Under the pieces are notes generated by a model, which was not told the DNA's origin, ran no database searches, and saw only the letters and a program-made list of their open reading frames with translations. From Somniosus microcephalus (lineage: Eukaryota): a stretch of DNA of 64,000 bases. This document shows, piece after piece, positions 1-64,000 of this stretch (position 1 is its first letter; the number at the start of each line of letters is the position of its first letter). The position numbers were made by a program, and so were the translations under genes. The stretch spans positions 69,812,001-69,876,000 of the forward strand of contig CM126218.1 of the NCBI GenBank assembly GCA_052327205.1. The letters run 5' to 3'.

Positions 1-135
1 GGGACCTTGCTGTGCACAAATTGTCTGCCATGTTTCCCTACATTACAACAAAAAGTATTTCATTGGCTGTAAAGCGACTTTGGAATGTTCTGAGCTCGTG
101 AAAGGCGCTATATAAATGCAAGTTGTTTCTTTGTT
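1..135 (+). mobile_element. Deu-domain SINE 3' end (related pieces at about 3171-3437, 4130-4520, 22374-22510 and 42670-42793 on -)
   Basis: gggaccttgctgtgcacaaattg...cattggctgtaaagcg...aaggcgctatataaatgcaag. Confidence 0.75.
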
Positions 136-1652
136 AGATCTTGCCTATGGCACAAGAGAGCAAACTTCCTGATGAAACTTTGGTTGCAAACCTATGTACT
201 ATAGAAATTTCTAAAAGTAACTTGTAGGAGTTAAGCACTGAACTCTAGGCTGCTGTTCATTAATGGAACATCTCTTTTGCGTGGAAACTTTTTAACATGT
301 TCCAGCCCATCAATTGATCCATAGCTAGAATACACTTAACTAATAAAATGTAATTTCATTTTTTTGTAGTCACACCATTTTGTATTTCGTTGAAGACACC
401 AGTAACTGCAAAGCTCTTGCGTTAATTTGTAGCCTTGATGATTCATAAGAAATAGGAGTTGGTCATTTGGCCCCTCGAGCCTGCGCAGCCATTCAGTAAG
501 ATCATGGCTGATCTTCTACCTCAACTCCACTTTCCTGCACTATGCCCATATCCCTTGATGAATACTTTTATGAATAGACATCCATTTATTGAATAGCAGC
601 GGTTATATGAAGTCATAATAGAATCCACCCCTACTTGCAGCTCTATTTATCGTCTACCAATACTGTAAACAAAGAGTGCATACATGGTTTAGCTTGTTTC
701 CTAAGGCAGCATTTTAGAACAAAGTGAAATGAGTCAGGATAAGCTGGATTTAAGAACTGGAAAATGTTGTTAAGCAATCTGTTCAGCCCACATGTGACAT
801 ATAAACCTTTCTGTGGTGGTGTAGTTGCTAAATTGTAGCCAGAATACCTTCTGGCTATCATTCCAAGTAGAGTTGGTAGGCTGTGTATCCAGGTCTAGGA
901 ATTAAGATTGTAAGAGGGACAGACTCTTGCATTTTTTTAAAAGACTTTACCGATTTACTGAGTGGAGATAATTAACCTGGAGTGCTTCATCCTTAATTCT
1001 GTAGGTTCCATCCATAAGCAGCACCCCTGTTCAAACAAAAGTATTTCCCACACAATTGTTTTGTTGGAGAGAGGAGCCGGGTGATTCTATGTAACTTCTC
1101 TAGTAATATAAGGTTCTTGTGGCAACACTTGGTGCATTACTCCATTGTCATCTCATGTCCAGCTGCATCTGTTTAGTTAAGATTGTCTATTTAATACTAC
1201 ACACATGTGATGTGCAGTGCTTTGAGAGACCATGAGCCTATGTCTAAACAGTAGTGGGTGGAGTTGGGGTCGGGAAACTATTGGAGCAGATAGGTTTATT
1301 TGGACATCTGTCTATAGGACTTGCTGAAATTTTATTTCGATGTGGTGTGTTTCTTAAAGCATGTACTATGCTGACCATGAGCCAGAGACAATAGCAAAGG
1401 CTTTGGGAATAAGTCTCAGCAAGGGGTAGATAGTAGAGTACTAAGATCTTTAAAGTATAATCCTTTTGATTTTTATTATTCAAATCTTAAAGCTTCATAA
1501 TTAAACTTCCAAAAATTACCAGTTTACAGACTTATCCCATTAAAAGGGCCGACTTCAAGGAAGTGAGGGAAAAGCTTAAACAAATCGACTGGAGGGGAGG
1601 AAAAATATAGTACTACAGAAAACCTGCTGAGAATACATGGATTTTCTTTAAG

Positions 1653-1913
1653 CAGGGGTGTCTAACCTTTTCGAGTAGGGGGCTGGATGCACATGATAGT
1701 CATTGAGTGGGCTGCATATGACTCACCTTTTTGCTCTTCCTAGCAATCTTTTCTAATCTCCTAGGCCCATGATATTTAAGCCACTCTGCCAAGTCATTCT
1801 TGTGAAAATGCTCCATGATGCTACTAAGCATGCAAAGGAAACAAGGGAACAGCAGGCTGAGTTGGGGCTCGCAGGCTGGATTTGGACTGTGGGTCACCTG
1901 TTGCACACTGCTG
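1653..1913. mobile_element. Old hAT-type MITE inside a decayed CR1-like fragment
   Basis: Starts caggggtgtctaac, ends gttgcacactgctg (degenerate TIR); 8-bp flanks tctttaag and cctttaag. Confidence 0.62.
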
Positions 1914-2256
1914 CCTTTAAGCGTGAAGGATATGCACCGAAGACTAAAATGCATAAACAAAAGAAATGTGGCACTGAATGCATTGATAAGGCAATATGAA
2001 GAGAAATATTTTTTTTCAAAAAAATTCTACAAAACATTTAAAGAAAAGAGGGGAAACCAATTGGAAGAATACAGGAACTTCCAAAAAATGTTTTAAAAAA
2101 AAAAAAGGCATTCAGCGAAGCATAAAGGGCAGTAGAAATGACCAGAGCAGTAGAAGCCATAAGCAATAGTAAGAAATACTTGCAGTGTCAAACAGCTTAG
2201 AGGGTTATTGTAAAAGAATTGAGATCCTTTAAAGCTGCAAACAGGGCCTGAATCTG

Positions 2257-3017
2257 AGCCCAGCAATTCGGGTCGGGGGCTTCCCGCGGGTGCAAGCCCC
2301 CGATCTGCACTTACCTAGCGCGCCGGCTGTTGAGCTGTAGGGCCCGCGTGGAATTCCGATCCGGGGCCTGGTCCAGCTGCCGGCGCGCAGTGCTTGCGTA
2401 TCCCAGGGGCGCAGTTAGTTTGATGCGTCCCCTGGGATCACGTGGGCCATGGGCAGCCAATCGGAGCAGGGAATGCTCCATTCATAAGTCTTGACAGGAA
2501 GTGCTGTCAAGACTTATAAATACTACGGCCCCAAAATAGCACTAAACATTCAAATAAAAAAATTTTTAATCACATTTTTTAAATAAACTATAAATTACAT
2601 TAAATAACTATTTTAAACAATAATTTAAATTTTTGGAAAAAAAATATAAAATTATAACTGGGCTAAAAATAAACTTACCTTGCTTTAAAGTATTTAAAAA
2701 ATAATAACCCTGTGGAAAAAATGTTTTAATTTTAATTAATTCACCACTTACCTTGTAAAAAGCAGGCTGTACGCCTGCTTTTTACATTTCTAACTTCTGC
2801 AGGCTTACGATCCCGGAGAAACTTGTTTAAAAAAAAACGTAAGTTTGATGCGCAGCCTCCCCGCGCACGCGTTCGACCTCTGAACCTCTTCGTTCAGAGG
2901 AACGGAAGTGCTGGTTTCCCGCGCATGCGCAGTGCATGCAGAAAACCGGCACTTCCATCGGGCCTACGGGTGAGTACCCTGTGCGTACTCACCCGTGGAG
3001 ACCCGAATTTCTGGGCC
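2257..3017. mobile_element. MITE copy 1 (PIF/Harbinger-related, non-autonomous)
   Basis: TIR agcccagcaattcgggtc ... gacccgaatttctgggcc; homologous end to end with 49186-49941. Confidence 0.85.
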
Positions 3018-3097
3018 AATAACTGATTACTTCATGGAAGTATTTTAGCAGGCTACCGATGAAAGAAAGAACTTGCATTTATCACATTTTTGGGATC

Positions 3098-4125
3098 ATA
3101 GAATAGTACAGCACAGAAGGAGGCCATTTGGCCCATCGAGTCTGTACGGCGCTTTTGAAGAACAATCCAGTTAAAAGAAAAGAAAGACTTGCATTCCCAA
3201 CCTCCAAAGCGCTTTACAGCCAATGAAGTACTTTTGAAGTGTAGTCACTGTTGTAATGTAAGAGGCGCGGCAAGAAATTTGTGCACAGCAGGATCCCACA
3301 AACAGCAATGTGATAATGACCAGATAATCTGTATGATCTGTTGACTGTGGGGTAAATATTTGCCAGGACATGGGATAACACCCCTGTTCTTTGAAATAGC
3401 GCCTTGGGATCTTTTAAGTCTACCTGAGAGAGCAGTGAGTCCCACTCCCCCGCTCTTTCCCCATATCCCTGCAATTTTTCTCCTTCAAGTATTTATCCAA
3501 TTCCCTTTTGAAGGCTACTATTGAATCTGTATCCACCGCCCTATCAGGCAGCGCATTCCAAATCCTAACTGCTCGTTGAGTAAAGGGTTTTTCCTCATGT
3601 CGCCTCTGGTTCTTTTGCCAATCGCCTTAAATCTCTGTCCTTTGGTTATCGACCCTTCAGTTATTGGAAACCATTTCTCTTTATTTACTCTATCTAGACC
3701 CTTCATGATTTTAAACACCTATATCAAATCTCCTCTTGGCCTTCTCTACTCTATGGAGAACAACCCCATCTTCTCCAGTCTCTCCACGTAACTAATCCCT
3801 CATCCCTGGAACCATTCTAGTAAATCTCTTCTGTACCCCTCCAAAACCTTCACAGCCTTCCTGAAATGTGTTGCCCAAAATTGGACTCAATACTCCAGCT
3901 CAGGCTGAACTAGTGTTTTATTTCAGTTTAGCATAACTTCCTGGCTTTTGTACTCCATGCCTCTATTTATAAAACCTGGGATCCCATATGCTTTATTAAC
4001 CTGTCCTGCCACCTTCCAAGATTTGTGCACAAGCATCCTCAGGTCTCTGTCCTTGCACCCCCTGTAAAGTTGGATCAATTAACTTGTACTGTTTCTCCTC
4101 ATTCTTTCTACCAAAATGTGGCACC
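3098..4125 (-). mobile_element. CR1 LINE 3' part split by a SINE insertion (about 3171-3437)
   Basis: FKIMKGLDRV...; the 3' UTR text aacaatccag...gtcccactcccc is interrupted by a Deu-type SINE. Confidence 0.8.
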
Positions 4126-5744
4126 TCAGACGTTTCTGCATTGGATTTCCCAAAATGCTTCTAATGAATTACTCTGAAATACCGTTGTCATGTAAGCAGA
4201 TGTGGCAGCCAGTTTGCTCACAACACGAGCGCACAAACAGCCTATGAGATGAATGATGAAATTCATTTGTTTTTGGTAGGGAGTTCGAGGGAGAAATGTT
4301 GGCTCGGACACGAGAATGCCCTGCTGTTCTTCAATTGATGCATGGGATCTTTTTGTATACACCTGAACAAGTAGATGTCTGTTTAATGTCTTGTCCAAAA
4401 GAAGGCACCTCAGACAATGCCGCATTGTCACAGTACATCACTAAGTGTTAGCCCAGATTATGTCGAGCTTTGGAATGCAAACCCACAAAATCCTGACACA
4501 GGCAAGAGTGTTGCAAGCTGATACTCGATTGTAGGAAGTACAACTAAATGTAATGACTTTTCTAATGTCTGAATGCATGTCTTAGACAGGCTTAAAGAGC
4601 TCAGAGCCAATAAACCCCCACAGATATATGGGGGCAAAAATCTGCAAAATGCTGACAGTCATTGTGAGGGAGTCACTGAATCATTGAGATTGGAAACAAG
4701 CCAATGTTATACCTTTTTTTAATTGCTTCAACTGCTCCTGAATGCACTTATTGATGTTGGTAGTTTCACGTGCACTAGTACCTTGTGCAAGTTGCCGTTC
4801 TTTGCTAGTGCAGATTGATGGTGAACATTGGCAGACGACTCAACCATGCGGTGTCACAATTGAGCTTGATAGTACCTTCGCCCAATGTCCATATATGTCC
4901 ATTTTCTACAGGAGTCATGGGATAATGATGAGTGGGGAAGCTTGGCAGATTTTATTTTGCCTTCTGCCCCTTAGCATAAGGATGCTGAGGCCATTAGTAG
5001 CTTCTTGGTTGAGAGCAGCAAATTCATTGCAGACCTTCCTAACTGATTAAAAAAAAATTAATACCATGTGCTACAAAATGGCTTGCAGAATATTGGGTAA
5101 TGATGGGAGACTGGCATGAAAAACTGGATTGAGGTGGTGAATTAAAAATCAGTTGACTGTTTTCTCTGTATTACAGCATGTTCTATTTCTCTCGTCCTAG
5201 TTTGAACCCACAGTGAGTTTTGCGCTTGGCATCCCAATTACAATGTGAAACTTTAAAATAATAAGAGCCGAAATAATGATTTACAAAAGAGGTCTTCATA
5301 CTGAGTTTAGAATGGGGAAATTTCCCATAGCACCTAATTTCTCTTCACTCACTCAGTATTTCACTCCTGGCCAACATCCAGTCAGCTGGTGTTAGACATT
5401 TTTGTAAAGAGTAAATTGTCGTCCTTGGAAAAATATCAAAGTATTTCTGTAATCTGCAAAGTATTGTATGAATGTGAATGGATTCTGTCTAGTGGCAAAA
5501 TTGTTATTTTGGTCAGGTTATTTGAAATGTAAAATAACTTGTACATTTCATATCACTCAAAGCTCATTTTAAAGCAGCTGTAATTGTGAAATAAGCAATT
5601 GCAGTACATTCGACCATGGTGCTCCTTGATTGTTCTGGCCTGACTGATGGCAAAATTGTGTGAAAACCGTCAGTACTCCAAACAACTGGAAACATCCCTT
5701 TAATTCCCTGCAATTCCGTCTTTCCAAAGAATCCAAAAAATAAC

Positions 5745-7720
5745 ATTCTGGAAATAGTGGGGAACCAAGGGTCTAGCGAGAATGAAGAACTTAAAGAAAT
5801 AAGTATTAGTAAAAAAATTGTACTGGAGAAATTAATAGGACTAAGTCGACAAATCCCCTGTACTTGATGGCTGACATCCTAGGGTTTTAAAAGAGGTGGC
5901 CACAGAGATAGTGGATGCATTGGTTTTGATCTTCCAGAATTCTCTAGATTCTAGAATGGTCCCCGTGGATTGGAAGGTAGCAAAGGTAACCCCGCTATTC
6001 GAGAAAGGAGGGAGAGAGAAAACGGGGAACTATAGACATGTTAGCCTGACATCAGTAGGGAAAATGCTAGAATCTATTATTGGGGAAGTGGTAACAGGGC
6101 ACTCAAAATCCTAATATGATTGGGCAGAGTCAACACTGATTTATGAAAGGGAAATCTTGTTTTGACAAATCTGTTGGGAGCTTTTTGAGGTTGTAACTAT
6201 AGCAGGGGGAACCACTGGATGTAGTGTATTTGGATTTTCAAAAAGCATTTGCTAAGGTGCCACACACAATTGGGGCCCATGGGATTGGAGGAGGGTAATA
6301 TGTTAGCATGGTTTGAACATAAGAATATAAGAAATAGGAGCAGGAGTAGGCCATTTGGCCTTTCGAGCCTGCTCTGCCATTCAATAAGATCATGGCTGAT
6401 TTTCTACCTCCACTCCACCTTCCCTGCACTATCCCCATATCCTTTGATTCCCTTAATATTCAAAAATCTATCGATCTCTGTCTTGAATATACTCAACGAC
6501 TGAGCCTCCACAGCCCTCTGGGGTAGAGAAATCCAAAGATTCACCACCCTCTGAGTGAAGAAATTTCTCCTCATCTCAGTCCTAAATGGCTGACCCCTTA
6601 TTCTGAGACTGTGACCCCTGGTTCTAGACTCCCCAGCCAGGGGAAACACCCTCCCTGCATCTACCCTGTCAAGCCCTGTAAGAATTTTGTATGTTTCAAT
6701 GAGATCACCTCTCGTTCTTCTAAACTCTAGAGAATATAGGCCTAGTCTACTCAATCTCTCCTCATAGGACAATCCCCCCATCCCAGGAACCAGTCTGGTG
6801 AACCTTTGTTGCACTCCCTCTATGGCAAGTATATCCTTCCTTGGGTAGGAGACCAAAACTGTACACAATACTCCAGGTGTGGTCTCACCAGGGCCCTATA
6901 TAATTGCAGTAAGACGTCTTTACTCTTGTACTCAAATCCTCTTGTAATAAAGGCCAACATACCATTTGCTTGCTGTACCAGCATGTTAACTTTCAGTGAT
7001 TCGTGTACAAGGACACCCAGGTCCCTCTGAACACCGATATTTCCCAATCTCTCTCCATTTAAAAAATACTCTGCTTTTCTATTTTATCTACCGAAGTGGA
7101 TAACTTCACATTTCTCCACATTATATTCCATTTGCCACGTTCTTGCCCACTCACTTAGCCTGTCTATATCCCCTTGAAGCCTCCTTGCATCCTCCTCACA
7201 ACTTACATTCCCACCAGCTTTGTATCATCAGCAAACTTGGATATATTACATTTGGTCCCCTCATCCAAATCATTGATGTAGATTGTGAATAGTTGAGGCC
7301 CAAGCACTGTTTCAGCATTGGTTAACATTTTCGGTTTGGCAGGCTGTTGCTAGTGGGGTACCGCAAGGACCAGTCCTTGAGCCTCAATTATTTACAATCT
7401 ATATCAATGACTTGGATGAGTGGACCGAGTGTAAAGTTAGGTGGCAAAGTAATGTGCGAGGAGGCTGCAAAGGGATATAGACAGGTTAAGTGAGTGAGCA
7501 AGAACAGGGCACATGGAATATAATCTCTACCCCAGAGAGCTGTGGATGCTCAGTCATTGAGTATATTCAAGACAGAGATCGATAGATTTTTGATATTAAG
7601 GGATATGGGGATAGTGCGGGATGGTGGAGTTGAGGTAGAAGATCAGCCATGATTTTATTGAATGGCGGAGCAGGCTTGAAGGGCTGAATGGCCTACTCCT
7701 GCTCCTATTTCTTGTGTTCT
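5745..7720 (+). mobile_element. CR1 LINE fragment (+) interrupted by a nested CR1 (-)
   Basis: RT-region peptides (VPVDWKVAKVTPLFEKGGREKTGNYR) at about 5745-6315, resuming near 7310 to a CR1 3' tail at about 7720, with an internal deletion near 7520. Confidence 0.85.
6317..7308 (-). mobile_element. CR1 LINE 3' part nested in the opposite-strand CR1
   Basis: LYRALVRPHLEYCVQFWSP, RGDLIETYKIL, TRGHSLRI, RNFFTQRVVNLW; tail at about 6317-6340. Confidence 0.92.
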
Positions 7721-7724
7721 TAAT

Positions 7725-8060
7725 ACCTCATTCCCAACAATTCCCCAAAGGGAAAGAATTCCAACACCAACAATGCTAAGAATTCTTTAATTTCTAACAA
7801 TATAAAGAATCCTTCAATTCCCAACAAATCCACTGTTGTAAAAAAAATCTGAAATTCCCAACAATTCTAGCAATATAAAGAATCCTCCCATTTCCAGTAA
7901 TTCTGGCAATGTAACTAACCCTTTAGATCCCAATCTCAGGATTACAACACATCCAGCCATGTAAAGAATGTCAGGTTTCCAACAAATACAGCAAAGCAAG
8001 AACTTGTAGCATTTCTAACAATTTCAGCATTTTCAAACATTTCTGCAAGCCAAAAAATTA
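7725..8060. repeat. Degenerate tandem/low-complexity repeat
   Basis: Recurrent ttcccaacaa(ttc) and caatataaagaatcct motifs. Confidence 0.55.
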
Positions 8061-9114
8061 ACAACTTTAAAAATGGAAAGAATTTTAGGCAGTACCAGAG
8101 TTCACGCCAGAAGTGTTTTAAAGCCAAAAAAAATAAAAGATGACTTAAGGAATTGAGGCCTCTCTGACTGAGAAGAGCAACCACCCAGTCTGAGTGCAAA
8201 GGCACCACCATCTTTCTGACTGAGCAAGCACTTGTGTATCGCAGCCTTTTTCTCTGGGCGTTAAGGCCTGCACCATTCGCCAGTTATAGGTTCCAGCTGC
8301 CGGTGTGGAGTAGGAATGGGTCGGGGAGTGGTGTGAGCAGCTGCAAATGGGAGCAGGAGCGGCAAGGTACTAAAGCTGAAAGAGGTGGCGACAAATTGGC
8401 CGGGGAGTGATCGAGTGCTTGGGACTGGTGAGCACTGTGCAAAGGGTAAGCCACGAGTTAGATAAAACCAGCTTGCAGGCTGAGAAAGGGTTTCCGAGGC
8501 AGCAGACCCCCAATGACACCATTACATTATACATCGAAAATAACCTTTCGAAGGATGCATTTATTTTATAATAAAATGTGAAGACCATGGAGAGGCTGGA
8601 AAGAGCAGTGAAGTAGCCGGGAGAGGCTGCAAAGTGTACTGGAGGGCTGGATTGGGAGAGAGGAGATAAAATCTAAGTGGGCGGTCGAAGCATGAACAGA
8701 AATGTAAGCCGGGCAAGCAAGTCTTGGAGGACAACAGGTAGGTCATGAAACTTCAAATCAGAGCGACCTTCATTTAATTGCTAAAGCAGCGGCTGCAGCA
8801 GATCTAAGGATTCAGATGTGTTGCTATTGACTAGTGTAGTTGGGTGATGGGAGCAGGAGGTGCTGCAATGCCACCAGTGTGATTGATGCAGGTTTTGATT
8901 CACAAGACTTTCAGTCAATTTATCGGCACTGTCATGTAGCTGTGAACATGAAAAGTGTGCCTGGAAGAGAGCCTGAGCTGTGACACCGTCCCACTGCTGC
9001 AAGCAAATAGCTTCGAGAGTTGGTGTTTCAAGCCAAGATCAGCCAGTGCGAATGGACATAGGCATAGTTTTCCTGCCTGGATCCAGACTAGATGCTAATT
9101 TTAATAGTGAAGTT

Positions 9115-9590
9115 GATGGGGTATGGTAGTATAGTGGTTCTGTTACTGGATTAGTAATTCAGAGGGCTGGACTAATAATCCAGTGAATGAGTTCAAACCC
9201 TCTGTGGCAGTCTGAGAATTTGAATTCAGTTCAAAAAATCTAGAAATAAAAATCTGGTACCCGTAAAAATAACCATGAAGCTGTTGGATTGCCATAAAAA
9301 TTAATTAATGTCCTTTTTAGGAAGGAAAACTGCCATCCATACCCAGTCTGGGCCTATATGTGACTCCAGTCCCACACTAACGTGGTTGACTCTTAACTGC
9401 CCCCTGAAGTGGCAGCAAGCCACTCCGTTGTACCAGACCGCTACAAAGAATAACGAGATGCATTGTGGGAGTACCCTCACCATACACAATGCAGTGGTTC
9501 AAGAAGGCCCACCACCACCACCTTCAAGGCAACTAGAGAGGGGCAATAAATGCTGGCCTAGGCAGCGACGCCCACATCCCAAGAATATTT
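9115..9590 (+). mobile_element. tRNA-headed SINE whose tail matches the LINE family at 37515
   Basis: A/B-box-like head (tggtagtatagtgg ... gagttcaaaccc); tail gcagtggttcaagaaggc...gggcaataaatgctggcc. Confidence 0.75.
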
Positions 9591-10587
9591 CTTCAAAATT
9601 CTGCAAAAACAAGTGTTTTTTTCTTGTCCATTTTATCTCTCCCCGCCATCTCTCCTGAAGGTGTCGATTCTTTGCTAGGATATGGTTTCATGGATGCCTG
9701 GTCCCTCCAGAACCTCGCCCATGTGCCCATCATATATCTGAGCCTTGACCGTGAATGTTAACTGACTTTGTGACCACAGGTTGAACGAGCCCGGTGTGCT
9801 CTGACCTGATGTCCACATGTACGCACTTTCTAACGGGGTTCACTGTATAGCGACTAGTAGTGGCAACTCTGGTTGATTTCCCCGCTCCGCTTCACCATTC
9901 CCGTTCCCTCCTCTAATCCACGGGTGCTGAGGCCAATTGTAGCACACCTATCGCTGTTCTAGCTGAAATCAACTAACTCCGCAGAGGAGGATATAACCTG
10001 CGATTCTTTGACTGTGTGACTTGGCTAGTCACTGAATAAACTTACTGAGCCATCAAGGGAAGCAAGTGTGAAAATTTAAGAAAACACTTTTTACCTCCCT
10101 ATTCTCCTATAACATCTATGAGTGGCCCTCCTGCAAGAACTCTGCCAGTAAACCAGAGTTGCATGGAGTGACCCTGGGACGATGGCTCCCCACACACACA
10201 CACTCTTGCACTTACTGCGGCATAGAGTTTTCAGAGATTAAAGACAATCAAGTGACCTGAGTGTGCTTGATGCATTAGAAAATACTTTGTGTTGCACATT
10301 TTTCTTTCCTGCCATCCACAGTAAACAGTTTATCTTAAGTGATGTTGGCCTATTTGAAACATTGTTATAATGCCAAAATTTCATCATTTTAATCCCTATT
10401 CCAATTATGAACCTACAGCACTGTTTCAGAACTTAAATGTTATTTTTGTAAAGCATACAATAATGGCTTGTTTAGACTTTGGAGCTGGGGTTCAGTGTTG
10501 CAACTTGACGCACAGGTCCGAAGTCATCAAATTTACTGTCTTTTGGGGTCAGTTCAATGTTAAAGGCTTTTTCACAAGTGTGTCTTC

Positions 10588-10638
10588 ATGCGGTCTTTGG
10601 AGATTAAACATTTACGGGATAATCTGTTCATTGGAAAG
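10588..10638 (+). CDS. Candidate alternative first exon, MRSLEIKHLRDNLFIGK
   Basis: ATG plus open frame to consensus donor AAG|GTGAGT in phase 0; Kozak context weak. Confidence 0.35.
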
Positions 10639-10917
10639 GTGAGTCACATTCAGTGCTCTTTCTAACTTCCATCATTATATGGATGTGCTCTTTTGTGAAC
10701 AAATAGGAAAGAAAATCTACTGATTTAATTTTTTTAATTGTACGTTTCAGAGCGTCTGCACTGTTTAATCAGTGTTCAGTTCATGACTTAAACTGTTGCT
10801 CTTGTATTAAGGTGGCGCACCTATTGGGAAAGAGGTGGAGTATTTGCATTCTTTTCCAGTATCCTGATATCGCCGCAGCTCAACAGTACATCTCATTAGT
10901 TGTCTGCAGTAAGAAGG

Positions 10918-10977
10918 ATGAGGAAGGTTCGCTCCTTCTTTGGCCCATCAGTGCGTGGCCAATACGTCATTGAGCAG
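10918..10977 (+). CDS. Candidate alternative first exon, MRKVRSFFGPSVRGQYVIEQ
   Basis: aggATG, 20 codons, CAG|GTATTT donor in phase 0; locally CpG-rich. Confidence 0.35.
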
Positions 10978-12372
10978 GTATTTGTAGCCAAGACCATTAA
11001 TTGAGGTGGATATAAATTTGGTGGAGTTGTAGGGCTAATTTAAATAAGCTAAAAGTGTGATCTAATACAGTAATCTTATCACCTGTTCCTCCTTTGTTCC
11101 ACCCCCAAAAATACTTGAAATGAACAAATTGCATTAAAATTTGGGTATTTTAAACTATTTTAACACTATATTTTAATTCTGTATTTTGTTTATTTGAATT
11201 GGTCAATGCTAGCTTGTGACAAGTAACAAGAGATATAGGAAGTTTGATGCTCTTGCTGCAATGTCTATTGATTATCTTTCTTTTCTTTCTAAAGCAGTTT
11301 GAATGTAGGGGAGTTGCTACTTAAATAAAATCCAATGACTGCCGAGTATGCTCTTGGGATTGTAACTGAACGAGAAAATTTTATTTTCCTTTGGGTAGAA
11401 TTGAATAGGCTAGGTGTTTAATGAGACTCGTGAGATGCTGAAAGGGACAGGTAGTTCTATGATGAGGTCCGCAAGGTTTTGATTAGCTCCAATGGCAGAG
11501 TAACATCCAAATGCACTCACCAGGCATGACTTTTCTCTGTTCTTTAAATCCAGCTGCAACGTAGCAGTGGTCCAGTTTTGTTTGGCGGAGGAAGGGAAAC
11601 TGACACTGGCCATCTATCATCTGCAAAGTTTTAATGGACCAGTATTAATGATACTAATGGGTAAGGGTGCCGGTCAAAGGTTTCATCCCCAGCCTGTACT
11701 GATTTAGCTGCTCTCAGCCAGACAGCGGTCGGGGAGCTAGAACTGCAACTTGGCTCAGCACTTTAGATCAGCGAGGTGGAAAAATTAGTTCTGGTTCCCG
11801 CTCCTGATTTCTAACCAGCGAACTCGGCTAAGTGAGGGTAGGACTGGGTGTAGCTATGATACTTGTTGCAGTTGAATAGTTTACCAACACTTAGATTCCA
11901 GATTCACACCTGAATAATGGCCACGTGAAGTACCAGAGGACACCTAGCATCCATAGAACAGTAGACGTTAACAAGAAGTTTATGTCTTCAGGAAGGGAAA
12001 GAACTACAGTATTTAAATCCTTCCAGCTGTATTGTATGAAGAGGAGTGTTTGCAATGAAGGTGACAGGAAATTCCAGAAGTAATTCATGGCTGGGTATGG
12101 AAAAGAAGTTTCAGAATTGGTGTCTCTTGTCTCTAAGTTGAGTTGCGTCAGAGTTTGTAATTACTCAGCAAAGATTATCTAAACCCTGTTGATTTTCATT
12201 AATTTGGAATGTGGACAACATGACAAGTATGTCTTAGAGTCTAAGATTCAGCTTTAGAAAGAGCATATTAAGGCAGGAAGCGAGCTGTGGGACCTCTGTT
12301 TTGTGAAATTTGCATCAAGAGTTTGAATGCCCTTTTATAAATGCCAGGATAATATACCCTGATTCACTCTAG

Positions 12373-14271
12373 ATGGAGATCAAAAATGAAATGCTCAAGT
12401 TCAGCAATATGGAAATGCAGGGTGCGGTACTCAAATTATTCAACATCATATTACGTTCAGGCTGTTTTCCCGATATCTGGTGCCAAGGACTAATCTCCCC
12501 CATATATAAAAGTGGAAACAAATCAGACCCAAATAACTACCGCGGCATCTGTGTCAACAGTTGTCTAGGGAAGTTATTCTGCAGTATTCTAAATAGTAGA
12601 TTACTTGATTTTCTTAACAAACATAATATCCTCAGAAAAAACCAAATAGGCTTTCTTCCAAAACACCGCACCGCCGACCATATCTATACCCTTCACACCC
12701 TCATTGAAAAACATATACACCAAACAAAAAATGGGAAAATATTCGCCTGTTTCATCGACTTCAAGAAAGCCTTTGACTCTATATGGCACGAAGGGCTCTA
12801 TTATAAACTTCTTCAGTGTGGAATAGGGGGCAAAGTCTATGACCTTATTAAATCAATGTATCTGAAAAACAAATGCGGGGTCAAAATTGGAGACAAACGC
12901 ACCGATTTCTTCACCCAGAGAAGAGGCGTCCGGCAGGGCTGCAATTTGAGCCCGACCCTGTTCAACATATACATAAATGAATTAGCAGACATGCTGGAGC
13001 AAAGCGAGTCACCAGGTCTCCGTCTCCTGGATGGAGAAGTGAAATCCCTGTTCTATGCGGACGACCTGGTCCTGCTGTCTCCCACAGAACAGGGATTACA
13101 GCAACAACTAGACCTACTCGACAAATACTGCCAAAATTGGGCTCTAACAGTAAATCTAAAAAAAACCAACATCATGATTTTTCAAAAAAGGCCCAGATGT
13201 CAGGAAAACAAATACCAGTTTACCCTCCGTGATACCACTATAGGACACACTATGAGCTACACCTACCTTGGTCTAACTATTACAGCATCAGGGAGCTTCA
13301 ACATAGCAGTGAATGCACTAAAAGAAAAAGCCCGAAGAGCCCTATATGCAATAAAAAGAAAATTCTACAACATCCAAATCCCAATCAAAATCTGGCTCAA
13401 AATATTTGACAGCATAATCCTGCCCATTGCACTGTACGGTAGTGAAGTATGGGGCCCGCTAAATCACCAAAGCTACACCAAATGGGAAAAACACACAATA
13501 GAAGCCCTACATGCAGAATTCTGCCGAAGCATCCTTCGCATCCAAAGAAAAACGCCAACAAATGCATGCAGAGCCGAACTAGGCAGATACCCACTGATAA
13601 TAAACATCCAAAAACGAGCACTAAACTTCCTAAATCACCTCAAATCTAGCTCCCCAGACACCCTTCATTTCAAAGCATTTCAGACCCAAGAGCTAAACCC
13701 AGAAAAGAGTCCCCTGAGTCAGCTGCTACTGAAACTAAGTACTCAGCCGGACCCTGACCAACCCCAGACCAACACAGCCGTCCAAACACCAATCCGAGTG
13801 AACCAAATCATTAAACAATGCAAAGAAACCTACCTGGAACATTGGAACAAAATAACCGAAAGCCAAAGCAGATTAGAATGTTACCGGGCCCTAAAAAGAG
13901 AATATAAACTGGCAGACTACCTCACGACCATCAGAGACACAAAACAGAGACAGACCCTCACCAGGTACAGACTAAGCGACCACCAACTGGAAATTGAAAA
14001 AGGCAGATACAAGAAATCCTGGCAGCCTAGAGAGAATAGAATATGCGATCAATGTCTGGCCGGCGAGGTTGAAACAGAAATGCATTTCCTCCTAAAATGC
14101 GAAAAATTCAACACATCAAGAAACATATTATTCAACAAGCTAAGCCAAACAACCCCAGATTTCAAGGAATTGGATGACCTGTCAAAATTGAGATTAGTCC
14201 TAGGAGAAGGAGACAGACCATACCTTGGGGCCAAATATGTAACAACATGTCACAACCTGAGGACTGTTTAA
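12373..14271 (+). CDS. Reverse transcriptase plus C-terminal Zn motif of the LINE (endonuclease lost by truncation)
   Basis: NYRGI, FIDFKKAFD, GVRQGCNLSPTLFN, LFYADD, YTYLG motifs; no stop or frameshift in 632 codons. Confidence 0.9.
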   Translation: MEIKNEMLKFSNMEMQGAVLKLFNIILRSGCFPDIWCQGLISPIYKSGNKSDPNNYRGICVNSCLGKLFCSILNSRLLDFLNKHNILRKNQIGFLPKHRTADHIYTLHTLIEKHIHQTKNGKIFACFIDFKKAFDSIWHEGLYYKLLQCGIGGKVYDLIKSMYLKNKCGVKIGDKRTDFFTQRRGVRQGCNLSPTLFNIYINELADMLEQSESPGLRLLDGEVKSLFYADDLVLLSPTEQGLQQQLDLLDKYCQNWALTVNLKKTNIMIFQKRPRCQENKYQFTLRDTTIGHTMSYTYLGLTITASGSFNIAVNALKEKARRALYAIKRKFYNIQIPIKIWLKIFDSIILPIALYGSEVWGPLNHQSYTKWEKHTIEALHAEFCRSILRIQRKTPTNACRAELGRYPLIINIQKRALNFLNHLKSSSPDTLHFKAFQTQELNPEKSPLSQLLLKLSTQPDPDQPQTNTAVQTPIRVNQIIKQCKETYLEHWNKITESQSRLECYRALKREYKLADYLTTIRDTKQRQTLTRYRLSDHQLEIEKGRYKKSWQPRENRICDQCLAGEVETEMHFLLKCEKFNTSRNILFNKLSQTTPDFKELDDLSKLRLVLGEGDRPYLGAKYVTTCHNLRTV

Positions 14272-14491
14272 AATTAAGACTGTTTAAAATTAATATTGAA
14301 CGTACCAAATGAAGTACAAAGACTGTTTAAAATTAATATTGTCTAAAAGTAATATTGTATGTACCCAACAAATGTCAAATCGAGTGACACCTACAGAATG
14401 TTGGAAAACTGTACCTTTTTGCTATGTAAGCTTTGGCAATATGGTTCTCTGTAAACTTTCATGCCAATAAAGCATTTGAATTTGAATTTGA
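12373..14491 (+). mobile_element. 5'-truncated non-LTR retrotransposon, probably RTEX clade, sense to the host gene
   Basis: Open 632-aa RT frame followed by a 3' UTR, AATAAA (14466-14471) and an (ATTTGA)3 tail. Clade call from remembered motifs (CRAELGRYPL, RLSDHxLxIExGR, C-terminal CxxC...HFLLxC). Confidence 0.88.
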
Positions 14492-15399
14492 TAAGACCAA
14501 AAAGCATGAAGTACAAAACTGCTGTTTGGTCCATCAAACTGTAGAAACTGCTCCACAATATCAGCAGAATTTTTTTGTCCGGGAGTTACAGCAGAGATCA
14601 CACAACCATTTTTGGAACCATTTCTACAATGCAAGTTCATTAGTCAGCTGGATGGATGACGACTGTGGTAGTAAGCCAGTCATACAGAGTCACTATACCA
14701 TATACTGCAGCAGAATGGGATTGGGTGTGTACACATGTTGGCTCACTCCACCCAGATTCAGAATGGATCAACAGGCTGTTTCATTTTACAGCAGTGCATA
14801 GCTGAAAATGAAAATGTCGACACATACTGGCAATAGAACATAATTGCTCTTTTTATATTGAAATTACTAGCACAGCAGATCATCTTTGGTATTGTGTGGA
14901 TGGTCCCTGCTCGTGGTCTTACTGTGCCTGTAACCAAAGTGGACTAAATTGAAATGCTTGAGCACGCAGCAGTACTTGCGCGCTTATAGTAATGGAAATC
15001 CAGTGCTATAATGTCACCCAACTGGACAGACACCTTCGAACCAGTAAACTCCGAGTTGACCCCCCCCCCCCCCCCCACCTTGACGAAGCTCATCGTTTCT
15101 CTTTATCCATATTCTTTTATTTATTGTGATGTCTGATATCTTCGTGGTCTTTTTGCAACTTTTCCTGTACCTGTTGACTGATTTTATTTTTTGGACTCTT
15201 AGTCACTTGTTAGAGCACAGGTTTTCACACTTTGGGAACTCGTGGGGTTTGGGGGTCTTGCATGTCAGGATGTTGGTGTGCTCAGTCGTCTTCTGAGTTA
15301 TATTGCCACTCAGGCATTGATTTGGAACCCAAAACCACTTTGCATTGATGCGCGAGCAGCCGTTGTGTTGTGTTGTGGACCCAGATTATAGTATGCAGA

Positions 15400-15882
15400 A
15401 ATAACAACAGAAAACGCTGGAAAAACTCGGCAGGCCAGGCAGCATCCGTGGAGAGAGGAAGAGAGTTAACGTTTCAGGTCTGGGACCCTTCATCAGAACT
15501 GGAAAAAGCTGGAGATGTAACCGATATTAAGCAGGCGCAGAGACGGGACGGGATGAAGGAACATGCAGTGCTTTTGTAAGAGACAGAAAAGATTAAATGT
15601 TGCAAATGGGAACGGCAAAATCATACAGCATGAAAAATGGGGGCAGGAGTTATAGTCTGAAATTGTTGAACTCAATGTTGAGGCCAGAAGGCTTTAAACT
15701 GCCTAATCGAAAGATGAGGTGCTGTTCCTCGAGCTTACGTTGAGCTACATTGGAACAATGTAATAGGCCGAGGACAGAGCGATCAGAGTGGGAGTGAAGC
15801 GGTGAATTAAAGTGACAGGCGACCGGAAGCTCAGGGTCACCCGTACGGACTGAACGGAGGTGTTTTGCAAAGCGGTCGCCCA
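15400..15882 (-). mobile_element. Penelope-like element 3' fragment with 12-bp TSD
   Basis: Encodes a GIY-YIG C-terminal region (GDRFAKHLRSV...PVACHFNS...RKLEEQHLIFRLGSLKPSGLN). Flanked by atagtatgcaga at 15388-15399 and 15883-15894. Confidence 0.88.
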
Positions 15883-16855
15883 ATAGTATGCAGATTGGGC
15901 ATACAAGGCTATGTCACAATATCACCGTACAGTGTTACTGGTTTATCAGCCCCTTCATCTTTCAGAAGTTGATTGTAGAGTTAATTGTGTGTAATTTTTT
16001 CGAGCCATTCGTATTGCAGTTACAGAAATGCAGGTGAGCTTCTTTTCCTGGAAGAGGAGTCAGTCTGGGGTTCCTTGCGTGTCTGTTTGTGATTACAGGG
16101 TGGCATTGACATGGGTTAAGTGATCTAATGTCCTGCCATGCTCTCTTAGGCTGTGCTGTATCAGGCAATGTTCATGGTACTTGGGGGCAAGGCAAAACTC
16201 CGAGGTTTTACTAAATCCAGTTTTACTGAGTGATTTCTGCGAATTGTTGTATGTACCTAGCTGAACTTGACTGATGTCTGACCATGGCTACTTCAATTTG
16301 GTGGGGAAGAAGGAGGTGCCTGATAGAAGTTACTGCTTCAAAATATTTATCCTTAATATTTTGTGGTTAGGAAGAGGGAGTTTGAAATGTGTCAACTTAT
16401 GGAACATTTTTTTTGGTGCCTATCTGATTTTTGCAAAGCAACTTGAATAATGTTTCGATGTGTGGAGTAAATACAAGAGTAAATACAATTCTATTAGAGG
16501 GAGCCAGTTAATACTGGTTCAGTAAGCTGAGGACAGGTCTTTTTTGTTGTAAAATGACCATTGCCAATCATAAGTAGCACTTGGCTTTTCTCTGTAATGA
16601 ATAAGTTTCTTTGTTACTTGCTTAAACTTCTGTGTGTTTCTAAGTAGCTCTGAAAGTGCACCAATCTTCTTGGAGCTGCCTGTTGTAGTTCTAGAAATAG
16701 ACTCGTAAACTTAACGGAGTCCTAGAATCCAGCTTTAAATGGCCTGACATTTTGTAAGGAAATTTTGTTTTTAAAAATCTTGCAAAATTGGATCCTGATA
16801 GATTAGTTTTGACTGTTGAAGGTGCTAATAATTCTGTACCTGAGCCAAATCTGAG

Positions 16856-16906
16856 ATGGAGGATTGGGAAGGAACCTTTGCAGCTTTTGAAGTCCCTCAC
16901 TGGAGG
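16856..16906 (+). CDS. AHCYL2: AHCYL2 alternative first coding exon, MEDWEGTFAAFEVPHWR
   Basis: Strong Kozak gagATGG, 17 codons, phase-0 donor AGG|GTGAGT compatible with exon 2. Aligns with the recalled human short-isoform N-terminus MEKWDGNEGTSAFHMPEWM. Confidence 0.85.
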
Positions 16907-17659
16907 GTGAGTGATGTAAAGTCTTGTACCGTACAAGTTTTATTCTGTAAAATTAATTAATTAATCTGTAATAACCTACCTGGTGGGTAATAAATGGTTA
17001 ACAACCAAACCATGTGGTGTTACTAGGATTTCTGTGAAGAGTGGGAGTGGTGAAATGTTCATTCCATATCCACTTGTACTGTGAAAAACACCTAGCAGTA
17101 CAATTCTAGATTTTGGGTTGTGTCTGGGAGAGCATTTTAAACGATATAGCAATAGGCTTCGGTTCAAACAGTTATGGTCTTGTCACTTGTGAGGATGAGA
17201 GCAGTTTGATGTGATGAATTAAGGACATTACAGAAGAAGTAAATTGTTGAACATTAAAGTGTATTGGTTGAAGTTTTTCTGTCGGATATTAATATGCTTA
17301 AAAAGCTTAACAGCTGCATTGTGCCTTCTGCCCTCACAAATGGGAGACATTAACTGGACACCATGGGTAAAAGAAAATGTGTTGCAGAAGTGAGGCACCT
17401 GCTTTCTGTTTGTGCCACATATTGGCACTGAGTTTTTGCAAATTGTATATCTTTGTGCCATATAATTAAAAAGCATGCAACTATTTTTGATAGTGCATTG
17501 CCTCTTACATTTAGGTGTGAGACCACCAACCATTTGCAGATTTGATGAGGGATGATGATCTGCACTTGGTGACTAACTAGGTCCTCCTTAGGGGTAAGTG
17601 GGATTTTACCCACAAGTGGGCTCTCTTTGGGTTTAAGGTGGAACCTCCTTTTCCTCAAT

Positions 17660-18590
17660 TGTGTGCTGCCCCCTTGGCAACATTATCCACAGACATGGGG
17701 TCAGTTTCCACATTTATTCTGATGATGATGTCCAGCTCTGTGTCCTTTCTCAACCCTCCCATTGTCCTGTGCTGTCAAACTGCTTGTCTGACATTCCGTT
17801 TTGGCTGAACAGCAGTTTCCTCCAGCTACGTATTGGGAAGACCAAAGCCAAGGTCTTTGGCTCCTGCCGCAATCCCAGTACCCTTGCAGCTGAGTCTACC
17901 CCCTCCCCGGCCACTGGCTCAGGCTGGACCAGACTGTTTGCAGCCTTGGCGTCCTATTTGATCCTGAGTGGAGCTTTCAGTCCCATGTCCTCTCCATCAT
18001 AAAGACTGCCTACTCCCTCCTCCATAGCATTGTCTGTTTCTGCCCTTACCTCAGCCCATCTGCTGCTGAAACCATGATCGATGCTTTTGGCACCTTCCGA
18101 TTCGACTGTTCCATTGTCCCGCTAGCCGGCCTCCCATCCTCCACCCTCTGTACACTTCAGCTCTTCTAAAATTCTGCCACTGTATCCTATCCCGCTCACC
18201 CATTACACCTGTTCTCACTCCGCAGCATTGGCTCACGGCCCCCACAACACCTTAAATTTAAAATTCTTAGCACGTTTAAATCCCTTCATGACCCCATCTA
18301 TCTCTTTGCTCACCAGCCCGACAATTCCTGCTCCTCTGAATCTGGTGCCTCTGCATCACCACCCCCCCCCCCCCCCCCCCCCACCAAATCATTGGTGGCT
18401 GTGCCTCCAGCTGCCCAAGCTCCACTCAGGAATCCCCTCCCACCTCCCTCTCCTCCTTTAAGACCCTCTTTAAAACTCACCTCTCTGGCATAGAATCCAT
18501 TTTCCCCTTATGCCTCTATGAAGCACCTTGGGAGTGTTTTTCTATGAGAGACGCTATACAACAACAATTTTCATTTATGCAAGTCCATGT
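17660..18590 (+). mobile_element. L2-type LINE 3' fragment (more decayed pieces at about 22750-23270 and 55690-56130)
   Basis: PLGNIIHRHGVSFHIYSDD..QL, FLQLRIGKTK, then L2-like C-terminal region and tail. Confidence 0.8.
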
Positions 18591-21415
18591 TGTTTGATTT
18601 TTTAGCTCTCCTGACTCAAGATGATTATTACTGTAGCTAATTCTAATGGGAGACCTCCTCCCAAGTGCGTTGAAGTAAGTTTTCTACTGCTGCCTGTTGT
18701 GTAGTCATATGCAGCATGTGATGAGATGTACTCAATTAATTTTTTTCTCATTGGGGAGTATCAAATGCTCAGCAGTTATATGAATTAAAATATTCAAGTG
18801 CATGTCACGTTAACTTTTTTTCCTCAACAGCGGTAGTGAGCTCTAGGCTCTCTTTCACTTGCATGCAAGTCATTATAACTCTATTTATAATAGTTGTGGT
18901 TATTCTGAAAGAGCAGCTGTAACTGATGATTAGAGAGCTTTTCTACGTCCTCACCCTCTGAGCCAAGTGGTTGTGGGTTTGCTTGGGAGGGGAGCAAGTC
19001 TTGATGAGGATGTTTTCTTATGGCTAGTTTAGTTTCTGAAGATAGTCTATGGTTTTTTTTTCTTTCATCCTCTTCCCCTCCTGAAGATAATTGACTTTGT
19101 GTGGGTGTAGTTCTACAGAGACTAGATGCCCATTGATATCTTGCCCAGGTAACTATTAATGATTCATATGCTAGACCATGGTGTCTGTTGGATTATTCAA
19201 ATGCTGTGAAAATCACAACTGAATTTGATCCTGCGCAAATCATTTGCACCCTTTTAACAGGATTTGCTGGATAGTGATCACGAGCAGGACTTTTAAGACC
19301 TGGAAACAACTTTGATCACAACAGTGGCAAAAACTCATTGAACCGAAAATTGATCCCAAAAACTAAGACGATAATACAGCCTTTGTTAACCAGAGTAGAA
19401 TATATTTCTGTAATCCATAGCCATTTTTTTAAACAGCACTGGGCTTTTTGGACAGCGGGGGTCTGATGTCAACTGTAGTTTTTGGGAAAGAAGGAAGGTG
19501 AGTTAATGGACGCAATCTCGGTTTCCTCCCACATAAACGACATGTTCAGTCTGTATAGGATGCACTGCGTGGTATTACAGTACACAGACAAAAAGACTCT
19601 GTGTTTGACCTTGGTCTATGCTAAGTTTGCTGATATCAGCTGGTTCAGCAGTTAGGAAGCGAAAATTCACCTCCAGGTCCAGGATATATAGAGAGAAATA
19701 TTAGCTGGGACCCTGTTTTTTTTACCTCTAACAATTCAGGTCAGGAGAAGTCTGATTCAGCTGTGATACTTTGCCATTGAATAGTCTGCTGGTACTCACT
19801 GTCTGCACTCAGACATGAAGAATGGCCGGAGATGGGGAAAGAAGGTTGTTGGTACCTTTGGGGCTACACCCCTGCAAGAATCTGCACCTCCAGGAGAGAA
19901 GGGATAATGCCTGTGGGTTTTATTCACTTGCGTTCCCAGTGCCCCTGCCATTTATTATATATTTTTTTAAGTACAGTGTGATTACAGGAATATAATCCTC
20001 TAGTTAACAAAGGTTGCACTGTATTCTTGGGATTAGTGGGATTCAATTTTCAGTTCACTCTGTTTTTGCTGGTGAGAGCCTGATTTATAATTGGAATTTT
20101 TCCCAAGTATTAAACTCCTTGATTAAGTATGAAGGCAGAACTTATACTTTGAGGGCCAAATCTATTGCCAATATTCACTGAATCATTTTTATTTTTACAA
20201 ATGTTGGTAACTAGCTTCTTGATTGGGTATCTAATTCTCCTCCTGATAGTGAACCTCTTCTGTGGATAATGCCTAGTTTGATCACTGCCTTCCTCTCGCC
20301 AGCAGAACCAGAATTGTTGCATCCCCAGTCTTGGGATGATGAGCATTACTCCAATAGTTTTGCAATAGATGGGCTTGGTTTTCTAATGGAAAGAGCATTC
20401 CTGTATTTGTGGGCTACTTGCTACATTAACATTTTTTCCCTTTAGTTTTTTTTCTGTTGATAGCTTCACTAGCACAGGTTCAGTTCCAGAATACCCTGTT
20501 GACCTCTGTTGATAGAAAATGGTACTGCAATCAAATAGTTTTTACCTCATTCACTTAAGTTTGATCTTTTTGCAGATGTCCTGGGCTTGGCTTGAAGTGG
20601 CCAGGCTGTGGTCTGAGTATTACTGTACCAATGCCCCAAATACAAGCTCATTCCCTTCATAGACCTGGATACTGTTGCTTAAAATAATTTTTTCCCCTCT
20701 TTCCCCATCCTCTTTTTTGGAGAACAGTAAAGGAGAGAACTGATCTGCTTAACCAACTTTACTCTGGTTCTAACCCTGAAGTTTGTTAATTTCCAATTCA
20801 CACTTGCTTAAACATTGTTCCAATATTGCTTAAAGGTGCTTGCACTTTTGGGACTGTTGGCTTCCTGTGATGAATCCTGTGTAGTCCTTTGGCTTGCAGT
20901 CCCTAAGATTGTTACAAGGCTATTTAATTTGGATGAGTCATTTTAGTATTTGAGGGAAATGACTTGGTACACAAATCTTCCTTTTATTACTGTTTTTAAA
21001 GCTAGTTGATTGTTAAATATGTTTTGACAGTATCTGCCAGTTTTAAAATAAATTTGATCAAAGCTAATAAAATTGCACCAGCAATAATTTCTAGTTCTAG
21101 CAGTGCAGCTGATCATCTTGCAAGTTTCCCTCCAATTAAGATTTCATGGATGCTGGTGGAACAATGTCATTAGTTGTTTAGACTGAAAACCATTTAACAG
21201 CTAAACAATTGCCCCATTAATTCTTTGCAGATAAGCATTGTTAATTGGTCTGGGAGGTCACTTTCTAAAAAGCTGCACTAATCCAAGTCCTAAAAGCAAC
21301 GTTGGTAAGTTTGAAAAGTGCACTTGAGGCTGAGCGAGGACTGGACAGAACAAGAGTGCAAATGTATGGATAGCGCTGATTATCAGTAGGTGACTGAGCT
21401 GCCGTGTAACCAACA

Positions 21416-21484
21416 ATGTTTAACAGCAAGGCGTTAACCAACAAAGGGAAGAACAATGCGACCTCTAACCCTATTCCCAAGCAG
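21416..21484 (+). CDS. AHCYL2: Candidate AHCYL2 alternative first coding exon, MFNSKALTNKGKNNATSNPIPKQ
   Basis: acaATG, 23 open codons, phase-0 donor CAG|GTACGG; no recognisable repeat, locally CpG-retaining. Confidence 0.6.
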
Positions 21485-24200
21485 GTACGGAGGGTGAAAC
21501 TGCACTTGGTTGGCTGAAATTGCTTGGATGTGTTGTAGAATGATTTTAGGGTGGTCTTTTTGGACCATGTTCATAGTTGTATTGTACAGAACAGGAATAT
21601 AGCAGTATCAATCCAAACTTTTCATTTCTTAGTATATGAAAAGGTTTTTCTGCTGAGCTTTCTAATTCTATGTGGTTCACAGCAATGTTGTTTTAGTCCC
21701 AGAAACCATTTTAGTTTTAGACTCTTTGGATATTGAGTTTTAGTCTTGGTATATTTATAGTGTTCAGAGGACATTTAGTTTTAAACATATTTTTTGTTCC
21801 CAAATTTTAATTGTCTTTTAGTCCTGGAAAATATTTTAATCAGAACATTTACTTTCTGCTTTTGATATTAGTGTTGTTTTTTCAGGATTTTCTTAATTTA
21901 TATTTCAAAACATATCAACTGTTTCACTTCTCAAGTCACAAAAATGTGGACTATTTAACTGGTGTTCTAGTCCTAGAAATAATTTTAGTCTAGTTATACT
22001 TCTCCAAACCTATTCAGTTTTATTCAATTTTTAATTTTCATAATTTAATCCTAAATTTAGTTTGTCAACAATATATCTTCCTTACTTTAGATGACACAAA
22101 CCACACTGGTTTACAATTATCATGATACAAACGAGGAGAAGCAGCAGTTGTGTTTTTTATTTTGCTGTGTGTGTCTGTACCAGGCAGAGCATTGGCCCAT
22201 ATCCATGTCGCTGTACCAGGCTGGAGTCTCCCCTCAATATCCACGTGTCTGTTTTTGTTTTGGCCACAGGGGCTTGGACAGATCAATTTATTCATTTTTT
22301 TTATTCCTCAATGTTTCTTTTGCAAGTTTTCCTCATTTAATATCTCCTTTTCCTCACTCGGTCAGTTGAAGAATGGCGCCTCTGACAGTGCAGCAACCCC
22401 TCAGTACTGCACTGGAATATCAGCCTACATTATGTGCTCAAGTTGTGGAGTGAGGCTTGAACCTGTAGCTTTCTGATTTGGGTGAGCGTGCTATCAACTG
22501 AGCCAAGATAAATCATACCCACGTTATCTTGTTACTTTTTGCGTTGGTGTGCACCTGAAACCAATCCACATCAACGCAACTGAGGCAGTGTCGCTGCTGC
22601 ACAAGACGCATTTAAGACTTGGTGTTCTTGCCTTTGTGATGTGTGATGGGATTTTTTTTGTGTATTATGTAGATACTTTTAAATCAGAATTAATATGCCG
22701 TGCTATTTCTGTATGCTGGAAATAGTGGGCTGAGCATGGTGGTATGCAGCCTTGTCGCACTGCTTAACCCTGAGCTGTCCCATTGCCACGGGAGTTTTGT
22801 TGCAATTCCAGAACATTACCCACTTGGCCTCCTTTCTTACTCCCTCCACTACTGAAACACTCATCCCCACCATCACCTCGAGGATTGATTTCTGTAATGC
22901 ATTCCTTTCTAGCCCCCTCCTTCTCTGCTTTTCACACATTCTGGATAATCCAGGGCTCTGCTTCCTGAGTCCTCCTCTTCACAAAGCCCCATCTTCACCA
23001 AGCTCCACTGACTCCATGTGCTCCACCAAATTAGCTTCAAGACCGTTCTCGTTGTTTTCCGACCTCTCTGACGCCTCACCTCACCATATATGGGAAACCA
23101 GTTTTCCAGCTGCACGGCATATCCCGCACCCCCTCTTCCTCTGGCTCCAGATTGTTGATCATCTCCTGTCCTCCAGGACACACTCTACCAGAAGCACTCC
23201 TAAATTCATTATTCCCTACTTGCCGTCTGCCTCTCCTCCTTGTAACGTGCTCTTCAGACATTCTTTTACACCAGGAAGATTACGTCAATGTAATTTGTCA
23301 CTAAACTGTTTTCCCACTGATTAGGATCTCTTCACCACAGGGTCATAATTTAGCAACAACTTGATTGTAAACTGGCTGCTGAATTGTCTCGGGAGGGCTG
23401 GGTGTGGTTGTATTATTTCACTGACCAATGCAACCTATTTTATCTGAACAGTAATTGTGATGCGTTTAGTGCCGTTTCTTGACACAAAAGGTGGAATCTC
23501 TGTTGATGGTTTTTTCCTTCTCCATCCTTTTTGCCATCCAGGCATTGCAATTTTGAGGGGAATGGGGGGAGAGGCGTATAACCATGCGTCTTACTCGAGG
23601 CTGGGGATTAAAAGAGGGCAATGACTGAAATGTGAAAATCATTATGAAAAATTATTGCAGATTTCAGTATTTATACTGATCCTCTGGAAGGTCAGTAATC
23701 CTGTAAATGTAGCTTTGTTTTAACCTGGTAATATATCATGGATTCCTCGTGATTGATCGGCATCAGCACTGACGATTTCTGGATTTCTTCTTGGTTTATT
23801 AGCTGGTTAAGGAGGGCAGAAAAGTTGTTCCTGCAGCTCTGTCAATGCTGCTGTGTAACCAGTGGGTAGGTATGAAGGAGCAGGAGGGGATTACTGTCCT
23901 GATAATTAAAAAAATATATACCTGTGTATATATTTTACCCTCTCTTGTGGCAGAATGGCCTCCACTCATCACCTGTCTGCCCCCACCCCCTCCAAGTGGT
24001 AACAGCAATGTTGTGCACTTACCATATCGGGGAAGTGCTAGCCAGATCCCACACCTACCCACCATATGGCATGGTGCATTGGTTGAGCCAATACACTGTG
24101 CAACCCAGTTAAGTTGTTTATAAACACCGGTAAACATGCTGATCCCAGATTCTTGAAACCAATCTACAGTAAATACCCTTTCCATTTTTCTTATGAATAG

Positions 24201-24494
<294 letters not shown>

Positions 24495-26420
24495 TGAAGT
24501 CATCGTCATTGCTCGCCTATGTATCTTCTCGGGCAATAATCACCGTCCTGTAACTCAGTAACCAGAACTGTGCATGTAGTACTCCAGATGGAATTTCCCA
24601 ATACCTTGTGCAGCAACAGTGCAGCCTCTTTGATTTGTACTGCCTGCCTCTGCTGATGCAGGAAAGGTGATGTACCATTCACTCCCCTGTATTTAAAAGA
24701 CATAAAAACATATACACAGGTTTGGTTGTGTATAGATTTCATAGGTAGAACCTTTGAGTAATTGAATTATTTCTGTATTAAACATTACATTTTTGTTTAG
24801 ATTGAATCAATAGATCTATAGTGGCAGCAATGCAAAGACTACAAGCTGGCTGTTCTAACCAGTTAGTAGAAATACTGATCCCAGCATAACTGTGGCAAAG
24901 TAGTTGTGTTTGATTCAAAATTGCACTGAATTTGGTGTGTGGTTTTTAGATGGTGAAAGTATATTAGTGGCACAGCATGCTGGGTATCTGTGCATGATGC
25001 AGTGCAGTTTCAGTTGCCTCACCCATTTCTTTGAGTTTATGATCACTGCTACTTTGCTGGGGGAGATGCTGAATGGAGATCAAGGGCCTCCTTACAGAGG
25101 GGGCAGGGAGGAGGGAAAATCAGAGGGCGAGTCATTTTTGGGCCAGCATTGCTGGAGACCTGGTGGTAGGTTGCCTGTTCATTCAGTAATTGGTGTGTTG
25201 TCCAGGGGCATGGGTAGAAGATAGGTCGATTTCACACCTTCCCAAAAATACAGGGACAGTACCAACTTAAATACATAAGATGCCAGTCATTAGCACGATC
25301 CAGTTTATTCTGTAGTGCCAGTCGACAGCAAGACACAAGATGCAGTTGGGATGATTGATAGGGTGGGGTGTTCACAGGAAACATCAGCACTCATTGATGA
25401 TATTCTGTTCTAAAGTCGTCATACCATCGCAGGTAGCTTGAATTAGAACCTAGAGAGGGGTCTAAGTGCACGAATAAGGACCTGTGGAGATAAATGAAGA
25501 GGACAGGAAGTCAAAGATCAACTGGGTTGCGTCTCCTTCAGTATGTTTCCACTCTTGGATGGGTGGGTGTCACGTATTCAATTTTTTTCCCCAGTTATCT
25601 AATGTTGAACCGATCAGCCTGTTCCATCTCTCCCAGCTTTCATTCAAACTTTTTTTTTAATTGCCATCCCAAGCACTTCTCTACCTTTTTCAAAAAAAAA
25701 TTTAAAAAATAAAAATAAAAAATTCTGACAATCCATCTTTTTGACACAACTTTTGGTCACAGTCCATGGCTAGGCACCCATTCACCAACTTCTGTTTGTG
25801 GAGCACTTTGGGATACTTTTTACATTACACGTGCTATATAAATGTTGAAATATAGACTTACCATAAGCCTGGCAAGAGTGTTTCTGCAACTTCTAAATAC
25901 CACAGTTATTTGCTGTTTTCACCCATGACAGTTACCAGTCTTGGGACTGCTGCAGATTGCAATGTACCTATGCAGAGTGGCTTCAGGTTGAAGTAAATCA
26001 CTCCCAGTATTGTTGATTTTTTTTTTCTGCAATACCATGACTTTGGCCAATTTCATTTTATCCTCTGAATGAAACATTCCATTTATTATAAATGCAAGAA
26101 TCTGAAAATTCAGCACCGTGTGTTGCCTGTGCAAAGGATTAATCTGAATAGATCAGTGCTGTGTATTGATGCTGTACTGTTGAGAAGAAAGTCTCGGTAT
26201 AACTACCCCCTGCCATCACACTGTTAACAGCTTTATTCTTTGAGTTATTAAGGATTTATCGCACTGCAATTATTACTGGAATCTGAACACAGCCTTGCAC
26301 TGAACTGCATTAACCGCCAAGTGATCGCTTGCTGCTTGCTTCAAATCTGCCTGCATCTCTCCATCGTTCTGTAGTGATGGAACTAGCCACTAACCAGCTT
26401 CTTTTTTTCTTCCTCTCCAG

Positions 26421-26450
26421 AACTGATGGGTATGTCTAATCAAAATAATG
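26421..26450 (+). CDS. Candidate cassette microexon in intron 2 (9 nt ELM or 30 nt ELMGMSNQNN)
   Basis: Branch point cactaac (26388-26394), long pyrimidine tract plus cag, donors gtatgt (26430) and gtaagc (26451); both keep phase 1 with no stop. Confidence 0.55.
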
Positions 26451-26904
26451 GTAAGCAGATGGTAGAAATAGTTTGGAAAAAAATGAAGCTGTTCGTAGAG
26501 ACAGGTACGAGAAAGCGATCACTTGTCCCAGCGTATGCTCACCTGCGGCAATTGCATCTCATCTCAAAAAAGGACAGGCAGAGGAAGCCATTTTGCAGCT
26601 GGGAAGATAAGCCACCTTAAGATAGTGCCCTGTTACAGTGAACTTGATATTTTCCTTTTTGGGAGAGGGAGGGGGAATATTGTGAATAAAACTGGAAATT
26701 ACTGACGGCAATATTAGGGAACAAGTGCTAAACACATCCACATGATGTTCCTTTTGGTTTTTTAGTGGAGGCAATAACCTATTTTAAATAAACAGGCTAA
26801 TTGCGATAATATAGCAGAGCAGTGTTTATCCTACAAATTCATTGTGTGTTCACTAACGTCACCACCAAAAATTTCTAGATCCATATTTTTGGGGGTATTT
26901 CCCT

Positions 26905-27290
26905 TTCAATTTTCTCCCCATCTGTCCTGAAGATGCTAACTCCTGCTGGTCTGTAGTTCAATGGGCACCAGCAGCCTTTCAGTATCTCACCTAAGTGGTC
27001 ATTTGTCATGTGTAAGCTTAGACAGTGAGTGTTGGCAGGCTGTTGAACCTGGGGAGAGAGGAGCTTCACAGTCAAATCTGGTGCTGTCATTATCAACACC
27101 TTTTCCAGCAGCAACCGCTGGATAGTGATCAGACTTGAGAATTCCTCAATATTCCTCTTCTCCCTCCCCAAAAACTCCGACACCAAGGCCAATTGTAGGG
27201 TTTCTACCACTGCCTGACTGAGATCAGTTAACTCAGCACAGACCAGGGATCAAACCCTGTTACTTCCTGGTTTGTATAGCTCACTACCAT
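26905..27290 (-). mobile_element. Ancient tRNA-headed SINE (AmnSINE2-like, name from memory); one of about 11 copies
   Basis: Shared core ggtctgtgctgagtta..tgatctcag...ctacaattggcct...ctgatcactatccag also at about 9645-10040(-), 11660-12000(+), 19060-19290(-), 19555-19905(+), 29325-29580(+), 31095-31350(+), 56130-56450(+), 59290-59400(-), 60820-61200(+), 61560-61860(-). Confidence 0.7.
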
Positions 27291-30200
27291 GCTAAAACAT
27301 GCCTTGTATTAACTTTATGGGCTGGGGGAGAGCATGAAATTCTAAGTTAAGTACTGTGAATATTAGCTACTTTACACGTGTTGTATTCAACAAGGGAAAA
27401 AGTGCAGCGAGTCATTGGGACCCCTTAGACTACGTCCACTCATCACTGGTGTCAATAGGGCAGATCTTAGAGACAGTTGCGGCCAGTTCTTATGACTTCA
27501 GCGTATATACTAAAGCATTATGAGTTGGGACTGATCATGCTGGTAAACACTTGTCCTGTGTGAACCGTATCTCTGGAGTTACCTTCTCTCATGCTAAATC
27601 CTATGGGCCTGACAAGCTTGACCCTGGATCAATTGACTCCAAATCACCTATTCTAGCATATTTAGCAGACCTAATCTGGCCAATGGCTAATTATCTTGTT
27701 CCCATGAAGACAAAGGGTGCAACCTTTTACTTAAATTATTCCACCTTCTATCTTTTAGCATTATACAATTGTTTTATGTTTTCCACACAGCCTTGCTGTG
27801 GCACATTCCTGACGGCAGCTTGTTTTTCAAAGAAAACCCTTTGACGATTGCAGTTCAAACAATCTCTTTGTATAGAATGTGGAAGGGCGAATTTGGTGAG
27901 AAGGTCACTTCAAGGAAAAACATTTATTTTAAAAAATGATTGCCTTGAGTAAACTGGCCTGTTTAAATTGTGTAGTAAGAACACATTTAAATGTTTAATT
28001 ACCTCCAGCAGCACTTTGCAAGACAAAAACCTGTTGTGACCATTAAATTGTTAGACTGCACAGAGTATAATTTGCCCAGATACAAAGCCACCAGAAATAA
28101 TTGAGAAGGATGATCATTGGTTATGTGTATAATTATATACATAATACACAGTGTAAGGCCTTTCAAACCAAGTCAAGTCACCCCTTAAAGAAGCTGGTTT
28201 ACTTTTATTTTACTTGCACTTCTGATCTCTAAAGTTATTGCTGAGGTCAGACAAGAAGTGTGTTTATTTAGGTGAAGGATGACAACATTGTACAAATCAG
28301 CTATATTTTTATAATGTGCAGTGATCTCTCCTTTTGCCTTATTATATCAGTTGGGATCATTATAGATGTAATCTCAAGATTGAGAGCTTTTAGTTGCTCT
28401 TTCTCTTTCTCTCTCTTCCCCCCCTCATCCATCCTTTGATTAATTTGATCGCCAGATGTGTATCAGAGGTTGAATGGCACCACAAGCTGTACATATTAAT
28501 CTCTCAATGCAAGGACAACAGAAACATCTGCGACTGCTATCCTGTGCTTGAAAGCACATTCTTTGAACTTGTCTAAAGTAATTATTCACTTAGCAGAGCT
28601 CACTTGCACCTTAATCAGGATCTTGTGCAGAATGGGGAGGGCTGTAGCAACCCACACTGAGATGGCAAACTCTGAAGTACTGGGATAAGCAGAGAACATA
28701 CTGATGTTATTTGTAACCTGGCAAGTTGCTTTGTTTTTAGGCTTTGGGTAAAGCAAGACAGTGACTCTCATACTGGTCAGCTTGGGGTTTGCCATCCCTG
28801 GGGACCCGACCAATTCCTGATTAAATGCTTCAAAGGTGTGACAGTGGGTGCTCTTAAATTAAATGTTAAATCTGAGTTTTACTATGAGCTGTTCAGTATA
28901 ATGGATGTCGGTGCTGGTGAATGGAATTTTGGCTCCACTTTGCTCCCAGTGTTGGAAATGATGATTCCCAAGTTGGGTATAGTACAGATGATGTGCCTTA
29001 ACTCCAACTTCAGAATAGCATCATCAACTGCATTGTGAATTTTCCATTGCTAACTCACTATTTGCCCAGTTTGATAACAGTAGTAGGGTGCCTGCACTCT
29101 TTCACCTGTCTCGCCCAATGGCCTGGGGATGCATATATTTATAGGGTTGAAATATTAAAACCAGGAGCTGTTATAGGAATGAAAAGACTCTCTTGTCTTG
29201 GCTTCTATATTTTTCACTGCAGTTCGTTCTCTTCCCCCGCCCCCTCCCAAAAAAAAATAGCAATTACCTTTTTAGGTTTTGGCTTGGAACACTGTCCAAA
29301 TATTACTTTCCATTGATGATTCAGTGCTTAAATGCACCATGTAGTGTGTGGGTGAGCCATACAGATCAGGGTGACTCTGGATTTGATCCTCGGTCTGTGT
29401 TAAGTAGGTTGATCTCGGGGCGCTGGTTGGACTGCAGTATTGTATTTGTCCTTGGTGCCCCAGACCTAGGGAGGAAGATATAAGGCCTAATTTTCTGACT
29501 TTGTTACCCTGGCAGGGAGCGTTGCCCACCAGGAGTGTATATCAGGAACTTGGAGGTGTTCTGTGCGTGATTTTCCAACCATTTAAATTGATGTTTAGAA
29601 AACTGCGCAGATCGGGGCTAAATTCCTGATATATGCTGCAGGTGGGTCCTGCGCGTGCTTCCTTGGCTCTTTGGCTTCGCTGTGTTAAAATCCAGATTCA
29701 TTGCGCCATCCCCTGCTCTAATTTATCTCTTTCCCTGCACCCCACCCCCCCCCAACCCCACAGACCTCAAAGCTGTGGAACTCCTTACTTTCCTCATTCT
29801 TGTTTCTACTACAATCTACAGGCTTTTATTGGTTATCGTCTGCACATCAGTGGGCCATGCCCAAGTTAACCTAAGTTTCTCGATGCAATAACCTTTCAGG
29901 CTTGTTACATTATTCCTCAGGATTGGAAGGATCCAAAGGGTTTAGGCGTGAACCTTTTTACACACAAGTTCTGAAAAGCTAAGAAAATTGAACCACTGTT
30001 TACACATCATACCCTGGCATTTAATTATGAAATGAGTTGACTTATTTGTTTAATGCATATATAGACTTGGCAACCTGCCAAAGCTTGGCTGTCCACTCCC
30101 TCCCCTGTCCCGAACGGTGTTGATCGCCAGTGAAATCCTTTTGCCTCTTGGTTTTTAATCCGTGACCTCAGCGGTTTGTGCCTTGGATTTGTGTGTGCTA

Positions 30201-30699
30201 AGTTTAAACCTTGGCCGTGGTGTTAGGAGCAGGTGATCTGCTGGTGACCCTGTCTTGATGGTGTTCACAAAACATTCTTCATGTGATTGCCACGTGACAA
30301 CCACAAATGCAAATCTTTTCAAAAAGTGTTCTAATGTATACCATGTCCAGCGGTTCCGCTGCGCTTCCCCCCCCTAGCATAGCGACTCTTTTTTTTTAGT
30401 TCTTGTCTGTTCAGCAGCCTATCTTTGAACAGGACAGTTTTTTAAATTGACAGTTCAATGGGAATGGCAGAATCCTGATCAAAAAGTTTGGACCTTGGGT
30501 AAATAAAAGTACTGGCCATTATTCCCAGATAATCAACTATAGGCATATCAATTTATAAAAGGCCATTGATTGCATCACTCATTTATCCTTCACTGTACAA
30601 CTCATTACAGGAGGCCTGTTGCACTCCCCTAGCCAAAAAAGGAATAAAACTGTCCTTGTTGCTCACTCAGTGGGTAAATGTGCCATGTAGTGTGATACA

Positions 30700-31085
30700 T
30701 AGAAGTCACAACACGGAAACAGGCCGTTCGGCTCAACTGGCCTGTGTTGGCGTTTACCTTCCAAGTAGTCCTAATCACATTTACCCATGTCCCTTCAACC
30801 CCTTTTCCTTCATCAACCTATCCAATATAATCTTGAATGTTGACGTAGTTTATGTCTCAACCACTAACCCTGGAAGTGAATTTCATAGCCTCACAACTCT
30901 TGTGTAAAGAAGCTCCTCTTGCTCTCCCTTCTACATCTCTTGCATTGAATCTTGTATCTATGGTCCCCTCATTCTAGACCCCTCAACTACTGGAAACAGT
31001 CTGCTTCTATCTATTATGTCGCATTCTTTCATAGTTTTGAACACTTCTATCATATTGTCCTGTAATCTGGGCTGTTCTAACAAAA
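30700..31085 (-). mobile_element. CR1 3' fragment inserted into a SINE copy
   Basis: MIEVFKTMK...RLFPVVEGSRMRG; SINE head at about 30650-30700 resumes near 31095. Confidence 0.7.
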
Positions 31086-32049
31086 AAAAGCCCCATACAG
31101 TAAGGTTACAGATTTGATGTCTTGTCTGTGCCAAGTTAGGTGATCTTAGCCAGATTGTGATGGCGGGACTACATTTGGGGTGAGTGTGAAATCTAGTGAC
31201 TCCTGCTGGATGCTTGACAAGGGCAGGATCAGGCTCTCCCATGATATTCTCTCCAGATAGTTGCTCACCATCCAGGTTCTAGTTAAGAATGTCCACTTGG
31301 GAAAGGTACTACACCCTAGCACGAGCTGCCGTCAGAGGAGTGATTGGGGAGAAATTGAGAAGAGGAACTGCCTCTGCATGGTGCAGTATAGGATGTTTAC
31401 AAGGCAGCAACCTCGAGTTCAGCTTTGTAGCGTAAATGGTTCAAGCTTCATAACGGCCTCTGCACCCCTTTGAAATAACCCACTTGTAACCGCTCCCAAA
31501 TATAGTTATTATCTGCATAACGTTCAAAGACAGTAAAAGTTTCAATGTGTCACGTTTCTAAAAGAGCCTGTAACATGTTTTAAAATACCAGCATGTCGTC
31601 ATCTTCAAACTTTGGTGATTTAAAAAAATTTCTTTAAATTTATTCTGCCTGTGGGACTCTCTCTCTCTTTCTGGCGATTATCATCCCTGCAACTTGTGTC
31701 CTTTTAGCTAGAAGTTGAAATACAGTTACTAACCCCTGGATATTTGGAGCATGCATTAGATGACGGGAAGACTCTTGTTTGCTTATTGTCCTCTTACTTT
31801 TCTTTTTTCCCCACCCTCCCTTCACAAAAAGATTTTAAGGTGTCTCAGTGTTATTAGCAATCGCCAGAATTGATTTCAGGAGACATCCATCTTCATAACG
31901 GTGCTTTTTTTGTTAGCTCAGACAGGCAGCCCCTGCACAGAAGATTGCATTTCAAAACCCCGTTGTGTATAATTTACATTGGTTGGTTTCAGGTTTGTGA
32001 AATGAAGGAGCAGTGACCACTGCAGTTTTGCCAGTTACTATTAATGTAA

Positions 32050-33115
32050 CTACAGAACTCTAACATTATTGTAGTGAAATCAAAGCAGCGTTTGACCAAG
32101 TATGGAACCATGGAGCCCTGGAACAACTGAAAGTCATTGGGGGCCAAAGAGAAAACCCTCCAGTGGCTGGAGTCATACCCGACGCACAAGAGGATAGTTG
32201 TTGTCGAAGGCTAGGAGATCGCTGCTGGAATTCCTCAGGGAAACATCCTAGGCCCACCATCTTCAGCTGATGCATCAATGACCTTTTCTCCATCAGTATG
32301 TCAGGATTGGGATGGTTCACTGGCGATTCCAGTGTTCTGCTCTATTGACAATTTCTCCAAAAGTGAAGCGGCCCATGCCAGCCTACAGCAGAACCTGGAT
32401 AACATCCAGGTTTGGGCTGACAAATGGCGGGTAACAGTCGTGCCACATAAGTACCAGATAATGACCATTTCAAACAAGGGAAAGCCCAGCCACCTCCTCT
32501 TGCCCCTCAACGGTAGCACCATCGTTGAGGCTCCCACAATCAACATCTTGGGGGTCACCATTGACCAGATGCTGAACTGAACCAGCCACATCGAGACTGA
32601 ATACTCTGCAGCGAATCGCTCACCACCTGACCTCTTAAAGCCTCTCTACTATCTACAAGGCTCAAGTCAGTGGTTTGATATTGCCATTTGCCACTCACCT
32701 GCCACTTGCCACTCATCTGGATATGAGCAGTTTGCTTGAACAGTGCCCCTGCCACTGGACTCAATATCCACCACTGTGGCTGCCGTATGTATGATCTACT
32801 GGATACATTGCAGCAACTCATCAAGGTTACTTTGACAACACATCTTTCCCCTGCAACCTCTACCACAGAGAAGGACAAGAGCAGCAATGTCATGGGAGCA
32901 CCATCACCTCTAAGCTCCCCTCCAAGCCAAACACCATTTTAACTTGGACATATAGCACTGTTCCTTCATTGTCGCTGGATCAATATCCTAGAATTCCCTA
33001 CCTAGCACCATCATGTGAGCACAGTCACCGCAAGGACTGCAACAGTTCAAGGAAAAGGCCCACCATCATCACCACCTTAGGACAACTAGGGATGGGTAAT
33101 AAATGTGACCATGTC
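32050..33115 (+). mobile_element. Second CR1-group LINE family, 3' part
   Basis: LQQNLDNIQVWADKWRVT, NILGVTIDQ; tail ...caactagggatgggtaataaatg shared with 37515-37820. Confidence 0.8.
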
Positions 33116-34391
33116 CAAAAAAACTAGATACCTTAAATGCAGCGCAGCACACCACACCATCCAGTGATGGTTGTTCAGGTTCATGAAACTTATGACCTTT
33201 ATTGGTGTTTGAGGCTTTGTAAATTGTGTGAAATTAACCCTGTATGTTTCAAGTCATGACTGAAGCATCTAGAAGAGCTACATACTTTGTACTACTGCTG
33301 ATAAAGCGACCCAATCCTTCTACCCTGTAGGAGTGCTGGCGTGGGCCTCCCTGCTGGTTGCATTCCATCTTTTATTTACAAAAAAATCAGTACCAGAATC
33401 TAAAAGCACTCTGGGCCCTCTACCTCTGGCTGGATAAAGGAGGTAGTTTTTATACTGGAAACGTAGGGAGTCAATCCCACCTGTAAGCTCTGTAGGTCTT
33501 GACTCCAAGTGTAAAACCAGCATATGAGGTCTCTGTCCTGAAGCAGTATGCTGTTTTAAAACGCTTTATAAAGCCTGCTTTGGTACAGTATTTTCTAAGG
33601 TTTCTTGTTAGTGAGGGAGCTGTAAGCAGTGTTTGTATATTGAAGGTTGTGGGGAAGCAAAGAGCGTTCCAACAAGGGGCGACTGTGTTTAGTTGCTGAT
33701 TTCAGAATTCACCACTGTACATGAAGATGCGTGGGAGTAATGGGGATATTGGCCACAGACCAGTTCCAGTTATGTGTCACTGAAGCAAAATTTCTTCGTC
33801 GTATCGGGGTAGAGCTATTGAGACACAAAACGCAGTAACGAAAGGTGACTGAGAGATACTGCTAAGAGAGCACATCCCCTTTAATCTTTCACCTAAACTT
33901 TAGCCAGTTTACTCCTTTCAGCAAAAATGTAACTTGAGCTTTGATTAAAGATTATTCCGTTGTATTAAATTTGCTGTGAGGATTTAAAGTCGTCAAGAGT
34001 CTCGTATTACGAGCCCTCTCCTCATCCCCCCTCAGATACATGCACTCTGTTTAGTAAAAGTACACTGATTCAAACGCAAGCGTCACTCTGTGACCTGTGT
34101 CCACATTAATTGATGGTCTCGGCTGTGAGACAATGTTGTTAACCAGAAGGTCAAAATAGTGGACACCCAACCATGCAGACTGTCCATGCATCAGTGCCTA
34201 ATCAGGACTAACTGCTTGTATAGTTTGTACGGTTCAATGTGTTCTTAGAATTGGTTTTTGTCGTAATGTATCTGAACAGCTTCATTAATGAAGTTGTGGA
34301 GGGCTTCACCGCCCATTTGCCTGCCTTCCCAACTTAACATTGAATAGGTCAGATACTAGAAAAAAGTGTTGATATTTGTCTGTTGTGCTGA

Positions 34392-34634
<243 letters not shown>

Positions 34635-36271
34635 TAGAACCATGGCAAAGCATAATTGACAGCCATTGGCAAGCAAGGGTTCCTGCAATGGGCAGGCTAG
34701 CTGAAGCCTTCCTACTAGCTTCTGTTGTGAAGTGCCGCTCTCCCCACAAGGCGTACCCTAATCAGAATAAGTGATTTTTAGCCTCCTCCTGGAAGCTGAG
34801 ATGCACTGTAGACTGGGGCCCATTCTTGGAGGTCCAGTCAGCATAAACTGCTCTGCCCTTCTCAGCACAGTGACCCATGAAGGCCAACAATCCCAACCCA
34901 TGTGACCAGTAGCAAGCCGGTCCTCCCAACCCCTTCCATCCCAGACCCAACTAAGACCAAAAAGGTTGCTACGGCCCTTTGATCCATTCTGCTCAACAGG
35001 GTTTGCACTCTTTTGCCAAGAAACCTAGGTGTATGAATACACCCCTCGTACAAAGCACCATGCAATCAAAATGCTACAGCAGCTTCATAAAATATACATG
35101 TGAATGTTTGCTCCTGAGGATTCAAATTATAAAAAATAAAAAAAATACTGTTGCTTTGTGGCAATCGGGAGTTCAGACTTTGACAAGATAATGAATGCTG
35201 TTGCTTGGAAGTAGCATGTCCTACAGATAGTATTCTCGGTGTAGTGAGAGGCTATCACCCGAAGCATGTCCCCCGCCATACACTGCCAACTATAGAATGA
35301 AGTGTGCTGACCACTGCATAGACACCGTTTATTGGGGTTCACTGCTCATCAGCGGTCTTCCAAGCTGCTGTTAGCTGAAACAGAAGACTGGAACTGCAGC
35401 GGAGCAAAGTATCAGGCATCATATTCAAGTATAAACAATAATGAAAAGGCTGGGACGGTGTGTCTATTGATAGATTATTCCGATGGGGAGGACCAGTGTT
35501 TAAACTAAGCAAAAGTAGGAATAGACTGGATGTCGAATGGTTCTTTTCCCAGAGAGTAGTGAGCCTCTGGAATGTGTTGCCAGCTGGTGGCGGTGGACAC
35601 TGGCTCTCTGTATGCCTTTGAGAGGGAGCTTGACTGGGGCAGAGATCACCATGTAGAAGGCAAGTGGATTAACAGATAACGTACACGTGGTAAGTGTGAT
35701 CTCCTGGACTGCCTTAGATTGCCTGAAGGTATTGGAGAGGAATTTTCAGAAGGTTTTTTCCGCATATTCGTCCTGAATTTTTTCCCCCTGGTTTTTTGCC
35801 TCTCCCCAGAGGTTAGATGGTTTCTGGGGGGGTAAGAAGTGTCCAGCCATGATGCTCCAGGCATCATGAATGTGTGGCAAGCATGATGGGCCAGCTGGTC
35901 TTTTCCTGCCTGTTGTTTCCATATGTTTGGATTGGGCACTTTTAACATTTAAACTGGAAACGTGCATACCTGATTCTTGCTGGATAAGGGAGACATTCCC
36001 TTTGATTCAGTTATGGCAGAGGGGAGTGCGAGTTGGTTTTGTCAGTGTTGTGCGATGCTCTCTCCCAAGTTCGGCTTTATCCAGTAGGATGTTCAAAATC
36101 CAAATGTTCTCCATTTAACATTTTTAAATGTTATTTTCACTTGTGATCTAACCACACCTCTCAGTCTTGCTTTATTCTGTTGTCTGCTGTAGATTAAAAG
36201 GGAACAACTTGGAGTTCCCAGAGTAAACTCATAATGTCAACCAATCCACCGTGTGTTCCAATAGATTCTGA

Positions 36272-36409
<138 letters not shown>

Positions 36410-37514
36410 TAAATCCCCAGTTATTAAAATCAGGGGGGGGGTGCAGGGCGACTGGCTTAATTAGCACGCTGTCCATAACGGCTGTTCCAATCCAGCCTGG
36501 CCTAATGAAATTCAAGTTCTTTCTGTAGGTTACTGTGTGAAATTAGTTTTTGCTTTACTTTTTACTATTGGATGTTTCCTATACTGAAGCCTGTACATTT
36601 AGAGCCAGAAATAGGGAGGCAGCAACCAGCAGCATGTTAAATAACTGCCAGCACTTTGTTCCACACCAGGTTCATGTGCCATCTGATTTTCTGTAGTCAC
36701 CCATGGCACCTTTAAACTCTTTACTAACTAAAATGAATGTGCTATTTACTCCACGCTGTGAAGGTGTGCCATGTGAAATCTGTGACACCTTGTGTTTATA
36801 CTGATCAGGCTGTATTCACCTCCAGTCCGTCAGTTTTACAGTTCAATGTTTTACATTTGCAAGTATTCCACGTCTGTAATTTCAATACGAACGTGGCAAA
36901 CAGCAATGTCATACCAGCTCCTGCAGGTGGCAGTGCTGAGCTATCGGAAACAGCACCACCAGCAGGCACTTCATTGTTCCTGTTTGACTGCATTTGGGTT
37001 AGTGGTATTTGCATAGCCCCTCACTACTACAGCAGAGTGCACAAAACCATTTAATCACTACACGGTTATCCTTAATAATAGACTGGCTTATGTTCTTAAA
37101 CTGCCACCAACTCTGTGTGAGCCTTTTCTTTCTTTTTCTCATCATTTTCTCAAGCTGATGATTCATGCTGGGTGCATTTCTTCTGTGTGTGTTTCCAGCA
37201 GGGATCACTGGATAGGAATTGGGATCTTGTGGGAGTCTATTTTACTTGGTAAAATCAAGTGATAATTTTAACAGCAAAATACAAATCATTTCACTGGTAA
37301 CCTGATCTTTGTCACTTTAAGTGGCTTCCCAGTATAATCCTGAAATACGCATTCATTGGTTATTATGCAACGAGCAGTTAATACAAACAGTGCTTTTTCT
37401 TAAAACGTAATGATTTAACTAGAATATATGCAATTACTTTTTCTACCCAGTAATCTAGTGGGCACTAAACCTAGCATATTGCCTGCAAATCTGCAGTAAA
37501 TACGCTGAGTTCTT

Positions 37515-37820
37515 GGGCAGCACCTTCCAAACTCACGACCTTTACCACCTAGAAGGACAAAGGCAGCAGGCGCGTGGGAACACCACCACCTCCAAGTTCC
37601 CCTCCAAGTCACACACCATCCTGACTTGGAAGTATATCGCCGATCCTTCATCGTCGCTGGGTCAAAATCCTGGAACTCCCTCCCTAACAGCACTGTGGGA
37701 GTACCTTCACCACACAGACTGCAGCGGTTCAAGAAGGCGGCTCATCGCCATCTCAAGGGCAACTAGAGATGGGCAATAAATGCTGGCCTTGCCAGCAATG
37801 CCCACATCCCATGAACAAAT
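37515..37820 (+). mobile_element. 3' end of the same LINE family as 32050-33115
   Basis: Shared text gggtcaaaatcctggaactccctccctaacagcactgtgg...gggcaataaatgctggcc. Confidence 0.8.
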
Positions 37821-37864
37821 ATTTTTTTGTAACGTTCACTGAACAGGGCTAATGAGTTGGGCTA

Positions 37865-38149
37865 TGATGGGCCTTCAATAACCACAAAACTAGAAGTTAT
37901 AGACTTAAACAAGTTGGCTTTTAATCACTAAGATCAGAGCTAACCTCTCAACACGCCGACTGGTTCACAGGAATGAGTCATACAGATCCTGGGATCTTTA
38001 TGTAAGAGAAGTCGGGCGGAGCCAAGAGCCAAGACCTGGAACCTCCCAGGTTAGTCGGGAAAGAGGAAGTGAAACTATACACAGTGGGGGAGGGTAATAT
38101 ACATGAGTGCAAAACGAATACAGGATCAAGACAAACAGATTTCATTACA
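37865..38149 (-). repeat. 3' LTR (285 bp)
   Basis: Direct repeat of 41899-42185, adjacent to the PPT. Confidence 0.95.
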
Positions 38150-38190
38150 TTCACCCCTGCTATAGACTTAGTCCATCGGGGTGATGTTTC

Positions 38191-41100
38191 TTAAAAGTTG
38201 GTATAAGTGAGTCTGTCAGGAGGTTTTGCAGTTCTCAGTGATTGGCGCAAAGCCGGTTGGGGTGCCTCTAGAGAAGTGGATTCTGGTTCCTCCGTTGTCC
38301 GGGCCTCCGCAGTGTCTTCCAGGTTAAAGTTGGGTATTGATACCTCTGGGCGTCCTGTCTCTTTGTAGTGTAGGTCTTCATCGGGTAGTCTCCCATCGTT
38401 CTCTCCGCTCCCCGAGGGAGCGAGGTCTTTTATGGAAACAGTGTCCTCGCGCCCGTCAGAGTATTCGATATAGGCGTACTGAGGGTTTGCATGGAGGAGC
38501 TGTACCTTTTCCACAAGGGGGTCCGTTTTATGGCCTCTCACGTGCTTCCGCAATAGTACTGTCCCTGGAGACGTCAGCCACGCGGGTAGAGATATGCCCG
38601 AGGTGGATTTCCGGGGGAAAACGAACATCTTTTCGTGAGGGGTAGCGTTAGTGGCAGTACATAACCGAGACCTTATGGAATGGAGCACGTCTGGGAGGAC
38701 TTCCTGCCAGCGGGAGGTCGGAAGGCCTTTTGACTTTAAGGCTAACGTGACAGCCTTCCAAACAGTAGCATTCTCCCTTTCCACTTGCCCATTACCCTGG
38801 GGTTGTAGCTAGTGGTTCTGCTAGTGGCTATCCCCTTCGAGAGCAAGAACTGGCGCAGCTCGTCACTCATGAATGACGTCCCCCTATCGCTGTGTATGTA
38901 GTTCGGCATGCCAAACATGCAGAATAGATTACAGAGACACTTGATGACCGTGGCACTGGTCATGTCTGGGCAGGGAATGGCGAAGGGGAAGCGGGAATAT
39001 TCATCGATGATATTGAGGAAGTATACGTTACGGTCGGCAGAGGGAAGGCGTCCCTTGAAGTCCAGACTTAGGCGCTCGAATGGCCGTGTGGCTTTGATAA
39101 GGTGTGCACGGTCAGGCCTGTAGAAACGAGGCTTGCATTCCGCACAGATGCGGCAGGCCCTGGTCATTGCCCTAACCTCCTCGATGGAGTGGGGCAGATT
39201 GCGGGACTTTATAAAATGGTATAGTCGTGTGACCCCTGGGTGACAGAGGTCGTTGTGGAGACCCTGTAATTTGTCCGTATGAATGCTGGCACACATTCCC
39301 CGCGATAGGGCGTCTGGGGGTTCATTAAGGGCTCCCGGCCTGTACATAATATCATAGTCGAACGTGGATAGTTCGATCCTCCACCTGAGTATTTTGTCAT
39401 TCTTGATTTTCCCCCTTTGTTATTAAACATGAAAGCCACCGACCGCTGGTCGGTGAGCAGGGTGAAACGTTTGCCGGCTAGGTAGTGTCTCCAGTGCCGC
39501 ACTGCCTCCACTATAGCCTGTGCCTCCTTCTCGACAGAAGAGTGCCTGATTTCAGGTCCCTGAAGGGTTCGGGAGAAGAAGGCCACAGGTCTCCCAGCCT
39601 GATTGAGGGTCGCAGCTAAGGCAAAGTCTGACGCATCGCTTTCGACTTGAAAGGGAATGCATTCGTCCACTGCACACACTGCAGCCCTTTCAATGTCCTG
39701 TTTAATACTGGTGAAAGCCTCCCGAGCTTCAGCTGATAGTGGGAAGGACGTCGATTTAATGAGGGGTCGGGCCTTATCAGAGTAATTGGGCACCCATTGG
39801 GCATAATACGAAAAAAATCCCAGGCACCTTTTTAAAGCTTTGGGATTGTGTGGCAGGGGCAGTTCCTTTAGGGGGCGTAATCGGTCAGGGTCCGGTCCAA
39901 TTACCCCATCTTCCACCACACAGCCGAGGATACAGAGACGGGTTGTGTTGAAGACACAGTTGTCTTCGTTGTAGGTTAGATTCAGCTTTAGGGCAGTTTT
40001 AAAAAATCTCGCAAGATTTAGATCGTGGTCTTGCTGGTTGTGCCCGCAGATAGTGACATTGTCCAGATAGGGGTAGGTAGCTTGTAGTTTATTCTCGTCA
40101 ACCATGCGGTCCATCTCACGTTGGAAGACCGAGACCCCATTTGTTACCCCGAAGGACACTCTGAGAAAATGGTAGAGGCGCCCGTTCGCCTCGAAGGCGG
40201 TGTATGGGCGGTCCTCCGTTCTAATGGGGAGCTGGTGATACGTGGATTTGAGGTCGATAGTCGAGAAGACTCGGTATTGCGCAATCTGGTTGACCATTTC
40301 TGATATGCGGGGTAAAGGGTAGGCGTCCAGCTGGGTATAAATATTAACAGTCTGGCTGTAGTCAATTACCATCCGTTTCTTTTCGCTATTTTTAACTATG
40401 ACTACTTGGGCACGCCACGGGCTGGTACTGCATTCAATAATGCCTTCCCGCAGGAGTCTGTCCACTTCCGCCTTGATAAAGTGTCTATCTTCCAGACTGT
40501 ACTGTCTACTTTTGGTCGCTATGGGCCTACAGTTCGGAGCGAGATTAGCGAATAAAGAGGGCGGGCTGATTTTTAAGGTTGATAGGCCACAGACTGTGAG
40601 TGGCGGCTGGGACCCGCCATATGCTAGCGTGACACTTTCGTGGTGGCACTGGAAGTCCAGGCCCAAGATTACATTAACACAGAGTTCTGGCATCACGAGG
40701 AGTTTAAAATCCTTGTAGTCCGTGCCTTTTACAGTCAGTGTTACCACACAGTAGCCCAAAATGTCCGAAGCGTGGGGCTTAGCAGCCATAGCAATTCTGC
40801 TCCGTGTAGGGGTTACCGTTAATGAGTGCCGCCGTACCAGGCTAGGGTGGATAAAACTCTCGGTACTCCCAGTCAATTAAACATTTCATTAAATTCCCGT
40901 TTACCTGTATGTCCATCATGGATTTTGTCAACGGGTGTGGCCTGGATTGATCCACCGTGATCGAAGCCACTGTTGGGCCCTGGGCGGCCGTTGAGTCGGG
41001 AAAAGACGGCGGATCCCAAGATGGCGGCCCGCACGGCACGCACGAGGCGGTGACGGAGTTGGAAATCGGATTCCCCCTGCAGACTTTGCTAAAATGCCCC

Positions 41101-41873
41101 TTTTTCTTACATTTGAAGCATGTAGCGTCCTTCGCTGGGCATCGTTGTCTGGGGTGCTTGGCCTGGCCGCAGAAGTAGCATTTTGGGCCTTGAGACATTG
41201 CCGCTGTAGTAGGACTCCTGGGTGAACTTCTGTGTGGGGACTCCGGCGGCGTAGAGCTGGTCTGAGACCTGGATGGGGAAGATGGCTGATTCCAAGATGG
41301 CGGCCCCCTCGGCGTGCACGAGGCGGTGAGGGCCGCATGGCCGGAAGAATAAGAGTCAGAGTTTTTCTGGGCCACGTCCAGCGATCGCGCAGTGGCCACT
41401 GCCTTTTTTAAGTCCAGGACCACCTCCTCCAGCAGTCTCTGCCGGATATAATTCGATTTGAGGCCCGTGATGAAGGAATCGCGGACCAATTCGTCAGAGT
41501 ACGCGTTGGCCGTCACGGCCTTGCAGTTACAGTCCCGGACCAGGTCCTTTAGGCCCTGTAAGAAATCGTCCATTGATTCCTCTGGTCGCTGCCTGCGTGT
41601 AGCCAGCAGATGTCTGGCGTACACTTCGTTTACCGGCCTCTGGTATTGGGCCTTCAGGATAGTGATGGCCTCCGTGTAAGAGGTGGCGTCCCGGATGAAC
41701 GAATAAATCTGATGACTTACGCGAGTAGTCAGCAGACTCAGTTTATCTACCTCGCTAGCGGATGAGGCCCCCGCGAAGAGTTCGAAGCATTTGAGCCAGT
41801 GTCCCAATTGATTTGATGCTTCAGCAGAATGTGGATCCAAGTCCAGACGCTCTGGTTTTTGGAGTCGATCCAT
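38191..41873 (-). pseudogene. gag-pol of the Gypsy element, broken by three frameshifts
   Basis: Gag with two Zn knuckles (CYFCGQAKHPRQRC, CFKCKKKGHFSKVC); protease LID/TGS split near 40870; RT (IDLKS, YLDN); RNase H (ESDASD); frameshift near 39410; integrase HHCC and D,D,E with a frameshift near 38795; no chromodomain visible. Confidence 0.93.
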
Positions 41874-41898
41874 CCTAGTATTCTTTAGTGATTAAAAT

Positions 41899-42185
41899 TG
41901 ATGGGCCTTCAATAACCACAAAACTAGAAGTTATAGACTTAAACAAGTTGGCTTTTAATCACTAAGATCAGAGCTAACATCTCAACACGCCGACTGGTTC
42001 ACAGGAATGAGTCATACAGATCCTGGGATCTTTATGTAAGAGAAGTCAGGGGCGGAGCCAAGAGCCAAGACCTGGAACCTCCCAGGTTAGTCGGGAAAGA
42101 GGAAGTGAAACTATACACAGTGGGGGAGGGTAATATACATGAGTGCAAAACGAATACAGGATCAAGACAAACAGATTTCATTACA
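41899..42185 (-). repeat. 5' LTR (287 bp)
   Basis: Differs from the other LTR by one substitution and one 2-bp indel. Element-sense GC box, CATAAA, Inr-like TCATTCC and ATTAAA. Confidence 0.95.
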
Positions 42186-42473
42186 GGCTAAATGGCCTTT
42201 ACTCCAATCTGTTGAGACTCATTTGAAATGGTTGTAAATGAGTTTTCTTCTGGGTAGAGCAAGGTGCTGAAGGATGCTTTGCAGAGGCAGACTGTGTGGG
42301 GTTATGTGAAGTAATCGTGTTTATTTGGGGAGGAAGGGATATAAACTTTACAACATGAGGTGGTACGTATGCTGAGCCTGAGGTTTAAATCTACCTGTTT
42401 TAACTGAGTAGTTGCGAGTGAGCAGCGTCTGGTGTCCCGCTCCCTTTTTCGTGATCTCTCTGCCTTGTTTTAA

Positions 42474-42608
<135 letters not shown>

Positions 42609-43974
42609 TAAAATCACAGTTGGCGTATCTAAATGATTGTTTTCCCCATTCTGTTCAATACTTTTTACACACCCTCAGTACTCCACTGGAGTGCCGGCCT
42701 AGATTTTTGTGTTCAAGTCTCTGGAGTGGGACTTTAACCCACAAACTTCTGACTCCGAGGCGAGGGTGCTACCAACTGAGCCACAGCTGACACTAAAATA
42801 TCGGTAAAGTTTAGGAGTGGTACACAAAGGGCCATAATTTGTTGGAGTGAATCTAGCGGTGTCTGCCGTTAGTTAGACTTGCTTTTTCCTGTTTAATCTC
42901 GACGGTACTTTGTGTCGCAAGTTGCTGGAAGTGCGAGCTGAAAAACTTGCAGCGAAGGAAACCAGGTATCTGGGACCCGAGTGAACAGGACAAGCAACTG
43001 TGTACCTCCTTACCGATTCAGATTGAAGAATTGTGAAACAAACAGCGCAAGGACTGAGAATGAAGAGTAAATTAGAGTGGGTGAATTCAATGTCAAATCA
43101 GGTAGAAAAAGAGAAATAAAGTTAGAAGGAAGGAAAGATTGTATTACGAGAGAGAGAAAATAGACAGAAAGGAAAAGTAAAAAAAAAAGTTTTAATTTTA
43201 AATTTCACATTTTTAAAATATCCAACAACAATTAAAACCCGAGAGAATGAGACACCACACTTAATTTTCAGTGCCAAAGTGGTTCATTGGCAGTAATTAA
43301 CAATTAGCACATCCATAAAAGAATCTCGACAGCAAATCCAGACTTAATTAAATATGTGCCGACCTTAAATGTCAATCACATTCAGTATTGTGTCCGCCTC
43401 AACACTGAGCCAACGCTAGCTGCGGATAAAATAAGAGTGCTGCACTCTAAGCAGGCAGCGTTTTTGGACACCTTGCGAGACTGAAGAGCCAACCTACTGG
43501 GATGTAATTTTCTGGTTAAGTTGAATACAGGGTGCTGAAAAATAAAAATCTGATTTTTTAAAAAACAGATCCTTCAACCGTCTCAGCCTTACTCTTTGGA
43601 ACTATCCCCATTAACCTTGCTACTTATCTCCCAGCCTTTAAAAACATCCTCAAAACCTACTGCTTGCCATCCGTTCCTGCTTTGTGAAGCGCCTTGTGAT
43701 GTTTTCTCCATTAAAGGTGCTGCATAAATGCATGTTGTTGATGTACATGAACATAATGAGACATGGTCTTGTTGCCTTATAGTCAAAAAAAGATGCTGTA
43801 ACTGACAGCCTCCTGATGTTCGAGGTGAACCTTTCAGTAGCCCACTCATGTATCAGTTCAAGAAAAAATTCTTCAGTAGGTCCACTTTCAAACTTAATAA
43901 AGTGCAAAAAAGAATGATCCGCTGAATTTAAATTGGTCAGGCACTGAGTATATTTCTGTGCTGGAAAACGTTAA

Positions 43975-45150
43975 ATCTGCAAATGTAACGCCGCTATTCA
44001 AGAAAGGAGAGAGAGAGAAAATGGGGAACATCAGTCATTGGGAAAATGCTAGAATCCATTGTTAAGGAAATGGTATCAGGGCACTTAGAAAATCGTAACA
44101 TGATTAGGCAGAGTCAACATGGTTTTATGAAAGGGAAATCGTGTTTGACAAATTTATTGGAGGTTTTTGAGGATGTAACTAGCAGGGTAGATAAAGGGGA
44201 ACCAGTGGATGTAGTATATTTGGATTTCCAAAAGACATTCGATAAGGTGCCACATAAAAGGTTATTACACAAGATAAGGGCTCATGGGGTTGGGGGTAAT
44301 ACAGTAGCATGGATAGAGGATTGGTTAATGTACAGAAAACCGTAAGGATAAACGGGTCTATTTCAGGTTGGCAGGCTGTAACTAGTGGGGTGCCTCAGCT
44401 ATTTACAATCTATGTTAATATCCTAGACGAAGGGACCAAGTGTAATGTATCTAAGTTTGCTGACAATACAAAGCTAGGTGGGACAGTAAGCTGTGAGAAG
44501 AACAGAGTCTGCAAAGGGATATAGATAGACTAAGTGGCAGTGAGGTGGCAGATGGAGTATAATATAGGGAAATGTGAGGTTATTCACTTTGGTAGGAAGA
44601 ATCGAAAAACAGAATGTTTTTTAAATGTTGGTGTTCAGAGAGATTTGGGTGTCCTCGTGCAAGAAACACAGAAAGCTAGCATGCAGGTACAGCAAGCAAT
44701 AAGGAAGGCAAATGGCATGTTGGCCTTTATTGCAAGGGTGTTGGAGTATAGTAAGGAAGCCTTGCTACAATTGTACAGGGCTTTGGTGAGACCACACCTG
44801 GAGTACTGTGCACAGTTTTGGTCTCCTTATCTAAGGAAGGATATATTTGCCTTGGAGGCGGTGCAACAAAGGTTCACTAGATTGATTCCTGGGGTGAGAG
44901 GGCTGTCCTATGATGAGAGATTGTGTAGAATGGGCCTGTACTCTCTGGAGTTTAGAAGAATGAGAGGTGATCTCATTGAAACATACAAGATTCTGAAGGG
45001 GATTGACAGGGTAGATGCTGAGAGGTTGTTTCCCCTGGCTGGAGTGTCTAGAACTAGGGGGCATAGTCTCAGGATAAGGGATAGGCCATTTAAGATCAAA
45101 ATGAGGAGGAATTTCTTCACTGAGGATTGTGAATCTTTGGAATTCTCTGC
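43975..45150 (+). mobile_element. CR1 LINE RT fragment (decayed)
   Basis: QHGFMKGKSCLTNL, YLDFQKTFDKVPH, KFADNTKL, VRPHLEYCAQFWSP across frameshifts. Confidence 0.92.
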
Positions 45151-46016
45151 CCCAGAAGTCTTGAACCCCCCCCCCCCCCACCACCAGATCCTGATTGTTA
45201 ATACAGCTTGTAGTTTCAGTGTAGAGAGATAGTTCTGCTAGTAATAAAATTGGGAGCTGTTTGATGCAGGACTGAGCTGGGATCAGTGTAAACTCTGGAG
45301 TCAGGCTTACCTGCTGGAGACGCAGTACCCAACAGAAACTATTAACAGTGGTAGGGAGCTCTATCCTACAGATCGCTTGGCCATAGTCTACTCTGAGCAA
45401 GTGATTGGATGTGACTAGCTGCCATGATAGTTATGTGGCAAGTTTTATGTTGCAGCCTTTATGTTTACCATGGTGTTTCAAGTAACCTGCTTGTCATGTG
45501 CTCTGTAGCCTGGCAAATTGTTTGACAATAATGACAAATATAGCTAAAATATTCTGTTATGGTACTTGCTTCTGACAAAGAAGTCTGAATAGAATCAACG
45601 TATCTATGCTAAGAATCCCCAAAATAACTTGAATATGGGACAGATTACACAGCTATAATTGTGGGTTTCAGATGTTGATTACAGACCATTCGAGCTTCAC
45701 TCCTGAGTTCATAACGTCATCTGAACCCATCTAAGATTATTGCCTAGTAATCAATCTCGAGTATCCTTCAAAACACTGATTCCTTCAATTACATTCCAGC
45801 CTTCGGCTTGCTCCTGGGTATTCCTTTTCTGTAGATTCCAGCCTGTAATGCATTCCTGGGTATCCATTGTTCTGTGTTTAAATTTTGATCCTACAAGGAA
45901 ATATTGTTGGTAAATGTCCTTATTAATGTGTGGCCCTTGTCCCAATTTAAAGAATTGAATAATTATAACCGAAAAGGGTATTTGGATTAGTTCTTTCATC
46001 CAGTAACTGAAAGTGA

Positions 46017-46196
<180 letters not shown>

Positions 46197-47101
46197 TGAA
46201 GAACTGCTCTGTAATGTAATCTTTCAAAGTTTGATCAGTTTGCATATATAAATTAGAAAAATGCTTTTCAAAAGCAGAGTATTGCTGTCATTAAATTCAT
46301 TGTTAAATATTTAGACTTTTATTTTTTGTGTGTATGGCTGCTGATTCCAGTTAAAAATGTAAAATATTTCCTTTGGGTTTGAGACGCAATGTGTTTGATC
46401 AATAATTTACACAGTGGGACATAACTGAAGGTTCCTGTGCCTGTCTACCAGCCTATCCTTCATACTTTTGACACTGGCCACCGTTTTCAGCTATTCCTTT
46501 CAGGCAATCTAGAAGAAACTCGCTGATGCTGTGAAAATATTTAAATTGCCACTATCGGTGTTCAGGGTGTTTTTTTTTTGTGTTTTTTTTTAAGTGTAAA
46601 CACTTGATTTGGATAGGGAATTGGAAAGAAATGGCACATTGTCACAAGGACTGAAAGATGCAAAGGATATAGAAATGTTAGCATGATGGGAAGATAGGGA
46701 ATTCAATGTAGGGAAATGTGAATTGGAAGTAAGAATACTGGAAGAAATATACCTCAACTAGCAAGATTTTAGAGGAGCAGAAGGACCTTGGTGTGCAGAT
46801 ACACCGGTGGTAGCAGAAGTAGATAAAGCCATAAAAAGGCAAACTAAATCTTTGGTATTGTATCTACAGGCATATGATACTGGCAGTGCAGATATTGTTC
46901 TCCCTTTATCCTTTTTTGGAAGGGTGGAGATGGTATCTGGAGCATCTTTATAGAACCTCCCCTGAGGAGATTACACAGGTTAGGTAGAGTTCATAGTGGA
47001 TGGATTATACAAGCCCGTGGAATGAATGGGTTCTGGGGGTGGGTGAGGGTAAGGGGATGGGAGGGGAATGGCTTCTTCTTTGCTTTTCTTCTTAAACTTG
47101 A

Positions 47102-47338
<237 letters not shown>

Positions 47339-48876
47339 TGAGAGTTACTCTAATATACAAACTGCTTAGCTAAACTTCCTTGTCCTTGATTTATTGATCC
47401 TACTATAGTTCTCTTGTTCCTCCTAACATTGAAATGTGTCATTCTACACGCTCTTCCTCCTCCCTGAATCCTCATTGTGTTGGAATTGAGACTCATCGCG
47501 CCATCTCCTTTTCTAGCTAATTATGGAACATTATTCCTTCTTCCTACAAGCCTTTAAAGTCCAAGCTTGACGGGCAGATTCCACCACTTTCTGGGCAGTG
47601 ACATTTGGTGGGGCTTTGCCAGAAGAGCAAATTACTCTGTCCATTCTGGGTGTGCCCCCATGCCCCCCGACTTTCTATCATCTGAGCAGCAGTCCGAGAT
47701 GCCCCAGAGAGCATGACTGTCCTCTCAATCTCTGCAGACACCCCACCCCTCAACCCCCCCAAATAAACCACGCTTGCTAGCATAACTGTTATTGATAGCT
47801 TTATTTCCCTACTGTGGAGAAGCACAGCCCTTACCACAACAAACGTGGGCAAAGCCATATGCCAATTGGAGCAGATAATGCTTGGATTCTAGCGTGTACG
47901 AGATGTACCTGGCAGTCTGAGCCATTTTCTGGCAGCTCTCGTACACACCCAGACCACCGCCCAAAGTGGGACAACAAACAAACAACTGCCTCCCACTACC
48001 CCTCACAAAGAGCAGTGACCCTACCTTGCAGGCATACAGGCCACTTGATATTCCCCTGATTCAGCCAAGCCCTAGAACTGCCAACAAATTATCCCAGCTC
48101 TGAAACAATATGTCATTTCCAGTGTGTGTACAACCACACCTGTAACCCTAAGTTTGCCAGTGAATTCTCCTCTGTCTTGTGTGATACAGCTGTACAGTGA
48201 CTTTACAAAGTCACTTCCAGAGCCTTTGCCCCCAGGCCACTGGGGAATCAACGTTTGCGTTTTTATAATTCTATAAATAGTTGCATGTTTTGGATATTAA
48301 TGCTTTCAAAGTATATTTTTGACTGGTTTTGATGAGCTGATTTGACATAGACCGTGAGCACAAATTCCAGAATATAATTGGAATTAACGTGTGGCACAAT
48401 ATACCTTCTCAACGTAAAGGGACTCTTGCAGAATTGCCAAATAAGTGGAGGTGGTTGATATGCAAGCGTCTCAATCTGATTTAGTCTGACTAAAAATGAA
48501 GTTTCTGCTTCCATGTTTGGGTGGAAGGTCCTTCAGAACACGTCACTCATGCCTCAAGTTTTCAGGTTTTTATTGGGTTTCATCGTACTACCTGATTCAC
48601 CTTTTTCTGTCTGTTGTGTTAGCTAATTCCATTGTAGCTCTCTGGCAGTTTTCTGGTCCTACAATTGAACCAGATATCTAGATGTTGAATTAAAAACCTT
48701 TGTCCAAGTTAGAATGCTAATGTAGTGGAAGACTATAGCAGATAACTGAATCGGGCAGCATTACTGCACCTTGGATGAAAGTGGGAGTGACGAGAGGCAG
48801 TCTGTTGAAAGTTATAGATCAGAATAAAGCAGAAACGTGATCCTTTTTATAATCTTTAGTGTGAGTTTTCTGTTAG

Positions 48877-49116
<240 letters not shown>

Positions 49117-49185
49117 TGACCTCAAACCAGCTTTACATTAAGATAAACAGAAATGTTTGTTAAATCCATTTGATAATGAAATAAT

Positions 49186-49941
49186 GGCCCAGAAATTCGG
49201 GTCGTAGGCTTCCCGCGGGTGCAAGCCTCCGACCTGCACTTGCCTAGCACGCCGGCCGTTGAGCGGTGGGCCCACGTGGAATTCCGATCCTGGGCCTCCT
49301 CCAACTGCCGGCGCGCAGTGCTTGCGTATCCCAGGGGCGTAGTTAGTTCGAAGCGTCCCCTGGGATCACGTGGACCATGGGGAGCCAATGGTAGCAGGGA
49401 ATGCTTCATTCATAAGTTTGACAGGAAGAGCTGTCAAACCTATAAATACTATAAGCCCCAAAACATCACTAAAACTTCAAATAATTTTTTTTTAATCACA
49501 TTTTAAAAATAACTATAAATTACATGAAATTATTTTAAACAATAATTAAAATTTTTGTAAAAATGAATTACATTTTCTAACGGGGCTAAAAATAAACTTA
49601 CCTTTCTTTAAAGTATTTAAAAATAATAAACCTGTGGGGAAAAATGTTTTAATTTTAATTAATTCGCCACTTACCTTGTTAAAAGCAGGCCTTGCACTTG
49701 CTTTTTAAAAGTGTAACTGCTGGAGACTTACCCTCCTGGAGAAAGCTGCAAAAAAAACATAAGTTCAATGTGCACGCGCTGCCTTTCCTGCGCACACGTT
49801 CAACTTCTGAACCCCTTTCAAGGGAACGGAAGTGCCGGTTTCCCGCGCATGCGCAGTGCATGCACGAAACCGGCACTTTCGTTGGGCCTACGCATGAGTA
49901 CCCCGTGCGTACTCGCGCGTTGGGACCCGAATTTCTGGGCC
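49186..49941. mobile_element. MITE copy 2 with perfect 18-bp TIR and 3-bp TSD AAT
   Basis: aat|ggcccagaaattcgggtc ... gacccgaatttctgggcc|aat. Confidence 0.9.
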
Positions 49942-50452
49942 AATGATCCAATAAATGGCAGCGCATATATCTAGAGATTTTAATGTGTGTTCTCAAGTCC
50001 TCACCCTGACCAAAAGTAATGATATTGAAAACTAACCATTCAGCCTCACAGTGGTAGGAAGCTAATTTGTGCCTCTGTTCTCTGCTGTACTTGTATGGGA
50101 AGAGCCCAAGTGGTTTCCCATAGGGAGAGAAAGCTTTAGGGAGAGCTGTGCTGGTGCATCTCCTGCTGCTTGGTGGAGGTCTGGTAGTGTGTCTCTGTTT
50201 TTAAAAATCTTTATTGATAAAAATACATGGAGTGGGAGGGGGGCAGGGGGAGATGAATAAAAATGGTAGTAAAAGTGAAGTTGTGAAAAGTTACTTCGTC
50301 AATGACTGACCTTTCTTTAGAAAGTCTGAATCCCTGCAGTTTGAAGGCAGGTGGCTTCTCTCCAGTTTTTAACCTGTTGAATGGATAAAGTTAGAAATAT
50401 AGTTAGTTTCTAGAGAGCATACTAGATCCTTCATTTGACCCCAGTATATATT

Positions 50453-50778
50453 CAGGAAACTTTTTTTTATACGGGACCGACGTGGTGCCGGTTCATCAAA
50501 AATTCTGGATAACCGAAAGCTATAGTAAAAGATACGGAGAGCTGACCGCTCCGTATAAAGCAACAAACCCTGTTGCTTAGCAACAAGTGCAGAACAATGG
50601 CCACAAGTTCCAAGCGTCTCTGTAGCTTAGCAACTGCTGCAGCCACACCCTTGCACAGCAACAGATCGAGGAAGGCAAGTACAAATATGAAGTAAAACTT
50701 ACCTGAACCTACTCCTGAATTTTGCCGGTTAACCGAGATTTCCGGTTATTTAGGTGCCGGTAAATTGAAAGTTTCCTG
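50453..50778. mobile_element. Tc1/pogo (Tigger)-like MITE
   Basis: TIR caggaaacttt ... aaagtttcctg, extending imperfectly to about 26 bp; repeated ccggtt motifs; TA TSD not preserved. Confidence 0.6.
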
Positions 50779-51558
50779 TTGATGGTGTGAGGTGCACCAT
50801 TAATGTTGGGTTTTCTGGAGATGACGTTATTTCCCTGAGCACGTGCATTGAACACATTTCTCCATCTCTGTGTCTCTGACTGATATTGCTCTCTGCCGGG
50901 CGGACGAGCAACACTGGCTGCTCATCGGGTTCGACGAGAGTTTTTGAAGAGGATCTAGGTGTGGAGAGGTGTGATACTTCTCTGCTCCTCTAACTCTTCC
51001 CCCATTCCACCCCTTCCCCCATATGGCGAGGTCTGGAGGGAGCTACAGAGTTGGGCACTCGGTCCTTTCTGCTGGAAGAGAGCAAAAATTTGAAGTAGTT
51101 GTCAATTTTAGAGCAGCACCAGCAGAGACTTTGGGTCAGATCATCTTCCACTGCTTCGGGGAAAGAGGAAAAAAATAAATTATTCAACCACGTGTTATAA
51201 ATCTCATCATTATAAAGAACTACTCGTGAAATAACGCTGGACGACCAGCTGGTGGCGCCGTCCAAGGAGTATAAATACTCGGACGTGGGCCCAGCTTACC
51301 AGGGATATTTTGTAAGACAGGAACTAGTGAAGTACAACTAGACCTCCATGTTCTAAAACAAGTTGATTAAAGCCTTGCTTTATACTCAAACCAAGTGCGT
51401 AGTGAGTTTTATTACGTCAAGGTGTATGCTTAAAAAGTCTTTATTCAAGAACTTAATTGTGGGTTTCCTAATTGGTTTGTCTTTGAGAAACATGGATATC
51501 GTAACAGTGAACGACTACAATACATTTCTGCTCAGTGTTTTGTTATTTTGAGAACTAA

Positions 51559-51717
<159 letters not shown>

Positions 51718-51827
51718 TAAACTATTGAGACCCCTGAATTGTCACTGTGAACCTCTTTAACCAGAGTTTACCTTCCAGCCTCAAACCAGCATTCTTTTCC
51801 TTTTGAGTAACCTATAGCTTGTACCGT

Positions 51828-52183
51828 GATCACATAATCACAGAAATCTCACAGTGCAGATAGAGGCCATTTCGGCCCATCGAGCCTGCACCGACACATC
51901 CCACCCGATCCCCGTAACCCCTACACCAACACATATCCCACCCTATCCCTGTAACCCCACGTATTTAATCCCCCTAACACTAAGGGTCAATTTTATCATA
52001 GCCAATCAACCTAACCCGCACATCTTTGGACTGTGGGAGGAAACCAGAGTACCCGGAGGAAACCCACGCAAACACGGGGAGAATGTCTGTGTAGAGTTTG
52101 CACAGTCACCCGAGGCCGGATTTGAACCCGGGTCCCTGGCGCTGTGAGGCAACAGTGCTAACCACTATGCCACCGTGCTGCCC
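51828..52183 (-). mobile_element. HE1-type (V-SINE) elasmobranch SINE
   Basis: - strand head gggcagcacggtggcatagtggttagcactg, B box gggttcaaatcc, V-domain-like core, CR1-like tail. Confidence 0.88.
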
Positions 52184-52859
52184 TTGATGTCAGTGGTGTG
52201 TTCTGTTTCCCAACAATGTTCTTTTAGGCGATTCATTTGCTGACATTCATTGGCAGGCTGCAGCTAAATCTGTGTCCTCAACTATAACCGAGCTTCAGGC
52301 AACCAAGAGAATCATTTTATAACCACTTCCCACATTAAAATATCAGGAGTTCTGATGGAAATCATCAACATTTCAGATTTTATGTGCAGTTTCAAAAAAG
52401 AAAAAGGCCACAAAGATTCAGTGCGTTTGATGGTGTTTGTACTTCAGAATGATGGGGTGTTGGCACCAACCACTGCTCCCCGTACAATTTTCAACAGCCC
52501 ATCGTGTTACTTTACCACAGCAGTTAAAATAGACATTTTAATTCCTGCAAGTTGGAGGAAATGTGACCGATGCAAACAAATTAAGCAGCAAATTTGGTTT
52601 TGTTTTCAGTATGTTCAACGTCTAAAACATTGTTCTGAATTGTATGTTGATGTTTGTCTGTGTTGTACAGTTTTTTTCCCTTTAGTTGCTAAGTTAGTTC
52701 TAAAAATAATATACGCTCCCACAGACACACAAAATTGAGCTGAGATGATGGTATTTTGGTAAATGCATGAACTCTAGAGTTAATGGGATGGATCCTTGCT
52801 TACATTCAATTCAACCCAACAGTGTGCTTAAAATGTGTCCGGTGATGTTTAAATCAGGA

Positions 52860-54260
52860 ATCACATTATCAGGACAACAGCACAGTTCAATATCGAAACA
52901 TGCAAATGACACAAAAGTGGGAAGCATGGTTAACTGTGAAGCTGACGGTAAACAGCTTCAGTAGGGCACAAACAGATTAGTAGATTAGGCAGAAAGATCG
53001 TGGATAAAATTTGATGCAGAGAAATATGAGGTGGGAGAATATTTTAGGAAGGAGAATAAGGAGAGCAAATATACACTGAATAGTAAAACTTTAAAAGGAG
53101 CAGAGAAAGTTCGGGGCACAAGCAAAATACTACAGATGCTGGAAATCCAAAACAACAAAGTGCTGGAAACATTCAGCAGGTCAGGCAGCACCTGTGGAGA
53201 GGACAGAGGAGTTGACGTTTCAGATGTTGATTTAGGGGAGCATGTTTCAAGGCTGCAATTTAAGATAATGCAGAGACTGGGATATGGTACAGGCTGTAGC
53301 ACAGGATAATGCAGAGACTGGGATATGGTACAGGCTGTAGCACAGGATAATGCAGAGACTGGGATATGGTACAGGCTGTAGCACAGGATAATGCAGACTG
53401 GGATATAGTACAGGCTGTAGCACAGGATAATGCAGAGACTGGGATATAGTACAGGCTGCAGCACAGGATAATGCAGAGACTGGGATATGGTACAGGCTGT
53501 AGCACAGGATAATGCAGACTGGGATATAGTACAGGCTGTAGCACAGGATAATGCAGAGACTGGGATATGGTACAGGCTGCAGCACAGGATAATGCAGACT
53601 GGGATATAGTACAGGCTGTAGCACAGGATAATGCAGAGACTGGGATATGGTACAGGCTGTAGCACAGGATAATGCAGAGACTGGGATATGGTACAGGCTG
53701 TAGCACAGGATAATGCAGAGACTGGGATATGGTACAGGCTGTAGCACAGGATAATGCAGAGAGTGGGATATGGTACAGGCTGTAGCACAGGATAATGCAG
53801 AGACTGGGATATGGTACAGGCTGCAGCACATAAAGCATTCAAGAGGACATAATGTAAGCAGAAGTTCAGTGGTCATTTTAAAAGTATAGATTTTTAAAAG
53901 TGGGAGGATAAGTTGATCGGGCTGTAAATACAGCATGTGTAATCCTAGGTTTTATAAATAGGGGTATAGAATACAAAGGTAATGCTAAACCTAACATCAT
54001 TGGTTAGGCTACAGTTAGAATATTGTGTCCAGTTTGGGCACCTTACTTTAGGAAGGATGTCTGGTCCATGGACAGGGTGCAAAAGTGCTTCACAAAGATG
54101 GTACCAGGGATGCAAGGCTTTAGTTATAAGGAGAGGCCAGAGAAACTGGGGCTCTTTTCATTAGAGAGAGGAGTTCTGATAAAGATGTTCAAAATATAAT
54201 GCAGGATAAGCTATTTTCACTGGTCGGTAAGTTGGTGACTAGAAAGCATAAATTTAAGAG
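52860..54260 (+). mobile_element. Old CR1 fragment hosting a Penelope-type terminal piece (about 53120-53225) and a minisatellite
   Basis: SKHANDTKV, YTLNSKTLKG, LVRLQLEYCVQF; cagatgctggaaat...gcaggtcaggcagca resembles the end of the PLE at 15400. Confidence 0.72.
53264..53830. repeat. Minisatellite, 14 copies of a 41-bp unit (three 39-bp variants)
   Basis: Unit gataatgcagagactgggatatggtacaggctgtagcacag, counted directly. Confidence 0.97.
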
Positions 54261-54808
54261 CTTATTGGGATGGAGTGCCCTACCAGAAGCATTCGGGGGG
54301 AGAAACCGAATCCACACCAGTACATAGTTAAAGAATGAACATGAAGTTGTCCGCTAATGTGAATACAGCACTGGGCCTCGTAAGGTAAAAGTAGCAAAAC
54401 AAGTGATGTCCTGTAACTTTTGTGTTTTGTGATGAAAGAGAATACGCTGGCTTTGAAGAAAATCTCCACTCAAAACTGTATCCTTCCAGTGCAGCTGTAA
54501 AGCTGTGAAGTTTGGTTCCTGTTTAGCTGGGTGTAGAGAGATATGGATTTGACACTGAGATTGGATGAAGATTAACATCTTGTTTCTGGTCCAAAGGGTG
54601 CGCTACATGGGCCTTTTAATGATCCAACTTTAGCATCCTAATGGAACTGTTTACCAACAGTATAAAGAAACCTGCCAATAGTGGCCTTGCAGCATGGAGT
54701 TTTTCTTTGTGTGAACCTAGAAACCATCAAAATGGTTGCAACATCTAGTTTGATCAGCAAGGACTACCTACAGTGGTCCTGATTGGGAAATTATGTAATG
54801 ATGACTAA

Positions 54809-54952
<144 letters not shown>

Positions 54953-56781
54953 TAAGGACCTAGAATTAGAACAGCTGAGTATATTTGTATATATTTGGCA
55001 ATGGAGACATACAGGGAAATGTAGGAATTTAAAACTTAGAAACCGGCTACGGAACATACAAAGTTATCCGGGTTAATTTGCTTACTCCTGACTGGGATAA
55101 TCCTGCTTTTGATTTCTTCAATACAACATGCACACAATGCATTCTGTCATGGTGAAGTCACTTTAGTCCACGTCTGTGCACGTCTGTAATATAGACGACA
55201 GCTGGTGTTAACCTGACACCAAGGACTTGAATAGCAGTCACTGCAAATAGTGTCTTTAGCAGTTACATGATTGGAGACAATTGTGTTCCTGTTGGAGAGG
55301 CTGGCAGATTGAGGTGAATTTGTCCTAGTATTTAATTACAACTGATTGAATAGTTCAAAGCTGTGATTAGCCCAAATATAACCTCGATTGACACGTGTTT
55401 GAAGGATATCTTGATGCTGTACTGGGTTCTCTCTGCAGGTCCTGAATAAGAATGCACAATAATTTTTGGCATTTAAATCTCTTAGGGTGTAGTTTAAACC
55501 ATTTGAATGTTGCCTTTTTAAATAGAGGACTGGCCTAATTCTTCAATCTAGTCTTTCACCAGTTTGACCTTTTAGTGAGTTCTCTTAGATTTAATACGAG
55601 ATTCCAGGGGCGCCAAATCTTGGAAATGAGGTACATGGAAATTGAACAATGTGGTCCGAAACATTTAACTCCTTCAGATGTTGCGGCCCGGGTCCTCGCC
55701 CACATCACCCCTGGTTCTTGCTGAGCTCCACTGATTCCCTGTATCCCAGTGAATTGACATCAAGTGTCTCGGCTTCACTATGAAATTCTTCCATGCCCTT
55801 GTCCCACCCTATTTCAGTAGTGATCTCCAGCCATATTTCCCCATGCACACCTTTCACACATCCAACACTGGATTTCTCCTTGTTCCCTCCTCACCATCGG
55901 TTGCCAATCTTTCAGCCACTATACCCCTGACCTCCTGAACTTCATCTCTAGTTCCCTTCTCCTTGTCCCCTTCCTCCCTGCCTTGACCGCCTCCTTAAAA
56001 ACTCTCATATTCAGCCTCGCCAGTTAAATTTTCTGTTTTCCCTCCTGATCGGCATCCACTGTTTTCCTCCAACCTTTAAAGTACGTTGAAATGTCGTATT
56101 GTGCACAAGGAGTGCTATATGTAGAAATGTAAGCTGTCTTCTCTCGAGTGTGGTAACTCTACTGAGATACGGTCCCTCTGGTGTATCACACAAGTGATCA
56201 TTCGTGATGGTTAAGCCTAGGGTGTCAACTGGTTGGGGGTCAGGTCGGAGGTCAGTTAGAGGTCTAAGTCCCAATTGCTGGCTAGTGATCCTTGCCGTTA
56301 AGCGAGGACAGGATCATGCAGCTGTGATGTTCCCCATAGTTGAATGCCAACACTCTAGCCTCGTGAAAAATGGCCATTTGGATGAGGCATCAGAGCACTT
56401 ATCAGTGCCTGTTGAATCATATCCTAGCATGAGTTATCAATATCAGATGAGAAATAAGCCATGGCATCTGCTGACACAGCATGTCGATATACCAGTGCGC
56501 TGTATTGTGATGTGATAGGACTCTGCTACATAGCCCCAATTCTCCATACAGCAACTAATTTAATCTATATCAATTGGACAATCAACAACAATGTGGAGGA
56601 GAAATTGGCATGAGAGAAAGTCTAGGCAGCCTTTGTGCCCCTTCTAACACCAGCTACTGAGTGACCTGGTTAGAGGTGCAGAGTAGTACACCTGCATCTC
56701 GTGCTCCCACTACACACAAAACCCTCATCTGGCTCACGGTTTAGTCTCCTCTCCTTTCCCTGCTGTACACCACTCCTCTGA

Positions 56782-57060
<279 letters not shown>

Positions 57061-57574
57061 TAATAATCACATTTAATGTTGATACAGGTTCAATATAACA
57101 AGCAGAAGTTTCTTTTTAACAAGTTGGAATTAGTTAACCACTCACTGATTAAAGTTTACATTTGCTGGCTTGATTTCTTTTTTAATGCTTTAATCCTGGT
57201 TAGGATTGGATGGTTAAGATGAAGAAAATTTTAAAGTTTCTTTAGAAGAAGCTTTAAATATTTATTTATAGAAATCTTTCCAATTTTAGCTCCTCTGTAA
57301 AACCGGAATATCAGCCTACGGCTGTAGTGAATTTCACAGGTTCAACATGAAACAAGGAGAGCTTACCAAAGTTTTACCTGTACTGTTCCCTATTCCACTG
57401 CTGAAATAACCAGAAGGTGCCCAAGAACAATCCATGTGTTACATCTCACTACTGAGTCATCCAGGACTCTGCCTTCTGACCAGTCAGTCGCAACATCCAA
57501 AACACATACACAATGTAAAGCATTTACAACTCCATAACGATATCTTGATAAACCACCAAACTTGTGAGCTTTAA

Positions 57575-57896
<322 letters not shown>

Positions 57897-57939
57897 ATTT
57901 CAGTTAATGATGAAATATTCCCAAAGCTGTAAGATGTGG

Positions 57940-59300
57940 AACATAGAGAAATAGGAGCAGGAGTAGGCCACATAGAGCCATAACGGCACAGAAGGAGGCC
58001 ATTCAGCCCATCGAGTCTGTGCCGACTCTCTGTAGAGCAATCCAGTCAGTCCCATTCCCCCGCTCTATCCCCGTAGCCCTGCAAGTTTATTTCCCTCAAG
58101 TGCCTATCCAGTCTCCCCTTGAAAACATCGACTGTCTCCGCTTCCACCACTTCCGTCGGCAGCGAGTTCCAGGTCCTCACCACTCACTGCGTAAAAAAGT
58201 TTGTTCTCTCATCCCCCCTGTGTCTCTTGCCCAAAACCTTAAATCTGTGTCCCCTAGTCCTTGTACCATCAACTAGTGGGAACAGCCTTTCCCTGTCTAG
58301 CCTATCCAAACCAGTCATAATCTTGTACACCTCTATCAAATCACCCCACAACCTCCTTTGTTCTAATGGAAACAAATCCAGCTTCTCCAATCTGTCATTG
58401 TAGCTAAGATCCCCCATCCCCGGAACCATTCTGGTAAATCTCCTCTGCACCCTCAAGGGCCTTCACATCCTTCCTGAAGTGTGGTGACCAGAACTGGATG
58501 CAGTACTCCAGTTGTGGCCTAACCAGCGCTTTATAAAGGTTCAGCATAACTTTTGTACTCAATACCTCTATTTATGAAGCCCAAGATCCCATATGCTTTG
58601 CTAACCACTCTCTCAGTATGTCCTGCCACCTTCAGGGACCTATGCACATTAATTCCCAGGTCCCTCTATCCCTGCACACTCTTTAAAACTGTGCCATTAA
58701 GTGTATACTGCCTCTCCCTGTTCCTTCTGCCAAAATGCATCACCTCACACTTCTCTGTATTAAATTCCATCTGCCACTTGTCTGCCCATTCTGCTAGCCT
58801 TTCTATGTCCTGTTGCAGTCGATTGGTATCATCATGACTGTTTGCCACACCCCCAAGTTTAGTGTCATTGGCAAATTTAGAAATTCTACTCTATTCCAAT
58901 ATCCAGATCATTTATATCAAAAATCAGTGGCCCCAGTACTGACCCTTGGGGAACACTACGGTCTACCATCCTCCAGTCTGAAAAACAGCCATTTACCACA
59001 ACTCGCTGTTTTCTGTCCTTAAGCCAATTTCTTATCCAAGCTGCCACTGGCCCCCTATTCCATGAGCCTCAATTTTGTTAACCAGCCTTCTTTGTGGTAC
59101 TTGGTCAAACACCTTCCGAAAATCCATGTAGACAACATCCCTTGCATTCCCTTCATCAATCCTCTCTGTTACTTCATCAAAAAATTCAATTGGATTAGTC
59201 AAACACGATCTGCCTTTTACAAATCAACATTGGCTCTCCTTGATTAGCTTAAAACTCTCCAAGCCCCTGTTAATTTTTTCCTTGATTATTGTTGCTTATC
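57940..59300 (-). mobile_element. CR1 LINE 3' part
   Basis: LQQDIERLAEWADKWQMEFNTEKCEVMHFG, VQRRFTRMVPG, TRTRGHRFKV on the - strand. Confidence 0.9.
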
Positions 59301-59493
59301 TTTCCACAATTACTCCCCCACCCTCCAGTCAAAGGTGCCTTTGACTCCTGATGGGTAGTTTCATGGATATCCGCATTCTTCTGGCATATCAAGTGCTTGT
59401 TTAGTTTAAATACCCTGAGCTGGTGAGGATGGAACCTCCCAACAGACCAATATTTCCAGAGAGAAGAGCTTATATGTATTGCTGCCTCAGTAA

Positions 59494-59631
<138 letters not shown>

Positions 59632-60134
59632 TAAGCAAACTGTCGAGTTCACCATTTGTTTATACAATTTGTAAAAACCTGTCCAACCATTTTTCTGTGC
59701 CAACTCTGGATGTTATCTTATTACAAGTTGGAATCTGAATCATTAACTTATGTTTTGCTCTAATGTGATACTGTTTCATGTCCCCTAATACTGGTGACGA
59801 TTCTTGGGTGGTGGGCCAGTGGGGAGGAAATCTGCCTATTCCTCCTCAAAAGATGACTGAGGGAGCTCGTTGTGGCTGTAATGGGTAGTCTGTACATTCT
59901 TCCTGGGATGGATGATGATGGGTGGGCAGAATGGCCTCCTTCATCTGTACCTATCTTGTGATACAAAATCATGCTTTTAGGCAACATGATCTGTTTATGA
60001 AAATGGAGAAATTAATAGAAGTAACCTCACTGCGGTTGAACCTTGGCTCCCAAGATGTTCCTGTGCTCGATCTTGTTTCAGGGGAAAGTATTTGCAGCTG
60101 AGTAACCCGGTGCCCCACTTTGCTTTTTATCTAG

Positions 60135-60230
<96 letters not shown>

Positions 60231-61763
60231 TGATTTACAACATGAATTGTTAAGATGGGAATCGAGGCATGCACTGCGTTTTATTCTCCTTAGTGGATGA
60301 CACGGGTGCACTGAACGCCTTCACCAAATAAATTAATTCGAACACTGATTCAAGAGGCATTTATCGCTATTATTACAGATTTTTAAAAAGATGGCAAATT
60401 CCCAGATTCGTATTTTTTGAAACTAGTTATGTTTTTTAAAGCAAGTGTTGCATAATCGGTTTGTAAATTGTAGTCTGTACCATTCACCAGAACAGAGAGA
60501 CTCTGACCTCTGTTTACCATCCTGTGCAGTGAGTTTGATTGTGTCTGCATGAAGTGTAGTCTGTAGGGGTTGCTGGCTTGCCTAGGTTTGGGTCAACAAG
60601 CTTTCTGGCAGCAATGACAGCTCTGCTGAACAAATCAACCAGAGCCCCGACTGTAAAACCCATTAGATCCTATTTGGCTGATCAGTTTGTTTAAATTTAT
60701 ACTTGTTGTGGGATGGCGCAGCATTATTCACGGTATGATGCTTGATGCATACTGTGTGGTTGCCAGACCTTATTGTGCTAAGAAGGCACAAAATAGCTGT
60801 TGTGCCAATGGCACAGTTAGTAGATGCACTGTCCATTGTGGCATTAAGCTATCCGGGCCATATGTTCAGTCAACAATCTGTGCTACGTTAGCTGATCTCC
60901 GCTGGGATGGCACTAGCGATTCTACAACTGGCTTCGGTGCCCCTGAGCTAGAGAAAAGAAACCTCAGCAAGTATTTCCACTCCTGATCGTTTTCGAGTAA
61001 ACCCCTGCTTGAAAATTGCACTCTGAGGGTAGGATGTGGCTTGGCTATAATCGCTTCCACTGTCAAATATCCTACCAGCACTCACCGTCTGTGCTCGTAT
61101 GTGAAGAACAGCTACTGGGTTGAGGCCTTAAGGGGGCGGCCGGCAACTGTACCCCAGCATGAGTTGGTATCTTCAGTAGTGGCTAGGGGAAGAAGACATG
61201 AAATAAGAATTTTCCCTTCTACGTTTCATTTAATTTCGCAGTACTTTATGCAACACTTGTGTTGTGGGCTGTTTATTGTAGGTGGGGAAAATATTGATTG
61301 TTGAAACTAGTTAAGTATTTACTTCAGACACAGGATATTGCAGTCATAGCTCTGAGTTCTTATTTTTCAGGCTAAACAGTTAAGGGCTTCCTGAGTGTAA
61401 CTGTGATATGTGTTTTGTGCCAATGGCTAAATAATGAAAGGTCCTTTGCCCCAGACTACATAAGGAAGGACTCTTTCAGTGTTGTCGATAACAGCAGTGT
61501 AGCAGGAAGAGCTGCTAGAAACCACAAGTCTAATTCCTGTGGCTGTGAGCTGGCAGTTGGATGAAAGCTTCTGCTCCAGGTGCTGACTCTTGCTAAAGTA
61601 CAATTCTGTAGGCAATGGCAGCCCGCTAGTACCTCACCCATTCTTTGTGTGAGGCTAGGTGATGAACAGGCTATTTGATCATGGGAGGAGGGGGGGGGAA
61701 GGGATTGTAGCTGAGCGCAATCCTGTCCTTGCCCTATGTCAACAAACACACTTGTCTAAATAG

Positions 61764-62063
<300 letters not shown>

Positions 62064-62465
62064 TGACCTGGCACAGCAGTCCTAGGGATTGAATCCAAAA
62101 ATTCCACAGCTTTCAGTGACTTGTATATTAAAATATAATCTGATGAAAGAGAATCAAGAAAAAGAGAACTCCGTATAACCAAGAAATAATTTGTTTGTGA
62201 AATCTCTACATCTCTAATTTATTGGCCCCAAGAAAAAAATAATCCCCTTTTAGTTCTCTGTACATTGCGCCCCAGGTGGGAAAGTGGGGAGGGGGCCTGG
62301 TCACCTGCTTCTGCTGTTCTGTAACTGCCCATTGAGCAAGAGCAGACTCAGATGGATTATTTTACTTTTATTTATTCATCCTTATTTGGAAACTGCTTGA
62401 CCTCACTTGACACATGCGGGCGACACCAGAGACACGGTTAATATCAGGAGCTTGTCCTCTGGTGA

Positions 62466-62822
<357 letters not shown>

Positions 62823-63600
62823 TAAGAGGCAAAAAAAGACTGTTAAAACTACAATTTTTGGAGTATGGCACGTTCAACTGTTGATAGGTGGCAGACTTGA
62901 ATTTAAGGGCAAGGGTTTGTCTGGAAATTCTGACTAGAACTGCGGTTGAAACAAGTTGAGAGAAGCTGAAAATGCACAACATCTGGAAGAGGAAAAAAGA
63001 GTTAAGTTTCAGACCTGATGCTGGATCCCAGCCAAAGTGTAATCTTTTTTGGAGATGATCATGCTGTGCATTTCCTGATTATAAATTATATCCACAATGG
63101 CTTCACAATTTGTTGATATTTTTGCATTTATCAAGGTCTAAAATGGATTATCTTTGCACCTGAGCCAGCATCAAACACTATGGCCAGATAGATAGCACAG
63201 TTTAGATCAAGAGTTAAGCTCCCTCTACACTATAAAGCACTACCTGGTCAGACACAGCATGGGTCTTGCATACAGAGTACGTCTCCTGCAGTGCCCCAGC
63301 AAGCACCTCCAGGTTAAACACAGTTTGAGTAAGGTGCGGAGGAAAGCTACTTTTAGACTGCCCGATGCAGTGATCTGAAATCCAGTATAGCTACACCATT
63401 GCAACTGGAGAAAATGAAGAGGAAGAATGGGGAAAGGAAAGATTCAGTCTAACTCCAGAAGATCTGCAAAGAATCAATGATGCCTAAATGTGGGGTGAAG
63501 AACTTTGTGTAGGACTGACTCCTCTCTCCCACATTGCAGTAAGGGCAGCAACTGAGTGAAGCATTGCTGATACATTGTCTATTTTGTTCATTTGTCCTAG

Positions 63601-63607
63601 GTATTAA
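63601..63607 (+). CDS. AHCYL2: AHCYL2 terminal exon 17, coding part (R-Y-stop)
   Basis: tttgtcctag|G TAT TAA completes CG|G TAT TAA, giving ...NYYRY*, the family C-terminus. Exons 2-17 sum to 1473 nt = 490 aa + stop. Confidence 0.9.
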
Positions 63608-64000
63608 ATGCAAAACCGTAAGAGCAACAAAGAGGAGGAGCCTTTCATCACTACTGTACAGGATCAATACCTCCGATTTACAGCTGGCCTTGATTAAGTA
63701 GTTTTAGGTATTTAGTCATTTATTTATTTAAATAGAATGTGTATAATCCCAGCAGACGGTTTTTACCGCACTAGAAGATGAAAAAGGTGTTTCCGTTTAA
63801 TGTGATTTTTTTTTTCTTCTATTGTTGTAGTGTTCTAAAATAAATAATTAGCAACATCCTAGCTGTTAACTGCGGAAAAGAAACGATGGAAAGAAGAATC
63901 AAACCGTCGGCTGTTTTAAAAGTTTTAAGGTGCACATATTCCAGTCTTTTTTTTGGTTTTTTTTTTAATTTGTATTTTGTTGAGTGAAAAGGTAAGGTAA
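63608..64000 (+). other. AHCYL2: AHCYL2 3' UTR (partial) with AU-rich element
   Basis: Follows the stop codon; atttatttattta (three overlapping AUUUA) at 63718-63730; U-rich tracts. Confidence 0.75.

Follow-up and report, generated by a model that had tools for sequence, protein, structure and literature searches.

Serial hairpins in a Pangu-like MITE of Somniosus microcephalus and the possible role of template switching in their upkeep

Why are the GC-rich ends of a short, non-coding transposon tiled with hairpins, and why do two copies of it differ in three stems on both arms at once? This question is raised by an element in a 64,000-nt stretch of Somniosus microcephalus DNA (assembly GCA_052327205.1, contig CM126218.1, positions 69,812,001 to 69,876,000, forward strand), which is the whole of the DNA that was analysed and is called the window here. 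The initial annotation suggested that the family carries a structured RNA or single-stranded DNA fold under selection, and named template-switch correction of quasi-palindromes as the neutral alternative. In the explanation that we consider best, and to which we give about an even chance, the element would be a PHIS MITE whose stems are homogenised at the DNA level by template switching in source elements and then decay neutrally.

The two full copies (Table 1) have no coding capacity and carry terminal inverted repeats (TIRs), and one of them has kept an AAT target duplication on both sides, so that their description as a MITE holds. The second copy, proposed together with the first, was borne out by an end-to-end alignment with 105 substitutions in 747 columns and 23 gap columns, in which the similarity ends at the TIRs. 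The complete AAT duplication is present in copy 2 only. Copy 1 has its right side; the left flank is CTG, and AAT sits 3 nt further out (2251-2253). At this left junction (2245-2262) CTGA occurs twice, a short duplication between the expected AAT and the TIR that could be read as the result of slippage. The element consists of a left arm with 62% GC, a core with 17% GC and a right arm with 53% GC, an internal anatomy that is unusual within a known kind of transposon. No Pfam match was found in the frames that overlap the copies, and both are non-coding. The window as a whole gave no transposase, Myb or DDE domain (103 frames of at least 88 aa on both strands and 88 shorter frames on the plus strand), and ARAGORN, run on the DNA, returned 0 matches. 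No further copies were detected in the 64 kb with blastn (word size 7) or nhmmer, which leaves two full copies as the basis for any statement on copy number or uniformity of length. Two patterns from the element had 0 exact matches in prokaryotic genome contigs and a phage collection gave no match to it; a weak, AT-rich plasmid match (E 5e-3) was rejected as a copy. The family may already be catalogued in repeat databases.

Table 1. Positions of the two copies, their parts and the host gene in the window
Feature	Position	Strand	Remarks
Copy 1, non-autonomous TIR element	2257-3017	none	761 bp
Copy 1, left TIR	2257-2274	+	16/18 match to right TIR; 2 mismatches
H1	2273-2303	none	10 bp, perfect; pair 2277/2299 G-C, A-T in copy 2
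ACTTACCT on +, donor-like on -	2309-2316	-	also at 2673 and 2746
H2	2318-2388	none	outer stem 15 bp; 13 paired in each copy
H3	2400-2438	none	10 bp, perfect, invariant in both copies
H3b, small hairpin	2463-2479	none	6 bp
H4	2484-2517	none	14 bp, perfect; pair 2490/2511 C-G, missing from both arms (gap/gap) in copy 2
AT-rich core	2532-2751	none	17% GC; stems not above chance-level A/T pairing
H5	2754-2786	none	14 bp, perfect; 10/14 in copy 2, four one-sided breaks
H6, sixth perfect stem	2877-2900	none	9 bp, perfect; 5/9 in copy 2
H7	2904-2956	none	nested inner stem, 6 bp, 2923-2939
H8	2966-2996	none	12 bp, perfect; pair 2969/2993 G-C, C-G in copy 2
Copy 1, right TIR	3000-3017	-	18 bp, identical to both copy 2 TIRs
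Copy 1, right flank AAT	3018-3020	+	surviving half of target duplication
S-adenosylhomocysteine hydrolase-family gene	34392-62822	+	at least nine exons, PF05221/PF00670 matches
Host exon of this gene	48981-49097	+	PF05221 E 3e-10; AG/GT ends
Copy 2	49186-49941	none	756 bp; 18-bp TIRs perfect; AAT at 49183-49185 and 49942-49944

The tabulated exon belongs to an S-adenosylhomocysteine hydrolase-family gene, and copy 2 starts 88 nt into the intron that follows it, so that the copy is transcribed within this intron. The matches of this gene to PF05221 and PF00670 lie near 34.5, 36.3, 46.1, 49.0, 54.9, 57.0, 57.6, 59.5, 61.9 and 62.7 kb. Another of its introns holds an LTR retrotransposon (37865-42185, minus strand) with protease, reverse transcriptase, RNase H and integrase domains over several frames; its 285-bp LTRs are 99% identical, and it is a young insertion. 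The window has a GC content of 40-46%, CpG at 0.39 of expectation and, besides this one LTR retrotransposon, many LINE remnants. Among these are a nearly intact ORF2 segment, with a 632-aa open frame and a reverse transcriptase domain (12373-14271, plus strand), and a frame at 6407-6895 whose named relatives are from Chiloscyllium punctatum and Callorhinchus milii, in keeping with a cartilaginous-fish host. There are also two tandem arrays (53250-53830 and 57671-57896) and two inverted repeats of about 90 bp with 77% identity that lie 740 bp from each other (19327-20069), possibly an old TIR element. A small CpG-rich element at 50453-50778 has an 11-bp inverted terminal repeat starting CAGGAAAC. 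A decayed element-like stretch at 42829-43350 starts GGGCCATAATTTG and is AT-rich in the middle. It was rejected as a homologue of the MITE, as its alignment scores lie within those of shuffles and it folds poorly (z -1.5); it is possibly an older sister MITE with undetectable homology.

The serial hairpins are a solid observation. All five stems named in the initial annotation (H1, H3, H4, H5 and H8) are perfect inverted repeats. We counted perfect stems of at least 9 bp with loops of 3-30 nt and used 1000 segment-wise dinucleotide shuffles as the control. Copy 1 has 6 such stems against a shuffle mean of 0.66, and 0/1000 shuffles reach 6; copy 2 has 3 against a mean of 0.67, with 37/1000 shuffles as high. 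When the window is cut into 84 tiles of 760 nt, 70 tiles are without such a stem and one has 5. Folding z-scores of the whole element rest on 20 shuffles and are inflated by its GC/AT mosaic, and we therefore folded the arms separately as single-stranded DNA. The two arms scored z -9.2 and -9.5 in copy 1, and z -5.3 and -4.7 in copy 2 (0/200 shuffles in each case). Eleven hand-listed helices take up 244 nt of the approximately 540 nt of arms. Their main loops are 5-19 nt long, and no sequence is shared from stem to stem. Loopless palindromes, which cannot form hairpins, are enriched as well (6-mers, 18 versus 9.5, 9/1000 shuffles, and 19 versus 9.0, 1/1000, in the two copies). At 49811-49823 copy 2 has a different stem of 4-5 bp in the place of H6; the loss of H6 and the gain of this stem could be a single, very short switch event.

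The position of the stems, which tile both GC-rich ends but not the core, would also be expected if there were selection on the DNA itself in the source elements. Transposition might then be raised by symmetric binding sites, by remnants of a promoter or by cruciforms able to extrude, so that variants that keep the symmetry are amplified, and template switching may supply such variants. Short words recur between the left and right ends, ACTTAC[CG]-like words occur 9 and 8 times per copy versus 2.2 times per 760 nt, and divergence is among the lowest in the segments 2878-2960 and 2385-2440. However, the stems are without a common sequence, unlike repeated protein sites, and the part of the mPing study cited here attributes the effects of internal sequence to GC content or nucleosomes rather than to structure (PMC9921582). 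The comparison of stem and non-stem conservation, which had been put forward as a test of selection, came out in the expected direction and fell short of significance: 28/241 stem sites differ between the copies (11.6%) against 43/259 non-stem sites of the arms (16.6%; P 0.12), and the stems had been picked as intact, so part of the difference is an ascertainment effect. This somewhat lower divergence of the stems counts against our best explanation, and the missing significance counts against selection on the DNA, which we consider rather unlikely, if still the main rival.

The two-sided changes in H1, H4 and H8 that the initial annotation had described are all found in the alignment. They stand beside 21 one-sided breaks in the 122 local pairs, 6 of them in copy 1 and 15 in copy 2, and in copy 2 the stem of each two-sided event also holds one or two uncompensated mismatches. 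When each copy was folded independently, which avoids hand selection of stems, one-sided changes outnumbered compensated ones by 36 to 3 and by 36 to 2 (177 pairs each). Another account would be that the stems descend from one ancestor and that the two-sided changes are independent mutations that match by chance. We simulated neutral decay that starts from perfect stems and stops at the divergence seen between the copies, with five parameter choices for CpG rate and branch split and 3000 runs for each. Two or more compensated substitutions are not unusual under neutrality (P 0.06-0.35), and differences on both sides are found in 4/122 pairs versus 1.9 expected (P 0.09). At least three events of either kind gave P 0.009-0.13. 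In the covariation check, run on two sequences and so with almost no power, 2/136 pairs covary and 136/500 shuffles score as high. Against coincidence are the mirrored single-base indel (P 0.012-0.024) and the joint pattern of two substitutions and the indel (P 0.001-0.009), which is a post hoc statistic on three events chosen after looking at the alignment. A coupling between the arms thus has weak support from two copies, most of which comes from the mirrored 1-nt indel. If the CATG of copy 2 in H8 stems from two CpG decays, H8 would hold a second compensated pair. Coincidence is also silent on where the stems came from, and we regard it as unlikely.

How the stems have decayed can be read from the breaks. 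On the plus strand there are 9 G-T, 8 A-C and 4 other mismatches (binomial test of G-T against A-C, P 1.0), and 17/73 arm substitutions are of the CpG type. The best reading is that the stems, as inverted repeats at the DNA level, were close to perfect in the source elements and break down once a copy has been inserted. Repair in place or selection specific to copy 1 was rejected because the 6 versus 15 breaks fit CpG-decay ages of 7 versus 10, and because the stems of copy 1 were chosen as perfect. Inserted copies record selection on source elements only through differences between subfamilies, and neutral decay after insertion therefore leaves room for such selection.

It is in the source elements that a role for a folded single strand could be placed. 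A vertebrate family of Pangu-type MITEs might keep its approximately ten hairpins by selection, with the folded strand aiding mobilisation or amplification, either as minus-strand RNA of the element transcribed from its promoter-like end or as single-stranded DNA during excision or gap repair. We judge this to be quite improbable. The proposal of the initial annotation, a structured noncoding RNA under selection, to which an RNA scaffold for proteins of the element may be added, would need purifying selection on the fold as long as elements are active; it is slightly more doubtful still, and the two copies do not support it. The predicted fold is very stable and the three two-sided changes would suit an RNA, and the neutral decay of inserted copies is compatible with selection in their sources. 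Neither the folding z-scores nor the mismatches, however, show a strand preference, and 136/500 shuffles match the covariation. Among the RNA-fold pairs common to both copies, invariant G-U pairs number 2/103 on the plus strand and 2/97 on the minus strand, no main loop has 4 nt in both copies, and two of the three two-sided events (the indel and the transversion pair) are without a G-U intermediate. Rfam gave 0 matches at the gathering threshold in the 64 kb; of the sub-threshold matches, 10 and 3 in the two copies, none is common to both, and the best (E 0.046) is absent from copy 2. Copy 2 is transcribed as part of an intron and accounts for 15/21 breaks, among them 6 G-T and 5 A-C.

What keeps the case for an RNA alive are candidate promoter and donor motifs, which would allow a minus-strand transcript. 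CGGAAGT and GCGCATGCGC in H7, at the right end, which we take to be ETS-like and NRF1-like promoter motifs, are each confined, in this orientation, to the two copies within the window. ACTTACCT, presumably the complement of a consensus-like splice donor, occurs six times in the window. Five occurrences lie in the two copies, all with the donor on the minus strand and antisense to the host gene, and the sixth is in the small element at 50453-50778. These words may be remnants of the promoter and first exon of a parent element, or protein-binding sites. Splicing of internal exons from the minus-strand donor-like motifs to the nearest acceptor-like sites was rejected, as the introns would be 20-42 nt long and thus below the size limit.

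IS200/IS605 and Helitron elements are HUH elements with single-stranded DNA intermediates and are not known to have a TIR pair or a target duplication. Mobility of this kind, Helitron-, IS200/IS605- or replitron-like and with functional hairpins, is highly improbable here: both ends fold strongly as single-stranded DNA, but perfect TIRs and a target duplication indicate DDE cut-and-paste, and neither HUH nor helicase domains were found in the window.

We return to template switching in source elements followed by neutral decay. The element would depend for its mobility on an autonomous element elsewhere, whose DDE transposase and partner DNA-binding protein would act on it in trans, and copies 1 and 2 would come from slightly different source elements. 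Short-range template switching would create hairpins in actively copied source elements and at times make them perfect again, as a switch rewrites one arm as the complement of its partner in a single event. This may produce any kind of two-sided change, a mirrored indel or a G-C/C-G swap among them. Within the limits of two copies, the pattern after insertion is neutral decay, one arm at a time and with loss of CpG. MITEs themselves are thought to arise through interrupted gap repair (PMC13668399). Gap-repair synthesis after excision is probably prone to template switching, and repeated gap repair would expose source elements to switches more than ordinary DNA. According to published work, template switching can give rise to perfect stems, to compensatory changes and to what looks like structure, all with no selection involved (PMC5453318, PMC8794818). 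The neutral alternative of the initial annotation fits better than a structured RNA under selection. Intra-strand switches leave the loop intact, and the loops are unchanged between the copies; no inverted loop, which would be unequivocal evidence of an inter-strand switch, was seen between copies 1 and 2. For short stems, PMC8794818 itself describes the part that template switching plays in their maintenance as circumstantial. It also counts against template switching that approximately ten stems in 530 nt are many for a rare mutation, unless its rate is raised or hairpins are favoured.

If our best explanation is true, the family offers a natural system, rich in copies, in which to study template-switch mutation. 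Comparing dated copies by the thousand across several source lineages would then give the selection-free rate of perfect stems and of 'compensatory' changes. It would also call for caution in covariation-based RNA discovery in repeats. If transposition depends on the stems instead, cut-and-paste elements would have a new requirement in cis, with a bearing on why some MITEs amplify so well. A folded single strand that aids mobilisation would add a requirement for nucleic-acid structure to a DDE cut-and-paste system.

Among the groups of known elements, Pangu is described with an ANT duplication and TIRs of 11-40 bp that start with AG or GG, PIF/Harbinger with TWA, ISL2EU with A/AT/T and a 2-bp duplication, and Spy with AAATTT and no duplication (PMC4482050). 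The element here has an 18-bp TIR with a GG start and an AAT duplication, in one intact case. Its AAT differs from the TWA of PIF/Harbinger in the strict sense, although one MITE survey puts AWT under PIF/Harbinger in the wide sense (PMC9033116); its right flank is AAT and not ATT in both copies, unlike ISL2EU, and the flanks AAT/AAT differ from the target of Spy. The flank paralogues in the window offered no usable empty site for the duplication. On its duplication and the length and start of its TIRs, the element fits a Pangu-like PHIS (Harbinger-like) element as described, a superfamily call that rests on one intact 3-bp duplication. Membership in Pangu is defined by the transposase, and we therefore call the element Pangu-like rather than a member.

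The likeness to Pangu thus lies in the 3-bp ANT/AWT duplication, the 11-40 bp TIR and the GG or AG start, and Pangu also includes a non-coding family of 199 bp (PMC4482050, supplement table S3). The 15 Pangu-bearing genomes listed there include no vertebrate, whereas the element here is from a shark, and it may extend ANT-target PHIS elements to cartilaginous fish, which are absent from that list of 2015. Harbinger was not detected in elephant shark, according to the part of PMC9179366 cited here, and PIF-Harbinger is reported from whale shark together with 10.8% unclassified repeats (PMC8455134). With mPing and the Tourist-like MITEs the element shares its short, non-coding sequence, a TIR that starts with G and a 3-bp duplication (PMC9921582, PMC2836001); mPing differs in its TWA target, against AAT here, and in its length of 430 bp, against 760 bp. 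The initial annotation assumed that cut-and-paste MITEs need only their ends. This premise is contradicted by mPing, where internal regions promote or inhibit transposition (PMC9921582; review PMC12595863), and internal sequence likely modulates mobility in such MITEs and in the element alike. Serial internal hairpins are unmentioned for Tourist-like MITEs in the cited parts of PMC9921582 and PMC2836001, and the literature covered, mostly outside subscription journals, gave no report of compensated changes in the stems inside a vertebrate MITE. Hairpins of this kind, carried by transposons and compensated on both arms, are reported for the IS200/IS605 stem-loop elements (PMC2775950). The element here, with its TIRs and target duplication, differs from HUH elements of the IS200/IS605 and Helitron types. 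Template-switch or quasi-palindrome mutation has been described in human and chimpanzee genomes, rRNA, miRNA and yeast reporters (the last in PMC3820800), with no transposon source lineage among the cases cited, and it shares with the element the Watson-Crick stems, the one-step two-sided changes, the indels and the preserved loops (PMC5453318, PMC8794818, PMC3820800).

Follow-up and report, generated by a model that had tools for sequence, protein, structure and literature searches.

A predicted short start exon of AHCYL2 (Long-IRBIT) in Somniosus microcephalus that is as old as the jawed vertebrates

AHCYL2 (Long-IRBIT) has a short first exon of acidic and aromatic character, and a short exon in Somniosus microcephalus is very probably its orthologue in a cartilaginous fish. 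The Somniosus exon is located on the plus strand of the 64,000-nucleotide stretch of DNA that was analyzed, referred to here as the window. Its letters at positions 16856-16906 are MEDWEGTFAAFEVPHWR, with GTGAGT directly 3'. On sequence comparison, this predicted start exon is as old as the jawed vertebrates. The isoform of this ion-transport regulator is known from mammals and is carried by automatically annotated fish and bird models; its extension to cartilaginous fish is what is new here and is well supported by the comparisons below. Among the open-access papers listed by the literature searches, none deals with how this exon has been conserved in evolution, and none of the open-access cartilaginous-fish papers among the matches listed contains 'IRBIT'. 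Variable IRBIT N-termini are said to have been described in Xenopus by Wang in 2020.

An in-frame TGA stands shortly before the ATG, so position 16856 is the start codon of the short-exon frame. The start context, TCTGAG-ATG-G, has G at -3 and +4. This was called a strong Kozak sequence in the preliminary description and is better described as favorable, short of the full Kozak consensus; the GTGAGT donor named alongside it is present right after the exon. Scored with a matrix built from 15 internal donors of the same AHCYL2 gene (range 7.2-11.8), the short-exon donor reaches 8.1, a value equaled or exceeded by 1.0% of the 1,340 GTs in positions 1-24200. A distance of 7.3 kb separates the short exon from the common exon downstream, whose acceptor AG at 24199-24200 fits a phase-0 exon. 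Pairs of named AHCYL2 models with and without a Gln match the tandem NAGNAG acceptor found here.

Joined in frame to 16 downstream exons, the short exon gives a predicted AHCYL2 model of 507 codons that is intact, has no internal stop, and has only GT-AG introns (Table 1). The downstream exons were mapped by tblastn with three cartilaginous-fish proteins and then refined at their boundaries. The common exon encodes four serines with 3-residue spacing, the equivalents of IRBIT S68/71/74/77, which make up the Ser-rich region. The AdoHcyase-like domain is recognized by Pfam AdoHcyase or AdoHcyase_NAD pieces in 3 of the 5 exon-bearing frames scanned.

Table 1. Predicted features of the AHCYL2 gene in the window
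Feature	Position	Strand	Details
In-frame TGA, five codons 5' of the short-exon ATG	16841..16843	+	
Short alternative first coding exon, AHCYL2	16856..16906	+	17 codons, 51 nt, phase 0, last codon AGG (Arg)
F-x-x-P-x-W core inside short exon	16886-16903	+	
Splice donor GTGAGT	16907..16912	+	predicted intron 16907-24200, 7,294 nt
Tandem NAGNAG acceptor	24199..24203	+	exon starts 24201 or 24204, phase 0 (+/- one Gln)
Common exon	24201..24312	+	hydrophobic half of PP1-docking motif and IRBIT S68/71/74/77-equivalent serines
Cassette exon, Ser-rich region	26421..26450	+	30 nt, phase 1-1, also in shark models
Remaining 15 AHCYL2 exons, first to last	34420..63607	+	AdoHcyase-like domain
AHCYL2 exons, part 1	34420-34563, 36294-36394, 42489-42591, 46057-46151, 47231-47337, 48981-49097, 51588-51651, 54863-54951	+	
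AHCYL2 exons, part 2	56982-57052, 57600-57694, 59521-59619, 60135-60203, 61935-62013, 62701-62821, 63601-63607 (holds stop codon)	+	

The gene is AHCYL2 and not AHCYL1, as judged from protein comparisons. Both exons tested against PDB entries are closer to 3GVP (AHCYL2) than to 3MTG (AHCYL1/IRBIT), with 36/37 and 33/33 residues identical to 3GVP. Core identity is 98.6% to Callorhinchus, 99.0% to Carcharodon, and 99.3% to Scyliorhinus; it is 97.5% to shrew and turtle and 89.6% to an aberrant Stegostoma model. The full window model is 97-99% identical to most AHCYL2 cores compared. The AHCYL2 tree is poorly resolved, is without an AHCYL1 outgroup, and places the window in no strongly supported small clade; thus, the taxon and paralogue calls rest on the identities and the PDB matches. 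Together with a cassette exon shared with two shark models, the core identities indicate an elasmobranch, most likely a shark but conceivably a ray. At the level of architecture, not of N-terminal sequence, the predicted short form resembles IRBIT (AHCYL1) in its short N-terminus, PP1 site, Ser-rich phospho-cascade, and AHCY-like domain, although IRBIT is a paralogue. The long exon 1, which encodes the LISN appendage, was not found in a search of the window sequence and presumably lies upstream of window base 1; the appendage is present in other cartilaginous-fish models. Alternative use of the long and short exons in this species is assumed by analogy with the models of other sharks.

Homologues were gathered from cluster representatives (90%-identity clusters). 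The exon-2 search returned 438 proteins from 447 candidates, of which the best 120 were taken and 90 of these are named. Two further searches returned 8 of 176 candidates and 252 of 401 candidates (best 120 taken), bringing the named total to 131; 30 unnamed matches were left out of the homologue counts. The homologous models are mostly pipeline predictions. Among the 131 named homologues listed, 8 models, representing 6 species, have a short N-terminus of the same type at this junction. The carriers of this F-x-x-P-x-W-M N-terminus are horse (4 models from two Equus species, taken as one lineage), pangolin, pigeon (P0122), sterlet (P0123), whitefish (P0125), and clownfish (P0126). In the last four, as in the window, F-x-x-P-x-W stands just before the junction and the phase agrees; the NAGNAG Gln is present in some and absent from others.

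Several differences accompany this likeness. The window peptide has a net charge of -3, like the pangolin and horse versions; unlike the mammalian version, it is two residues shorter and ends in Arg, not Met. P0122, P0123, P0125, and P0126 also differ from the window in ending with Met. The bird and sterlet peptides carry the same charge of -3, the teleost peptides are neutral, and the first half of the peptide is divergent in sterlet and teleosts. Both teleost models belong to AHCYL2 copies that evolve faster, with cores 85-90% identical to that of the window, which may mean that first exons have been divided between the duplicates in teleosts. The source record calls P0125 'hydrolase-like protein 1'; its common exon reads as AHCYL2.

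The resemblance to the mammalian N-termini is well above background. Among 317 ATG..GT phase-0 candidates in positions 1-24200, the short exon is the top match, with a score of 50 against the horse N-terminus and 47 against that of pangolin. When both strands of the entire window are considered (1,686 candidates), those with another ATG score at most 17 (horse) and 21 (pangolin), and the best score per Markov-simulated region (n=100) has a mean of 12.8, a standard deviation of 4.2, and a maximum of 27. Alignment with the pangolin and horse versions gives 9-10 identical residues and needs a gap of 2-3 residues. A profile HMM built from the six bony-vertebrate N-termini, with the window sequence left out, ranks the short exon 1st of 3,620 six-frame peptides at a modest E of 0.019; an HMM of the Lys-rich exon discussed below gave a spurious minus-strand match at E 0.082. 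Because the HMM value is modest, the case rests on similarity taken together with position, strand, and phase/splice context. F-x-x-P-x-W occurs 6 times in the 127,996 six-frame positions of the window, and the short exon is the only plus-strand occurrence one codon before a GT.

These comparisons bear out two proposals of the preliminary description, namely homology to the mammalian short AHCYL2 N-terminus and an origin before the split of cartilaginous and bony fishes, the latter through homologues that occupy this junction in mammals, pigeon, sterlet, whitefish, and clownfish. The 19 human residues given there are identical to those of the named pangolin model P0115, and the horse models differ at 2; no named human record is among the matches listed. 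The proposed pattern M-E-x-W-[DE]-G...A-F-x-[VM]-P-x-W proved too long. It is complete in only 2 of the 7 distinct N-termini (window plus six bony-vertebrate); its core, F-x-x-P-x-W, is present in 7/7, and M-x-x-W-[DE] in 6/7. This conservation narrows the functional content of the variant to the invariant F, P, and W and the usual W-[DE] near the start, so that four-point mutagenesis of these positions is well founded. Likeness to LIR, calcineurin LxVP, and Hox hexapeptide motifs, judged by eye, was dropped, since none fits all seven sequences. AlphaFold2 run on an 8-sequence alignment of short isoforms gave a mean pLDDT of 33.8, and the model was not used.

The claim that N-terminal Long-IRBIT splice variants set target selectivity reportedly goes back to Kawaai in 2017. 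The V3/V4 work of Kawaai et al. 2017 is described in PMC7966362 and PMC10111226. According to the former, short L-IRBIT variants V3/V4 exist and can mimic IRBIT, their expression is more cell-type-specific, stability and targets differ between variants, and V3 activates NHE3 (PMC7966362). The LISN appendage is described as blocking IP3R binding, and Ahcyl2 S151/154/157/160 as corresponding to IRBIT S68/71/74/77, in PMC4930912. The window exon is in phase with the common exon and homologous to the mammalian short N-terminus, which would place it in the V3/V4 class (17-19 residues); as in V3/V4, its short N-terminus would replace the long appendage at the same junction.

In the proposed mechanism, the short exon would be transcribed from an internal, probably tissue-restricted promoter and would replace the LISN appendage, generating an IRBIT-like protein of 506/507 aa. 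Since the appendage blocks IP3R binding and short variants mimic IRBIT, the short form should bind phospho-Ser-dependent targets, which are expected to be SLC4 transporters, NHE3, and IP3R. The F-x-x-P-x-W core would most likely serve in docking, as a short motif by which stability or the choice of partner is adjusted. N-terminal Long-IRBIT variants are reported to alter stability and target choice, and the open-access passages hold no explanation of how.

The aromatic motif might instead bind no outside partner but fold back on the AHCY core of its own chain (in cis) or of its multimer, and so regulate stability or access. This alternative is unlikely, though not negligible. It would agree with the differences in protein stability reported between variants in PMC7966362, and a complex prediction of whitefish residues 1-40 against two copies of residues 76-508 gave it weak support, at 0.44 (best of 3 controls 0.00), with at least 80% of contacts agreeing between runs and a partner pLDDT of at least 49. 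The mark used for such predictions is reached by 51/78 solved complexes and 2/108 mismatched pairs; at 0.60 or below, however, are only 5 of the 78 solved complexes, yet all 4 passing mismatches (of 180). Such a pass is rated more often wrong than right unless the interaction was likely beforehand. The prediction is also uncalibrated for peptides and disordered chains and gives no interface, and the 40-mer is the whitefish sequence, not that of the window, with 22 of its residues from the common exon.

A second motif spans the exon junction. The RVxF consensus for PP1 docking is [RK]-x(0,1)-[VI]-x-[FW], and its basic residue is not always essential. Among the 131 named homologues listed, this pattern is found at the junction in 82/82 long-type models, 0/8 bony-vertebrate models of the same type as the window exon, 0/14 Lys-rich models, and 7/27 other models. 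The long exon supplies the basic residue of the motif, and Met is the last residue of the short exon in each of the six bony-vertebrate examples. The window short exon matches the pattern with either acceptor (24201 or 24204). Its last codon, AGG for Arg, is one base away from the ATG for Met, and this Arg is one codon in one assembly.

IRBIT has its PP1 site at residues 40-44 and is dephosphorylated by PP1 at S68 (PMC5173324); mutation of the site gives a 'super-IRBIT' (PMC4464172). If no indel separates the paralogues here, counting backwards from the equivalent of S68 maps IRBIT 40-44 to the last residue of the first exon and the first four residues of the common exon. Because the site straddles the junction and the RVxF counts follow exon type, first-exon choice would set PP1 docking. 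The last codon of the short exon would decide whether the motif is complete, as it is by pattern with the Arg of the window, or incomplete, as with Met. It is conceivable, though less likely than not, that first-exon choice is a PP1 switch acting through the basic residue of the last codon, that AGG/ATG separates a PP1-sensitive cartilaginous-fish short form from a PP1-resistant, more persistently phosphorylated ('super-IRBIT'-like) bony-vertebrate form, and that F-x-x-P-x-W has been retained from the ancestor of jawed vertebrates as a docking motif not yet described. If true, the switch would explain at the sequence level why ion transporters are regulated differently by the short variants of mammals. 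For the mammalian variants, this PP1 argument may already have been published. The junction-spanning motif is a concrete prediction that is testable in mammalian cells without shark work.

The region upstream of the short exon bears on whether the exon has its own promoter. The 600 nt upstream are CpG-poor (o/e 0.15), a pattern scan of 860 nt upstream gave no TATA match, and no strong acceptor is present among the 30 AGs in 400 nt upstream (maximum 12/17 pyrimidines). A CpG-poor, TATA-less region without a strong acceptor fits a first exon but gives no positive sign of a promoter, and the alternative promoter named in the preliminary description is putative. The peptide could also be expressed from an internal exon, behind a non-coding upstream exon or a shared promoter, in which case the ancient feature would be a splice choice and not a promoter. 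The missing TATA match and CpG island would agree with this, and some upstream AGs have 11-12/17 pyrimidines, at the low end of the gene's true acceptors (11-16). Against it are the lack of a strong acceptor and the fact that 5 of the 6 bony-vertebrate examples begin at the homologous Met, the clownfish model having a 10-residue extension. An internal exon is thus judged improbable, and a first exon with its own promoter is the preferred reading.

Still more doubtful is that the exon is a homologous remnant no longer expressed in this lineage, for which the probability is very low. It would account for the finding that the 4 named cartilaginous-fish proteins among the matches listed, which are cluster representatives, all have a start other than the short exon, and that the window's short peptide is in 0 of the 30 unnamed matches listed; the 50%-identity representatives (38 matches) added no usable named or cartilaginous-fish sequence. 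However, clustering at 90% identity can be expected to conceal short isoforms, and the ATG, frame, phase, donor, and F/P/W are all intact despite the deep split, which is unlikely under neutral decay. Chance resemblance or convergence is already largely refuted: the peptide is short, requires a gap to align, and has sterlet and teleost counterparts that diverge in their first half, but its score stands far above the maximum of the 100 simulations, its gene, strand, position, and phase are all correct, and intermediate forms are found across the six bony-vertebrate species.

A second type of short N-terminus, Lys-rich and designated the KKKY type, is found in 14 of the 131 named models listed, in reptiles, birds, and mammals, and only in amniotes in this sample. 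Like the short exon described here, it is encoded by a short alternative first exon that uses the same acceptor, and like the acidic type of bony vertebrates, it is without the basic residue of RVxF. The window exon is acidic and does not belong to this type, which is unrelated in sequence and has the opposite charge (+2 to +4). No KKKY-type exon was found in the window, which covers 16.8 kb upstream of the short exon. The distribution suggests, within a limited sampling, that the acidic short form is the ancient one. The Lys-rich form is possibly an amniote addition, which the same limited sampling makes a lead only.

The Ser-rich region is also interrupted by a cassette exon. It adds 10 residues right after the S77 equivalent of the phospho-cascade and is preceded by a CTAAC branch-point match, a 17/17 pyrimidine tract, and six TGC triplets within 120 nt. 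Its peptide is also present in Carcharodon (white shark, P0137) and Stegostoma (zebra shark, P0067) and in no other of the 161 proteins listed. The cassette could be a microexon under regulation, possibly a neural one, and could alter the phospho-relay.

Repeats are present in and around the gene. A perfect 58-nt tandem repeat of 3.3 copies at 57671-57860 (+) is a recent duplication or an assembly artefact. Exon 57600-57694 has its final 24 nt and its donor duplicated by the repeat, whose copies provide identical donors 58 and 116 nt downstream, use of which would shift the frame. A 41-nt minisatellite at 53264-53830 has 14 copies with a 95% match. The intron between the 36294 and 42489 exons contains an LTR-retrotransposon-like element at 38194-41891 (-), with the integrase domains rve and Integrase_H2C2 in several separate frames and a gag-like frame that was judged by eye and has no Pfam match. 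A LINE-type element is located 5' of the short exon, with a 632-codon open frame at 12373-14268 (+) that matches Pfam RVT_1 (E 2e-40).

Follow-up and report, generated by a model that had tools for sequence, protein, structure and literature searches.

A dual-donor, frame-preserving microexon in elasmobranch AHCYL2 at the seam between two phosphorylated patches

Introduction

IRBIT (AHCYL1) and Long-IRBIT (AHCYL2, also named SAHH3) share a serine-rich region that has been termed the PEST domain (PMC4930912, PMC7898672). According to one account, Ser68 of IRBIT primes CK1 on Ser71, Ser74 and Ser77, and on Ser80 as well according to earlier work cited there; CK2 phosphorylates Ser80, Thr82, Ser84 and Ser85 (PMC13319452). 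The same account describes two binding sites, with binding to the IP3 receptor core that is additive and much greater with PKD/CK1 plus CK2, and proposes that high-affinity binding of the IP3 receptor depends on cooperation between the two patches. Its docking model places pS80, pS84 and pS85 in the IP3 pocket, and pS71, pS74 and pS77 as a peripheral anchor at the rim. It also reports that in vitro neither patch depends on the other for its phosphorylation, and that a mutant without residues 1–77 still binds after CK2 (PMC13319452).

Related requirements have been described for NBCe1-B. Its binding by mouse Ahcyl2 requires the four upstream serines (PMC4930912), and single changes in IRBIT at Thr82, Ser84 or Ser85 lower its activation by about 30–60%; the interaction is described as electrostatic and the downstream half is said to matter too (PMC7898672). 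Long-IRBIT and IRBIT are reported to differ in target affinity (PMC7966362). These binding data are all mammalian and mostly concern IRBIT.

Frame-preserving microexons in disordered binding regions are a well-known kind of splicing event. Here, we describe such a case in the window, a 64,000-nucleotide stretch of DNA from the shark Somniosus microcephalus: an optional in-frame microexon that has a single acceptor and two donors in AHCYL2 of elasmobranchs. RefSeq annotation already includes it with both donors; what is new is a testable link to the two-patch model of target binding.

The gene and its flanking exons

Protein matching of exon peptides identifies the gene of the window as AHCYL2 and not as IRBIT/AHCYL1, for which an earlier sequence-only reading had taken it. 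The exon peptides fit AHCYL2 better: within the best 120 matches of the downstream exon, the named ones are AHCYL2/SAHH3, with a few exceptions that are hypothetical, unnamed or fused models, and a stretch aligned to the solved AHCYL2 chain differs at 2 of 32 positions, compared with 5 for AHCYL1 over the same stretch. The AHCYL2 model of the zebra shark Stegostoma tigrinum (XP_059510498.1) maps across the window exon by exon, its first exon lying outside. The downstream exons of the window resemble the records of sharks and skate more closely than those of Callorhinchus, and none of five cartilaginous-fish records matches them fully: each shows one or more residue differences that do not lie at exon edges.

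Two coding exons flank the microexon, with residue numbers taken from the register match described below:

24201..24312, + strand: upstream AHCYL2 coding exon, ending in phase 1 directly after the codon of the Ser77 equivalent
34420..34563, + strand: downstream AHCYL2 coding exon, starting with the Ala78 equivalent and encoding the Ser80, Thr82, Ser84 and Ser85 equivalents

The solved AHCYL1 and AHCYL2 chains match the downstream exon only from its residues 11 and 16, so the microexon junction lies outside the solved chains.

Some further features of the locus can be mentioned. The upstream exon has a tandem acceptor, TAG then CAG, at 24199–24203; use of the second start, 24204, would gain or lose one Gln, and isoform pairs of white shark AHCYL2 show a one-residue length difference. 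The exon at 57599–57697 ends in a stretch encoding an NTEID-like peptide, of which two more degenerate copies are found at 57675–57810 in the downstream intron, as if locally duplicated. A 250-nt interspersed repeat at 32856–33105 has a copy at 37538–37782 (76% identical), and an open frame at 44779–44966 resembles the tail of a LINE reverse transcriptase.

Splice signals of the microexon

The sequence-only reading had pointed to a branch point, a pure pyrimidine tract, an upstream YGCY cluster and two donors, and all of them are located at 26326–26456. YGCY is an MBNL-type motif. The elements are:

26326..26341, + strand: cluster of four YGCY motifs starting at 26326, 26330, 26333 and 26337, a putative MBNL-type binding site
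26388..26394, + strand: predicted branch point CACTAAC, also an ACUAA element; its branch A, at 26393, precedes the exon by 28 nt
26398..26420, + strand: pure pyrimidine run of 21 nt (26398–26418) and AG acceptor (26419–26420)
26421..26429, + strand: 9-nt exon form, adding ELM; donor GTATGT at 26430–26435; the same insert is found in white shark X3/X4
26421..26450, + strand: 30-nt exon form, adding ELMGMSNQNN; donor GTAAGC at 26451–26456; the identical insert is found in zebra shark, white shark and skate
26421..26504, + strand: possible 84-nt in-frame form with an open frame and a third donor, GTACGA

Canonical branch point, tract, AG, GT and a preserved frame are thus all present. Scripted joining of the 9-nt and 30-nt forms to the flanking exons reproduced the earlier statement that both inserts keep the phase with no stop. 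The 130 nt that follow the acceptor contain ten GT dinucleotides, of which the three in frame give exons of 9, 30 and 84 nt. The 84-nt form, which the sequence-only reading had overlooked, was set aside, as none of the 342 protein records that span the junction uses the third donor. By length, the 9-nt form falls within both the strict (3–27 nt) and the broad (up to 51 nt) definition of a microexon and the 30-nt form within the broad one only.

How strong are these signals? On a simple splice-site matrix of our own, built from approximate vertebrate frequencies, the acceptor ranks first among the 4233 AGs on the + strand of the window, above the gene's own constitutive acceptors. The 30-nt and 9-nt acceptor/donor pairs rank first and third of the seven candidates of 3–60 nt above the cut-offs. 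On both strands of the 64 kb, no other AG is preceded by an unbroken stretch of 18 or more pyrimidines, a threshold derived post hoc from the site itself. The YGCY density of the cluster is likewise unmatched in the 64 kb in windows of 16, 30 and 50 nt, again with post hoc thresholds taken from the site.

An alternative first exon starting at the ATG of the microexon was ruled out by the strong acceptor and by the internal position of the insert in all six records that carry it. A search of the upstream + strand with 53 short N-termini likewise revealed no short alternative first exon.

Occurrence in gene models

The six listed RefSeq models of the white shark Carcharodon carcharias contain the long, the short and the skipped form: X1/X2 have the 10-residue insert (XP_041058499.1, XP_041058500.1), X3/X4 the 3-residue insert (XP_041058501.1, XP_041058503.1), and X5/X6 skip the exon. 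This coexistence of three forms, two models each, bears out the proposal of a frame-preserving microexon with both donors. The exact 10 residues recur in isoform X7 of the zebra shark (XP_059510498.1) and in X3 of the skate Rhinoraja longicauda (XP_078275693.1). In one model of Scyliorhinus torazame, the exon is skipped. Counted over all records that bear an elasmobranch name, 6 of 9 contain the insert. The sequence-only reading had made its case depend on conservation in other elasmobranchs, and at the protein level the insert is indeed found in two sharks and a skate.

A wider comparison covered 445 proteins, for which each cluster contributed its representative and no more than 15 members (15 of 1219 for the largest cluster), with one search built to rank inserts first. 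Junction-spanning records were picked by sequence pattern, which gave 342 records, the other 103 being non-spanning. The junction is plain in 300 of them, 6 carry the present insert, 29 a 39-residue insert, and 7 are singletons. The microexon insert was seen in none of seven Callorhinchus records and in none of the junction-spanning records examined beyond the elasmobranchs, an absence that is weak evidence because of the cluster sampling and the insert-first search design. A search of metagenome contigs for the exact exon with its splice sites gave 0 matches, which is expected for a vertebrate intron and uninformative.

These records bear on the simplest objection, namely that the site is a cryptic pseudo-exon whose annotation stems from rare mis-splicing. 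The sole support for the exon among sequence records comes from automated models, the RefSeq X-isoforms, to which no tissue or function is attached, and a short-protein search found the insert in 0 of 43 unnamed transcript fragments. Against this, separate models in three species give the same boundaries and the same peptide as the window, and we consider a pseudo-exon very unlikely. Automated RefSeq isoforms are usually backed by aligned transcripts. We are highly confident that the exon is truly spliced.

That the exon had not been described holds for the literature searched, in which no published description was found; the scope of that search lacked most subscription journals, supplements and splicing-database tables. 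It does not hold for gene catalogues, RefSeq having the exon with both donors.

Position relative to the phosphorylation sites

The serine and threonine positions given for human IRBIT (62, 64, 66, 68, 70, 71, 72, 74, 76, 77, 80, 82, 84, 85 and 90; PMC13319452) offer a ruler for this region. On three insert-free AHCYL2 records a single register accommodates the whole pattern, 15 of 15 positions, while a fourth record, with an insert of its own, reaches 10 of 15. Acidic positions reported at 73, 83, 86, 87 and 88 (PMC7898672) agree with the same register, in which the junction falls between the Ser77 and Ala78 equivalents.

This placement changes what the insert can be expected to do. The sequence-only reading held that inclusion breaks the CK1 spacing before Ser77, the last serine of the 68/71/74/77 series, and thereby cuts the relay. 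The insert does break one three-residue step; but Ser68, Ser71, Ser74 and Ser77 are all encoded upstream of the junction in the 15/15 register, so the relay is left intact, and a cut within it is scarcely credible. Judged by the register, the step that is broken is the one from Ser77 to Ser80, and the insert separates the two phospho-patches.

Proposed effect on target binding

What might such a separation mean for binding? Inclusion would add 3 or 10 residues directly after the Ser77 equivalent. Met in the 9-nt form, or Asn in the 30-nt form, would then stand three residues before the Ser80 equivalent, so that CK1 priming of Ser80 by pSer77 would be lost. The same residues would provide extra slack, 3 or 10 residues long, between the anchor and the pocket motif. 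Because each patch retains its own kinase motifs, a graded weakening is expected: binding would be dimmed in two steps and not switched off. By analogy with the mammalian proteins, inclusion may loosen the coupling between the two phospho-patches and so tune the grip on the IP3 receptor and on bicarbonate transporters, a model to which we assign an even chance.

Several points speak against this coupling model. Independent phosphorylation in vitro and the binding of the mutant without residues 1–77 (PMC13319452) suggest that a flexible spacer might change little, and the target affinity of Long-IRBIT is unlike that of IRBIT (PMC7966362). AE2 binding needs no phosphorylation, and the RefSeq X-isoforms behind the exon are automated models.

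The insert could also act on another property than patch spacing, such as PEST turnover or cleavage, multimer behaviour or a short motif. Its 10 residues are kept letter for letter, beyond the need of a pure spacer, and include an acidic first residue, two Met and one new Ser as candidate motif features. We recognize no known motif in the insert, which counts against such a role, and the 3-residue form has little room for one. The naming of the region as a PEST domain (PMC4930912, PMC7898672) and the reported differences in stability among Long-IRBIT splice variants (PMC7966362) would fit an effect of this kind, which we nevertheless regard as unlikely.

Strength of conservation

The insert is identical at 10 of 10 positions in the window and the three named species, two sharks and one skate. 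Sharks and skates split roughly 250–300 million years ago. For comparison, 74 of 96 columns are invariant in the disordered N-terminal arm of these three species. At that rate, ten invariant columns have a chance of about 0.07, and among the 87 ten-column windows of the arm 6 show no variation. Measured against this control, the identity of the insert is weak evidence of selection; it fits constraint without proving it.

The control lends some weight to a third reading, in which the exon is truly spliced but is a nearly neutral spacer, tolerated in a disordered region where binding is charge-driven and independent of spacing. The chance of only about 0.07 relative to the N-terminal arm is joined here by unrelated inserts and a deletion at the same junction elsewhere, which fit tolerance as well as function, and by the electrostatic nature ascribed to NBCe1-B binding (PMC7898672). 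On the other side stand the identical peptide in sharks and skate, an acceptor that outscores all other AGs of the window, and two annotated donors that both preserve the frame. Neutrality seems somewhat unlikely to us.

The same junction in other vertebrates

The unrelated changes at this junction deserve a closer look. An in-frame insert of 39 residues between the Ser77 and Ala78 equivalents occurs in 29 of the 342 records, from turtles, Alligator sinensis and Rhea pennata. Homology of the shark exon with this turtle insert was rejected, the sequences being unrelated (best match to the window, E = 0.25). Judging from the sequences, the 39-residue insert is likely independent in origin and looks like a separate archelosaur cassette.

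A shortening is found as well. Seven records, four from the tailed frog Ascaphus, two from the chimaera Callorhinchus and one from the smelt Osmerus, have a five-residue deletion that includes the Ser80 and Thr82 equivalents. Such a deletion would result from splicing to a CAG that lies 15 nt inside the downstream exon. The window has the same CAG, and its AG at 34433–34434 is a possible alternative acceptor that would delete five residues.

Single AHCYL1-named models of Anguilla and Saguinus show inserts of 11 and 9 residues, respectively, at the same junction; these may be donor extensions or model errors.

Of the 342 records, 42 have a non-modal length here, versus 0–17 of 201–368 at each of 13 other junctions; the comparison is biased by how the searches were designed, by relatedness among the species and by the location of the 13 other junctions in a folded domain. 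Repeated tuning of the Ser77/Ala78 seam is thus a lead, not proof. A bolder extension would see the intron between the CK1 and CK2 patches as a splicing dial reused across vertebrates (+3/+10, +39, −5), which would reset the phospho-code by tissue and re-rank the IP3 receptor, NBCe1-B and other partners; we consider this idea rather doubtful.

The reach of the finding is limited: the exon is already catalogued, it is found among elasmobranch records only, and its event class is well known. If inclusion is regulated, though, it would offer two natural spacer mutants at the very seam of the patches proposed to cooperate in IP3 receptor binding (PMC13319452), and the two-site model could be tested directly with +3, +10, +39 and −5 variants.

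Comparison with known regulated microexons

A tiny exon that is skipped in some models has the strongest acceptor of the window, and this suggests either the limits of exon definition or active repression. We propose that the exon is skipped by default, through its tiny size and through repressors that would act on an otherwise very strong acceptor. Their motifs point to QKI at the ACUAA branch point and MBNL at the upstream YGCY cluster as putative repressors. Upstream binding of MBNL tends to repress, and the site shares with MBNL-regulated exons a dense YGCY cluster, here with four motifs in 16 nt, which is unique in the 64 kb.

For QKI, competition with SF1 for an ACUAA branch point, with QKI repressing, has been described (PMC13004596). 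Like the exons repressed in this way, the shark exon has ACUAA at its branch point (CACTAAC, 26388). The model exon of that study has two ACUAAC elements (PMC13004596), whereas a single ACTAAY is found here within 200 nt upstream. A second CACTAAC lies at 26851–26857, about 400 nt downstream of the microexon; it is one of four in the window and a possible QKI-type element.

The neural microexons controlled by SRRM3/4 are likewise tiny and frame-preserving, with a strong branch point and tract (10.1101/2024.09.17.613571). In that report, UGC is present in 79% and 74% of two classes, the motif not being strictly required, and tract and branch point are set back from the AG, whereas the tract reaches the AG here. 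UGC is absent between the branch point and the AG of the shark exon, the nearest upstream TGC lying 69 nt before the exon and beyond the branch point. An SRRM4-type neural signature was rejected, as there is no UGC after the branch point.

The muscle microexon of Snap23, under the control of QKI, RBFOX2 and MBNL, offers another parallel, as it is a short in-frame exon with QKI- and MBNL-type motifs nearby (PMC12064062). In Snap23, inclusion is activated by QKI and RBFOX2 from downstream sites, while in the shark gene the ACUAA coincides with the branch point. GCATG is absent from 200 nt upstream to 330 nt downstream of the shark acceptor.

The closest comparison within the gene itself is with the N-terminal variants of Long-IRBIT, V3 and V4, which are reported to show that AHCYL2 splicing alters stability and target range (PMC7966362). 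These variants alter the N-terminal arm, which precedes the serine-rich region, whereas the shark exon lies inside that region. If its inclusion is regulated, the microexon would add a second layer of splicing, within the serine-rich region, to the known N-terminal variants of Long-IRBIT.
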